A DNA stretch of 32,000 nt. It comes from Acaryochloris marina MBIC11017. Lineage in GTDB: Bacteria; Cyanobacteriota; Cyanobacteriia; Thermosynechococcales; Thermosynechococcaceae. The notes beneath the pieces are model-generated. The model worked only from the letters and a program-made list of their open reading frames with translations. It did no database searches and was not told the DNA's origin. This document shows positions 1-32,000 of the stretch, in pieces. The stretch is taken from positions 5,490,001 through 5,522,000 of the forward strand of contig NC_009925.1 in the NCBI RefSeq assembly GCF_000018105.1, written 5' to 3'. Made by a program: the position numbers and the translations under genes. Numbering within the stretch: position 1 is the stretch's first letter; each line of letters opens with the position of its first letter.

Positions 1-696
1 ACCAACTGCTTTACAATTTTGTTTTGGACCAGTTTTAAAGCATTCTTGAAAGGCTTCATTACAGGGATTCTCAAAATCTCCAAAACGGAACCACCAACCA
101 CGACCTTTTGCAGCAACAGAGCAGTATCTATAAATAGGGTTTTGATTTAAGGAAGACTGAGCTTTTAAAAAATAGCTTATTGTTTTGTTTGCAACAAAAA
201 TTTCTTGAGAAAAAACTTCCTTAGTCAAATTTCTAACATTTGTACCAAAGCTATGTGTAAATCCTGGATTAGAACATTGTCTTTGTTTTACATCTGCTGG
301 AAGCCACCCAATAACATATCTTCCATTTTCTGCATGGCACGGGAAAAAATACTGTGTGGACTTAAGAGAAGGTCCAGCTTTCATGCCTAATGTTTGATCC
401 TTCTGACCATCAAATACGTAGCTTATGAATGCTTCTGCCCTTGAATTACCTATCATCCATAAATACTGTCTCAAGTTTAATAGTCTAGCGCCGATTTGAA
501 GAGGATTACGGCGCCTAAATTTGTAATCACCTAAAAACATTAAATCTGTTGATGATGGTTCAGGTTTAAAACGAGATATTTCAGCAGCATCTGCAATAGT
601 ACTAGCCTCTGCAACATCTTCAGCTACAAAGAAAAAAAGTGTTAGAAGAATACTAAATGTTAGTGAAGCAAAATTTTTTGTGTATTGAATAATCAT
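1..696 (-). CDS. Hypothetical exported or membrane-anchored Cys-containing protein, partial (C-terminus lies beyond the left edge)
   Basis: Missing from the ORF track because no stop lies inside the window. Hand translation of the minus strand from ATG 696-694 gives 232 sense codons down to base 1, with no tta/cta/tca in that phase: MIIQYTKNFASLTFSILLTLFFFVAEDVAEAST...GRGWWFRFGDFENPCNEAFQECFKTGPKQNCKAVG. The hydrophobic N-terminal stretch looks like a signal peptide or anchor. Same strand and AT-rich composition as the gene 109 bp upstream. No family recognised. Confidence 0.55.
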   Translation of the reverse strand, partial: MIIQYTKNFASLTFSILLTLFFFVAEDVAEASTIADAAEISRFKPEPSSTDLMFLGDYKFRRRNPLQIGARLLNLRQYLWMIGNSRAEAFISYVFDGQKDQTLGMKAGPSLKSTQYFFPCHAENGRYVIGWLPADVKQRQCSNPGFTHSFGTNVRNLTKEVFSQEIFVANKTISYFLKAQSSLNQNPIYRYCSVAAKGRGWWFRFGDFENPCNEAFQECFKTGPKQNCKAVG

Positions 697-765
697 GATT
701 TTTTTAGGAAGAAGTTTAATGAGATAGAAGTTAATAATGCCCTATCTAAAATAAGAAGCTCATAA

Positions 766-802
766 TATCAGTCAATAAAATAAGTTATTTTATTGACTGA
801 TA
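766..802 (-). terminator. Perfect 18-bp inverted repeat just downstream of the caspase-STAND gene; candidate intrinsic terminator, attenuator or operator
   Basis: TATCAGTCAATAAAATAA-G-TTATTTTATTGACTGATA has 18/18 complementary arms and ends 3 nt from the stop codon (806-808). On the minus-strand RNA a moderately U-rich tract follows (UUAUGAGCUUCUUAUUUU). The stem is AU-rich, so terminator strength is uncertain. Confidence 0.4.
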
Positions 803-805
803 ATC

Positions 806-3800
806 TTAAAGCTCTTTAAGACAGAGGTTAATACGATCTTTTATCAAATAGTCAGAATTAGGATCTCCAAAAATTTGGCTTCCAAGTGTTTTTCTATTTA
901 AAGCATTACATTGTTTAGAGACTGAACTATCTGGATCATCTTCGAGCCATACACAACCTTCTTCATTCCATAATTTCTCTATTTCTTTAATTAATCTACA
1001 TGGTATTAATGAAATTTCAAGTGTATTTTCTAATCGTCCATTATTATTTAGATCAGCACCTATACCAATATTTTTATATAGAATAATATATGTTTTTTTA
1101 AGTGCCCCTTCTGTATATTGATTTTCTTCATCAGAGAATTCTGCATTTATTTTAACTTCACCATATTTTTTGTTTTTTAAATCTTTTTTGATTGCTTTAA
1201 TCCGATTTTGTATAACTAATTTGGCTAACTTGTTATCGGAATATTTTGCTAGTGATACGAGTTGACGCTTTTCATTGTTATCTATTTTAAGTGAATTCGG
1301 TAGTTGATTCTGTTTGTAATCAAGTAGTTTCCATATTTCACTGTCATTTTGGATTTTATCAAGTAAAGTTGTAACCGTAGAGATACGAACTCTTCGATAA
1401 TATGCCATTGCAATATTCAATTTACCATCTTCTTCATGTTGATTGGCTTGCTCAATTGTAGTTGTGAGCACTTCCAGTTGCACTGGAGTTTCATTACCTA
1501 ATACCCAAGAATGAATAATACTTAATTTGAGTTGATAAGAATTCCATAATGCAAAACTAATAATAAAAATTAATGAAGCTAATGAAACACCAATTGCAAT
1601 GATTTTATTGCGGTAGACTTTTTTTTCTTGTTGAATTTCTCGCAGTTTACGTTCAACTGCTTCCTTCTTTATTTGATTTTGTTTCTGTTGACTTAACTTT
1701 ATATACTCTTTCCCTACTTTTGAAATGATCTCTAAGTCATTATATTTTTCTATGAAATTTTCTGCTTCAATTAATTTATTTCCTTGAAGTAGCCAAGATA
1801 TATCTTTTTTTCTTCCTCCACTTTTCCATTCCATTGCAGAATATTCAATTTTTCTTGCAATCTTAATAGCATCTCTATGATCATTTATCCATATTTGAAG
1901 CCTAAACCAATATCGTATAAGTGCTTCATGAACAATATTAAGAACAACATTATCTTTTGTTTTATATGAGTCTTTTTCTAGAATAGTATCCGATACTATA
2001 AGTCTTTCCGATACCAGTGTTTGGATAACACTATCAACCAACTTCTCTGATTTTTGATAAATTACAAGTTCGTGTTTATAAATGCTTCTTCTTGTATCAC
2101 TAGTGCCCTCTCCTAGTTGTGTAAGTGCTAAAAAAATTAGTTTAGCTATCTTTTTTTCTTCTGTTGAGAATGATTCATAAACTTCTTCAGCTCTATTTTC
2201 TAAAGCTTTCTTTACACCACCTAAATATACATAATTTTCTAATGTGATACGATTAGATTTCCTATGCTTCCATAGTAACTCCAGCGTATACTCTAGTAAT
2301 GGTAAGCTGCCTGATTCAAGACCAAAATTGTTTATGTAGTCTGAATTTTTATCTATAAATGGCCTAGTATTTAAATCAGATGTTATCTGAACAACAAGAC
2401 CTTCATCAATCCTAAGGCCAGCTTTTTCAGCTGGTTTACCTATTGCTTCCTCTAACTCTTTCATTGTTAATGGCTTGACAGAAACTAAATTATTTTGAAT
2501 TCCGTCAATTAAACCACTGTAATTTTGCTCTGTACACTTCCCAAGAAAATCTGCTCTCATAACAATAATTATTAAAAGCTTATCTTTAATATATTCGAGA
2601 GCACTAAATAAGCATGAAAAGTATTTTTTTCTTTCCTGTTCGGATTCACATAATGTAAAAACCTCTTCAAATTGATCAATGATTAATACAGTCTTAACCG
2701 TATTAGAAATACTAATAATCCTTGAAAGACCCTCACTATTATTTGAAAATAAATTTTCAGCTTTACTTAGTTGGAAAGCGCGATCAATATCCGATATTCG
2801 TTTATCCACAAATGGAAGTGCTAAACTTTTAAGTGGATGATAGCCTGGTGTAAAAATATGAATTTTCCAATTCTCTGAACCTGAAATTTTTGTTCCTTTC
2901 TGCAATTGATAAGCTAATCCAGCTCGAACAACCGATGATTTTCCGCATCCAGATGGACCAATTATGGCTAAAAAATTTATATCTTTTTTCTTGATCTTAC
3001 TTAAAAGCTCATCAGTAAGCTTTTCTCTACCATAAAAATATTCAGCATCACTAATTTTAAAGTGTTGTAGTCCTTTGTAAGGACATTTACCTATAGGATT
3101 AACTTCAGCAATATTAATTTCACTACCAGTCAATATTATTTCATGATTAGGATTTAACCACATCGGTTGTTGAGGTGTTTCTTTCAATTCACGATTGATA
3201 TATTCAATTAGTGAATCGTTAGTAACCACCTTTCTAATACTATTTCTGTAGTTTAGTCCATTAATTATTGCATTTGTCAAAACACTATGACTTCTGTCAA
3301 TTTCCTCAGAAATCTCGAATTCTCTTGATGAAGCAAGTAGAAATAGTGAGCTTCTTTTTTCTCTAACTCCTGGCTCTATATCAATAAAGTTTAATAAGCC
3401 TCCGCTATAACAGCAATCTAACCATACTATTGGTTGCTTGATTGGACTTTCGTGTAATAATCTTTGCAATGTTTGTAGAGAATATCCCCAAAAACCCTTT
3501 GAGGGATTAACATCACTAGATGCTATATATGCTTCATTAATCCCCCAATTTTTTCGTAGACCATGACCAGAATAATATAATAATGCTGTATCTGGTATGT
3601 TTTTACCTTCTGGTTTAAATAGTTGACTAATGGCTTTATCTAATTGTTCTAAATTTATCTTTTTTTGAGATGCTATCTTCCTTTTATTTGCAATGAATGG
3701 ATCTATGAATTCAGGAAGACGTTTAATTCGAAAATTTCCATCATTTTGCAATACTTGCGCTATTCCTTCAGCATCTTTTGCAGGAGCATAAAGTGGTGAT

Positions 3801-3847
3801 AAATATTCATATGTATTTATACCTATAATCAATGCATCTCTAGACAT
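806..3847 (-). CDS. Caspase-like (peptidase C14) - nSTAND-type P-loop NTPase - single TM helix - unassigned C-terminal extracytoplasmic domain
   Basis: 1013-aa ORF with an ATG start. The caspase His/Cys dyad contexts are LLYYSGHGL (His95) and VWLDCCYSGG (Cys145/146). The STAND lead-in is PYKGLQHFKISDAEYFYGRE, followed by Walker A GPSGCGKS (nt 2936-2959), Walker B VLIIDQFEE, and later HEALIRYWFRLQIWINDHRD. A hydrophobic helix IIAIGVSLASLIFIISFALW (aa 749-768, nt 1544-1603) is preceded by KKVYRNK. The roughly 245-aa C-terminal region has 4 Cys. Confidence 0.85.
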   Translation of the reverse strand: MSRDALIIGINTYEYLSPLYAPAKDAEGIAQVLQNDGNFRIKRLPEFIDPFIANKRKIASQKKINLEQLDKAISQLFKPEGKNIPDTALLYYSGHGLRKNWGINEAYIASSDVNPSKGFWGYSLQTLQRLLHESPIKQPIVWLDCCYSGGLLNFIDIEPGVREKRSSLFLLASSREFEISEEIDRSHSVLTNAIINGLNYRNSIRKVVTNDSLIEYINRELKETPQQPMWLNPNHEIILTGSEINIAEVNPIGKCPYKGLQHFKISDAEYFYGREKLTDELLSKIKKKDINFLAIIGPSGCGKSSVVRAGLAYQLQKGTKISGSENWKIHIFTPGYHPLKSLALPFVDKRISDIDRAFQLSKAENLFSNNSEGLSRIISISNTVKTVLIIDQFEEVFTLCESEQERKKYFSCLFSALEYIKDKLLIIIVMRADFLGKCTEQNYSGLIDGIQNNLVSVKPLTMKELEEAIGKPAEKAGLRIDEGLVVQITSDLNTRPFIDKNSDYINNFGLESGSLPLLEYTLELLWKHRKSNRITLENYVYLGGVKKALENRAEEVYESFSTEEKKIAKLIFLALTQLGEGTSDTRRSIYKHELVIYQKSEKLVDSVIQTLVSERLIVSDTILEKDSYKTKDNVVLNIVHEALIRYWFRLQIWINDHRDAIKIARKIEYSAMEWKSGGRKKDISWLLQGNKLIEAENFIEKYNDLEIISKVGKEYIKLSQQKQNQIKKEAVERKLREIQQEKKVYRNKIIAIGVSLASLIFIISFALWNSYQLKLSIIHSWVLGNETPVQLEVLTTTIEQANQHEEDGKLNIAMAYYRRVRISTVTTLLDKIQNDSEIWKLLDYKQNQLPNSLKIDNNEKRQLVSLAKYSDNKLAKLVIQNRIKAIKKDLKNKKYGEVKINAEFSDEENQYTEGALKKTYIILYKNIGIGADLNNNGRLENTLEISLIPCRLIKEIEKLWNEEGCVWLEDDPDSSVSKQCNALNRKTLGSQIFGDPNSDYLIKDRINLCLKEL

Positions 3848-3872
3848 GTTTTATCATTCAAGTTTAGTAAAA

Positions 3873-3901
3873 AGAATATTCATTCAAAAAAATTAAGTCA
3901 A
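3873..3901 (-). promoter_or_regulatory. Candidate sigma70-type promoter for the caspase-STAND gene
   Basis: The minus strand reads TTGACT (3901-3896), 17 nt, then TATTCT (3878-3873). The -10 element ends 25 nt upstream of the ATG at 3847. This is a motif match only, in very AT-rich DNA where such matches arise easily. Confidence 0.3.
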
Positions 3902-3925
3902 TGTTAACAACTCATGGTAATTAGC

Positions 3926-3951
3926 CTTGTATCAATAACTTGTATCAATAA
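3926..3951. repeat. Tandem direct repeat, 2 x 13 bp (CTTGTATCAATAA), upstream of the candidate promoter
   Basis: Exact copies at 3926-3938 and 3939-3951. A related TATCAAT core recurs about 30 bp further on. The repeat lies 25-50 bp upstream of the putative -35 on the gene's upstream side. Confidence 0.8.
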
Positions 3952-4240
3952 ATAGATGTTTGAATGCTTCCTGTTATATATATCAATGTACATCTCAGAT
4001 TTTACGCAAAAAATCTAAATTCATGAGAGTTTGCTTAATACAAATCGAAGGAAACTAAATTTTGAAGAAATTGTCAGGGATGGTTAGCCAAATTGACAAG
4101 AATTGCCATATTGCCCGTTAAATTTTGCCTTTCCTGTTGTTAAGCAGTCTGAAATATTTCTTCAAGTTCACTAACACCTCTGATGAACTTATTTCTTTTA
4201 TCAAGTAGAGACACGCATTCTGCCATTCGAGTACGAGATC

Positions 4241-4774
4241 TCAAAAAGTTACACACTTCATCCACCGCTTTGCAAAACTGATGAACTGCTTTAATCCAAG
4301 GGTAGGGTGATAGCGCTTTTTGACTGGACTGTGACTTTGCTCAATGAGATTCTCAGTGCAGGGGCGAACCTCATGCTCTGCATTCTTACCCAATTCTTCT
4401 TCAATAGCAGGAGGTTAGGACGCCAAGCCATCTGTCGCGACCTTATTGGGTGGATTCTCGTGCAGGTTAGTTCGAATTTGTTCTGTAAAATGAGGCAGAA
4501 ATCTTTCTTTCCAATCCCGCACGGTTTCATGGGCAAATTCAAAACCTCGAATCCAGAAGTACTCGGCCACATCCCGATAGCTATGTTTTTAGCGTACTCG
4601 GACTAGGAGAACCTGAAATACTATATTTGTAGGGACCTCAATAAAATTGAAGGGAGTGCCTATACGTTTGTTGTAACTCCTGCAACACACTTTGCATCGA
4701 AACCGAACATATCCAAGGGCAGTCTTACTCTGAAGAAATGAGACTCGGGTTGAGCGGCAATGAGGACAATCCAT
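4241..4774 (-). pseudogene. IS6-family (IS26/IS240-like) transposase remnant with an in-frame stop and an internal deletion
   Basis: The N-terminal zinc-finger/HTH part is MDCPHCRSTRV...RFRCKVCCRSYNKRIGTPFNFIEVPTNIVFQVLLVRVR. It is followed by an in-frame TAA (4589-4591), then KHSYRDVAEYFWIRGFEFAHETVRDWKERFLPHFTEQIRTN. After a frame change the family's C-terminal motif appears: NLIEQSHSPVKKRYHPTLGLKQFISFAKR...stop (4241-4243). Only about 40 codons separate the two parts, where the DDE core should be. Confidence 0.7.
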
Positions 4775-4973
4775 TAAATACAGATAGAGTATGACTCAGG
4801 GACAGCACTCAGCCTGTCGGGATGGAAGTGGTTCCTCCATTCTGGGAAAACAGCCCTGACAGTTTCCTCCCAGCTGCTTAACCCGAACTCAGGTTAGCTA
4901 GATAGAACGTGGACTCTTCCAACAATTCCCTCCGTGCTAGGACCCTTCTCAAAGTAAGAATTTCAAACACAAA

Positions 4974-5011
4974 AGCGCCAAGAGTAACAAGGCTCTCTTA
5001 GCGCTTTTTTT
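4974..5011 (-). terminator. Rho-independent terminator downstream of the peroxiredoxin gene (bidirectional hairpin)
   Basis: AGCGCCAAGAG (4974-4984) pairs with CTCTTAGCGCT (4995-5005) with one mismatch. A T7 run flanks it on the plus strand, and TTTTGTGTTTG flanks it on the minus-strand transcript. It lies 19 nt after the stop at 5030. Confidence 0.6.
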
Positions 5012-5029
5012 GATGCCAGACAGTCTTTT

Positions 5030-5467
5030 CTACAAACCTAAGTCAGCCAAAATATCAGTGGCATGGGTATCCGTATTAACGGAAGTATAGACTTTATCGA
5101 TTTGGCCTTGGCCGTTAATCACATAGGTGACACGCTGAGCATACCCACCACCATCAACGTCGTAGGCCTTCATTAGACTATGGTCCACGTCAGCGAGTAG
5201 GGGAAACGGCAGATTGAACTTACTGGTGAAGTCTTGGTGAGATCCTTCATCATCACCACTTACCCCAAAGACCACAATATCTTTGCCTTGGTAAGCAGTG
5301 TAGTTATCACGAAAGCTACAGGCTTCTTTGGTGCAGCCCGGCGTATCGTCTTTGGGATAGAAATATAGGACAACCGTCTTCCCAGCATAATCGGCAAGGG
5401 AAACCGTGTTGCCATTGGTGTCTTTAGTCGTAAACGCAGGAGCAGCAGTACCAGCGGTTAAAGCCAT
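5030..5467 (-). CDS. bcp: Peroxiredoxin Q / BCP-type thiol peroxidase
   Basis: 145 aa with the peroxidatic motif YFYPKDDTPGCTKEACSF and a typical BCP/PrxQ length and layout. Confidence 0.9.
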   Translation of the reverse strand: MALTAGTAAPAFTTKDTNGNTVSLADYAGKTVVLYFYPKDDTPGCTKEACSFRDNYTAYQGKDIVVFGVSGDDEGSHQDFTSKFNLPFPLLADVDHSLMKAYDVDGGGYAQRVTYVINGQGQIDKVYTSVNTDTHATDILADLGL

Positions 5468-5562
5468 AGGGTTTCCTCACAAAAACAGGATAAAAATCTG
5501 GATGGTTCACTCATCCCTGGCTAAAAACCAGAGATACCCAAAGTAGTGTTACATATTTTTTC

Positions 5563-7905
5563 TTACTTGGGGGGGATGGTTGCAGTGGGGTAAGGAATAC
5601 GTTTGTGGTGAAACTGCATCCATACTTCCACAAACACCTCTGCTAATACATTTAACTCATCTCGGGTGAGCTGAGAATCCACGAGCTGGTTATCCTGCCA
5701 GCGGGCTTTGAAAATTTTGTTGATGGTTTTTAGGGCTAAGTCTGGGGTCGCATCTTTGAGGGATCGCAACGCCGCTTCGCAGGAATCCGCCAGCATTACA
5801 ATCCCTGTTTCTCGGGATTGAGGAACGGGTCCAGGATAGCGAAAATCAGACTCTTGAACCGGATCTAGCTCAGGATTGGCAGACGCCTGCTGTTGAGCCT
5901 GATGGTGGAAAAATGCGATTACCATCGTGCCCTGATGCTCAGGGATAAAAGCCTGTACAGCGGCAGGCAAACGACATTTACGGGCCATCACCAGCCCTTC
6001 GGACACATGCTTCTTGATAATCTCGGCACTCTGCCAAGGGTCGTTGAGCAGATCGTGTTTATTGGTGGTGTCCCGCTGGTTCTCAATAAAAAATTGGGGG
6101 TCATGCATTTTGCCAATGTCATGGTAAAGGGTTCCCGTCCTCACCAATTCGACATTACAGTCTAATGCACTCGCCCCTGCTTCCGCCAAAGTGGCCACAA
6201 ACATCGTGTGTTGAAAGGTTCCAGGGGCTTCTCGGGACAACCGTTTGAGCAAAGGTCGATTGGGATTCGCCAATTCCGCCAGTCGAATGGGGGTCACCAG
6301 GTCAAACACATGTTCGATATAGGGGCTGATACCCAAGGCCACAATGGTCCACCCTAACCCCACTAACCCTTGAATCAGAGACAAACCCAAAATGCTATAG
6401 ACCGGGGCTCCTGCCAAAGTCATGAGGATAAACAAAGCCACCCCTTGGGTAATGGCGACAATTACCCCTAACAGGGCAATCTCTTCCCGAGAACGTCGTT
6501 GGCGCGCTACAAGGCTGGCGACCAAACTCCCCGCAGCAATCGCTCCTAGCTCGATAAACCCACTACTCAGCCCCAAGGAAATCAAGCTCGAAAGAATAAC
6601 GACGACTGTTGCCCCCAGCACCGGCCCATAAAAACTACCCACCAGTAGGCCAACCGCAGGCAAACTGGTATATCGCAGAGCGGTCGTCCAAATCAGCAGG
6701 GATGCACTAGCCGACAGCATTAACACCAACACATAATCCCGCCGATCAAATTCAAGGCGACAGCGTCGTTGGACGACTAGAAATACAGCAATCCCCCCAC
6801 TGACGGCCGCCATCGTCCCAAATAAGCCCAGCAAGTTGATGCCCCGTCGACTCAGACCAAAATGTTCGAGTAAGGCAAAGTCAGCTTGGGAAATTCGCTC
6901 ACCGGATTTAACAATGACCTCATCTTTATCAATAGGAATCAGAATGGGAGGAATCTGCTCCGCAATAATTTCTCGCTGACGTAAGGTACCGGTGGGGTCA
7001 ATACTCAGGTTGGGTTTGAGGACGTTGGGCAATAACTTGATGCCCAGGGCTTGAACTTTGGCAGGATAGTCCTGGAGTTGGACCTTAATGGTACTTCGCA
7101 TCACGGTCCCAGGTAATCCTGGAGGAATCCCTTGGGTAAGAATCCGTTTTAACGCCGTCCGTAGCCTTTTCTGGGCCATTGCCCACTCGGGTTCTGTAAA
7201 TTCTAAAAGGGTCCGGCTGGAGAATCCTTGTAGACGGGGAGGAACCTTACCTAAAGCAGCCTGATAGTCTTGCTGGGCCTGGGTGATACTCCGCATCAAG
7301 GCAGACCATTTAACCCCATCTTTTTCTTTGGCTCGATAGGTCCGCAGGGCTTTAATTGCCGCCTGGGCATTCTTGGTTTTTAGCCACGCCGTTGAGGGAG
7401 GGGTCGTGGCATTGACCTGCTTCAGGAGGGTCTGAAAGTCTCCGGTATTCTGTTGCCGTAGAAAATGCTGCACCCTAGGGGATAAAGTCTTAATCGATGT
7501 ATAGGGAAACTCGCCAGCGGACCCTCGGAATTTTTGGATATCTGCCAAGTAAGAATCCAAATCCGCTTGAATAGCAGCCGTTTGAGATGGATTAACCATA
7601 TACACGCTCACCGCATTCCGAAAGGCGGCTTCACGAGCTGCAGCCGTGGCAATGGGATCGGCGGCTTGGGCAGACTCTGGGGCCTTAATCGTTTCTGGGG
7701 CAACGGTACCAATCGTGAGTTGCGGCTCATTATAGAATCGATGGCCGATCACGCTGGTTAGAGCAGCGACAGATACCACAAACAATAGAGGCGATTGCTG
7801 CTTGAGAGACCGACGAGCAGAACGGTTTGAAGGAATACGTGACGCGGCAGAGGAAGATAACCAACGGCTCAGACGTACCTGCTGAGAACGGAATAATTTC
7901 TTCAT
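5563..7905 (-). CDS. 7TM receptor with intracellular HD/HDIG phosphohydrolase domain (7TMR-HD, PgpH/YqfF-like)
   Basis: 780 aa. The layout is an N-terminal anchor, a large extracytoplasmic region, about seven hydrophobic helices (aa ~350-540) and a C-terminal HD domain with LYHDIGKM and FIPEHQGT motifs. Confidence 0.8.
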   Translation of the reverse strand: MKKLFRSQQVRLSRWLSSSAASRIPSNRSARRSLKQQSPLLFVVSVAALTSVIGHRFYNEPQLTIGTVAPETIKAPESAQAADPIATAAAREAAFRNAVSVYMVNPSQTAAIQADLDSYLADIQKFRGSAGEFPYTSIKTLSPRVQHFLRQQNTGDFQTLLKQVNATTPPSTAWLKTKNAQAAIKALRTYRAKEKDGVKWSALMRSITQAQQDYQAALGKVPPRLQGFSSRTLLEFTEPEWAMAQKRLRTALKRILTQGIPPGLPGTVMRSTIKVQLQDYPAKVQALGIKLLPNVLKPNLSIDPTGTLRQREIIAEQIPPILIPIDKDEVIVKSGERISQADFALLEHFGLSRRGINLLGLFGTMAAVSGGIAVFLVVQRRCRLEFDRRDYVLVLMLSASASLLIWTTALRYTSLPAVGLLVGSFYGPVLGATVVVILSSLISLGLSSGFIELGAIAAGSLVASLVARQRRSREEIALLGVIVAITQGVALFILMTLAGAPVYSILGLSLIQGLVGLGWTIVALGISPYIEHVFDLVTPIRLAELANPNRPLLKRLSREAPGTFQHTMFVATLAEAGASALDCNVELVRTGTLYHDIGKMHDPQFFIENQRDTTNKHDLLNDPWQSAEIIKKHVSEGLVMARKCRLPAAVQAFIPEHQGTMVIAFFHHQAQQQASANPELDPVQESDFRYPGPVPQSRETGIVMLADSCEAALRSLKDATPDLALKTINKIFKARWQDNQLVDSQLTRDELNVLAEVFVEVWMQFHHKRIPYPTATIPPK

Positions 7906-8128
7906 TGGATGGTTAGGCGACTAAGGCATATAGGCCATTCAATTGGGAAATATCCTGAAGGCAGAAGTCAGTAGTGCTGGCATAACGGTGTTCCTTGATT
8001 TGTCCACAACTGTTGTTCAAGTCCTTCAATTATAGTCAAATCACTCATTGATACTACTGCCCATGGTTTTTGTACCCCTAAACTGGAGCTGAGGTCGGCT
8101 TTTACATCTGGGAGTGAAAGCGGCAGGA

Positions 8129-9061
8129 CTACCCACGAGGCCGCAGGACGCCTGGTGCAGAAATGGCTGTTTGCTCCAGGGGGAGGGCAATGATGTCATC
8201 GCTCAAATACCCTGACCAAGCCGCCAAAAGCTGATCCGCTTGGGCGAGGATAGAGGTACGAGCCCCTGATGGGGTAGAGAATGCTCCTTGCCAAGCCCAT
8301 GGAATGGCATGAACACCGTTAAATACGCCAGACAAAGCGCCAGTAATCAAGGCCACAAGCCGAGGGAACTGGGGTAAGGTCAGAGGCCGGGTCACCGTCA
8401 AGGCAAAGGTATCCGCTGTACTCGACCAGCAGTAACAGGCCATGGCTAAGGCAGTTGCCAATGGTGAAGTCTCAGGAGATCGTTTCGCATTGACTTCGCT
8501 CCACACCCTAGAAAGACTAGATCGGGTCTGAAGGAGGGTCTGCACTTGTTGTAGCTGAGTATGCAAGGTCGTTCCAGAGAGGAAATCCTGGACCAGCAGT
8601 TGAGAAACCAGGGTTTGAGGGTTGGCCTGTTCCTGGCAGAGGAGTGCGATCGCAACCTCAATACCCAGCATTTCTACTTGCAGATCAGGACTGGCTTCTC
8701 TCAGTCGATGGTCACAAATATAGTTTTGAAGACGAGGTAAATTCTCATGGTAAAACAGAGCTGCTGGTAGCATCTGGGCAATTAAAACAGCTAATTGAAT
8801 TTCGTCCTCAGGAGTGGGAATAGCTATGGTAGGAACTTGAGACTCGTTTGCCCCTTGACTTGAATAGGCAATTACCTCGGATTGGCCTAAGGCAAGCGCT
8901 TCACACCATTTCCCTGACTCTCTGGGCAACGAAACGTTTTGCCCTGAAGCCAAGGTACTGTTTCCGTGTGAGTCGTCCTGCCCATACCCATGGGCATCTA
9001 AGACGGCTACTCCCAAAAACAATCCTCGGAAACGGTCAATCAGTAACTGCTGCATGCACAT
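8129..9061 (-). CDS. Hypothetical protein, possibly a degenerate ADP-ribosylglycohydrolase-family member
   Basis: The N-terminus DRFRGLFLGVAVLDAHG resembles the ARH lead motif (DR.RG.L.G.A.GDALG). The C-terminal ITGALSGVFNGVHAIPWAW resembles the family's IAGALAGAYYG..AIP.W, but the DTDT metal motif before it is absent. Resemblance judged by eye only. Confidence 0.35.
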   Translation of the reverse strand: MCMQQLLIDRFRGLFLGVAVLDAHGYGQDDSHGNSTLASGQNVSLPRESGKWCEALALGQSEVIAYSSQGANESQVPTIAIPTPEDEIQLAVLIAQMLPAALFYHENLPRLQNYICDHRLREASPDLQVEMLGIEVAIALLCQEQANPQTLVSQLLVQDFLSGTTLHTQLQQVQTLLQTRSSLSRVWSEVNAKRSPETSPLATALAMACYCWSSTADTFALTVTRPLTLPQFPRLVALITGALSGVFNGVHAIPWAWQGAFSTPSGARTSILAQADQLLAAWSGYLSDDIIALPLEQTAISAPGVLRPRG

Positions 9062-9141
9062 CGGGGCAACTAAACGCTGCCATTGCTTAATCTTTGCTCA
9101 GCATAAGATAGATCTATTGCCAGTAGATTGGGGAAGGTTCC

Positions 9142-9525
9142 ATGAAATATTTAGGCAGTTGCCATTGTGGCGCGATTCAGTTTGAAGTTGAAGCTCCCAA
9201 AGATCTCCAGGTCGATGCATGCAACTGCTCTATCTGCTCAAAAGCAGGATTCTTGCATCTGATCGTGCCTCAATCCAAATTTAAGTTACTGAAAGGACAA
9301 GACACCCTAACGACCTATCAATTTAATACAGGCGTTGCGCAGCATACCTTCTGTCGAGTTTGCGGCATCAAGCCGTTTTACATTCCTCGCTCCAACCCCG
9401 ATGGCTACGATATCAACGTTCGCTGTCTGGATACTCAACCTGACTCCATAGAAGTGGTGCCCTTTGATGGTGTCAATTGGGAGCAAAATGCCCATAAAGT
9501 GGCCCATAAATCCCAGGAGAATTAA
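9142..9525 (+). CDS. GFA-family (glutathione-dependent formaldehyde-activating / CENP-V-like) zinc protein
   Basis: 127 aa with the Cys pattern CHCG...CNCSICSKAGFLH...FCRVCG. A GGGGAAGG RBS-like element lies 5 nt upstream. Confidence 0.8.
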   Translation: MKYLGSCHCGAIQFEVEAPKDLQVDACNCSICSKAGFLHLIVPQSKFKLLKGQDTLTTYQFNTGVAQHTFCRVCGIKPFYIPRSNPDGYDINVRCLDTQPDSIEVVPFDGVNWEQNAHKVAHKSQEN

Positions 9526-9541
9526 CCTATTCCAGGATTGA

Positions 9542-10516
9542 CTAGCTCACTTCAGCATCTCGATGACGCCAATAGGATGCTTTTTCCGCTTCTAGCTGCT
9601 CAATCGTTTGTTGCAGGGTTTCAATAATTCCGTACATCTCCAGGGGGTCAAATACCTTTAACAAACTAGTTTGCGTGACAATGCCCAAATCTTGTCCCCA
9701 ATTCCAGGACACCACTAAGCGTCGGACTCGTCTGCGCTGCATTTGCTGATGGGCAGACCATAGGGAATCCCCAGGATTCAGCAAAAATAGCGGAGAACTC
9801 ATCACCTCTGACGCCATAATTCTGCCAATATCAAACTGCATTGCCTGAAATTGGACAATATCTCGCTCGGTGACGATACCAATGGGCTTAAGGCCATCAT
9901 CCGGTGCAGGTTCTACAATCACAACGCAACTCACCCGATGTTCAGCCATCAACTGGGCCAGGCTGAGCACTGAACAATGGGGAGGAGCATGAATAACGGA
10001 GGTGGACATCACCTCAGACACCCGGCGCAGCTTTAACAGATTGGCAGGTCGCAACACCCGGCGCAAACTACTAGGTTCGGTGATGCCCACGAGCTTGTTT
10101 TGGTCATCTAAAATCGGCAAATGGCGAATTCGATACCGCCGAAACAGAAACATGACCGCAAAAATATCCTTAAAATCAGCCAAGGGCAGAGTCTTGACGG
10201 GATGGGCCATGACATCGGCAGCAGTGATGCGATCGCAATCCATGCCAGCGGCCGCAAAGCGGACAATATCTCGCTCCGTCAAGATGCCCAAAATCTCCTG
10301 GTCCTGCATAATCAGAGCACAGGTGGGTCGAGTGGTTTCCGTTTCCACATCCCCAGAGTCTTGGGAAGATGCCCCCAGTTCACAACAACTAAAGGGGGTT
10401 TGGCTCATCCGGGCAATCACATCTACTAACGCCGTTTCAGGTGCCAAAATTAAGGGCTGATAATTAATGGCTTCCTCCAAATTAGGAGTACCCACCATCG
10501 GATCATTTTGCTGCAT
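9542..10516 (-). CDS. CBS-domain protein with four CBS motifs (two Bateman modules)
   Basis: Repeated CBS signatures are ILGILTERDIVR, LVGITEPSSLRRVL, PIGIVTERDIVQ and DLGIVTQTSLLKV. The track ORF starts at a TTG (10540); the first ATG, at 10516, is used here. Confidence 0.8.
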   Translation of the reverse strand: MQQNDPMVGTPNLEEAINYQPLILAPETALVDVIARMSQTPFSCCELGASSQDSGDVETETTRPTCALIMQDQEILGILTERDIVRFAAAGMDCDRITAADVMAHPVKTLPLADFKDIFAVMFLFRRYRIRHLPILDDQNKLVGITEPSSLRRVLRPANLLKLRRVSEVMSTSVIHAPPHCSVLSLAQLMAEHRVSCVVIVEPAPDDGLKPIGIVTERDIVQFQAMQFDIGRIMASEVMSSPLFLLNPGDSLWSAHQQMQRRRVRRLVVSWNWGQDLGIVTQTSLLKVFDPLEMYGIIETLQQTIEQLEAEKASYWRHRDAEVS

Positions 10517-10572
10517 CAGTACACACACCCAACTGGACAAATCCAGATCACGAGAGGAGTCATCGGATCAAA

Positions 10573-10926
10573 TCAGCCTGGTTTAAGGGGCTTGGCTCCT
10601 CCTGAAATCCGAGCCGTTTTGCCATACAACCGATCTAACACTCGCTTAACAGAAATACGCTTCCACGAACGCCCTCGCTTGGTCTGATAGCCATTTTGAT
10701 TGAGCCAATCAGCGATCTGCTGTAGGGATTTACCAGATTTGTGATGACGACGAATCAGATCAATAATCTCCGTTTCCCGGGGATTATCCACCAACTCCCC
10801 GTTATGGGAAAGCTGGCCAAACGGAGGAGAACCATATCCTGCATACCCGCCCTGAGCCGCCTTCGCTTGGCGACCTTCATTGAGCCGACGGCTCACCTCA
10901 TTGACATTCCATTTCTCAGCAGACAT
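10573..10926 (-). pseudogene. Truncated serine-recombinase fragment (recombinase domain only; catalytic resolvase domain missing)
   Basis: The 117-aa sequence RLNEGRQAKAAQGGYAGYGSPPFG...ETEIIDLIRRHHKSGKSLQQIADWLNQNGYQTKRGRSWKRISVKRVL matches the region after the resolvase catalytic domain of large serine recombinases. No catalytic Ser domain is present upstream. Confidence 0.6.
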
Positions 10927-11311
10927 AGCGGATTCGTTGAACTCAGAGGAATGTTACAAGAAAATACATTTAAATCATATATGAAAATGAATACACGCCC
11001 TGAAGGTGTATATTAAGGGAATGTTACACCTCTTTCGCCATAAAACTTATTGGTTAACAGTTTTAGTTCAAAAAGGTCTTAAAACTTTTTGGCAAAACAC
11101 TAAAGCAAAAAACCAAAGTACCTGGTGACATCTTAATTCAAGTTGAGTAACATCACTCCTCCTTTCGCCGTATAGACGCAGTTAGAGCTTTCTTCGATCA
11201 ACCTCTTAGTTAAGCCTTATGGGCCAGCTGAAATTTCTATCACAGCTCATAAGGCGCTCCCCTCTTGATCGTTGTCCACCTTACCTATCAAACTTACAAG
11301 GATTTCATTTA

Positions 11312-11611
11312 ATGGCCACCTATAACGTCAGACTGATCAATGAAGCGGAAGGCATCGACGCAACGATAGCGGTCGAAGATGATCAGTATATTTTTGACGC
11401 AGCAGAAGAGAATGATCTGGATTTACCTGTATCTTGCCGATCAGGGGCTTGTTCCAGTTGTGCCGGCAAGGCCATCTCGGGAGAAGTAGACCAATCCGAT
11501 CAATCCTTCTTAGATGATGACCAAATGGCGGCTGGATTCGTGCTGACCTGCGTTGCCTACCCTGCATCAGACTGCACGATTCAAACCCACCAAGAAGATG
11601 CTCTACTTTAG
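11312..11611 (+). CDS. petF: Plant-type [2Fe-2S] ferredoxin
   Basis: [16 protein letters not shown]... with the cluster motif [12 protein letters not shown]...LTC, 99 aa from the internal ATG at 11312. The 31-codon upstream extension in the track ORF (11219) is not ferredoxin-like. Confidence 0.85.
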
Positions 11612-11625
11612 GTTTTGAAAAGATT

Positions 11626-11946
11626 ATGAGTACCGTAGCTTACATACAAGACAACGAGTTTGAACAGTTGCTTAAGGATGAGTCCATCCTTGTGATCGAC
11701 TTTACAGCCACCTGGTGTGGTCCCTGCAAACAAGTGAGTCCCATGATGGACAAATTGGCCACTGATTATGATGGTCGAGCCAAAGTCACCAAAGTTGACG
11801 TTGACAAGAATAAAGGTATTGCCAAGCAATTTGGCATTCGCAGCATTCCAGCAGTCTTAGTCTTTAAATCGGGCGAACTCGTCGAAACTCTGGTGGGCAT
11901 GAGTCCCTATGAGAAATTTACCAGCGCTGTGGATAAACACCTTTAA
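11626..11946 (+). CDS. trxA: Thioredoxin
   Basis: 106 aa with active site WCGPC and the FGIRSIPAVLVF motif. It begins 14 nt after the ferredoxin stop. Confidence 0.9.
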   Translation: MSTVAYIQDNEFEQLLKDESILVIDFTATWCGPCKQVSPMMDKLATDYDGRAKVTKVDVDKNKGIAKQFGIRSIPAVLVFKSGELVETLVGMSPYEKFTSAVDKHL

Positions 11947-11981
11947 ACCGTCGATCCATTCCTTTCGACCAGGATATACCC

Positions 11982-12254
11982 ATGAGTCAAATTGGCACGA
12001 ATACCACCCAAACCATTTGCTGCCCTCAATGCGGCTCCCCTGCAAGGCGGCTGTATTTTACGAGCTCATATCCGACTCATCTCAAATGTCCTGGTGGCCT
12101 AGTTAACCAGGTTGAGTGTCCGAGTTGTGATTATTTAATGGTGTCCTGCGCTGTTGATGGTCAAGTCGTCGAGGCCTATGCAGAAGGGATATCCACCTAT
12201 CATCACTCCACTCAACCTGGCTCTCCAGACAAGCCTCCCTTACCCATGGCCTAG
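11982..12254 (+). CDS. Small zinc-ribbon-like hypothetical protein
   Basis: 90 aa with CPQCGS...CPSCDY (two CxxC pairs) and a Pro-rich tail. It is packed 35 nt after trxA and 68 nt before the CBS gene. Confidence 0.5.
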   Translation: MSQIGTNTTQTICCPQCGSPARRLYFTSSYPTHLKCPGGLVNQVECPSCDYLMVSCAVDGQVVEAYAEGISTYHHSTQPGSPDKPPLPMA

Positions 12255-12322
12255 GGGTTAACGCTAGTTCAGTCAGCCTTTCTAAAACCTAATTCAATCA
12301 CCATTCCTCAGGAGTCAATGCC

Positions 12323-12778
12323 ATGATGCGCGCAGAAGAAATCATGACCCGAGACGTTGTTGCCATTAGTGGCTCAGCAACCGTCGCCGATGCCGTCAGC
12401 AAGATGAAAGAGAAAGGTCTTCGGGCTTTAATTGTTGAGCCTCGGTATGCAGGTGATCCCTATGGGATGGTGACCCAAACCGACATCGTCTACAAGGTGG
12501 CAGCCTTTGGGTATGACCCCAAAAAGATGAAGGTCTACGAAGTCATGACCAAGCCTTGTATTGTCGTTAATCCTGATTTAGGGGTCGAATACGTCGCTCG
12601 TTTATTTGCCAATACAGGCATTCGCCGTGCCCCAGTCGTTAAAGATCATCTCCTCGGGGTTATTTCCATTAGCGATATTCTCAAAAAGAGTGATTTTGTC
12701 GAGAAACCCAAAAGCAATTTTGAACAATATTGCGAAGAGTTCCCCAATGCTCCTGAAGCCCGAATCTACGAAGACTAG
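12323..12778 (+). CDS. Single CBS-pair (Bateman module) protein
   Basis: 151 aa with the motifs IMTRDVVAISGSATVADAV and LLGVISISDIL. An AGGAG RBS lies 8 nt upstream. Confidence 0.8.
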   Translation: MMRAEEIMTRDVVAISGSATVADAVSKMKEKGLRALIVEPRYAGDPYGMVTQTDIVYKVAAFGYDPKKMKVYEVMTKPCIVVNPDLGVEYVARLFANTGIRRAPVVKDHLLGVISISDILKKSDFVEKPKSNFEQYCEEFPNAPEARIYED

Positions 12779-12795
12779 GGCAATACTCACAAGGC

Positions 12796-14262
12796 TTATC
12801 GCCGAGACAGCTTGAGGATCATGGCACGGATAATGTCGTTCAACTGATTATCCCCCTCCCGTTGAGCCTTAAACCCAGCAGTTTGTAATTGGCGGAGGCC
12901 CGTTTGCTGATCGCCTTTCAAGCTGCTGAGGAGCCCCTTATGAATATCAGTGATGGCTGAGTTAAATGGAAGTTGGAGCTGTCTGATTTTCTCCAGCTCG
13001 GCAATCGTTTTGGCATAGGCAGCCGAATTGCTACCGTTGGATTTATCCTGCAAAACCCGAACAACACCTTTCATCACCTTCGCTTCCGCTAATCGGGGAT
13101 TGAATGCGATCGCACGGTCCAATGCAAACATTGCCCCCTGGTATCGCCACAGCTGCAGTTCTGATAAGGCCTGCCGATAGAGGATCGTGGCATCCAAAGG
13201 GCTGAGAACTAGAGCCTGCCGATAATCACTGAGAGACCCCGATGTATCTCTAGAATTCGCTTTCACCACTCCCCGCTGTACATAGGCTTGGGTATAGTCT
13301 GGATTAAGCTTGATCGCCTGAGTCAGATCCTCAATTGCCTTGAATGAATCTCGTTGCCGATAGTGACCCAGACTGCGGCCATAGTAAGCTTCCACATATT
13401 CAGGATCTAGCTCTATAGCCTCAGAAAAATCAGCAATCGCCCCTGCATAATCCTTACGCTTGAGTTTATCCCCCCCTTGCAAATAAAAATCTGCTGCAGT
13501 GGGTTCCTGCACATCTGGCAGAGGATCAAGCGTTCCTAGGTTGAGGGATGTGAGGGTTAAGGGTAATGAATTAAGAAAAGTATTGATAGGAATCCCTAGA
13601 TTAAATCCAGTTTTGATATAGATATCAGGATTGGTTGCTTCATCTTGAGGTTGAATCGTTTCAGTATCAGCTCTACCATGAATGGCCACCAATCGACCCT
13701 GTTCATCCAAGACAGGACCACCACTCATACCGGGCAACGTACTGTTGGAATAAACCAGTGAGTAGCCATCTGCCAGGGGTTTCGTGGCATTAGCCGTCAC
13801 TTTCCCTTCTGTAAAGTTGTAAATCGACTCCGTCAAGGCCAGGGTTTGGGCTGGAAAACCTGCCACATAAATGGGAGTCCCTTCTGGGGCATCATTCACA
13901 TTACCCATCTTGGCGACTGCATAGGTTTGGGAACTTGAAAATTGAACAACCGCCAGATCCACCCCTTTAAATTTCTGGATACTGGAAGATGTAATCTGAT
14001 GAGTTTGCTGATCAGGAGTTTGAATATCGTAGGTATTAGGCAGATCAACCACATGGGCCGCCGTGGCAACGGTGTAGGTGTTGCCCTCCTTTTTGACAAT
14101 CACCCCGGATCCTAAACCGCCTGGACTGCTAATTCGAACCGTGACATTTTTGGCAAGTTTACTGACTTCCGCTGAACTCAATGCCTGAGCTTGGGGCTGG
14201 CACCAAACCAACGCGGCTGTTGTACCAAACAGGATTGTGGAGAAGTGAAGGGCTTTATGCAT
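12796..14262 (-). CDS. Secreted trypsin-like (S1/chymotrypsin-fold) serine protease fused to C-terminal TPR repeats
   Basis: Signal peptide ending AQA/LS. The catalytic triad contexts are TAAHVV (His70), VDLAVV (Asp102) and GMSGGPV (Ser180). C-terminal TPR-like repeats include AIADFSEAIELDPEYVEAYYGRS and AIEDLTQAIKLNPDYTQAYVQRG. Confidence 0.8.
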   Translation of the reverse strand: MHKALHFSTILFGTTAALVWCQPQAQALSSAEVSKLAKNVTVRISSPGGLGSGVIVKKEGNTYTVATAAHVVDLPNTYDIQTPDQQTHQITSSSIQKFKGVDLAVVQFSSSQTYAVAKMGNVNDAPEGTPIYVAGFPAQTLALTESIYNFTEGKVTANATKPLADGYSLVYSNSTLPGMSGGPVLDEQGRLVAIHGRADTETIQPQDEATNPDIYIKTGFNLGIPINTFLNSLPLTLTSLNLGTLDPLPDVQEPTAADFYLQGGDKLKRKDYAGAIADFSEAIELDPEYVEAYYGRSLGHYRQRDSFKAIEDLTQAIKLNPDYTQAYVQRGVVKANSRDTSGSLSDYRQALVLSPLDATILYRQALSELQLWRYQGAMFALDRAIAFNPRLAEAKVMKGVVRVLQDKSNGSNSAAYAKTIAELEKIRQLQLPFNSAITDIHKGLLSSLKGDQQTGLRQLQTAGFKAQREGDNQLNDIIRAMILKLSRR

Positions 14263-14339
14263 AAATCAAATTGACGAAAACAATAGACAAAAAGGTTCGA
14301 GCGCCACCTAAAAAGGAAGGCCACACCAATGTTTAAGGG

Positions 14340-15878
14340 TTATCTAGCACTCATAAATCGATCTTGAGCAAGGTTGCGAAGCTGCTTCAAATGTTCCTGT
14401 CGTGAAACCGATAACGGAATCATGCCTTGAATCTCTTGAACCAGTAACTCCGTATCCAAAGGTTTCTCTACATAGAGCGCGCGATAAAGCGCTGCCACGA
14501 CCGCCTGCTCGATTTCAGCACCACTATAGCCTTCCGATGCCTGCAATAGAGTAGGCATATCAAAATGGCTGGGATCTTGCTTACGCAGCATCAAATGAAT
14601 ACGGAAAATCGCCCCTCGTTCTTGCAAATCCGGTAAATCCACATAGAAAATCTCATCAAAACGGCCTTTTCGCAGCAGTTCTGGAGGAATTTGGGAAATA
14701 TCATTGGCAGTGGCCACCACAAATACCTCTTGGGACTTTTCCTGCATCCAGGTTAGGAAGAACCCAAACATTCGCCGACTCAGGCCCCCATCTGAATCAG
14801 ACCCTGTAGCCCCCAAGCTTTTCTCAATTTCATCAATCCAGAGAACGGCAGGAGCCATAGATTCTGCTAAGGAGATGGCTTTGCGAAAGTTCTTCTCAGA
14901 TTCCCCCACAAATTTATCGTAGAGACGACCTGCATCTAACTTCAGTAATGGCATTTTCCATTCTCTAGCGATCGCTTTAGCTGCAAGAGATTTGCCGCAT
15001 CCTTGAATCCCTACAATCAAAATTCCCTTCGGTGGAGTTAGGTTCAAAGCTTTAGCGGCGGGACTAAATCCGACCTTGGCTCGTCCCAGCCAATTCTTGA
15101 GATTCGCAAACCCACCCCATTCCACACGATTCCCCTCGACCGGAAGGTAATCCAGCACCCCACCCGCTCGGATCAGTTGGGCCTTGCGATGGAGAATACG
15201 CTCCACATCGTCTGTGGTCAATTTGCCATCATCCAAAGCCGCATAGGCCAGCACTTGTCGGGCTTGTTTCAAGGTCATACCCGTCATGGCTTGAACAAGG
15301 GCCTGCATATCCTGATCTTCTAATTCCACGATGGTGCGGTGTTTATGTCTCATAGTCCGCACCACTTCTTTCACTGTCCGAGACAGCTCATCGCGATCGG
15401 GCAGCTTCAGGTCGTAGACCACAGCATCATGCTCAATTTCCCTAGGTAGCTCAATATTGTCTCCGGTCAACACAAAGGCAGACCGTTTTTGAGAAAAGAG
15501 CTGAGCCGCTTCCCGAAAGTGGCGGGCTGTTTCTGGATCTTCAAAATGTTTGCCGAAATCCTTGAGCCAGAACAATGCCTTAATAGACATATCCTGGACA
15601 TGTTTAAGGACCGCTAAGGGTTCGGCAGTATTACCAATAGCAGCAGGTTTGAGGGTGCCAGGTGGCGCATATTCATTTACCCAAGGCGCATTAAAGGTGC
15701 CAGGAGACCGAATCAGGCCCTGAGCAATGCTCCATTCAAACATCGGAATAGACATTTCCTCCGTCGCTTTCTTAAGAAGGGTTTGAACCCGCTCTTCCTC
15801 TAAAGTTTCAATTACTATGACGGGGTGATAGGACAGGATTAAGGTCTGAATGTCTCGTACACTTACGGATAAGGGCAT
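14340..15878 (-). CDS. AAA+ ATPase, Ycf46-like family
   Basis: Walker [16 protein letters not shown], Walker [10 protein letters not shown] and second region of homology [21 protein letters not shown]. At about 510 aa, the N-terminal domain ([15 protein letters not shown]) and overall layout resemble the cyanobacterial/plastid Ycf46 as I recall it. Family assignment not verified. Confidence 0.7.
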
Positions 15879-16055
15879 AGCCAGAGCGCCAACCAGGAAA
15901 GGATATTATTCTCAAGATTCCCGAATACAAGGATTTTGCTAAAGGCAAGCCTATGTAGCCTCCTTACTAATGCAAGATTTTTAGCCTATTAGACCACCAG
16001 CCAGAATCTAGATTTGGTAGAGTACTAGACGGAGACAGCAGGTCTGGGAGCCATT

Positions 16056-17732
16056 ATGCAACATCTATCGTGGATAAAATGGGGCAAAACAAGTTGCCTC
16101 ACCGCAGCACTGATGATGAGTGGAGCATTGATTGTGCCAGCTCAGGCTCAAGGAGATAATCCTGGTGCAAGTGAACTCCTGCCGACGGAAATTGATGAGC
16201 AACCCCTGCGTCTACCCACGAAAGATCCCAAAATACTGAATCCTGATCCGAAAATACTGGACGTACCGACTGCATCGCAAGATGTCACTATTGATCCGGA
16301 CCTCGATCAAGCGATTACATTGGAGCAAGCTTTAGAGCTGGCTAAGCGCAATAATCGAGATTTACAGGTTGTGGAATTGCAGGTCCGCCAGTCAAAAGCA
16401 GCATTAGCAGAAGCCAAAGCCGCAGAACTCCCAACCATCAGTGCCCAAGCGAGCCTCAACCGCACAGATTCTGCAACATCACGGATCATCAACGAGCAGC
16501 AAGTAGAAGCCCAAGTCGAAGGTATTGAAGATCAAATTCAGCAGCTACAAGCCCAATTACCTGGGGCAAATGCAGCTCAAACAGCGATTTTAAATCAGAC
16601 GATTCAAGGATTGCAGACTCAAATTCAAACCATTCGGGATCAGCCCCCTCTTTTTCCTTCAGTCAGCAATCTGTTCAACACTAGCGTTCAGCTAAACTAC
16701 GATGTCTTCACTTCTGGACAACGCTCAGCTAGCATTCGCGCTGCTGAGTCTGCCCTTAAGGCCGCTGAAAAATCCCTAGAAACCCAGTTACAGCAGCTGC
16801 GCCTAGACGTTTCAAATGACTATTACGATATGCAGCAGGCCGATGAGTTGGTCCAGATTGCCAAGGCAGCGGTGAAAAATGCTGAAGAAACGTTGGATAA
16901 TACTCGGGCCTTGGAACAGGCAGGTTTAGGCACTCGATTTGATGTTCTACGTTCAGAAGTCCAGCTGGCAAACCAGCAGCAACAGCTCTCTCAAGCCCAA
17001 AGCCAACAGCTCACTGCTCGACGCCAATTGGCTCAGCGCTTAAGCCTCAATCCCAAAGCAACTTTATCGGCTGCTGATCCGGTCAAAATTGCCGGGTTAT
17101 GGCCCATGTCCTTGACAAATACGATTGCCAAGGCCCAACAGAATCGGTCCGAACTTGGTGAGATATTAGACCAAAGACAAATTGCCCAGCAGAATGAGCG
17201 ATTGGTTAAAGGAAGTTTTGGCCCCCAGGTTAGTGTAGCTGCCAGTGGGAATTTTGCGGTTGATTTGGACGACTTGACTGATGCCTTTGGCTATTCCCTG
17301 GGTGGACAGGTTACCAAGTTATTGTTTGATGGAGGCGCGACCAAAGCCAACGCCCGACAGCAAGCCCTAGGGGCAAAAATTGCTGAGACTCAATTTGCCA
17401 ATTTTAAAAATCTGGTTCGGTTCCAGGTCGAGCAGAACTACTTTACCTTACAGTCCAGCTTTAAAAATATTGCGACCAATGAATGTGCGGTGATCCAAGC
17501 AGAGCAAAGTTTAGAGCTAGCTCGATTGCGCTCCAAAGCAGGGATTGGGACTCAACTTGAAGTCAGTAACGCTGAAACAGAACTCACGCGAACCCGCAGT
17601 AATCGCTTGCAGGCAATCATTGACTACAATCGCGCCTTAATTGCCCTGGAGCGTTTTGTCGGCCATCGACAACAGCAGGCCAGAGTCGGTGAAGTTCCTT
17701 CCCCTGGGGAAAAACTTTGCAATCAGGCTTAA
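16056..17732 (+). CDS. tolC: TolC-family outer-membrane efflux protein
   Basis: Signal peptide ending PAQAQG, then two OEP-type repeats (LTLEQALELAKRNNRDLQ... and RSELGEILDQRQIAQ...). 558 aa. Confidence 0.8.
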   Translation: MQHLSWIKWGKTSCLTAALMMSGALIVPAQAQGDNPGASELLPTEIDEQPLRLPTKDPKILNPDPKILDVPTASQDVTIDPDLDQAITLEQALELAKRNNRDLQVVELQVRQSKAALAEAKAAELPTISAQASLNRTDSATSRIINEQQVEAQVEGIEDQIQQLQAQLPGANAAQTAILNQTIQGLQTQIQTIRDQPPLFPSVSNLFNTSVQLNYDVFTSGQRSASIRAAESALKAAEKSLETQLQQLRLDVSNDYYDMQQADELVQIAKAAVKNAEETLDNTRALEQAGLGTRFDVLRSEVQLANQQQQLSQAQSQQLTARRQLAQRLSLNPKATLSAADPVKIAGLWPMSLTNTIAKAQQNRSELGEILDQRQIAQQNERLVKGSFGPQVSVAASGNFAVDLDDLTDAFGYSLGGQVTKLLFDGGATKANARQQALGAKIAETQFANFKNLVRFQVEQNYFTLQSSFKNIATNECAVIQAEQSLELARLRSKAGIGTQLEVSNAETELTRTRSNRLQAIIDYNRALIALERFVGHRQQQARVGEVPSPGEKLCNQA

Positions 17733-17838
17733 CGGGAAAGCTTAAATTTCTTCCTCATTGCTGCGTAATCTCACAATATTCATCTGATAACTAGACAAAT
17801 GCGGGGTAGGTGCCGCATTGGATCTGCATGAATGAGGG

Positions 17839-18814
17839 TTGGGGATGGCTCATAATCGATTGCTGGTGTCTTTGAATGGAGACAGGCTACAGTTATCGTG
17901 GCAACGGGGACAGGAATATCCTCGGCAGGCCCCCGAAGTAGATTTTAACCATCCGTTTGAGCCCAAGGTACTTGCAGATTTACGCTGGTATCTAGAGGAA
18001 TATTTGAGCTTTCCCTACGGATTAAACCCAGACAAAGCGATAGCCATTGAACAAAAGTTCCAGGGCTGGGGACAAACTTTATTTGAGCTAATTTTCCAAA
18101 GCACTGATGAAGGCCGAGAATTTTTTCAAGAGGCAACACGGTCAGGCTTAGATACTTGCGAACTGGGGATCTCTTCGGACAATCCTCAAGTGTTGAACTT
18201 GCCTTGGGAATTGTTATATTCCCCCAAAGATTTATTTCTAGCCCCCAAGCTGTCCGGGATGTACCGAACCCTAAGCCATCAACGGGTGCGGGCGGAAACG
18301 CCTGAATTGCCAAGGGATCAGCTCAATATCTTACTTGTGATTGCTCGTCCCTATGAACAGGATATCGGGTTCCAAACGATTGCCCGTCCCATGTTGGAAG
18401 CGTTACGCCCGTTGCAGAAGTTTGTGAATCTGAAGGTGTTACGTCCCCCTAGTTTTACCGAGTTTGAAAGAGAGCTAAACACTCATCGACAGGGGTTTTA
18501 TCACATCGTCCATTTTGATAGGCATGGCTCCTTTAATCCCAATGCTGGGCGGCAATTTAATCTGATGGATGCTTCTGGCCAAGGGGAGTTGGTGTTTGAA
18601 ACCTTAAAGGGCGAAGCAGAGGTGGTCAGTGCAGACCGCATTGCCCAAAGTTTGACAGACTGCCGAGTCCCTGTGTTTGTTCTCAACGCTTGTAAGTCGG
18701 CCCAAGAGGGAGAAGAAGAGTTTTCTTCGGTGGCAACCCGGTTTATTTTCGCTGGGGCCAAGGGGGTCGTGGCTATGGCCTATAGCATCCATGCCGAAGC
18801 GGCTAAACATTTTA
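17839..18814 (+). pseudogene. CHAT (caspase-fold) protease domain; 5' fragment of a CHAT-NB-ARC-TPR gene cut by an IS insertion
   Basis: CHAT dyad contexts are HIVHFDRHG (His229) and VFVLNACKSAQ (Cys285). The reading frame runs into the ISL3 inverted repeat at 18815 and stops after 5 foreign codons. The first ATG is at 17845; the track uses the TTG at 17839. Confidence 0.8.
18807..18814. repeat. Left target-site duplication of the ISL3 element (ACATTTTA)
   Basis: Identical 8-mer at 21111-21118, immediately outside the two inverted repeats. Confidence 0.85.
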
Positions 18815-18868
18815 GGCTCTCCGGGAATTAGCGTGGTAGCCGCTAGATATAGTGTTTAGGTCACAGCG

Positions 18869-18876
18869 AATGTCTG
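18869..18876. repeat. Left target-site duplication of the nested IS1-family element (AATGTCTG)
   Basis: Identical 8-mer at 19780-19787, flanking the IS1-type inverted repeats. Confidence 0.8.
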
Positions 18877-18885
18877 GATTGTGCA

Positions 18886-19386
18886 TCAACAAAGTGTGGG
18901 ATAGGAAGCTAAGTCTTGCCATCTCCAAGGACGCTCCGTCAATCCAGCTCGTTGGGCAGCCGTGTTCTTGAATCGAGAGTGGCACCAAATCCAGTTGAAA
19001 TAGCTCAGCACCAATCTTAAAGTCATCGCACTCTGTTGCCAGACTTTGCCAAATTTATTCTGTCGTCGATGCCAACGCCCGGTCTGCTGACGCACGATGC
19101 CATTGGTCCGCTCTAAGCGTTGGGTCAGGGCTTTACTCACTTCATGGACGACCTCATCGGGTAATTGTCGTGCGTACCCTTCCCAACCATCCGTTTGCCA
19201 ATGATGACAGGCGGTTTTGCCCTCAGTATTTTCAATCAATTCTTGAGCTAGCTCGTCGGTATGTTTGCCAATACGGCCACTGAGCACGAGACCACTCTCT
19301 TTCGCAAGACTCAATGCTATCCAGCAGTCGCCTACCCTCAACTCCTTCGGCTCACAGTGCTTTTGCTTTTTTTGACAAAGGACCAC
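18886..19386 (-). CDS. IS1-family transposase orfB (DDE part, normally made as an orfAB frameshift fusion)
   Basis: 166-aa ORF overlapping orfA. A -1 shift at the A7 run gives ...DELWSFVKKKQKHCEPKELRVGDCWIALS..., the layout typical of IS1 InsAB'. Confidence 0.75.
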   Translation of the reverse strand: MVLCQKKQKHCEPKELRVGDCWIALSLAKESGLVLSGRIGKHTDELAQELIENTEGKTACHHWQTDGWEGYARQLPDEVVHEVSKALTQRLERTNGIVRQQTGRWHRRQNKFGKVWQQSAMTLRLVLSYFNWIWCHSRFKNTAAQRAGLTERPWRWQDLASYPTLC

Positions 19387-19715
19387 AACTCATCTGCATT
19401 AATGACGTCGGTCGCAACGGCCTGAACTTCCCCATTGTGAATCATTTGGGATTTATGACTCGCTGAACGAACCACACTCACACAAGTGTTATACGCTACA
19501 CCCGTGATGCGAGAGAGTCCTCGTAGACTACTCCCTTCAACATGAGCTTGAAGGATGGTCTGGATCGTTTCAGGAGAGATCTGACGGCGATAACACAGGG
19601 TGTCAAAGGTCTCACTAAAGGTCTGTTGACAGTGGGGGCAACGGTAACGTTGACTGCCTTTGCTGGTCTTGCCATGTTTGTGGGTTTTAGGATGACCACA
19701 TAGAGGACATTGCAT
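19338..19715 (-). CDS. IS1-family transposase orfA (zinc finger + HTH)
   Basis: MQCPLCGHPKTHKHGKTSKGSQRYRCPHCQQTF... followed by an HTH-like segment (LRGLSRITGVAYNTCVSVV). The ATG at 19715 is preferred over the track start at 19730. Confidence 0.75.
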   Translation of the reverse strand: MQCPLCGHPKTHKHGKTSKGSQRYRCPHCQQTFSETFDTLCYRRQISPETIQTILQAHVEGSSLRGLSRITGVAYNTCVSVVRSASHKSQMIHNGEVQAVATDVINADELWSFVKKSKSTVSRRS

Positions 19716-19739
19716 GAGGAAATAAAACAACTCGACTCC

Positions 19740-21011
19740 CTATCGGTTTAACAAACCCACACTTCTTTGATGCACGACCAATGTCTGATACCCATTGAGG
19801 TCAAGAGAAATCCTTTGGAAGAGTCTTTCAATATCGAAAATACCGTAGCATCGTCTTTTTAAGACTTTGACTCGGTTATTAAATCCTTCCACAAAACCAC
19901 TGGTCCACCCCTCCAGGAAATAGTTGGTCATCTCGTCCATCCAATTATTGATAGTGGTCAGAAAACAATCGAATTCCTTGATGTCACTCTTGAGTACTTG
20001 TTTACACCAAGCACGGATGGCACATTTAGCTCCGTGCTTGGTGTACCTGCCCTCAAATATCTGCGTGAGTTTCTCTCGGAGGTTGTACGCCTGTTTCAGT
20101 TGTGGAGAATAAGCAAACAATCGCTCAAGGAGTTGTTGCTCTGACTCTTTCAGATTCTCTGGTCGTTTTCTAAAAGGCCACATCGCGCCTTTGATGCTGT
20201 CATACTCTTGCTTAGAGAGCTCTCGTCGTAGACGTTTGACCTCACGTTTACGAACCGTATCAGCACAATTACGATAGGCTTTGGTCACATGAAAGCGGTC
20301 AATGACAATTTTGGCTTGCGGCAATTGTTCTCGGACTGCACTGACAAATCCTTGGTACATGTCCGTACAGACGCGCTCAATGGTTTGGCGTAAATCAATG
20401 GGAATCGATTGAAGGAAATTTGCCACTGTCTGCTGTTTACGGTCGGCTAGAACTGCCAATATATCCACCCCATCCGTCGTAGGAATCGTGATCAAAACCA
20501 CAAAATCACGATGGCCTCGTTTGAGAGAAATCTCATCCATCCCCATAACTTTGAGGTCTGCATATTCGCTCCAGTCAACTTGAGCGGCAATCCAACGATC
20601 AATGATTCCACTGACGATATCCTCACTAACGCCTAGTTTTCTGGCAACATCTGAGACCGTTGAATTGATCAAGATTCGCAGAAGCCAACGCTCATATGCT
20701 TTTGTATTGGGACTGCGAGGTTCGTGCCATTCTAAATGTTGAGTTGTTGTGGGATGGTCATCGCAATACTTGCATCGATAACGCTTGGGCCGAATTTCTA
20801 AGTAAACGGGGACTTCAAATAATGGCAGGTGACGAATCCGAAAAGGCTGATCATGACAATGGAGGTCAGTAATCTCACGTCCGCATTGATGACAGGTTGT
20901 TCCTTGAAGCGTACTCTCAATCTTGATGAGCCAATCCCCTCTCTCAGTCTTCGATAGCTCTAGAACTCGAATATCAGGAAGGTTGAGCGGGATGCGAATT
21001 GAGTTATCCAT
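19740..21011 (-). CDS. ISL3-family transposase (C-terminal codons replaced by read-through into the nested IS1 end)
   Basis: 423 aa with an N-terminal zinc finger (CHQCG...CKYCD) and a DDE_Tnp_ISL3-like core (MGMDEISLKRGHRDFVVLI..., CTDMYQGF..., GFVEGFNNRVKVLKRRCYG). The last 12 codons lie beyond the IS1 insertion point. Confidence 0.85.
   Translation of the reverse strand: MDNSIRIPLNLPDIRVLELSKTERGDWLIKIESTLQGTTCHQCGREITDLHCHDQPFRIRHLPLFEVPVYLEIRPKRYRCKYCDDHPTTTQHLEWHEPRSPNTKAYERWLLRILINSTVSDVARKLGVSEDIVSGIIDRWIAAQVDWSEYADLKVMGMDEISLKRGHRDFVVLITIPTTDGVDILAVLADRKQQTVANFLQSIPIDLRQTIERVCTDMYQGFVSAVREQLPQAKIVIDRFHVTKAYRNCADTVRKREVKRLRRELSKQEYDSIKGAMWPFRKRPENLKESEQQLLERLFAYSPQLKQAYNLREKLTQIFEGRYTKHGAKCAIRAWCKQVLKSDIKEFDCFLTTINNWMDEMTNYFLEGWTSGFVEGFNNRVKVLKRRCYGIFDIERLFQRISLDLNGYQTLVVHQRSVGLLNR
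19780..19787. repeat. Right target-site duplication of the nested IS1-family element (AATGTCTG)
   Basis: Matches 18869-18876. Confidence 0.8.
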
Positions 21012-21110
21012 TACGCCATTGCTCTGAAGTACTACCTCAGATCATTCCATAGGGATGAAAAAGGAAACACACTAAATGTAGGACTGCTACACGCTAATTC
21101 CCAGAGAGCC

Positions 21111-21118
21111 ACATTTTA
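21111..21118. repeat. Right target-site duplication of the ISL3 element (ACATTTTA)
   Basis: Matches 18807-18814. Confidence 0.85.
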
Positions 21119-23324
21119 TGGCCCGATTTTATGGTGAGTTAGTTGGAGGAGCCAACCTATCAACTGCCGTTGCAGCCGCTCGCATTTCTGTTTTAAACCA
21201 ACCCAAACGGCTAAGCCCACGTGGGCAACGAACCCTAAAAGATTGGTTAGTACCTGTGCTTTACCAACAGGAAGCCTATACACCCTTTACACCCCAAACC
21301 CCTACCCCTAGCTTTGCTGCCTTGATGGCCGCAGCGGAACAGGAGGAGGAACAGGTCGAAGCCCAGGTAACAAATTTACCCGAAGCGGGTACCTATGGAT
21401 TTGTGGGGCGCAGTGCCGAAATTCTGGTACTAGAACGAGCCTTTCGGCAAAACAATGTGGTGCTACTCAAAGGCATGGGTGGAGTCGGCAAAACTCAGTT
21501 GGCGTTAGGGTTTGGCCGCTGGCTAGCCGAAACCCAAGGCCGTGATGGTGGTATTTTCTTTACGTCCTTTGAACAGGGAGCAACGTTAAGCAATGTGGTC
21601 AATGAAATTGGGCGTCAGTTGGGAGGGGAACGCTTTGTCTCATTGATGGCAGACCAACAAGAACAAATCGTTCTGGAGTATCTAAACACTAACCCCTGTT
21701 TATTGATTTGGGATAATTTTGAGCCCGTCGCCGGATTTCCCGCCGGGAATCAGCCCCTGTTGACAGAGCCAGAGCGGCAGCGACTCCAGCAGTGGCTAAA
21801 GGCAATGCGAGGAGGAAAGTCTTGGGTGTTAATGACCAGTCGGCGGGATGAGCCTTGGCTGGATTGTGGCTATCGCTTAGTGCCTTTGGCTGGATTATCA
21901 AGGCCAAATCGCCGCTATCCGGGGTTATCGGACTCGGAAGCGTTGGCTACTCAGATTTTGCAAACGGTCAATGTAGAACTCAAAAACCTACCCCCAGAAT
22001 ACTTAGAGCTATTGAAACTACTGGGGGGCATCCGCTGTCTTTGCGAGTGGTGTTGCCTCATTTGCAACGCCAAACCCCAACAGCTTTGATCGAAGCACTG
22101 CGGCAAGGACTAAACACCTTTGTCGGAGCTGAAGAGGAAGGTCGAGAAAAGTCCCTAACGGTGTCATTAGACTACTCCTTTGAAGCGTTATCAGAACGGA
22201 CCCGCCAACATCTCCCTTTCTTGGCCCTGTTTTCGGAACGCGTCTTTGCAGATTGGCTGTATTTTTTTTCCCGTGACCCTGAGAGTGAATGGGGGCAGGT
22301 CTATCGAGAAGTATTTGGAGAAAATTTGCAGCAGGCAGATTGGATGGCTATTTTGCAGGAAGCCGCCGCAGCCAGCATCGTGGAGCCCTTAGGGGCTACG
22401 ATTTTTCAGATTCATCCAGCATTGCCTTGGTACTTACGGCAGCGTCTGAGTCAACAAGCTGTCAAGGCTGGTGTAGATGCAGCAGATGGAGGGATTGCAA
22501 ACCTAGAAAAAAAGTTGCTCAGTTTTTATGGCAGTTTAGCTACTCACTATGAACAACAGTTGATCAGCAATGCTGAAGAAGCAAGCTTCGTCCTACGAGT
22601 AGAGGAACCTAACTTGTTGCAGCAGTTACGATTAGCTGAGCAACAGGAGGATTGGGGCAATGCACAATACCTGTTACAGGCATTAGGAGAACTGTATAAG
22701 AGGATTGGGCGAAAGCCTGAGTTAAGAGCTTTATGTGAGCAAGGATTATTTCAAGTAGGCATTCGTTTATCAGAAGTACGTGATAAAGGTAGCGATGCAT
22801 CGGAGTTCTGGATGTATTTGCAAGGACGAAAAGCAAACGACGCTTTGGAAGCTGCAGATATTGATGGGGCACGTGAAATTCTTGAAGAACTCTTGGCTGA
22901 GTTGGAATTACTCCGTGATCCTAAGTTTGGTAGCAAAATAGCTGTTGCTCAACACCAATTAGGCAGGGTTGCCGAGAAACAACGCCGATTTGACGACGCG
23001 ATCGCACTCTACCAAAAAGCTCTCAAAATCTTTGAAGATGCCGGGGACCTATACAGCGCGGCCCGTGATTATTACCTATTAGGTAGGGTTGCTGAAGCCC
23101 AAGAAAATTACTCTGAGGCCCTGCAATATTATATTTTGACTCTTGCAATTGCTTTAGAACACAACCAAGATTTGATCCCATTGAGTCTTCAAGCTCTAGG
23201 GCAAATGTTGAAGCAATTTGGTACAGATAATTTTAAGTCTCGATGGAGAAAAATTACCCAAGCAGAATGCCCAGATGAATACTTCTCAGCCATTCAGACT
23301 GCAAGTCAACAAAGCGAGAATTAA
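21118..23324 (+). pseudogene. 3' part of the interrupted CHAT gene: NB-ARC-like P-loop NTPase plus TPR repeats, frameshifted at a G6 run
   Basis: Walker A GMGGVGKTQLA (nt 21472-21495) and Walker B-like CLLIWDNFE. Frame 1 reads ...EYLELLKLLGG and then goes out of frame at GGGGGG (22023-22028). Frame 3 continues with HPLSLRVVLPHL... (the STAND GxP motif) and TPR-like repeats to the stop at 23324. One extra base after the G6 run would join the two frames. Confidence 0.8.
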
Positions 23325-23376
23325 TCAGGCTTTCAATGTAACTTGATTCCCCCGAATCTCTAAATTCAAAATACCT

Positions 23377-23808
23377 ATGGACAATCAACTAACCACAACC
23401 GAACTCCAAGAAACTAGCCAGCTTCTTCAAAATTACGGACCTGCTCAAGAAGCCCTCAACACCCTCAAACAACATCAGGGCAATCTCGATGCGAGTTTTA
23501 ACGAATTATGGACCTCTGCCGTCGGTACCCCCGAAACCTTTGCCCGCGAAGGACAATCCCTCTGGCAAGCCACCCTTAGCGTCCTCCGCGATGAACTCTG
23601 CGGTGATGAAAGCTTTCGGTCCAAAATTTTGGACTACAACAAAAATCCAGGTAGTGCTTCCCTGTTAACGGGGGCCGTTATCACCTTAATCGAGCTAACC
23701 ACTCTCCCCCTTAACCCAGCCATGGCAACAATTGTTGTCCTTTATATTCTTAAAGTGGGCCTTAACATTTTTTGCAAATACACAGAACCCAGTTCTAGTG
23801 AGACATAA
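23377..23808 (+). CDS. Hypothetical small protein with a hydrophobic C-terminal segment
   Basis: 143 aa with an ATG 52 nt after the CHAT-STAND stop. The helical N-terminal two thirds are followed by LLTGAVITLIELTTLPLNPAMATIVVLYILKVGLNIF (1-2 predicted TM helices). No family recognised. Confidence 0.5.
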   Translation: MDNQLTTTELQETSQLLQNYGPAQEALNTLKQHQGNLDASFNELWTSAVGTPETFAREGQSLWQATLSVLRDELCGDESFRSKILDYNKNPGSASLLTGAVITLIELTTLPLNPAMATIVVLYILKVGLNIFCKYTEPSSSET

Positions 23809-23876
23809 TTGATGGCTCACTCTACCTATTCGCCAGCTACTCCAATACCTGAAAGCATTGAAAGCGTTTGCACTCG

Positions 23877-23911
23877 CCCCCTCAATCCCCCATTCTGGGG
23901 GACTTTGAGCC
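23877..23911. repeat. Small palindromic repeat unit A (TCCCCCA-TTC-TGGGGGA core)
   Basis: CCCCCTCAATCCCCCATTCTGGGGGACTTTGAGCC. The 7-bp arms are extended by imperfect CTCAA/CTTTGAG pairing. It closely matches the reverse complement of unit B. Confidence 0.7.
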
Positions 23912-23995
23912 TATATCTAGGCTGAGTATAGAAATTGAAATCCCTAGGGCTGCTGAGGTTTAACTCTATTGCAGGACTTGTGCGGGTTGATCAGG

Positions 23996-24028
23996 CAAGT
24001 CCCCCACTGGTGGGGGATTTAGGGGGCC
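23996..24028. repeat. Small palindromic repeat unit B (TCCCCCA-CTGG-TGGGGGA core), inverted relative to unit A
   Basis: CAAGTCCCCCACTGGTGGGGGATTTAGGGGGCC. Its reverse complement, ...CTAAATCCCCCACCAGTGGGGGACTTG, aligns with unit A (CTCAATCCCCCATTCTGGGGGACTTTG). Confidence 0.7.
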
Positions 24029-24109
24029 ATCAGTGGCATTAAGGCTGTGGGAGATAGAGGACAGAGCCGTATTCAACCATAATTTCCGGTGTTATTGAGT
24101 TCATTATCC

Positions 24110-24787
24110 CTAATTTAGAACTTGCCCCACAAAGTCCTGATGCTCAACGGTACCTAATCCTTGCTGCAACACCGCCAATACTTGTGCCATATCGCCAGCC
24201 AGCAAAGCTGTCCCATCCAGCCATAGCCCTGGAAATACCTGACTATGAAAGACGCCCTGCTTGTCTGTCCCTAGCGAGACATACTCATCTTCATTTAACA
24301 CAAACCAATCAAGCTGCGCTTCCAGCGTCCGCCACACAATATATTCCTGAACACCATTGCGTCGATACGCCCGCTTCTTATCATGCAAATCAATAGCAAC
24401 ACTGCTTGCTGCAATCTCAATCACTAGCTCCGGTGCCCCTTCAATATAGTCATCCTCCCCAATCCGGGCCTGTTGCCCCGGTACAAACAAAACAACATCG
24501 GGCTGCGGCTCATTATCAGGATCTAGACGAACGGTTGGTTCCACCCCCATCACTGTTCCTGGCGTTAAAGCTTTGTAGGTTCCTAACCAAGCAATGACAT
24601 CACCATGAGGTTCACCATGACTTTTAATTCTGAGAGGGGATGACATGTTGTAAACAACACCTTCAATAAGCTCTGCTTTTCGCAATTGCGGCATGGCCTG
24701 ATAGCGACGCTCAAACTCAGATCGAGATAGGCGGTCGCCATTCTCTAAAGGCGGAATAACCAGTCGTTGTTGAGGCGTTGACACCAT
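24110..24787 (-). CDS. Uma2-family (DUF820) putative endonuclease
   Basis: 225 aa with the family landmarks AELIEGVVYNMSSP, PQPDVVLFV, APELVIEIAASS..DLHDKKRAYRRNGVQEYIVW. Confidence 0.85.
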   Translation of the reverse strand: MVSTPQQRLVIPPLENGDRLSRSEFERRYQAMPQLRKAELIEGVVYNMSSPLRIKSHGEPHGDVIAWLGTYKALTPGTVMGVEPTVRLDPDNEPQPDVVLFVPGQQARIGEDDYIEGAPELVIEIAASSVAIDLHDKKRAYRRNGVQEYIVWRTLEAQLDWFVLNEDEYVSLGTDKQGVFHSQVFPGLWLDGTALLAGDMAQVLAVLQQGLGTVEHQDFVGQVLN

Positions 24788-24862
24788 CTTTTGGGGGTTG
24801 GGGAGAAAAGCTTGCTGTCTTCAGTTTAGCCTGGACAAAGACTTGGCAATTACCCTCGACGA

Positions 24863-26416
24863 TTATCCTTCATCTTCAGATTTCTCAGGTTTTAAGAGGG
24901 GGAAAGCAATCACATCGCGAATACTGGCCGCATCACTCAGCAGCATTGCTAAGCGATCTATACCAATGCCTAATCCGCCTGTGGGAGGCATGCCATATTC
25001 CAAGGCAGTGATGAAGTCCTCATCCACACCGTGCGCTTCCAAGTCGCCTGCTTCCTTACGGGCAGCTTGAGCCTCTAAGCGCTGACGCTGATCCACTGGA
25101 TCCGTCAATTCTGAGAAACTATTGGCGGTCTCTCGACCCACGATAAACAGTTCGAATCGTTCAACCAGTCCAGACTGCGACCGGTGGGGTTTCGCTAAGG
25201 GGGAAATCTCAACTGGATAGTCAAGAATAAAGGTGGGTTGAATTAGAGTCGCCTCTACCTTTTGCTCAAAGGCTTCGTTCAAAACATGCCCCACACTCTC
25301 ACAATCGTCTACCCCTGTGATGCCTGCCTTCGTTGCCGCTTTTTGGGCTGCTTCTACCGTCTCAAAAGTGGTGAAATCTAGCCCCGTTTTCTCTTGCACT
25401 GCATCATGCATAGTCACTCGTCGCCACGGAGAGGTGAGATCGATGGTTTCGCCTTGGTAAGGCACTTTCAAACTGCCCACAGAACGTTCTGCTGCAGTAC
25501 AGATCAACGCTTCCGTTAAATCCATCATGTCGTTGTAGTCGGCATAGGCTTGGTAAACTTCGATGGTCGTGAACTCTGGGTTGTGGCGGGTGGAAATCCC
25601 TTCGTTACGAAATACTCGTCCCAGTTCAAAGACTTTTTCAAAACCGCCAACAATTAGGCGCTTCAAATGCAGTTCCGTTGCGATCCGCAGATACAGATCC
25701 ATCTCCATTGTGTTGTGGTAAGTGATGAACGGACGGGCCTCTGCACCTCCTGCTTCGGAGTTCAAGACGGGGGTTTCAATTTCAATAAATCCCTGCTCGT
25801 CTAAATAGCGGCGAATACTGGCGGTGATCTGAGCCCGTCGTCGAAACGTCTCCCGTACAGATGGATTGACAATCAGATCTACATAGCGTTGGCGATATCG
25901 CTTGGCAATATCAGTCAAGCCATGCCATTTGTCAGGTAGGGGCAATAAGGACTTGGTGAGCACAGTGTAGGTCTGTACATAGACAGAGAGTTCACCTTTA
26001 TCGGTACGCTTAATAGTGCCTTGAACCCCGATGAAGTCCCCCACGTCAGTGAGCTGTTTGAGGTGGTTAAAGGCTTGCTCATCTTGCTCCCCCATCTGCT
26101 CTTGAATCCGCTTTTTTTCCAAGTAGAGCTGGATGGTTCCTGTTTCGTCCTGGAGGTTGAAGAAGGCCAGTTTACCGAAAACGCGGCGAGCGAGGATACG
26201 ACCTGCGATCGCAACCTCAAAATCCTCCTCTTCACCATTCGCCAGATCCACAAATTTCTCTTGTAGAGCCTGGGCAGTATGGGTAGACTGCCACCGATAG
26301 GCATAGGGGGTTAAGCCTGCTTGTTTGAGCTGCTCAACCTTTTGCAAACGAGTAGCTCTCACTTCTTCTAAAGTGGAGCCCTGGTTGGGTGACTCAGACG
26401 CCCGATCAGCAGCCAT
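24863..26416 (-). CDS. lysS: Lysine--tRNA ligase (class II)
   Basis: 517 aa. An OB-fold anticodon-binding N-domain ([29 protein letters not shown]) is followed by the class II core with [26 protein letters not shown] and [15 protein letters not shown]. Confidence 0.95.
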
Positions 26417-26610
26417 AGATAATCCTTAAATGAAAAACTTCAAACCAAGTTCTAGATCAAATCACAACTCATTCCACAGGAATGATTGCAATACCAGAGT
26501 TTCGATTATAGAGGAAGGATGACCTGCAACTTGACCAAATCAGGGGTAGACATTTGCCTCATAAGACTGCTGTCCCACGCTCAAATCATGGGGATGCTGG
26601 CTTCTAAATT

Positions 26611-26946
26611 TCAGATAAAGCTGGCAATGTAATTGCGGATGTCTTCATCAGAACTCAGCTTCATCTGGTCTGAGTGATCAAAGAAGTCAATCTGAACAGT
26701 TGAGCCATCCGGACGCCGAACCGTGAATCCGAAGTCCTCCAGAATGACGTCACGATGCTGCCATTGGTCAACAATGGTTAATTCAGGGGTATCTCGAATA
26801 ATCCGCTGAACCTGATGAAATTTACCGTAATACCCAAACTCAACCCATGGAGCAGTAATCGGCGCAAATACGTATAGCCATATACCAAAGATAGAGAGTA
26901 GGGTAAACCCACACATCAATCTGAGTAAAGTTCGTACCGTTTTCAT
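26611..26946 (-). CDS. Small membrane-anchored hypothetical protein
   Basis: MKTVRTLLRLMCGFTLLSIFGIWLYVFAPI... has one N-terminal TM helix and then an ~80-aa soluble domain. The ATG at 26946 is preferred over the TTG at 26952. Confidence 0.5.
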   Translation of the reverse strand: MKTVRTLLRLMCGFTLLSIFGIWLYVFAPITAPWVEFGYYGKFHQVQRIIRDTPELTIVDQWQHRDVILEDFGFTVRRPDGSTVQIDFFDHSDQMKLSSDEDIRNYIASFI

Positions 26947-27271
26947 GGCCAAAAACTAAATTTTTTCCCCACATACTATTTAAGATAGCTTTTCTTGAAT
27001 TAGAAACTTGTTAATTTAAGCGATTCAGCACATACTGCCATTGCTATCACAACACAAGCAGAGGCAAACATCAAAACATAGAGTTTCAGCGAACTTACGT
27101 CACCATTCTTAGACTCGTCAGCAGATTAATAAAAAGCGATTCAAAAGGCTTAGAAGCCACAACACTGACAGTTCCACTTCAAAGTCTTAGTATTAGTAAC
27201 AGATTGCTAGACTTCTTCAGTAAGATTTGCCAGTATCTACCTTAACGTCGCTGACAAACTTTTATTTACCG

Positions 27272-28666
27272 TTAATTCTCATTATCAGGAATTGGAAAGT
27301 CTTCTGCAAAATAGTTCTCATTCGCATAGTTAATTGCTGATCGGACCGTATCTTGATGCCAAGGTACAAAGACAGCCAAAATATCCCCTGTCTCAGCCTT
27401 AACCCGCTTTAAAACATGAGTGTCACTAACCCCTACACCTTTTAACTTGAGGAGGGCATACTCTTGCAAAGTATCCACCTCGATTAGAGGGAGTTCTTGA
27501 CAAACCCGAATTGCCCCAAGGGATTGAACTAACATCTCTTGCAATGCCCGATTCCGTTCCTCAAAAACCCACTGGGCTTGCCATTCTTGAGGATGAACAG
27601 TGCCATATTTTTCAGGTATAGGAGTTCCGTGATACGCATAGGCAGCAAAACCATCCGCAAACTGCACAGCAGGCTCTCCCTCACCGTGCAATTGATAATC
27701 ATCATCGATCAGAATATGAGTGGGGCGATCACAAATGATACACAGATTATCAACTGCAAAAACCCAACCGCAATATTTAGCTAACCCTTGTAAAGCAGCC
27801 CATTTCTTAGCATCATAGGGATAATTGAGTTCTGAAATAGCAAAATCTAGCCAACTACATTGATATGCAAATTCAGAAATAACTACAACTGCATTCTCTA
27901 CTAAATACTTCTGCTCAGAAAAGGATAGCGGCATAGCCAGGGTTTCCCGAAAACGAGGGGACTCCATACCGTTAATTTTTGCAATTAATGTCCCCTGCAG
28001 ATATTTCTTCATCCATCCCTGAAAGAAATATTCTTTGCCTGGAAGCCAACCCAATTGCATGTCAAGAGCAAATGCTGTATCACTAAATGATCTCTGCCAA
28101 TCTTCTTGAGATTTATCCTGGATCCTTTTTGAAAATTCTGGATCTCCTCGACGAGCTTGATGTTTGCCTAGCAAATCAATCATCGGCGTAGCACTCAGGA
28201 AAACTTGCTCAACCATGTCTTGAGTACTTAGATCTTTAGGAAGGCAGCGTTCAATATGTTTTTCAACCGCTTGGGTGGGTTTATTTGAAACTTCCTTCAA
28301 TAAATCATAAATGGGTTTCGTACCTGAATTCTGCTGTTTATTGCTTTGCTTGATCGTCCCCCATGCTGCTTCTGCAAAAAACTGAATGAAATTATTCTGG
28401 ATATCTTCTTTCGTTCGACTACGGGGATTTTGTGGAATATCTACTTGCGAGACTTGGGCTTGCAGATGATCTAACGCCGCCCGCGGGCTGGAGCAAAAAA
28501 CAACATCTGGTTCGGGTTTGCCCATAACGGCATAAACACCTTTAATTGCAGCCGCTGCTCGGACTTTTTCAATCGGTTGTGTGATTACACTAATTCGCTT
28601 CCATTTCTCCTGATATTCAGGGGTTTTTGCTTCTTGTTCAGGGGTCAAAAAACGAATCTCAGGCAT
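27272..28666 (-). CDS. Large hypothetical protein of a cyanobacteria-rich uncharacterised family (possibly the one catalogued as DUF6745)
   Basis: 464 aa. The N-terminus LTPEQEAKTPEYQEKWKRISVITQPIEKVRAAAAIKGVYAVMGKPEPDVVF and the C-terminal CDRPTHILIDDDYQLHGEGEPAVQFADGFAAYAYHGTPIPEKYG resemble a paralogous family I recall from filamentous cyanobacteria. Unverified. Confidence 0.6.
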   Translation of the reverse strand: MPEIRFLTPEQEAKTPEYQEKWKRISVITQPIEKVRAAAAIKGVYAVMGKPEPDVVFCSSPRAALDHLQAQVSQVDIPQNPRSRTKEDIQNNFIQFFAEAAWGTIKQSNKQQNSGTKPIYDLLKEVSNKPTQAVEKHIERCLPKDLSTQDMVEQVFLSATPMIDLLGKHQARRGDPEFSKRIQDKSQEDWQRSFSDTAFALDMQLGWLPGKEYFFQGWMKKYLQGTLIAKINGMESPRFRETLAMPLSFSEQKYLVENAVVVISEFAYQCSWLDFAISELNYPYDAKKWAALQGLAKYCGWVFAVDNLCIICDRPTHILIDDDYQLHGEGEPAVQFADGFAAYAYHGTPIPEKYGTVHPQEWQAQWVFEERNRALQEMLVQSLGAIRVCQELPLIEVDTLQEYALLKLKGVGVSDTHVLKRVKAETGDILAVFVPWHQDTVRSAINYANENYFAEDFPIPDNEN

Positions 28667-29054
28667 TTTGTCACTACTTTAAAACCTTCTGTTCATATTT
28701 ATTATTCCCAAGATTTAATCCGAACAGCTAGAGACAGATCATAAAAAAATTGAGCGCTTAAATTATCAGCTTCACAATATTATCAATGGCAATATTGGAT
28801 TTTGGCTCACATTAATAGCAATACCTCCCCGTCTGATAAAGGATCGCGATGCACTAAATCTTTCCCTACATACTCCATACCCAGTGAGGCAACACTGAAG
28901 ATCGGGTGATGTGGGTAAACGTAGCGATTCGAGACCTAACCTTTTCCTGTTTTGATATGGAGCGATTTCTCAAAAACCTCATCTGTAACTTATGAAGATT
29001 TGCTACTGAATCCAGGCCGTAGAGGGACCCGTTTTAGTAGCCTGGGAAGGTTGG

Positions 29055-30173
29055 ATGTTCAGTAGAGTGCAAGTGATGACAAGGATATGGCGGTGGTTTG
29101 GGTGGATGATAGTCGTAGTAATGCTGATGCCAGCGGCTTGGGCCAATCTAGGACCACCGTCCTATGGCGGACAAGTCACCGCTGAACCGATTGGTATTGA
29201 AGATATCGAAATCACCCGTGAGACCCTTACCCTTGACCTCCGGCCTATTGCCCAAAAAGACTTAGCTCAAGTGGAAGCAGTTTATCATCTCCAGAATGAA
29301 GGGGACGAGAAGCAGCTGGACCTACTGTTTGCCTTAGGAACATTAGGCACTGAAAACTTTCAGGTCTGGCTAAACGATCAAGTCATCACCAGCCAACCAG
29401 CCCCGAATGCTCCATTACCTCCAAATTGGGCGGTGCCAGAGTACACGCCAGGGCTGGATAACCAACCCTTGGATTACCTCCGCCATTCTCCGCCGGTCAC
29501 CCCCATGGCCCTAACTGTCACGATTCCACCGAGGAAACAGGATCTCAAGGTTCGGTATGCTGCTCAAACCGCTACTCATCTCTTGGGCAAACCCACGATT
29601 TATCACCAGTTTGCTTACGTCCTTGCCCCTGCAAAAGCTTGGTCAGCCTTTGGTGGATTAGACGTCACTATTTATCTACCTCCCAAGTGGCAAGTTGCCA
29701 CAACCCCCGAGTTCACGAGAAAAGGGGATGTGTTGACAGGTCAGTTTACGGAGCTGCCGGGTGATGAGATCGCACTCACAATGCAGGCCCCCATAGGATG
29801 GGCCTATTATCCCGTCAAATACGGTTCTCAAGGATTACTGGGCCTAGCTTGGTTGGCAGGCTTGGTTTTCGGCTGGCGTTTGGGTCGCAAAAAAGGAAAG
29901 CAACTGGCCACCCAAAAACCGACTCGCCTACAAGCATGGTCCTGGTCTTTAGGGTTTGGCGTAGCTTGGGGAATGGCACTCTTAGGCATCGGTTGGTTAG
30001 CCATTTACAGCCCCAATTGGATGCTCCCGGCAGGCCAAGTGAGCCGATACGGCTATGGTCAAGGCTTCGCCATCATCGGTGTGATGGGGTTAAGCCTATT
30101 CTCTGTTGTGCTGGGCAGTATCGTTGTCTGGGTTGCGACTAACCGTTCTCGGCCGTTGAAGGCGTCGAACTGA
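29055..30173 (+). CDS. Hypothetical membrane protein (signal peptide, large exported domain, C-terminal multi-TM region)
   Basis: 372 aa with N-terminal WFGWMIVVVMLMPAAWA and C-terminal hydrophobic helices (LLGLAWLAGLVFGW, WSLGFGVAWGMALLGIGWLAIY, FAIIGVMGLSLFSVVLGSIVVWVA). Confidence 0.6.
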   Translation: MFSRVQVMTRIWRWFGWMIVVVMLMPAAWANLGPPSYGGQVTAEPIGIEDIEITRETLTLDLRPIAQKDLAQVEAVYHLQNEGDEKQLDLLFALGTLGTENFQVWLNDQVITSQPAPNAPLPPNWAVPEYTPGLDNQPLDYLRHSPPVTPMALTVTIPPRKQDLKVRYAAQTATHLLGKPTIYHQFAYVLAPAKAWSAFGGLDVTIYLPPKWQVATTPEFTRKGDVLTGQFTELPGDEIALTMQAPIGWAYYPVKYGSQGLLGLAWLAGLVFGWRLGRKKGKQLATQKPTRLQAWSWSLGFGVAWGMALLGIGWLAIYSPNWMLPAGQVSRYGYGQGFAIIGVMGLSLFSVVLGSIVVWVATNRSRPLKASN

Positions 30174-31467
30174 CTAGGGTTTGGGCCAATGCCAACGCCT
30201 CTTCTGAGGTGGTGATACTGCCTTCCGCTTGGGCTAGAGTCAATTGTGAAAGCAGGTGACCCACTTCTGGCCCAGGGGATAAGTGAAGGGACTTCATTAA
30301 GGCTGAACCTGATAAGAGGGGTTGAGGATGAGCTAAAGCGCTGAGCGGGTTGAGATATTCTGCAATCCAAGGCTTTAGCGCTGGTAGACAAGACGGCGTC
30401 TCAGCCCCCCGTAGAGATTGCTGCATCAGCTCCACCGCTAATGTCACCATCACAACAGCAGGGAACGTCGTATCCGCGTCTTGAAAGAGATAAAACTGAT
30501 CCACACGGCGGCAGTGTTCCTGCTGCAAGAGCTGTTTTAAGCGAGGCCAACCGTTCAACACCCGCGTAATCACATGGATTTCGCCCCGACTGAACTTCAT
30601 CTGTTTTAGAGTTATTTCTGCCTGAGTTGGATTGTCAGACAGGAGGGAGACCCACTTAGTGGTGGACAGGAGGGTGCGCTGGGCGGCCTCTTTTCCTTGG
30701 GCTCGCTCATTCAGTTCCTGATGAAAAGCGGTTGCTAAGTCCGGGACCTCTTTCTGGAGCAGACTAGCCGCTTGATCGATGGCGGGTAAAAAAGCAAGGC
30801 TCGTTGATGATGCATGGGGAAACGATGTGCTTAATAGGCCATCCTGCCAAAGTTGATGAACCCAAGGTGTGGCCTTGGAATCGCTCAACAGATAGCTCAG
30901 CTCCACTTTGATCCGCTCTGCGGCAATGCCCTTTAACTGAGGGGTGAGTTGACGAATATTGGCTTGGGTCTGGGGCTCAATGGTAAACCCCAATTGGGCG
31001 GCTTGCCGATAGGCCCGCAACAGTCGCAAGGGATCTTCTTCTAGGTTTTTGGCGGCGATCATGCGTAGCACACCTGCGTCGAGATCTTGCTGCCCCATCA
31101 ACGGATCAACCACTGTATCGGAAAAGGGATGATATGCGATCGCATTTATCGTATAGTCTCGTCGCTGCAGGTCCTCTTCTAAGGAATCCCCCACCTGCAA
31201 GGCGAAATCTGCCGTTGCGTCTGGGAAAACCACCCGCGCTATATCTCGTTCGGCATCCAGAAGCACAAACCCGGCATTACAACTTTCGGAAACCCTACGA
31301 GCTGTTTCCACTGCAGCTTTAGGCAAGACAAAATCCAGATCTAAATAAGCCGTATGGCGATTTAGTAAGGCATCCCGCACGCATCCCCCCACTAAGCAGG
31401 CAGATTGGGGTAAATCGCTAGCTGGGAAGGGCCAAGTTTGGGGAGCAAGGACAGATTGGATAGACAT
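30139..31467 (-). CDS. tRNA nucleotidyltransferase / poly(A) polymerase family protein (CCA-, CC- or A-adding enzyme)
   Basis: 442 aa with the head-domain motifs LVGGCVRDALL and YLDLDFV, then RDYTINA and DPLRLLRAYRQAAQLGF. There is no C-terminal HD domain. Activity (CCA versus CC or A) cannot be read from the sequence. Confidence 0.85.
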   Translation of the reverse strand: MSIQSVLAPQTWPFPASDLPQSACLVGGCVRDALLNRHTAYLDLDFVLPKAAVETARRVSESCNAGFVLLDAERDIARVVFPDATADFALQVGDSLEEDLQRRDYTINAIAYHPFSDTVVDPLMGQQDLDAGVLRMIAAKNLEEDPLRLLRAYRQAAQLGFTIEPQTQANIRQLTPQLKGIAAERIKVELSYLLSDSKATPWVHQLWQDGLLSTSFPHASSTSLAFLPAIDQAASLLQKEVPDLATAFHQELNERAQGKEAAQRTLLSTTKWVSLLSDNPTQAEITLKQMKFSRGEIHVITRVLNGWPRLKQLLQQEHCRRVDQFYLFQDADTTFPAVVMVTLAVELMQQSLRGAETPSCLPALKPWIAEYLNPLSALAHPQPLLSGSALMKSLHLSPGPEVGHLLSQLTLAQAEGSITTSEEALALAQTLVSSTPSTAENG

Positions 31468-31552
31468 GCAAAATCAAGAAAAAAGCCTGCAAAAGCCCTA
31501 CCACAGCTAAATGCTCAGGCAAGTCACTGGCAAACAGACAATCAAGTTGGAA

Positions 31553-31633
31553 TGGGCAGGGAGAGACTCGAACTCTCATGACCGAAGTCGCCACATTTTG
31601 AGTGTGGTGCGTCTACCATTTCGCCACCCGCCC
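31553..31633 (-). tRNA. tRNA-Leu (anticodon CAA), type II with long variable arm, no encoded CCA
   Basis: The minus strand folds by hand into a cloverleaf: GGGCGGG TG GCG AAATGGTAGA CGC A CCACA CTCAAAA TGTGG CGACTTCGGTCAT GAGAG TTCGAGT CTCTC CCTGCCC A. The 7-bp acceptor stem has one G-U pair. The anticodon and T stems are each a perfect 5 bp, the T-loop is TTCGAGT, and the variable arm is GAC-TTCG-GTC. Confidence 0.9.
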
Positions 31634-31769
31634 TGGGCCTTGAAGGCAAAGTTCCACCATTATACAAGAACCCATCGGCAATGCAATGGTTTTATTCAAT
31701 TTATCCCAAACCCCTTAGATGTTGGTATCTCAAGCCCATAAAGCTTTAGCTAATAGAATCTGACTAAAC

Positions 31770-32000
31770 GATTGTGCGTCAATAGAGTGTGTGATAGGTG
31801 ACTAAGTCTTGCCATTCCCATGGATGCTCCGTCAGTCCAGCACGTTGGGCAGCCGTATTCTTAAATCGAGAGTGGCGCCAGATCCAGTTGAAATAAGCCA
31901 TTACCAGTCTTAACGTCACTGCACTCTGTTGCCAGACTTTGCCAAATTTGTTCTGTCGTCGATGCCAACGCCCGGTCTGTTGACGTAGTATGCCATTGGT
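31770..32000 (-). mobile_element. Second, diverged IS1-family copy (terminal 231 bp; continues beyond the right edge)
   Basis: Aligns without gaps to 18877-19107. Hand alignment gives 31 mismatches in 231 positions, about 87% identity. It starts with the same IR (GATTGTGCGTCAATAGAGTGTGTG) and contains the 3' end of an orfB homologue (...DLVTYHTLY-stop at 31779-31781). Confidence 0.85.

What the first reader, a model, noticed from the sequence alone, without database searches (positions are those of the whole stretch)
1..4240. Sharp AT-rich block with no HIP1 sites: horizontally acquired island (or an assembly chimera)
Hand counts of single 60-nt lines give 25% GC (1021-1080) and 32% (2941-3000) inside the block, against 47% (6421-6480) outside. 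The transition falls between about 4100 and 4300, inside the 3' end of the IS6 remnant. The block holds none of the GCGATCGC palindromes scattered through the rest of the window. It contains only two genes, both on the minus strand, and continues beyond the left edge. A step of roughly 20 GC points is unusually large for resident DNA and implies recent acquisition from a low-GC donor (plasmid, phage or another phylum).
Basis: seen in the sequence. Interest (0 to 1): 0.6.

Follow-up and report, generated by a model that had tools for sequence, protein, structure and literature searches.

The report
IS6-flanked low-GC caspase-STAND island
The AT-rich block is real, strain-specific foreign DNA in the cyanobacterium Acaryochloris marina: a 6.4-kb cassette of four genes built around a caspase-like "cell-death/immunity" protein, sandwiched between two dead copies of an insertion sequence, which replaced a glutamate-transporter gene; this is an ordinary kind of genomic island, but three of its four genes are uncharacterised.

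Summary
Observation confirmed. Window 1-4240 has 27-36% GC against 45-53% elsewhere, with the maximum-likelihood change-point at 4207. The lack of HIP1 is true but uninformative: about 1.15 sites are expected, P(0)=0.32.

The window is Acaryochloris marina, probably MBIC11017. The block is the first 4.07 kb of a 6,446-bp cargo (GC 0.308, GC3 0.16-0.20 against 0.44-0.52 in host genes). Two directly repeated 800-bp IS6-family copies bracket it. Both share a 174-bp deletion of the DDE core.

It is not a chimera. Two complete genomes and independent short-read assemblies reproduce the junctions. It is not universal either. Seven loci from other Acaryochloris strains carry a native-composition gltS gene between bcp and a deacetylase gene at this site.

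The cargo is a conserved four-gene operon:
- g1: caspase-nSTAND1 with a TM helix and an ectodomain
- g2: a secreted protein
- g3: a small CP..CPxH protein
- g4: an α-helical membrane protein

The operon matches host GC in other cyanobacteria, so the 31% GC reflects a low-GC donor. Nearest relatives are all cyanobacterial, at 52% identity or less. The g3-g4 pair recurs beside CHAT or caspase-STAND proteins and matches no profile in the family libraries searched.

Verdict: horizontal acquisition is supported. This is a new member of a known kind, of modest interest.

The parts
1..4066 (-). Window part of the 6,446-bp low-GC cargo. The full cargo is L001 9782-16227 and runs about 2.4 kb beyond the left edge of the window.
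   Evidence: GC is 0.308, against 0.473 for the rest of the locus. The sequence is 100% identical in MBIC10699 and in independent assemblies. It is absent from gltS-state strains.
806..3847 (-). g1: a 1013-aa protein (ABW30390.1 / WP_012165630.1). Domain order: Peptidase_C14 caspase (residues 5-229), nSTAND1 NTPase (256-681), a single TM helix (749-767), and a helical, Cys-containing C-terminal domain (about 790-1010).
   Evidence: Pfam gives nSTAND1 at 8e-114 and Peptidase_C14 at 2e-16. Invariant residues are H95, C145/C146, the Walker A and B motifs and four C-terminal Cys. The TM helix comes from hydropathy. The AF2 model has pLDDT 80, and Foldseek hits are MALT1/metacaspase and Orc1/CED-4/Apaf-1/NRC. 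GC3 is 0.179.
1..696 (-). g2: the 5' 232 codons of a 442-aa gene. The protein has an N-terminal signal/anchor sequence and 8 Cys, and matches no family in the profile libraries searched.
   Evidence: Translation is; hydropathy. There is no Pfam, NCBIfam or PADLOC hit. Only 23 representative clusters match among 1.8 billion proteins. Homologues sit in the same position in L097 and L098.
766..802 (-). Perfect 18-nt AT-rich hairpin between the g1 stop codon and the g2 start codon.
   Evidence: Inverted repeat I7, L001 13046-13082. Function not tested.
3848..4066 (-). AT-rich non-coding leader or promoter region upstream of g1, ending at the inner end of IS copy A.
   Evidence: Sequence read. GC is 0.27-0.32 per 60 nt. 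Promoter function is inferred only.
4067..4866 (-). IS copy A: an 800-bp IS6-family element with 20/26 terminal inverted repeats (GAAACTGTCAGGG...). Its transposase gene is broken. Its direct-repeat twin, copy B, lies at L001 16228-17027, outside the window.
   Evidence: The two copies are 773/800 identical. The conceptual translation hits PF13610 DDE_Tnp_IS240 at 31 bits. Both copies carry a 174-bp and a 10-bp deletion plus stop codons relative to the intact IS6 transposase of an A. marina S15 plasmid; residues 80-138, the DDE core, are missing. No 8-bp target duplication is present.
4867..4959 (.). 93 bp of host-like-GC DNA (0.495) lying between IS copy A and the point where homology to island-less strains begins. 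Its origin is unexplained.
   Evidence: Alignment A2. No plasmid match. GC.
4960..5467 (-). Native flank: the bcp (AhpC-TSA peroxiredoxin) gene at 5030-5467 with its terminator hairpin. Homology to island-less strains is continuous from here rightward.

Best explanation
The block is a strain-specific, horizontally acquired island in Acaryochloris marina.

Structure (shown). A 6.45-kb cargo with 31% GC is bracketed by two directly oriented, defective IS6-family copies. This is the architecture of an IS26-type pseudo-compound transposon. Together with about 90 bp and about 80 bp of extra DNA outside the IS copies, it replaced a 1.7-kb segment holding gltS. That segment lies between bcp and a histone-deacetylase-family gene.

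Timing (shown). The replacement happened in the MBIC11017/MBIC10699 lineage, after that lineage split from strains that are 97% identical in the flanks.

Route (inferred). The cassette spent a long time in a genome of about 30% GC, probably a cyanobacterial one. It was then picked up between IS6 copies on an Acaryochloris-type replicon, plausibly a plasmid. It entered the chromosome by IS6-mediated cointegration or translocatable-unit insertion, and an adjacent deletion or recombination then removed gltS and any target duplications. Both IS copies lack the DDE core, so the unit is now fixed unless complemented in trans.

Cargo (architecture shown, function inferred). The cargo is a conserved four-gene operon. 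g1 is a membrane-anchored caspase-nSTAND1 NTPase. Its cysteine-bearing C-terminal domain is predicted to lie outside the cytoplasm. g2 is a secreted partner. g3 is a small CP..CPxH protein. g4 is an all-α membrane protein. The most likely function is a STAND-type conflict or abortive-defence switch. In this model a signal sensed at or beyond the membrane, via the g1 ectodomain and g2, drives NTP-dependent oligomerisation. Oligomerisation activates the caspase domain, which then cleaves g3 and/or g4 to release a membrane-damaging effector.
For: Composition. GC is 0.308 against 0.473 for the host part. GC3 is 0.155-0.201 against 0.44-0.52. The share of AT-rich-codon amino acids (F, Y, M, I, N, K) is 33% against 23%.

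IS bracket. There are two 800-bp direct copies with IRs, an IS240-type DDE remnant and shared deletions. The IS6 family forms pseudo-compound transposons with flanking direct repeats (PMC7986276).

Strain variability and polarity. Seven island-less loci show bcp-gltS-HDAC. They include strain assembly GCA_000238775.3 (92% identical flanks) and SRR29694087 (97%). Their gltS segment has GC 0.49 and GC3 0.50.

Not an artefact. The island is identical in two complete genomes, and the junctions are spanned in independent assemblies.

Residence in Acaryochloris-type DNA. Relatives of the IS at 80-83% identity, and copies of a MITE found at the cargo end, lie on Acaryochloris plasmids.

Cassette conservation. 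g1-g4 occur in the same order in L097 and L098 at 40-60% identity, with host-matched GC.

g1 features. The catalytic His/Cys and Walker motifs are invariant. There is one TM helix and four invariant Cys residues in the C-terminal domain. The fold matches MALT1/metacaspase plus CED-4/Apaf-1/NRC-like NTPases.

g3-g4 module. A g3-like ORF ends just upstream of g4 in 49 of 80 metagenome loci. Of 19 loci with at least 4 kb upstream of g4, 12 have a TPR-CHAT or C14-nSTAND1 protein adjacent to the pair.

Precedent. Protease-gated effector modules are an established design in prokaryotic defence (bioRxiv 10.1101/2025.11.14.688446; PMC7159879).
Against: - No 8-bp target-site duplication is seen in any pairing of the four IS flanks.
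- 93 bp and about 80 bp of DNA outside the IS copies are also absent from gltS-state strains. The IS ends are therefore not the true limits of the replaced segment.
- Both IS copies are non-autonomous. They differ at 27 of 800 positions, mostly near their ends, which is not what a fresh replicative duplication would give.
- No donor was found. The best non-self identities are 52%, 46%, 44% and 45% for g1 to g4.
- The function of the cargo rests on domain content and gene neighbourhood alone. PADLOC recognises only a generic caspase. The predicted g4 fold has no match to any solved structure. No cleavage, toxicity or phage data exist.
Confidence: 0.8

Rival explanations
1. The composite was imported whole by recombination, and the IS copies did not drive the last step. 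Under this reading the IS-cargo-IS composite arose elsewhere, on another Acaryochloris strain or plasmid. An 8.2-kb piece that included short stretches of its former surroundings then replaced gltS by homologous or illegitimate recombination. The IS copies were passengers in the final step.
For: - 93 bp and about 80 bp of host-like-GC DNA (0.49) lie outside the IS copies and have no counterpart in gltS-state strains.
- There are no target-site duplications.
- Both IS copies lack the catalytic core.
- The two IS copies are 3.4% divergent.
- The two island-bearing strains are otherwise near-identical, yet differ in a nearby 5-kb tract. This shows that recombination is active in this region.
Against: No second location of the composite or of its 93-bp and 80-bp flanks was found; the concatenated flanks have no plasmid match. 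Homology to gltS-state strains ends abruptly on the left rather than fading out. IS6-type adjacent deletions also leave no target-site duplications.
Confidence: 0.25
2. Assembly chimera: the AT-rich block was joined to the A. marina chromosome by misassembly at the repeated IS.
For: The GC step coincides with a repeated element, which is a classic place for a misjoin.
Against: The same arrangement is present in two independently sequenced complete chromosomes. The cluster holding g1 includes a 6,503,724-bp contig as well as AP026075.1. Short-read contigs from DRR374621 cross bcp|IS A and IS A|cargo|IS B at 100% identity. The cargo also carries a MITE typical of Acaryochloris.
Confidence: 0.02
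3. Ancient resident DNA with intrinsically AT-rich genes, lost from other strains. Under this reading the difference between strains reflects loss rather than gain.
For: The cargo protein families are cyanobacterial.
Against: - A resident gene would have taken on host codon usage, yet GC3 is 0.18 against about 0.49.
- Orthologous cassettes elsewhere match their hosts' GC.
- Both nearer and more distant strains share the gltS state, whose composition is native.
- IS copies sit at both borders of the block.
Confidence: 0.04
4. Remnant of a prophage, ICE or other integrase-driven element.
For: A 117-aa Recombinase-domain fragment lies 5.7 kb away, at window 10573-10926.
Against: That fragment is also present in the island-less strains. 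No integrase, tRNA, phage or conjugation gene lies within or beside the block. g1 and g4 have no real relatives in IMG/VR: g4 has none, and g1 has only two weak 36% matches confined to residues 256-348. The cargo has no DNA match to phage records.
Confidence: 0.03

Closest known systems
IS26/IS257-type pseudo-compound transposons (IS6 family; Varani et al. 2021, PMC7986276)
   Same: Two directly oriented IS6-family copies flank a passenger segment. The elements are about 800 bp with short terminal IRs and carry an IS240-type DDE transposase gene. Neighbouring host DNA has been lost, as in IS26 adjacent deletions.
   Different: The host is a cyanobacterium and the passenger is a conflict-system operon rather than a resistance gene. 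There is no 8-bp target duplication. Both copies carry the same internal deletion that removes the DDE core, so neither is autonomous. The copies differ mainly at their ends. Extra DNA that is not part of either IS lies outside both copies. The transposase has an N-terminal zinc-ribbon-like extension (a weak match only).
Caspase/STAND NTP-dependent conflict systems of multicellular bacteria (Kaur, Burroughs, Iyer & Aravind 2020, PMC7159879; Pfam nSTAND1 PF20703)
   Same: An N-terminal caspase-family peptidase is fused to an nSTAND1 P-loop NTPase, followed by a variable C-terminal region. The system is common in cyanobacteria and varies between strains.
   Different: In related proteins from the same search, the C-terminal region consists of WD40, pentapeptide or FGE-type repeats. 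Here it is a TM helix followed by a helical domain with four invariant Cys, predicted to be extracytoplasmic. The gene also travels with three conserved partner genes (g2-g4) that match no profile in the family libraries searched.
Protease-effector defence modules (MBL, α/β-hydrolase, Pepco, EACC1, bGSDM and others; Evans et al. 2025 bioRxiv 10.1101/2025.11.14.688446)
   Same: A caspase-superfamily protease fused to a sensor or NTPase is encoded next to a small constant module that includes a membrane protein. The module (g3-g4) recurs beside different proteases: C14-nSTAND1 and TPR-CHAT.
   Different: g3 and g4 match no Pfam, NCBIfam or PADLOC profile. The g1 caspase scores only 77 bits against the NCBIfam model 'caspase_w_EACC1', whose cut-off is 140. 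g4 is a roughly 305-aa α-helical protein with several hydrophobic segments and no match to any solved structure. No cleavage or toxicity has been shown.

Membership tests
Horizontally acquired genomic island | Base composition and codon usage deviate from the host genome | tested here: met
   GC is 0.308 against 0.473. GC3 is 0.16-0.20 against 0.44-0.52. The dinucleotide-signature distance (delta*) is 67.6, against a host maximum of 44.
Horizontally acquired genomic island | Present in some strains of the species and absent from others at the same site | tested here: met
   The island state is seen in the window, L088, L093 and L094. The gltS state is seen in L087, L089-L092, L095 and L096.
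Horizontally acquired genomic island | Mobility genes or repeats at the borders | tested here: met
   Two direct IS6 copies lie at the borders. There is no integrase or tRNA.
IS6 family insertion sequence | DDE transposase of the IS240/IS26 type | tested here: met
   The conceptual translation hits PF13610 at 31 bits (cut-off 27). It is 68-82% identical to an annotated IS6 transposase that scores 113 bits. The gene is broken and lacks the DDE core.
IS6 family insertion sequence | Length of about 700-890 bp with short terminal inverted repeats | tested here: met
   Each copy is 800 bp. The IRs match at 20 of 26 positions in both copies. The family range is taken from PMC7986276.
IS6 family insertion sequence | 8-bp direct target repeats | tested here: not met
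   The flanks are CAGCTGGGAG / TTCAAAATTT / TCAAGCTAAA / ACCATGCGCA. No pairing of them matches.
IS26-type pseudo-compound transposon | A passenger segment flanked by two IS6-family copies in direct orientation | tested here: met
   The copies lie at L001 8982-9781 and 16228-17027 on the same strand, with the cargo at 9782-16227.
IS26-type pseudo-compound transposon | At least one functional transposase, with movement by cointegrate or translocatable unit | tested here: not met
   Both copies lack residues 80-138 of the intact relative and contain stop codons. Actual mobility cannot be tested with these tools.
Caspase-nSTAND1 conflict system | Peptidase_C14 domain with the catalytic His-Cys dyad | tested here: met
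   PF00656 hits at 2e-16. H95 and C145/C146 are invariant in 32 sequences. Foldseek matches MALT1 and metacaspase.
Caspase-nSTAND1 conflict system | nSTAND1 P-loop NTPase with Walker A and B motifs | tested here: met
   PF20703 hits at 8e-114 over the full profile. G297-K303-S304 and D391-E395 are invariant.
Caspase-nSTAND1 conflict system | Triggers cell death or defence when it senses an invader | not testable with these tools
   Inferred from the architecture only.
EACC1-caspase two-gene system | Caspase of the EACC1-associated type, with an EACC1 TM partner | tested here: not met
   NCBIfam NF047832 scores 77 bits against a cut-off of 140. g2, g3 and g4 have no Pfam or NCBIfam hit at E<=0.1-1.
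Catalogued anti-phage defence system (PADLOC-DB v2) | Component proteins match the profiles of a system | tested here: not met
   For g1 there is only a generic 'caspase' profile hit (2e-11) and weak P-loop hits. g2-g4 have no hits.

The most novel reading that the evidence does not exclude
The g3-g4 pair is a small CP..CPxH protein plus a roughly 305-aa α-helical membrane protein, and neither matches a family profile or a solved structure in the libraries searched. The most novel reading is that this pair is an undescribed protease-gated membrane effector module of cyanobacteria. It would be used interchangeably by TPR-CHAT and caspase-nSTAND1 proteins. In the A. marina version it would be wired to a STAND protein whose sensor domain faces the periplasm or lumen and works with a secreted partner (g2). 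That would make it a surface-sensing rather than cytoplasm-sensing caspase switch.
Probability: 0.3. Interest if true: 0.6.

Novelty: new member of a known kind. Interest (0 to 1): 0.35.

Why it matters
For the genome, this is a clean and well-delimited case of recent gene flow into Acaryochloris marina. It shows an IS26-like pseudo-compound-transposon architecture outside the clinical setting where such structures are usually studied. It also cost the host one gltS copy.

For biology, the island delivers a complete caspase-STAND operon that is still in the donor's codon usage. It also draws attention to a recurrent protease-associated two-gene module (g3-g4) and a rare secreted partner (g2), none of which has any annotation. 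If the module proves to be a protease-activated membrane effector, it would add a family to the protease-effector defence modules and would give a membrane-anchored, outward-facing STAND sensor to study.

As a scan result it is mostly confirmatory.

Tried and rejected
1. The genome-contig scan with the deacetylase protein, meant to find empty sites, returned no Acaryochloris. The empty site was found instead through an exact look-up of Bcp.
2. A look-up of the 61-aa IS ORF, meant to count IS copies, found nothing on record.
3. The two extra flank pieces, concatenated as a hypothetical earlier empty site, had no match in 72,556 plasmid records.
4. A DNA search of the cargo against plasmids gave only short caspase-domain matches at 66-71% identity plus the MITE. 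The search against phages gave nothing.
5. The word-indexed protein search with g2 returned a single hit. The exhaustive search found only 23 representative clusters.
6. Viral-contig scans with g4 found nothing. With g1 they gave only two weak P-loop matches.
7. Foldseek of the confident g4 model (pLDDT 91) against the PDB gave no hit below E=0.3 and no TM-score (normalised to the query length) above 0.23.
8. HIP1 absence was dropped as evidence because it is not significant.
9. An integrase or tRNA-linked island was considered and rejected. The only recombinase fragment is 5.7 kb away and is also present in island-less strains.
10. Locus tags AM1_5431 to AM1_5434 appear in no searchable paper.

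Full report
**Observation.**
The composition profile shows 0.27-0.36 GC for every 500-bp window from 1 to about 4250, and 0.45-0.53 afterwards. A two-segment likelihood fit puts the change-point at window 4207, with 0.31 on one side and 0.49 on the other. Across the native part of the locus, 6.4-kb windows have mean GC 0.476, sd 0.012 and minimum 0.44. The block is 0.308. Its dinucleotide-signature distance (delta*) to host DNA is 67.6, against a maximum of 44 for host chunks.

HIP1 (GCGATCGC) occurs 7 times in the window, all at or beyond 8646. At that density only 1.15 sites are expected in 4.24 kb, so P(0)=0.32. The native stretch 4241-8645 also has none. The HIP1 remark is therefore true but carries no weight.

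**Where the window comes from, and the full extent of the block.**
The 1013-aa protein is found exactly in Acaryochloris marina. Its accessions are ABW30390.1 (strain MBIC11017), BDM79209.1 and WP_012165630.1, and the longest contig carrying it is 6,503,724 bp. Locus L001 is the same region from the complete chromosome AP026075.1, whose companion plasmids are named A. marina MBIC10699.

The window is not that record. Over 13.8 kb the two differ at 184 positions, all confined to a 5-kb tract (window about 8350-13350). Everything from window 1 to 8347 is 100% identical.

L001 extends beyond the window's left edge and shows the AT-rich stretch ending about 2.4 kb further on. The stretch holds four co-oriented genes of 1013, 442, 128 and 307 aa, called g1 to g4 here.

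**The borders are two copies of one insertion sequence.**
A second copy lies in the same orientation at L001 16228-17027, just past the last cargo gene.
- Each copy has terminal inverted repeats matching at 20 of 26 positions (GAAACTGTCAGGG...).
- The two copies are 773/800 identical, and the differences cluster in the terminal 60 bp or so.
- The conceptual translation hits Pfam DDE_Tnp_IS240 at 31 bits (cut-off 27). It is 68-82% identical to an annotated IS6-family transposase on an A. marina S15 plasmid.
- Both copies share a 174-bp deletion that removes residues 80-138, the DDE core. They also share a 10-bp deletion and stop codons.

The last 140 bp of the IS are themselves only 35% GC. This explains why the composition step appears to fall 'inside' the IS.

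Directly repeated IS6-family copies flanking a passenger segment are the signature of IS26-type pseudo-compound transposons (PMC7986276). Against a textbook case, none of the four flanks pair up as an 8-bp target duplication.

**Not a chimera.**
The arrangement is present in two independently determined complete chromosomes. Independent short-read assemblies also reproduce the junctions. Logan contig DRR374621_47 equals L001 9666-16318 at 100% identity, so it runs from inside IS copy A, through the whole cargo, into IS copy B. DRR374621_106 runs from bcp 90 bp into IS copy A.

**Not universal: the alternative state of the site.**
An exact look-up of the neighbouring Bcp protein returned ten loci. 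Seven of them carry bcp, then a 474-aa Glt_symporter gene (gltS) on the opposite strand, then the Hist_deacetyl-family gene (HDAC), with no IS and no cargo. These seven include assembly GCA_000238775.3 (flanks 92% identical) and run SRR29694087 (flanks 97% identical). The gltS segment has native composition, with GC 0.49 and GC3 0.50.

Homology between the two states ends just after the bcp terminator, at window about 4960. It resumes about 75-85 bp beyond IS copy B. So about 1.7 kb holding gltS was replaced by about 8.2 kb, made up of 93 bp, IS copy A, the cargo, IS copy B and about 80 bp.

Both a closer and a more distant lineage share the gltS state. That state is therefore taken as ancestral, and the island as a gain in the MBIC11017/MBIC10699 lineage.

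The two short outer pieces have host-like GC (0.49) and match nothing in the plasmid collection. Their origin is unexplained.

**The cargo composition is a donor signature, not a property of the genes.**
GC3 of g1-g4 is 0.179, 0.196, 0.155 and 0.201. Fourteen neighbouring host genes range from 0.40 to 0.52, or 0.44-0.52 leaving out one 77-aa ORF that lies in a separate low-GC patch. The share of AT-rich-codon amino acids (F, Y, M, I, N, K) rises from 23% to 33%.

The same four genes occur in the same order at two other loci:
- In an ENA metagenome contig (L097), identities to g1-g4 are 52, 46, 44 and 44%, and the genes have 0.39-0.49 GC.
- In Leptolyngbya sp. SIO4C1 (L098), identities are 44, 40, 43 and 42%, and the genes have 0.61-0.63 GC, matching their surroundings.

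The cassette therefore takes on the composition of its host. The A. marina copy must have resided for a long time in a genome of about 30% GC and arrived too recently to change.

All near relatives of g1 and g4 are cyanobacterial. No donor closer than 52% exists among 5.8 billion proteins. There are no real relatives in viral contigs and no DNA matches to phages.

Two observations suggest a stay on an Acaryochloris-type replicon, plausibly a plasmid, before chromosomal insertion. This is an inference.
- IS relatives at 80-83% identity lie on Acaryochloris plasmids.
- A 124-bp MITE-like element with 33-nt imperfect inverted repeats sits between g4 and IS copy B. Copies of it at 77-87% identity lie on many Acaryochloris plasmids.

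**What the cargo encodes.**
g1 has a Peptidase_C14 caspase domain (residues 5-229) followed by an nSTAND1 NTPase (256-681). Across 32 full-length homologues, H95 and C145/C146 are invariant, as are Walker A (G297...K303-S304) and Walker B (D391...E395). There is a single strongly hydrophobic helix at 749-767. After it comes a confidently modelled helical domain of about 220 aa (pLDDT about 90) with four invariant cysteines. Foldseek matches the N-terminal half to MALT1 and yeast metacaspase, and the middle to Orc1/Cdc6, CED-4, Apaf-1 and plant NRC resistosomes.

In related nSTAND1 proteins returned by the same search, the C-terminal region consists of WD40, pentapeptide or FGE-type repeats. 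A TM helix followed by a likely extracytoplasmic domain is a variant of that plan.

- g2 has an N-terminal signal or anchor sequence and 8 Cys. It has no family assignment and only 23 related clusters among 1.8 billion representatives.
- g3 (128 aa) has a conserved C99-P...C118-P-x-H121 motif.
- g4 (307 aa) belongs to a family of about 390 proteins. Almost all are cyanobacterial and all are 'hypothetical'. Its AF2 model has pLDDT 91 and is all-α, with 12 helices and hydrophobic segments. It has no structural match in the PDB.

**A recurrent module.**
In 80 metagenome loci fetched with the g4 profile, a g3-like ORF ends just upstream of g4 in 49. Among 19 loci with at least 4 kb of upstream sequence, 11 have a caspase-superfamily protein directly upstream on the same strand. 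These are either TPR-CHAT (PF12770, E 1e-50 to 1e-57) or Peptidase_C14-nSTAND1-WD40. One further locus has C14-nSTAND1-WD40 directly downstream.

g3-g4 therefore behaves as a constant module attached to different caspase-type proteases. This is the same design as the protease-effector defence modules surveyed by Evans et al. (bioRxiv 10.1101/2025.11.14.688446) and the caspase/EACC1 systems of Kaur et al. (PMC7159879). It is not one of those by the tests available. g2-g4 have no Pfam, NCBIfam or PADLOC hit, and the g1 caspase scores 77 bits against a cut-off of 140 for the EACC1-associated caspase model.

**Mechanism: what is shown and what is inferred.**
Shown:
- foreign composition;
- the IS6 direct-repeat bracket;
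- replacement of gltS;
- strain specificity and reproducibility;
- conservation of the operon;
- intact catalytic motifs in g1;
- linkage of g3-g4 to caspase-family proteases.

Inferred:
- IS6-mediated cointegrate or translocatable-unit insertion, followed by adjacent deletion, as the route. The main rival is import of a pre-formed composite by recombination. The outer flank pieces, the missing duplications and the divergent IS ends favour that rival.
- An abortive or conflict function for the operon. In this model, sensing through the g1 ectodomain and g2 triggers NTP-dependent oligomerisation, caspase activation and cleavage of g3/g4 to release a membrane effector.

**Verdict.**
The assembly-chimera alternative is rejected, and the HIP1 argument should be dropped.

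The feature is a new member of a well-known kind: an IS-bracketed genomic island carrying a conflict system. The more novel element is the cargo, namely a membrane-anchored caspase-STAND protein with three conserved, unannotated partners. This makes the locus worth a modest follow-up but does not make it a surprise.

Noticed in passing
window ~8350-13350 (L001 500-5500): The window genome and MBIC10699 are 100% identical on both sides of this 5-kb tract, yet within it they differ at 184 positions plus 2 indels, up to about 8% per 500 bp. It looks like a recombination tract imported into one of two otherwise near-identical strains. The tract covers the CBS, thioredoxin, ferredoxin, Recombinase-fragment and GFA genes.
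   Followed up: partly
L001 16045-16168 (beyond the window's left edge, between g4 and IS copy B): A 124-bp MITE-like element with 33-nt imperfect terminal inverted repeats and TA flanks. Copies at 77-87% identity lie on at least 13 Acaryochloris plasmids (S15, Moss Beach, MBIC10699).
   Followed up: partly
window 766-802: A perfect 18-nt inverted repeat with a 1-nt loop, TATCAGTCAATAAAATAA / TTATTTTATTGACTGATA, lies between the g1 stop codon and the g2 start codon. It could be a terminator, attenuator or RNA-processing site within the operon.
   Followed up: no
window 26750-29000: A second, milder low-GC patch (0.39-0.43). It contains a 464-aa ORF with a DUF6745 domain (27272-28666, minus strand) and a 113-aa ORF with no family hit. 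It may be another, older acquisition.
   Followed up: partly
L001 19000-20000 (outside the window, about 2 kb beyond the deacetylase gene): A short patch of 0.32-0.37 GC containing only small ORFs of 66-77 aa. The corresponding genes are also called in island-less strains, so this patch is separate from the island.
   Followed up: no
site between bcp (window 5030-5467) and the deacetylase gene: Island-bearing strains have lost the 474-aa Na+/glutamate-symporter-family gene (gltS) that occupies this site in other Acaryochloris strains. Whether another gltS copy compensates was not checked.
   Followed up: no
window ~5005-5030 (just after the bcp stop codon): A 24-bp indel between island and island-less strains lies immediately downstream of bcp, before the shared terminator hairpin.
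   Followed up: no
window 4067-4866 and L001 16228-17027: The 27 differences between the two IS copies cluster in the terminal 60 bp or so of each end. The interior, including the shared deletions, is almost identical. This suggests either gene conversion of the interiors or copies with different histories.
   Followed up: partly

What the first reader, a model, noticed from the sequence alone, without database searches (positions are those of the whole stretch)
806..3847. Intact caspase - nSTAND NTPase - TM - extracytoplasmic-domain protein: candidate membrane-spanning death or defence switch
Seen in the sequence: a caspase/C14 dyad (His95 at nt 3563-3565; Cys145/146 at nt 3410-3415). Next comes the STAND lead-in PYKGLQHFKISDAEYFYGRE with Walker A GPSGCGKS (Lys303) and Walker B VLIIDQFEE, plus the later HEALIRYWFRLQIW helix. 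A Lys/Glu-rich stretch follows, then one strong TM helix (aa 749-768) preceded by KKVYRNK, then a ~245-aa C-terminal domain with 4 Cys and no family I recognise (nt 809-1543). By the positive-inside rule the protease and NTPase would be cytoplasmic and the C-terminal domain periplasmic. Established knowledge: STAND NTPases fused to proteases (Avs/AVAST types and the caspase/CHAT-STAND conflict systems predicted by comparative genomics) oligomerise on ligand sensing and fire an effector. In those systems the sensor is usually a cytoplasmic repeat array (TPR/WD40). Inference: here the sensor position is taken by a TM helix plus an extracytoplasmic domain. That suggests sensing outside the cytoplasm (phage adsorption or injection, envelope damage, or a secreted cue) coupled to an intracellular caspase. 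I do not know of an experimentally characterised example. The gene sits in foreign AT-rich DNA next to IS debris, as expected for a mobile defence gene.
Basis: partly seen in the sequence, partly recalled or inferred. Interest (0 to 1): 0.85.

Follow-up and report, generated by a model that had tools for sequence, protein, structure and literature searches.

The report
Membrane-spanning caspase–STAND receptor with secreted partner
This Acaryochloris gene encodes a caspase-like protease and an NLR-type ATPase switch inside the cell, joined by one membrane helix to a cysteine-stabilised outside domain and always followed by a secreted partner gene; this looks like an untested bacterial "death receptor", although the general architecture was already catalogued in silico.

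Summary
Window 806-3847(-) is an intact 1013-aa ORF: Peptidase_C14 (aa 5-229), a full-length nSTAND1 NTPase (aa 256-681, 382 bits), one strong hydrophobic helix (aa 749-767) and a 246-aa tail. The catalytic and Walker residues are invariant in 120/120 relatives.

New here:
- The tail is a conserved domain with no Pfam model, about 195 clusters among 1.84 billion proteins. It is always C-terminal and always follows a P-loop NTPase (nSTAND1, one AAA_35) and a TM helix. It has four invariant cysteines, a confident all-helical AlphaFold model with no PDB or viral fold match, and a weak, recurrent GUN4-like signal.
- The N-terminal effector varies: caspase, CHAT, trypsin, TIR or a short N-terminus.
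- In 17/17 independent loci a signal-peptide protein is encoded immediately downstream.
- In A. marina the cassette lies in a 6.5-kb island of 30% GC between two direct, decayed IS6-family copies.

The TM helix is not special to this gene: 63/69 WD40, pentapeptide and other non-tail relatives have one. Transmembrane orthocaspases and TM or GUN4 sensors on bacterial NLRs were already predicted in the literature. No defence function is shown.

Verdict: a real, well-supported new variant of a known kind, of moderate to high interest.

The parts
806..3847 (-). Complete ORF, 1013 aa: caspase - nSTAND1 - linker - TM - tail. It is 100% identical to the NCBI A. marina protein named 'nSTAND1 domain-containing NTPase'.
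3161..3835 (-). Peptidase_C14 (caspase/orthocaspase p20-like) domain, aa 5-229. H95 = nt 3563-3565; C145/C146 = nt 3410-3415.
   Evidence: E 2e-16; dyad invariant in 120/120 relatives
1805..3082 (-). nSTAND1 NTPase module, aa 256-681. Walker A GPSGCGKS (K303 = nt 2939-2941); Walker B VLIIDQFEE (D391 = nt 2675-2677).
   Evidence: 381.6 bits, full profile; invariance
1604..1804 (-). Cytoplasmic linker, aa 682-748. It contains the 'LLQGNKLIEAENF' motif and a Lys/Glu/Gln-rich stretch that runs straight into the TM helix and ends in KKVYRNK.
   Evidence: sequence; K/R count
1547..1603 (-). Single predicted transmembrane helix, aa 749-767 (IIAIGVSLASLIFIISFAL), followed by an interfacial Trp.
   Evidence: mean KD 2.67; hydrophobicity conserved at this position, sequence not
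809..1546 (-). Tail domain, aa 768-1013. It is all-alpha, with invariant C950, C965, C980 and C1009 (nt 998-1000, 953-955, 908-910, 821-823), the invariant motif A931-D932-x-N934...E944...P949-C950, and a weak GUN4-like segment.
1..696 (-). First 232 codons of the conserved partner gene. The full gene is 442 aa at L001 13152-14480. It has an N-terminal signal-peptide-like segment and the invariant YxFPC...G...W...C motif.
   Evidence: partner immediately downstream in 17/17 loci
4087..4866 (-). Left copy of a 780-bp decayed IS6-family element, with a Zn-finger N-terminus, stop codons and an internal deletion. A direct second copy (97.6% identical) lies 7246 bp away beyond the window edge (L001 16228-17007).
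1..4086 (.). The part of the AT-rich island (GC about 0.30) that lies inside the window. The whole island is L001 9762-16227 (6466 bp) and carries four same-strand genes (1013, 442, 128 and 307 aa).

Best explanation
This is a horizontally acquired two-gene signalling module. Gene 1 encodes a single-pass membrane protein. Its N-terminal caspase-like protease (the effector) and nSTAND1 NTPase (the switch) face the cytoplasm. Its C-terminal alpha-helical tail, probably stabilised by disulfides and partly GUN4-like, faces an oxidising compartment, either the periplasm or possibly the thylakoid lumen. Gene 2 encodes an exported protein that most likely binds or conditions the tail, as a co-receptor, ligand presenter or inhibitor.

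Proposed mechanism: a change outside the cytoplasm is passed through the TM helix and the charged juxtamembrane helix. That change could be ligand binding, or loss, cleavage or displacement of the partner. The nSTAND1 module then exchanges nucleotide and oligomerises. This brings the caspase domains together and activates them, and they cleave cytoplasmic targets, giving growth arrest or death, most plausibly as a response to an invader or to damage.

Shown here: the domains and intact catalytic motifs; conservation of the tail family; its strict nSTAND1-TM-tail context; effector swapping; the 17/17 linkage to the partner; and the IS-flanked AT-rich island. Inferred: the topology, the disulfides, the tail-partner interaction, the signal, activation by oligomerisation and the biological role.
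For: Domains and motifs.
Topology: the only strong hydrophobic helix in the protein. K/R N-flank 3-8 against C-flank 0-4 in 34/34 family members, each with at least 4 tail Cys. Four invariant Cys in a domain that is otherwise about 30% identical. Two of these Cys align with Ser and Phe in Arabidopsis GUN4, so they are specific to this family.
Tail as a discrete folded domain: AlphaFold pLDDT 89, pTM 0.87. It is a rare family of 195 clusters, always C-terminal.
Tail in the sensor position: every full-length member is nSTAND1 (one AAA_35) + TM + tail, while the N-terminus is caspase, CHAT, Trypsin_2, TIR or short.
Partner: a homologue lies directly downstream on the same strand, with a gap of -14 to +173 nt in the 11 loci measured, in 17/17 independent loci, one of them on a conjugative plasmid. 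All 12 partners examined have a signal-peptide-like N-terminus and no other TM. Some carry PT, Ig or CAP extracellular-type add-ons.
Conflict-system flavour: effector swapping; Trypco1 genes upstream in 3 loci; the IS6-flanked 30%-GC island; a plasmid copy.
Against: No dedicated topology predictor (TMHMM, DeepTMHMM, SignalP) was available, so the topology rests on heuristics. The tail-partner interaction is inferred from gene linkage only. A mirror-tree test was not significant (rho 0.23, p 0.13) and the partner structure could not be modelled (pLDDT 34). PADLOC finds no known defence system. Neighbourhoods in other genomes are heterogeneous and GC-native, so a defence role is not demonstrated. 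No phage homologues were found. No experimental data exist for any member (literature searches).
Confidence: 0.6

Rival explanations
1. The architecture and topology are the same, but the module is not an anti-invader or abortive-infection system. It would be a physiological signalling protease that reports envelope, thylakoid or pigment status, for example tetrapyrrole or chlorophyll derivatives sensed by the GUN4-like tail, and that controls stress adaptation, differentiation or regulated turnover.
For: Recurrent GUN4-like signal in the tail: 18/32 members at E<=0.1, best 5.4e-6; 8/10 members; AtGUN4 PDB 7E2R at E 0.084 in the same register. GUN4 fusions have been proposed as sensors of photosynthetic status (PMC7159879; bioRxiv 10.1101/2022.07.19.500537). 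There is no PADLOC system. The module is GC-native and sits among housekeeping or signalling genes in most other genomes. Orthocaspases are implicated in stress and homeostasis (PMC7475262, PMC7517822).
Against: Swapping among caspase, CHAT, trypsin and TIR on a constant sensor is the hallmark of conflict systems (PMC7159879, PMC8195603). Trypco1 neighbours are present in 3 loci. The module occurs on a plasmid and on an IS-bounded island. The GUN4 similarity is sub-threshold and covers only about half of the GUN4 core. The query's own tail gives no GUN4 hit. Foldseek found no GUN4 structure with E below about 6, the limit of the 50 rows shown.
Confidence: 0.27
2. The hydrophobic segment is only a membrane tether or a buried dimerisation helix and the tail is cytoplasmic. 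The protein would then be a conventional cytoplasmic STAND sensor, and the downstream gene would be functionally unrelated or a secreted effector.
For: No dedicated topology predictor or experiment was available. Canonical GUN4 domains are cytoplasmic or stromal (established knowledge). WD40 and pentapeptide relatives also carry the segment, and export of large beta-propellers is unusual.
Against: Mean KD is 2.0-2.9 over 19 residues, conserved in position but not in sequence. The positive-inside bias is consistent in 34/34 members. Four invariant Cys are confined to the tail. The co-encoded protein is exported and strictly linked in 17/17 loci. In the control, only 4/120 proteins have a segment with KD >= 1.9 anywhere in the roughly 680-aa cytoplasmic part.
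Confidence: 0.08
3. The gene is a decaying passenger of a dead composite transposon and is no longer functional in A. marina.
For: Both flanking IS6-family copies are decayed (stop codons, deletion). The island is compositionally foreign. Promoter-like matches are fewer than expected by chance (10 found against 19.6 expected).
Against: The 3042-nt ORF is intact, with every catalytic and structural invariant preserved. All four cassette genes are intact. The identical protein occurs on eight public contigs read, including two complete A. marina chromosomes.
Confidence: 0.05

Closest known systems
Cyanobacterial caspase (orthocaspase)-nSTAND1 proteins with WD40, pentapeptide or FGE-sulfatase/CLec C-termini (Kaur et al. 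2020/2021, PMC7159879 and PMC8195603; DGR targets, PMC10907252)
   Same: The same C14 effector and the same nSTAND1 clade, at 40-52% identity over aa 1-750. The same post-NTPase hydrophobic helix is present in 63/69 of them. All are cyanobacterial and all are predicted conflict systems.
   Different: The C-terminal module here is a non-repeat, Cys-stabilised helical domain with no Pfam model. It is strictly linked to a secreted partner gene, which I did not find described for those proteins.
'cbMC-alpha-TM' metacaspases / transmembrane orthocaspases (Jiang et al. 2010, PMC2853523; Bhattacharjee & Mishra 2020, PMC7475262)
   Same: The A. marina MBIC11017 entry 641254504 (single TM, annotated 'WD-40 repeat protein') is very likely this protein. 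P0001 carries the same UniRef name, and its longest contig is 6,503,724 bp, which matches my recollection of that strain's chromosome length. The 2020 review already proposed a cytoplasmic p20 with an extracellular C-terminal domain acting in 'extrinsic PCD'.
   Different: Those surveys did not recognise the NTPase as nSTAND1, did not define the tail as a domain family, and did not note the partner gene or the effector swapping. The link between the 2010 table entry and this protein rests on the annotation name and the genome, not on a sequence comparison.
Antiviral STAND NTPases: Avs/AVAST and bNACHT (Kibby et al., bioRxiv 10.1101/2022.07.19.500537; PMC13581612)
   Same: The same three-part logic: N-terminal effector, STAND switch, C-terminal sensor. 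Effectors are shuffled on conserved sensors. Activation by oligomerisation is established for Avs.
   Different: They belong to different NTPase clades: NACHT and AAA_16 hits here are below their cutoffs and there are no Avs hits in PADLOC. Characterised members sense phage proteins in the cytoplasm. The 'TM regions' class of bNACHT is only predicted.
GUN4 domain (PF05419) fusions to caspases, trypsin, TIR and kinases in cyanobacteria
   Same: The same set of partner effectors (PMC7159879). The motif register '...PC/SP-E-x-L-x-x-ID-x-LW-x-x-x-D-x-R-x-G' is shared with Arabidopsis GUN4.
   Different: Similarity is sub-threshold (best 28.3 bits against a cutoff of 29.2; the query itself gives no hit) and covers about positions 13-84 of 141. 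This family adds four invariant Cys, a Ca-loop-like ADxNxxG motif, an N-terminal helical extension and a preceding TM helix. No structural match to GUN4 appeared among the Foldseek rows shown.
EACC1 two-gene membrane-associated caspase systems (PMC7159879; PMC12642450)
   Same: A caspase of a related subtype (NCBIfam caspase_w_EACC1, 77 bits), a membrane association and a two-gene organisation.
   Different: The score is below the cutoff of 140. No EACC1 gene was seen. The membrane element here is within the same polypeptide and the second gene encodes a secreted protein.
Single-pass N-in/C-out bacterial receptors (PknB-type Ser/Thr kinases, anti-sigma factors such as RsgI) and animal death receptors (analogy only)
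   Same: A large cytoplasmic signalling module, one TM helix and an extracytoplasmic ligand-binding domain. An outside cue is coupled to an inside enzyme.
   Different: There is no homology. The output here is a STAND-gated protease, not a kinase or a sigma factor.

Membership tests
Peptidase C14 (caspase / orthocaspase) | Pfam PF00656 above its gathering score | tested here: met
   60.8 bits against a cutoff of 21.4, aa 5-229
Peptidase C14 (caspase / orthocaspase) | His-Cys catalytic dyad in the SGHG and D-x-C-[HY]-S-G contexts | tested here: met
   YYSGHG (H95) and LDCCYSGG (C145/C146); invariant in 120/120 relatives
Peptidase C14 (caspase / orthocaspase) | Proteolytic activity | not testable with these tools
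   Needs a biochemical assay
nSTAND1 NTPase (PF20703) | Pfam model above its gathering score with full-length coverage | tested here: met
   381.6 bits against a cutoff of 27.1, profile positions 1-378 of 379
nSTAND1 NTPase (PF20703) | Intact Walker A (GxxxxGKS) and Walker B (hhhhDxxE) motifs | tested here: met
   GPSGCGKS and VLIIDQFEE; K303, D391, E394 and E395 invariant in 120/120
Single-pass N-in/C-out membrane receptor | One hydrophobic helix of about 19-21 aa with a positive-inside charge bias | tested here: met
   Mean KD 2.67 at aa 749-767; K/R 6 against 1; the same bias in 34/34 family members. This is heuristic only; TMHMM and DeepTMHMM were not available.
Single-pass N-in/C-out membrane receptor | Experimental or predictor-based evidence that the C-terminal domain is extracytoplasmic | not testable with these tools
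   Indirect support only: four invariant Cys and an exported partner
GUN4 domain (PF05419) | Pfam model above its gathering score (29.2 bits) | tested here: not met
   The query tail gives no hit at E<=0.1. The best score seen in the family is 28.3 bits (P0210). 18/32 tails hit at E<=0.1, best E 5.4e-6.
GUN4 domain (PF05419) | Sequence or profile similarity to a solved GUN4 structure | tested here: inconclusive
   7E2R at E 0.084. hhalign E 0.0054, probability 6.7%. No GUN4 entry among the 50 Foldseek rows shown; 106 matches had E<=10.
GUN4 domain (PF05419) | Tetrapyrrole binding | not testable with these tools
   Needs a binding assay
EACC1-associated caspase system | NCBIfam NF047832 above its cutoff, plus an adjacent EACC1 gene | tested here: not met
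   77.3 bits against a cutoff of 140. The neighbours are an IS remnant and the partner gene, and none matches any Pfam family.
Known anti-phage defence systems (PADLOC-DB v2: Avs, bNACHT and others) | A match to a system-specific model | tested here: not met
   Only the generic 'caspase' model PDLC02987 (E 2e-11) and weak P-loop matches. The three downstream genes give no hits.
IS6/IS26-type pseudo-compound transposon | A passenger segment bracketed by two directly oriented IS6-family copies | tested here: met
   780-bp direct repeats, 97.6% identical, DDE_Tnp_IS240 at 30.9 bits against a cutoff of 27
IS6/IS26-type pseudo-compound transposon | An intact transposase and an 8-bp target-site duplication | tested here: not met
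   The reading frame has stop codons and an internal deletion. No matching flanking octamers were found.

The most novel reading that the evidence does not exclude
The module is a bacterial 'extrinsic death receptor': a transmembrane NLR-like switch. Its disulfide-bonded, GUN4-derived ectodomain, in complex with a dedicated secreted co-receptor, would detect a cue outside the cytoplasm. Candidate cues are phage adsorption or envelope breach in the periplasm, or free tetrapyrrole or chlorophyll breakdown products in the thylakoid lumen. On detection it would fire an intracellular caspase (or CHAT, trypsin or TIR in sister systems). Because 63/69 WD40, pentapeptide and other non-tail relatives also carry the TM helix, outside-in sensing would be the rule for this whole cyanobacterial caspase-nSTAND1 clade.
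Probability: 0.3. Interest if true: 0.85.

Novelty: new variant of a known kind. Interest (0 to 1): 0.58.

Why it matters
All experimentally characterised prokaryotic STAND/NLR immune sensors detect their triggers in the cytoplasm. A STAND switch whose sensor lies across the membrane, with its own secreted partner, would show that bacteria can couple extracytoplasmic recognition to an intracellular executioner protease. That would be a mechanistic parallel to extrinsic apoptosis and to receptor-plus-NLR layouts in eukaryotes.

The family defined here is compact: a two-gene core, with only about 195 representative clusters for the tail domain. It has clear catalytic residues to mutate (H95, C146, K303), four cysteines to test, and natural effector variants (caspase, CHAT, trypsin, TIR). 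These features make the question directly testable.

The work also gives a name-worthy new domain (the tail) and a new secreted protein family, neither covered by Pfam or NCBIfam. Finally, it suggests that published 'cytoplasmic' readings of cyanobacterial caspase-WD40 and caspase-pentapeptide proteins should be re-examined.

Tried and rejected
1. The word-indexed homology search with the tail alone found nothing, not even the query's own protein. The same kind of search with the partner found only one homologue. This reflects the tool's sensitivity limit, not absence: local BLAST and HMMER on full-length hits and the exhaustive profile search recovered the families.
2. Foldseek of the confident tail model against PDB and BFVD gave no match (best E 0.67 and 0.98).
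3. A profile search of the tail against PDB sequences gave nothing significant. The resemblance of ADLNxDG to dockerin Ca-binding loops has E = 1.7 and remains only a lead.
The permitted 2-sequence job gave pLDDT 34, which is unusable, so I ran no fold search on it.
5. A mirror-tree test of tail-partner co-divergence was not significant (rho 0.23, p 0.13).
6. PADLOC, Pfam and NCBIfam on the partner and on the 128-aa and 307-aa genes gave no family.
7. A metagenome scan for relatives of the 307-aa gene found none.
8. No target-site duplication was found around the IS-bounded unit.
9. Membership of the EACC1 system was rejected because the score is below the cutoff. Membership of Avs and bNACHT was rejected.
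10. The promoter and terminator scans were uninformative: matches were at or below shuffle expectation, and no terminator-like site lies between gene 1 and the partner.
11. The first locus search with the 32-sequence alignment failed for lack of a conserved stretch. A closer 8-sequence subset worked, but it samples mainly one subclade.


Full report
OBSERVATION. Window 806..3847 on the minus strand is an intact ATG-initiated ORF of 1013 aa. Pfam assigns Peptidase_C14 to aa 5-229 (E 2e-16, 60.8 bits against a cutoff of 21.4). It assigns nSTAND1 to aa 256-681 (E 8e-114, 381.6 bits, profile positions 1-378 of 379). In an alignment of the 120 best relatives, H95, C145, C146, the Walker A residues G297/G302/K303/S304 and the Walker B residues D391/Q392/E394/E395 are all invariant. 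The only strongly hydrophobic 19-mer in the protein is aa 749-767 (mean Kyte-Doolittle 2.67). It is preceded by KKVYRNK and followed by a Trp. The remaining 246 residues contain four Cys and match no Pfam, NCBIfam or PADLOC family.

ORIGIN AND SETTING. The identical protein is encoded in Acaryochloris marina: GCA_024347835.1, chromosome AP026075.1, from which this window comes. It also occurs on a 6,503,724-bp contig, which matches my recollection of the MBIC11017 chromosome length. NCBI names it 'nSTAND1 domain-containing NTPase' and UniRef names it 'WD-40 repeat protein'.

The gene lies in a 6466-bp island of about 30% GC within a chromosome of about 48% GC. The island carries four same-strand genes of 1013, 442, 128 and 307 aa. 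It is bracketed by two directly oriented 780-bp repeats that are 97.6% identical: L001 8982-9761 (= window 4866-4087) and L001 16228-17007. Each repeat encodes a decayed IS6-family transposase (DDE_Tnp_IS240, 30.9 bits against a cutoff of 27), with stop codons and an internal deletion. This is the layout of an IS26-type pseudo-compound transposon, now dead. I found no target-site duplication. The rest of the window is ordinary chromosome: a class II aminoacyl-tRNA synthetase, a CCA-adding enzyme, tRNA-Leu, an outer-membrane efflux protein, an intact ISL3 transposase and a trypsin-TPR protein.

THE TAIL IS A CONSERVED, UNANNOTATED DOMAIN. Of the 120 best full-length relatives, 37 carry a homologous tail (28-37% identity by BLASTP). 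In a 32-sequence alignment (A1), all four Cys are invariant: tail positions 183, 198, 213 and 242, which are aa 950, 965, 980 and 1009. Also invariant are a Y-Y-R motif and the segment A-D-x-N...G...E...P-C. Mean identity to the query is only about 30%.

AlphaFold2 with this alignment gives a confident all-alpha model: pLDDT 89.1, pTM 0.87, eleven helices. Foldseek finds no significant match in the PDB (best E 0.67, TM <= 0.31) or in BFVD (best E 0.98).

An exhaustive profile search of 1.84 billion representative proteins finds only 195 clusters (E <= 1e-3). The domain is at the extreme C-terminus in nearly all of them; P0188 and P0196 continue for 200-440 aa beyond it. Every full-length member has nSTAND1 (one has AAA_35), then a hydrophobic helix, then the tail. 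The N-terminal module varies: caspase, caspase plus an insert, CHAT, Trypsin_2, TIR, or a short 50-70-aa N-terminus. A constant C-terminal module with a shuffled N-terminal effector is the standard STAND arrangement, with the sensor at the C-terminus (established knowledge; PMC8195603; bioRxiv 10.1101/2022.07.19.500537).

A WEAK GUN4-LIKE SIGNAL. PF05419 (GUN4) is the only Pfam family that recurs in the tails. It hits 8 of 10 representative proteins, with a best score of 28.3 bits against a cutoff of 29.2. It hits 18 of 32 A1 members at E <= 0.1, with a best E of 5.4e-6, and no other family is hit by more than 2 members. The query's own tail gives no hit.

One member's tail aligns with Arabidopsis GUN4 (PDB 7E2R) at E 0.084, in the same register. 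hhalign of A1 against that GUN4 segment gives E 0.0054 but a probability of only 6.7%. The match covers roughly the first half of the GUN4 core. Two of the four invariant Cys align with Ser and Phe in GUN4, so the cysteines are an innovation of this family.

I therefore describe the tail as 'partly GUN4-like, unproven' and do not file it under GUN4. The ADLNxDG loop resembles dockerin and EF-hand Ca-binding loops, but only at E = 1.7, so that is a lead and nothing more.

TOPOLOGY. The caspase and the NTPase need cytosolic substrates and NTP, and there is no N-terminal signal sequence, so the N-terminus must be cytoplasmic. With a single TM helix, the tail is then outside. Four observations support this:
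- The hydrophobic segment is conserved in position but not in sequence.
- The N-flank has 3-8 K/R against 0-4 in the C-flank in all 34 family members examined.
- The four invariant Cys are confined to the tail.
- The co-encoded partner is exported (see below).
'Outside' could mean the periplasm or the thylakoid lumen in a cyanobacterium; I cannot tell which. No dedicated topology predictor was available.

THE TM HELIX IS CLADE-WIDE. Within 160 aa after the nSTAND1 module, a 19-mer with mean KD >= 1.6 occurs in 34/37 tail-bearing relatives. It also occurs in 63/69 long relatives that lack the tail; one search shows these carry WD40, pentapeptide, FGE-sulfatase or Reg_prop C-termini. As a control, only 22/120 proteins reach 1.6, and 4/120 reach 1.9, anywhere in the roughly 680-aa cytoplasmic part.

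A STRICTLY LINKED SECRETED PARTNER. The gene that starts at window 696(-) and runs off the window edge encodes a 442-aa protein. Homologues lie immediately downstream on the same strand in every locus examined:
- L001, L007, L008 and L009.
- L010-L014, L016 and L017, from GTDB genomes.
- A conjugative plasmid of Gloeothece citriformis PCC 7424, where gene 1 has a CHAT effector and the partner overlaps it by 4 nt.
- Five further metagenome loci, L022-L026.
That makes 17 of 17 independent loci, with hmmsearch E-values from 3e-10 to about 1e-198. The intergenic gaps are -14 to +173 nt in the 11 loci measured. The linkage holds whatever the N-terminal effector is, so the partner tracks the tail.

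All 12 partners inspected have a positively charged n-region, a hydrophobic h-region and no other TM segment. They share an invariant Y-x-F-P-C...G...W...C motif, a beta-rich core and an SPxxQxFLxPxNW motif. Single members add PT repeats, a bacterial Ig domain or a CAP domain, all of which are typical of extracellular proteins. No Pfam, NCBIfam or PADLOC family covers the core.

The 128-aa gene (with a C-terminal CPxG...CPxHG pattern) and the 307-aa gene (with hydrophobic segments at both ends) are shared only with the closest relative, L007. They have no detectable relatives elsewhere.

MECHANISM (inference). The best-supported model is an outside-in STAND switch. The extracytoplasmic tail, together with the secreted partner, detects a ligand or a perturbation. 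The signal passes through the TM helix and the charged juxtamembrane helix (aa 715-748). The nSTAND1 module then exchanges nucleotide and oligomerises, and the caspase domains are activated by proximity and cleave cytoplasmic targets. Whether the partner is a co-receptor, a ligand presenter or a guard-type inhibitor cannot be decided here. The mirror-tree test was not significant and the partner could not be modelled.

A conflict or defence role is suggested by four things: effector shuffling; Trypco1 genes upstream in three loci (Trypco1 is defined in PMC7159879); carriage on a plasmid; and carriage on an IS-bounded island. It is not demonstrated. PADLOC recognises no system, phages carry no homologue, and in the other genomes the module has native GC and varied neighbours.

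The main rival keeps the architecture but assigns a physiological role, such as sensing pigment or envelope status through the GUN4-like tail.

COMPARISON WITH WHAT IS KNOWN. The protein is a bona fide member of Peptidase_C14 and of nSTAND1; the latter is defined in PMC8195603. It is not an EACC1-system caspase (77 bits against a cutoff of 140), and it is not an Avs or bNACHT protein.

The architecture class has been noted before, in silico only:
- Jiang et al. 2010 list an A. marina MBIC11017 'cbMC-alpha-TM' metacaspase annotated 'WD-40 repeat protein' (PMC2853523). It is very probably this protein.
- Bhattacharjee & Mishra 2020 propose transmembrane orthocaspases with a cytoplasmic p20 plus AAA_16/NACHT and an extracellular WD40, acting in 'extrinsic PCD' (PMC7475262).
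- Kibby et al. list 'TM regions' (periplasmic signals) and 'GUN4' as classes of C-terminal sensor in bacterial NLRs (bioRxiv 10.1101/2022.07.19.500537).
- Doré et al. predict periplasmic CLec sensors on some STAND proteins (PMC10907252).

In the papers I searched I found three things missing: the tail as a defined domain family; its strict nSTAND1-TM context with four invariant Cys; and the obligate secreted partner. I also found no experimental work on any member.

VERDICT. Its claim to novelty has to be reduced, because transmembrane caspase-STAND proteins are a catalogued class and the TM helix is the clade norm. What remains new is a compact two-gene module, made of a membrane-spanning STAND receptor with a previously undefined ectodomain and a dedicated secreted partner, which is a new variant of a known kind. 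Interest 0.58.

Noticed in passing
L001 14713-15099 and 15110-16033 (beyond the window's left edge, inside the AT-rich island): Two more same-strand cassette genes. One is 128 aa with a C-terminal CPxG...CPxHG (zinc-ribbon-like) pattern. The other is 307 aa with hydrophobic segments at both ends. Both are shared only with the closest relative L007 (44% identity each) and match no family in Pfam, NCBIfam or PADLOC. They could be an accessory effector or regulator pair of the system.
   Followed up: partly
Relatives P0009-P0120, region about 700-800 aa: 63/69 caspase-nSTAND1 relatives that lack the tail (WD40, pentapeptide, FGE-sulfatase or Reg_prop C-termini) have a TM-grade hydrophobic helix right after the NTPase. 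This implies that those repeat domains are also extracytoplasmic, contrary to the usual cytoplasmic reading of STAND repeat sensors.
   Followed up: partly
L008 7494-7883(-), L009 7392-7823(-), L010 4058-4471(-): A Trypco1 (PF19493) gene lies divergently upstream of the caspase-nSTAND1-tail gene in three genomes. Trypco1 was described as a companion of trypsin-like peptidases in conflict systems, not of caspases.
   Followed up: no
window 4087-4866 and L001 16228-17007: Two 780-bp decayed IS6-family copies, 97.6% identical and in direct orientation, bracket the island. The element has lost the middle of its transposase and may be a non-autonomous derivative present elsewhere in the genome. Several Logan assemblies of this gene end within a few hundred bases of it (L004-L006), consistent with assembly breaks at a nearby repeat.
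   Followed up: partly
L001 19000-20000 (outside the window): A second AT-rich patch (GC 0.32-0.35) lies about 2 kb beyond the right IS copy. It contains small ORFs with no Pfam hits, including a 203-aa protein with a lipoprotein-like N-terminus at L001 18317-18928.
   Followed up: no
window 12796-14262(-): A 488-aa Trypsin_2 + TPR protein in native-GC DNA about 9 kb from the island. It is another protease-plus-repeat architecture of the conflict-system type and is unrelated to the island.
   Followed up: no
window 19740-21011(-) and about 10573-10926(-): An intact ISL3-family transposase (252.7 bits) and a short serine-recombinase fragment (PF07508, from the L001 gene list). The region has seen repeated mobile-element traffic.
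   Followed up: no
window 27272-28666(-): A 464-aa DUF6745 protein sits in a mild AT dip (GC about 0.41).
   Followed up: no
tool behaviour: The word-indexed protein search failed to return the query's own database entry when given only the tail or only the partner. Null results from that tool for AT-rich or low-complexity queries should not be read as absence.
   Followed up: yes

Follow-up and report, generated by a model that had tools for sequence, protein, structure and literature searches.

The gene and its homologues

The 32,000-nucleotide window of Acaryochloris marina MBIC11017 analysed here contains three ORFs on the same strand, at 17839–18831, 21118–22089 and 21855–23324 (+ strand). 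Removing 18815–21118 and adding one base at a G-run (22023–22028) yields a CHAT / STAND-NTPase / TPR protein of 1058–1060 aa; with 17839–18814 joined to 21119 onward and one G supplied at the run, the result is a single open frame of 1060 codons. A first-pass annotation of this DNA had proposed one CHAT / P-loop NTPase / TPR gene here, and we recover its frame, domains, motifs and coordinates. The true start is probably ATG 17845, because homologues begin there, whereas the mechanical ORF begins at TTG 17839.

ORFs, Pfam and alignment assign to the 5′ third of the pseudogene (17845–18814, + strand) the conserved N-terminal region together with the greater part of CHAT; this third includes the codon of the catalytic residue Cys285 (LNACKS, 18691–18693, + strand). 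The middle part (21119–22028, + strand) encodes the end of CHAT, a linker and the P-loop NTPase as far as its GxP motif, with Walker A (GMGGVGKT, + strand) starting at 21473. The 3′ part (22029–23324, + strand) is out of frame with the middle and carries the rest of the NTPase and a helical region, then a single canonical TPR unit of 40 aa with a terminal cap, and the stop codon. In the reconstructed protein Pfam CHAT matches residues 103–357 (94 bits, cut-off 24); the insertion point is at residue 325, so the domain spans it. A P-loop and C-terminal TPR are also found, and His229, Cys285, GMGGVGKT (444) and GGHPLSL (628) are present. The NTPase of the family has Walker A, Walker B and GxP motifs. 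The earlier description of it as NB-ARC holds at the level of a STAND NTPase but not for Pfam NB-ARC, which scores 18.1 bits against a threshold of 23.5; the NB-ARC, nSTAND1 and NACHT models all score weakly on this family. 'STAND NTPase, NB-ARC-like' is therefore the safer label by sequence.

The reconstructed protein has 1,468 homologues (E ≤ 1e-5) in a collection of 5.8 billion proteins. Those among the matches listed are single ORFs of ~1060–1480 aa, which align to 94% or more of the query at 56–66% identity, and the reconstruction is colinear with more than 1,400 cyanobacterial homologues encoded by one ORF. The repair gives both junctions exactly the sequence of the closest relatives: the two nearest, P0001 and P0002, have an identical HAEAAKHF|MARFYGELVGG, and LLKLLGG|HPLSLRVV agrees with 9/9 homologues in a detailed alignment. 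Identity among 25 family members from distant cyanobacterial orders is 63–87%. TPR arrays of the family consist of near-identical 40-residue units that differ in number between strains, and the array in the window copy is the shortest seen; the HIP1 site at 22998–23005 codes for the TPR repeat motif D-A-I-A.

Could the three ORFs instead work as separate genes, with products such as a CHAT fragment and a TPR protein that each act alone? All three are open, are annotated as separate CDS in GenBank AP026075.1 and have low dN/dS, although recent breaks would also leave dN/dS low. The first break falls inside the CHAT domain and the second inside the NTPase, at the GxP motif, and none of the homologues is naturally split at either point. 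With full-length single-ORF homologues abundant, rather than halves that are normally separate, we regard this explanation as highly unlikely.

Nested insertion sequences, a one-base deletion and G228R

The CHAT domain is interrupted as first annotated, but what had been taken for a single 2.3-kb IS is two nested elements, an IS1-family element inside an ISL3-family (ISAcma10-like) element, each with its own 8-bp target duplication. The ISL3-family element (18815–21110, − strand), recognised by inverted repeats, target duplication and transposase, is flanked by ACATTTTA at 18807–18814 and 21111–21118. It measures 1385 bp without its passenger and has 21-nt terminal inverted repeats (18815–18835 and 21090–21110). 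Its transposase ORF (19740–21011, − strand; 338 bits on NF033550) has its last few codons swapped for read-through into the IS1 element; the uninterrupted version ends ...LNGYQTFAVT. The 903-bp IS1-family element (18877–19779, − strand; terminal repeats of ~24 nt) lies between copies of AATGTCTG at 18869–18876 and 19780–19787, and its InsA-like (19338–19730) and InsB-like (18886–19386) ORFs share an A7 slippery run in their overlap (19367–19373, where the + strand reads T7). Three plasmids of A. marina MBIC10699 carry ISL3 copies that are 100% identical to the window element and lack the IS1 insertion.

The second lesion, also proposed at first pass, is the loss of one nucleotide at the G6 run (22023–22028, + strand), which shifts the reading frame where the NTPase has its GxP motif. 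One added base gives LLKLLGGHPLSL and restores the reading of relatives. The lost base is either a seventh G, which would make the run G7, or an A following G6; at this site Acaryochloris sp. 'Moss Beach' (L001) reads CTGGGGGGACAT and strain L002 reads TTAGGGGGGCAT.

Where the gene had been described as inactivated twice, at least two inactivating events stand, and conservation across homologues marks a third lesion that was overlooked: codon 18520–18522 (+ strand) is AGG (Arg228), whereas relatives have GGG or GGA (Gly). This substitution gives HFDRHG in place of HFDGHG beside the catalytic His229 (18523–18525), at a position that is Gly in at least 97% of 118 homologues. Across 336 columns with conservation of 97% or more, the window copy has only two unique deviations, G228R and K880R.

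Errors of sequencing and assembly typically arise at homopolymers and at repeated ISs. However, the finished MBIC10699 chromosome (AP026075.1) has an identical insertion and G6 run, and both elements have perfect target-site duplications on both sides. Independent short-read assemblies from several runs are 100% identical to the window flanks, with contigs that stop exactly at the IS ends, and every independent assembly of the window lineage reads G6, with zero length variation. This read support, a check suggested at first pass, makes a homopolymer error combined with a misassembled IS scarcely credible.

Repeated loss in Acaryochloris

The gene had been called resident partly on account of one HIP1 site (22998); better evidence is synteny with Moss Beach, which has the same order of OEP, CHAT gene, 143-aa gene, Uma2 and LysRS. 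The sequences of Moss Beach, L002 and L084 run uninterrupted across the ISL3 target. Nevertheless, the orthologue is broken in all four readable Acaryochloris lineages, the window's included, by different events, and the 5.8-billion-protein collection holds no intact orthologue above 66% identity. Moss Beach has an IS630-family element at a TA matching window 18152/3 and, within the TPR array, a +1 frameshift from an added A. At that TA the L002 contig begins with the end of another IS630-like element. L084 shares the G-run deletion of the window, and its contig stops close to window 22307 in an IS630-like terminus; these two IS ends are inferred from 25–27 nt at the contig ends rather than from complete elements.

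Against the three other alleles, every segment of the pseudogene has a dN/dS of 0.06–0.23 (0.05 for the neighbouring OEP gene), so the losses are recent; for the window copy, the identical plasmid ISL3 elements and the small number of deviations at conserved columns point the same way. These ratios indicate that purifying selection on the gene lasted until shortly before each loss. The G-run deletion of the window and L084 might have a common origin instead of having arisen twice, but the low dN/dS downstream of it disfavours this: 14/38 changes there are non-synonymous, against 74% expected (p = 1.6e-6).

Alternatively, the G-run might be a reversible contingency tract that switches the gene off and on. 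The window and L084 alleles are diverged and share the same 1-nt loss from a run that would be G7 when intact, two alleles with interrupted runs (G6+A in L001, TTA+G6 in L002) are in frame, and most intact homologues have G6–G7 at the site. Against this, the run is invariant among independent assemblies of the window lineage, the IS insertions are an irreversible off state and G228R also indicates decay. Phase variation as a mechanism is, to our knowledge, not established for cyanobacteria. We consider a phase switch very improbable and favour recent decay.

An intact partner gene

Just downstream of the pseudogene is an intact gene, overlooked at first pass, for a 143-aa protein (23377–23808, + strand) that is conserved beside protease genes and that we call p143. 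The protein consists of helices throughout, with a hydrophobic pair of them at its C terminus, and a confident AlphaFold2 model (pLDDT 89, pTM 0.86) predicts an eight-helix bundle. Searches of p143 gave no Pfam or NCBIfam family and no structural match, and no domain or motif common to p143 and the large protein was found. It resembles only the PADLOC candidate PDC-M35B, whose model is matched over nearly its full length by 30/34 members of the p143 family (best E 3.7e-9).

Across cyanobacteria the p143 family adjoins CHAT–STAND–TPR genes and other caspase-fold protease genes. A p143-type gene lies downstream on the same strand in 49–55 of 80 CHAT–STAND–TPR loci, and is absent from only ~7 of the ~62 loci with enough downstream sequence. 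Conversely, five of six p143 homologues picked from long contigs adjoin a CHAT or Peptidase_C14 gene. The neighbouring proteases are CHAT–STAND–TPR proteins, shorter CHAT proteins and short Peptidase_C14 proteins next to MoxR/VMAP genes. Many Nostocales loci have 1–3 small ORFs between the CHAT gene and p143; the window has none. Because its family travels with caspase-fold proteases of three architectures, p143 is the best candidate for a target or co-factor of the protease; a role as substrate is proposed from this gene association.

An intact, compositionally foreign caspase–nSTAND1 gene

A gene for a 1013-aa Peptidase_C14 + nSTAND1 protein (806–3847, − strand) lies in a low-GC island of ~7 kb. 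Its first-pass description as intact and foreign is reasonable: the ORF is uninterrupted, its GC (0.31) and GC3 (0.18) are low relative to host genes (0.48 and 0.45–0.49), and the homologues found comprise one identical Acaryochloris copy and others at no more than 52% identity, the level of the nearest non-identical one.

The further suggestion that this gene has assumed the role of the resident CHAT–STAND gene, which then decayed, finds no support. The two genes, 14 kb from each other, each combine a caspase-fold protease and a STAND NTPase; the newcomer is uninterrupted and of foreign composition, and the window strain and MBIC10699 share both states. However, the protease and NTPase families differ (CHAT versus Peptidase_C14, NB-ARC-like versus nSTAND1), as does the sensor (TPR versus a non-repeat C terminus), and no p143-like gene was found in the island. 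Moss Beach, L002 and L084 have broken copies of the resident gene too, whereas the only close homologue found of the island gene is the identical Acaryochloris copy; loss therefore does not track gain. ISs are abundant and active in Acaryochloris genomes (PMC8763236), so the decay is explicable without replacement, which we judge improbable.

Proposed history and function

The locus is very probably a recently dead, resident NLR-like gene of the MBIC11017/MBIC10699 lineage, lost repeatedly in Acaryochloris, with the orphaned p143 as candidate partner of its protease. Overall it is an ordinary pseudogene beside an interesting orphaned partner: decay by nested jumping genes and a one-base deletion is ordinary, and independent breakage in all related strains examined is less so.

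The intact protein would have been an 'all-in-one' NLR-like protein, in which a conserved N-terminal region precedes a caspase-fold protease of the CHAT type, followed by a STAND P-loop NTPase and a C-terminal TPR array. We infer from this architecture a chain from sensor to protease to target, in which ligand binding by the TPR array would lead to NTP-dependent oligomerisation, oligomerisation would bring CHAT domains together and activate them, and the activated protease would cleave its target. The ISL3-family element entered ACATTTTA within the CHAT domain, past the catalytic Cys, and the IS1-family element later entered the ISL3 element. With the protease gone, p143 is the one gene of this pair still intact in the window. 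The simplest account of the repeated losses would combine a dispensable, perhaps costly gene with very active ISs and a slippage-prone G-run. PADLOC matched the large protein to no Avs-type or other named system, and conservation unusual for an immune sensor could point to a housekeeping or regulatory role, like that of the CHAT protease HetF, instead of defence.

Comparison with known systems

The window gene has the same three-part layout as bacterial 'all-in-one' NLR-like proteins (CHAT, NB-ARC/NACHT-type STAND and TPR/WD) (Koonin & Aravind 2002, cited in bioRxiv 10.1101/2020.01.06.895854; PMC7159879; PMC8195603). It shares with them CHAT above the Pfam threshold, Walker A/B and GxP motifs, variable near-identical TPR units and a cyanobacterial host, but its NTPase fits Pfam STAND models poorly, its family is unusually conserved, it has a dedicated small partner gene and the window copy is dead.

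Protease-gated small effectors offer a precedent for the partner: EACC1 with caspase-Avs12 and Pepco with trypsin (Evans et al., bioRxiv 10.1101/2025.11.14.688446; EACC1 defined in PMC7159879). As with p143, a small non-enzymatic protein stays constant beside a variable protease partner, a caspase-fold protease fused to varied sensors. EACC1 differs in that it is described as one conserved TM helix with α+β extensions and a β-sheet autoinhibitory part, where p143 is a predicted eight-helix bundle for which cleavage and pore formation are putative at most. PDC-M35, whose component B model matches the p143 family, is a phage-defence candidate of which we found no mention in the papers searched; proteases adjacent to p143-family genes gave no match to the PDC-M35A model, so the p143–protease pairing may differ from that system. 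The small Nostocales ORFs before p143 recall the cyanobacterial caspase homologue MaOC1, which cleaves an antitoxin (PMC7935541), the product of one of its small downstream genes, but such intervening ORFs are missing here, nor is p143 recognisable as either toxin or antitoxin. CATRA, with its small protein CATASP ('CATRA-associated small protein'), is described as a conflict system that depends on a caspase, and by this description the locus looks alike (bioRxiv 10.1101/2025.11.14.688446; PMC8195603; citing Burroughs & Aravind 2020); models of those names matched no member of the large-protein or p143 families here.

IS-mediated inactivation in Acaryochloris was described by Miller et al. 2021 (PMC8763236) for one element, ISAm1, in laboratory evolution of strain CCMEE 5410. 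Both cases involve many near-identical, active IS copies, here the window ISL3 element and its identical plasmid counterparts, but at this locus elements of the ISL3, IS1 and IS630 families strike the same gene in natural isolates.

A disrupted CHAT–STAND–TPR gene

Between 17839 and 23324 on the plus strand, three same-strand ORFs are split by 2.3 kb of minus-strand transposase genes. Removal of 18815-21118 and addition of one base at the G-run 22023-22028 joins them into one frame of 1060 codons (1058 from the ATG at 17845), as the first-pass annotation had proposed for a single gene of about 1060 residues. Both repaired junctions (HAEAAKHF/MARFYGELVGG and LLKLLGG/HPLSLRVV) are the same in the aligned relatives, which read straight through them, so the two halves are not normally separate genes. 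Full-length homologues exist: a search of 5.8 billion proteins found 1,468 matches at E ≤ 1e-5, the best 120 of which are single cyanobacterial proteins of about 1060-1480 residues with 56-66% identity and at least 94% of the query aligned. GenBank annotates the three fragments as separate proteins, and they should be flagged as one pseudogene, from which the CHAT protease cannot be made.

CHAT–STAND–TPR proteins are a long-known class. In the reconstructed protein, the CHAT domain (PF12770) covers residues 103-357 with 94 bits (cut-off 24) and is matched by 25 of 25 homologues; the anticipated catalytic dyad, His229 and Cys285, is in place (family motifs HFDGHG ... LNAC). After repair the STAND motifs follow in order, with Walker A GMGGVGKT at 444, Walker B LLIWDNFE at 520 and a GxP (GLPL-like) motif GGHPLSL at 628. 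The proposed NB-ARC assignment is borne out by the motifs GMGGVGKT and GGHPLSL but not by the Pfam gathering score, which is missed at 18.1 versus 23.5 bits, with a weak P-loop/NB-ARC signal at residues 420-529. Among 25 homologues at E ≤ 1e-3, NB-ARC is found in 19, nSTAND1 in 18 and NACHT in 8, all of them weak. TPR_12 scores 43.7 bits (cut-off 30.1), and the TPR region lies at residues 933-1004. A 7-residue insert in the NTPase (RPNRRYPGL) was considered as a lesion and rejected, being common to P0001 and P0002, the two closest relatives.

The large family is one of the best-conserved NLR-like proteins in cyanobacteria, with 25 members sharing 63-87% identity with one another, and is far more conserved than typical immune sensors. 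We are therefore cautious about an immune role; by analogy with the CHAT protease HetF, the role could be regulatory. PADLOC scans for named defence systems, including Avs, gave only generic TPR, BovA and SAVED_CHAT matches for the window protein (E 3e-5 or weaker), and similar generic matches with no named system for P0046, an intact homologue from Nostoc punctiforme. A PDB sequence search with P0046 found TPR proteins only.

Residency of the gene

In Acaryochloris sp. 'Moss Beach' (CP071717) the gene order is the same as in the window (protease, AAA, OEP, CHAT gene, 143-residue gene, Uma2, LysRS), at 87-92% nucleotide identity and with the ISL3 target site empty. The GC content of the large gene (0.48-0.49) is similar to that of its neighbours, and one HIP1 octamer, GCGATCGC, lies at 22998-23005, where it encodes D-A-I-A of a TPR unit. 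The gene is thus resident, as had been thought. The HIP1 site is the sole one in the window copy, and the Moss Beach copy has eight, 120 bp apart and one per TPR repeat (12500-13341 of its locus).

Relatives were collected in two ways. A contig scan using the reconstructed protein as query yielded 80 intact homologues, all from outside Acaryochloris; split copies come too far down such a ranking for the Acaryochloris loci to appear, and these were found through exact-protein look-ups of neighbouring genes.

Two nested insertion sequences

The insertion falls at residue 325, within the CHAT domain, where the first-pass annotation had placed a single 2.3-kb IS; it is in fact made up of two nested elements, of the ISL3 and IS1 families. 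The outer ISL3 element has 21-nt inverted repeats at 18815-18835 and 21090-21110 (GGCTCTCCGGGAATTAGCGTG, 95% complementary) and lies between two exact 8-bp copies of ACATTTTA in direct orientation (18807-18814 and 21111-21118). Its transposase matches NF033550 at 338.5 bits (cut-off 180) and Pfam DDE_Tnp_ISL3 at 252.7 bits. The element is 100% identical to copies on three plasmids of A. marina MBIC10699, and plasmid copies are annotated as ISAcma10 family.

For the inner element (18877-19779) we used as IS1 criterion InsA and InsB joined by a slippery A-run, terminal inverted repeats and an 8-9-bp target duplication. Its InsA-like and InsB-like ORFs overlap at an A7 run, as is usual for frameshifting in IS1; it has its own inverted repeats of ~24 nt and an 8-bp target duplication, AATGTCTG, at 18869-18876 and 19780-19787. 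NF033558 extends across the two ORFs (model positions 1-112 and 113-199), and Pfam DDE_Tnp_IS1 scores 36.8 bits (cut-off 24.1). Because the IS1 insertion took away the final few codons of the ISL3 transposase, the events at the locus can be dated relative to one another: the gene was hit first by ISL3, which was later hit by IS1. A second IS1-family copy, 87% identical to the nested one, is found at 31770-32000, where it crosses the right edge of the window and adjoins tRNA-Leu(CAA) (31553-31633, minus strand).

Lesions in the window allele are real and recent

Window positions 13377-32000 are 99.98% identical to the MBIC10699 chromosome (AP026075.1), which carries the identical nested ISs, the G6 run in the NTPase domain that had been suspected of losing one base, and Arg228. 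The lesions are therefore older than the split of the two isolates and cannot be put down to errors of assembly. Contigs from several independent short-read runs are 100% identical to the window and end at the IS ends. Over 6058-27732 the window and MBIC10699 differ at 186 positions, nearly all in a 4.5-kb stretch of about 4% divergence (8568-13102) that, judged from the mismatch pattern, looks like a recombination tract between strains; outside it there are two mismatches, at 14175 and 20424.

Residue 228, beside the catalytic His229, is Arg (AGG) in this lineage only; it is Gly in at least 97% of 118 homologues, and Gly is kept in the three other Acaryochloris alleles. Across 336 highly conserved columns, Arg228 and K880R are the only private changes of the window copy. 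Pairwise dN/dS of the large gene against the Moss Beach allele and two further Acaryochloris alleles (L002 and L084) is 0.06-0.23 in all segments, including that downstream of the frameshift, compared with 0.05 for OEP and 0.12-0.16 for the 143-residue gene. By these low values the gene was under purifying selection through almost all of the allele divergence and died recently.

The TPR array that had been read from the sequence is present, in the form of about one canonical unit plus cap; Moss Beach has 7.8 units of 120 bp in tandem. No complete member seen is shorter than the window copy, and the shortness may be a further lesion. The divergent C-terminal tail was rejected as a sign of decay, since the cap sequence is identical in Moss Beach.

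Separate breaks in other Acaryochloris alleles

The gene is broken differently in the other alleles, in keeping with the gene turnover suggested earlier. Moss Beach has an IS630-family element (9001-9959 of its locus) at a TA corresponding to window 18152/3, and an extra A within the A5 run of one TPR unit. At this TA (window 18152-18153) the L002 contig (SRR17348481) opens with another IS630-like terminus, of which 26 nt are present, and the remainder of its large gene is open. The presence of two different IS630-like termini at one TA in two strains suggests a preferred target site. In L084 (SRR29694087) the ISL3 target is uninterrupted and residue 228 is still Gly. Its contig breaks off at a TA close to window 22307, in an IS630-like terminus that agrees with the L002 terminus in 20 of 25 positions. 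No protein with more than 66% identity, and hence no intact orthologue, was present in the 5.8-billion-protein collection, with the exception of the truncated P0001 and P0002.

L084 also has the same one-base loss in the G-run as the window. We considered this shared loss as proof that the frameshift preceded the IS; this was rejected, as low downstream dN/dS favours parallel slippage over a shared old frameshift. The window and L084 alleles diverge within 6-20 nt on either side of the run, and downstream of it 14 of 38 changes are non-synonymous, compared with 74% expected under neutrality (p = 1.6e-6). From these flank and substitution patterns, parallel slippage in a G7 run is the likelier of the two histories. 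The in-frame alleles have an interrupted run, G6+A in Moss Beach and TTA+G6 in L002.

Several unrelated genomes of other cyanobacteria (loci L040, L051, L070 and L080) likewise have the large gene in two ORFs, with the break in most cases inside the TPR array. Either frameshifts or misassembly of the 120-bp repeats could account for these splits.

Acaryochloris genomes contain many near-identical, active ISs (PMC8763236). Loss of dispensable genes is expected in such IS-rich genomes, an IS-disrupted NLR-like gene is a kind of thing already known, and the pseudogene itself carries little weight. Four diverged alleles, each with its own lesion and with dN/dS near 0.1, make a clean natural case of an NLR-like gene lost recently and in parallel. 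These parallel losses, together with an unnamed protease partner, make the locus of moderate interest.

A conserved 143-residue partner

That partner, p143 (23377-23808, plus strand), is intact beside the dead protease gene and had been missed by the first-pass annotation, which found the large gene. Of the 80 cyanobacterial loci fetched with the large protein, 49-55 have a p143 homologue downstream in the same orientation; where the downstream DNA is long enough (about 62 loci), the partner is missing from only about 7. In the reverse direction, five of six p143 homologues on long contigs adjoin a caspase-fold protease. The Nodosilinea homologue is directly upstream of a CHAT-TPR gene, that of Calothrix is convergent with a CHAT-NACHT-TPR gene, and a third lies downstream of a 748-residue CHAT gene; two are directly upstream of short Peptidase_C14 genes, beside MoxR-type AAA_5 genes and in one case also by a VMAP-C gene. 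After the sixth come small fragmentary ORFs.

Clustered at 50%, the p143 family is small, with 138 representatives, nearly all of which are stand-alone proteins of about 140 residues. Two cysteines are invariant, and a hydrophobic helix-loop-helix close to the C terminus is conserved. A confident AlphaFold2 model predicts eight helices and no strands (pLDDT 89, pTM 0.86), with one poorly predicted loop at about residues 50-60. Foldseek of this model against the PDB and BFVD gave no significant neighbour (best E 1.3), the weak rows being Bcl-2-family and EntV with TM 0.39 or less, so a pore-former fold is unsupported by structure comparison. Pfam and NCBIfam contain no match to p143. The only database link is the PADLOC candidate PDC-M35B, a model without a curated threshold, which matches the window p143 weakly but over nearly its full length (E 3.5e-5, model positions 7-143 of 148) and 30 of 34 family members (best E 3.7e-9). 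PADLOC scans of four proteases adjoining p143 homologues found no PDC-M35A match, and the literature searched contains no mention of 'PDC-M35'. Profile-profile comparison of p143 with the N terminus of the large protein, or with the whole of it, found no shared adaptor or amyloid motif (best probability 0.5%); a 15-residue SF..LW.E..G likeness to the C-terminal tail of the large protein has E 0.12 and was taken as chance.

The gene pair is not always contiguous. In L007, L008, L009, L021, L029, L045 and about 30 other Nostocales loci, one to three small same-strand ORFs separate the CHAT gene from the p143 homologue. Among them are a family of ~95 residues, which has 44 copies across 35 loci and at times forms tandems, and sometimes a 150-residue ORF and REP-type transposase-like ORFs. 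These intervening ORFs recall the toxin–antitoxin module downstream of the orthocaspase MaOC1 (PMC7935541). Directly downstream of the pair in the window is a gene for a putative Uma2-family endonuclease (24110-24787, minus strand). Uma2 genes also occur near the p143 homologue in another fetched locus (L107), and as the family is abundant in cyanobacteria this nearness may be coincidence.

The low-GC island gene

The second caspase-STAND gene of the window (806-3847, minus strand) is intact, as stated previously. It encodes a complete protein with Peptidase_C14 (60.8 bits, cut-off 21.4; model positions 4-222 of 233) and nSTAND1 (381.6 bits, cut-off 27.1; model positions 1-378 of 379) domains. 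Its closest non-identical homologue has 52% identity, and an identical copy is found in Acaryochloris marina. The gene sits in an island of about 7 kb with GC 0.28-0.34 that spans window 1-4100 and continues beyond the left edge (7500-14500 of the fetched locus L096), is bordered by IS remnants, and holds three other, unannotated ORFs of 442, 128 and 307 residues, the last with several hydrophobic segments. There is no HIP1 site in the window before 8646. At the island/host border, short minus-strand ORFs at 4240-4780 resemble transposase remnants, with a Cys-rich zinc-finger N terminus (4589-4774) and a DDE-like C-terminal piece (4241-4393).

The suggestion that this incoming gene replaces the lost function is unsupported: the island, searched in all six frames, has no p143-like partner, and nothing supports a functional link between the two genes.

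Proposed mechanism and comparison with known systems

Domain order, motifs, lesions, synteny and gene association are direct observations at this locus. By analogy with STAND/NLR proteins and protease-gated effectors, the TPR array would bind a ligand and bring about NTP-dependent oligomerization, which in turn would activate the CHAT protease, with p143 as its most likely target or co-factor. The models for such a scheme are EACC1 and Pepco (bioRxiv 10.1101/2025.11.14.688446) and MaOC1 with its antitoxin (PMC7935541).

We offer only tentatively the possibility that the p143 family is the constant element, not described so far, in the caspase-fold protease systems of cyanobacteria. It would serve as a latent effector or regulator that the neighbouring CHAT or C14 protease cleaves or binds, and the two would form a new protease-effector module alongside EACC1, Pepco and gasdermin. 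In Acaryochloris, p143 is kept under purifying selection although the protease is broken in every lineage examined. On this reading, either p143 would have a protease-independent role, or the module would be being dismantled protease-first, an ungated effector being harmless and an ungated protease not. That one small partner is kept with this family and also goes with unrelated caspase-fold proteases bears on the question of what cyanobacterial caspase homologues act on.

No model named CATRA or CATASP matched in any profile scan of the large or p143 proteins. Effectors with Bell domains or amyloid motifs have a hydrophobic N-terminal helix and a motif shared with the NLR N terminus (bioRxiv 10.1101/2020.01.06.895854), whereas p143 shares no motif with the NLR and has its hydrophobic helices at the C terminus. 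[quoted passage not shown]
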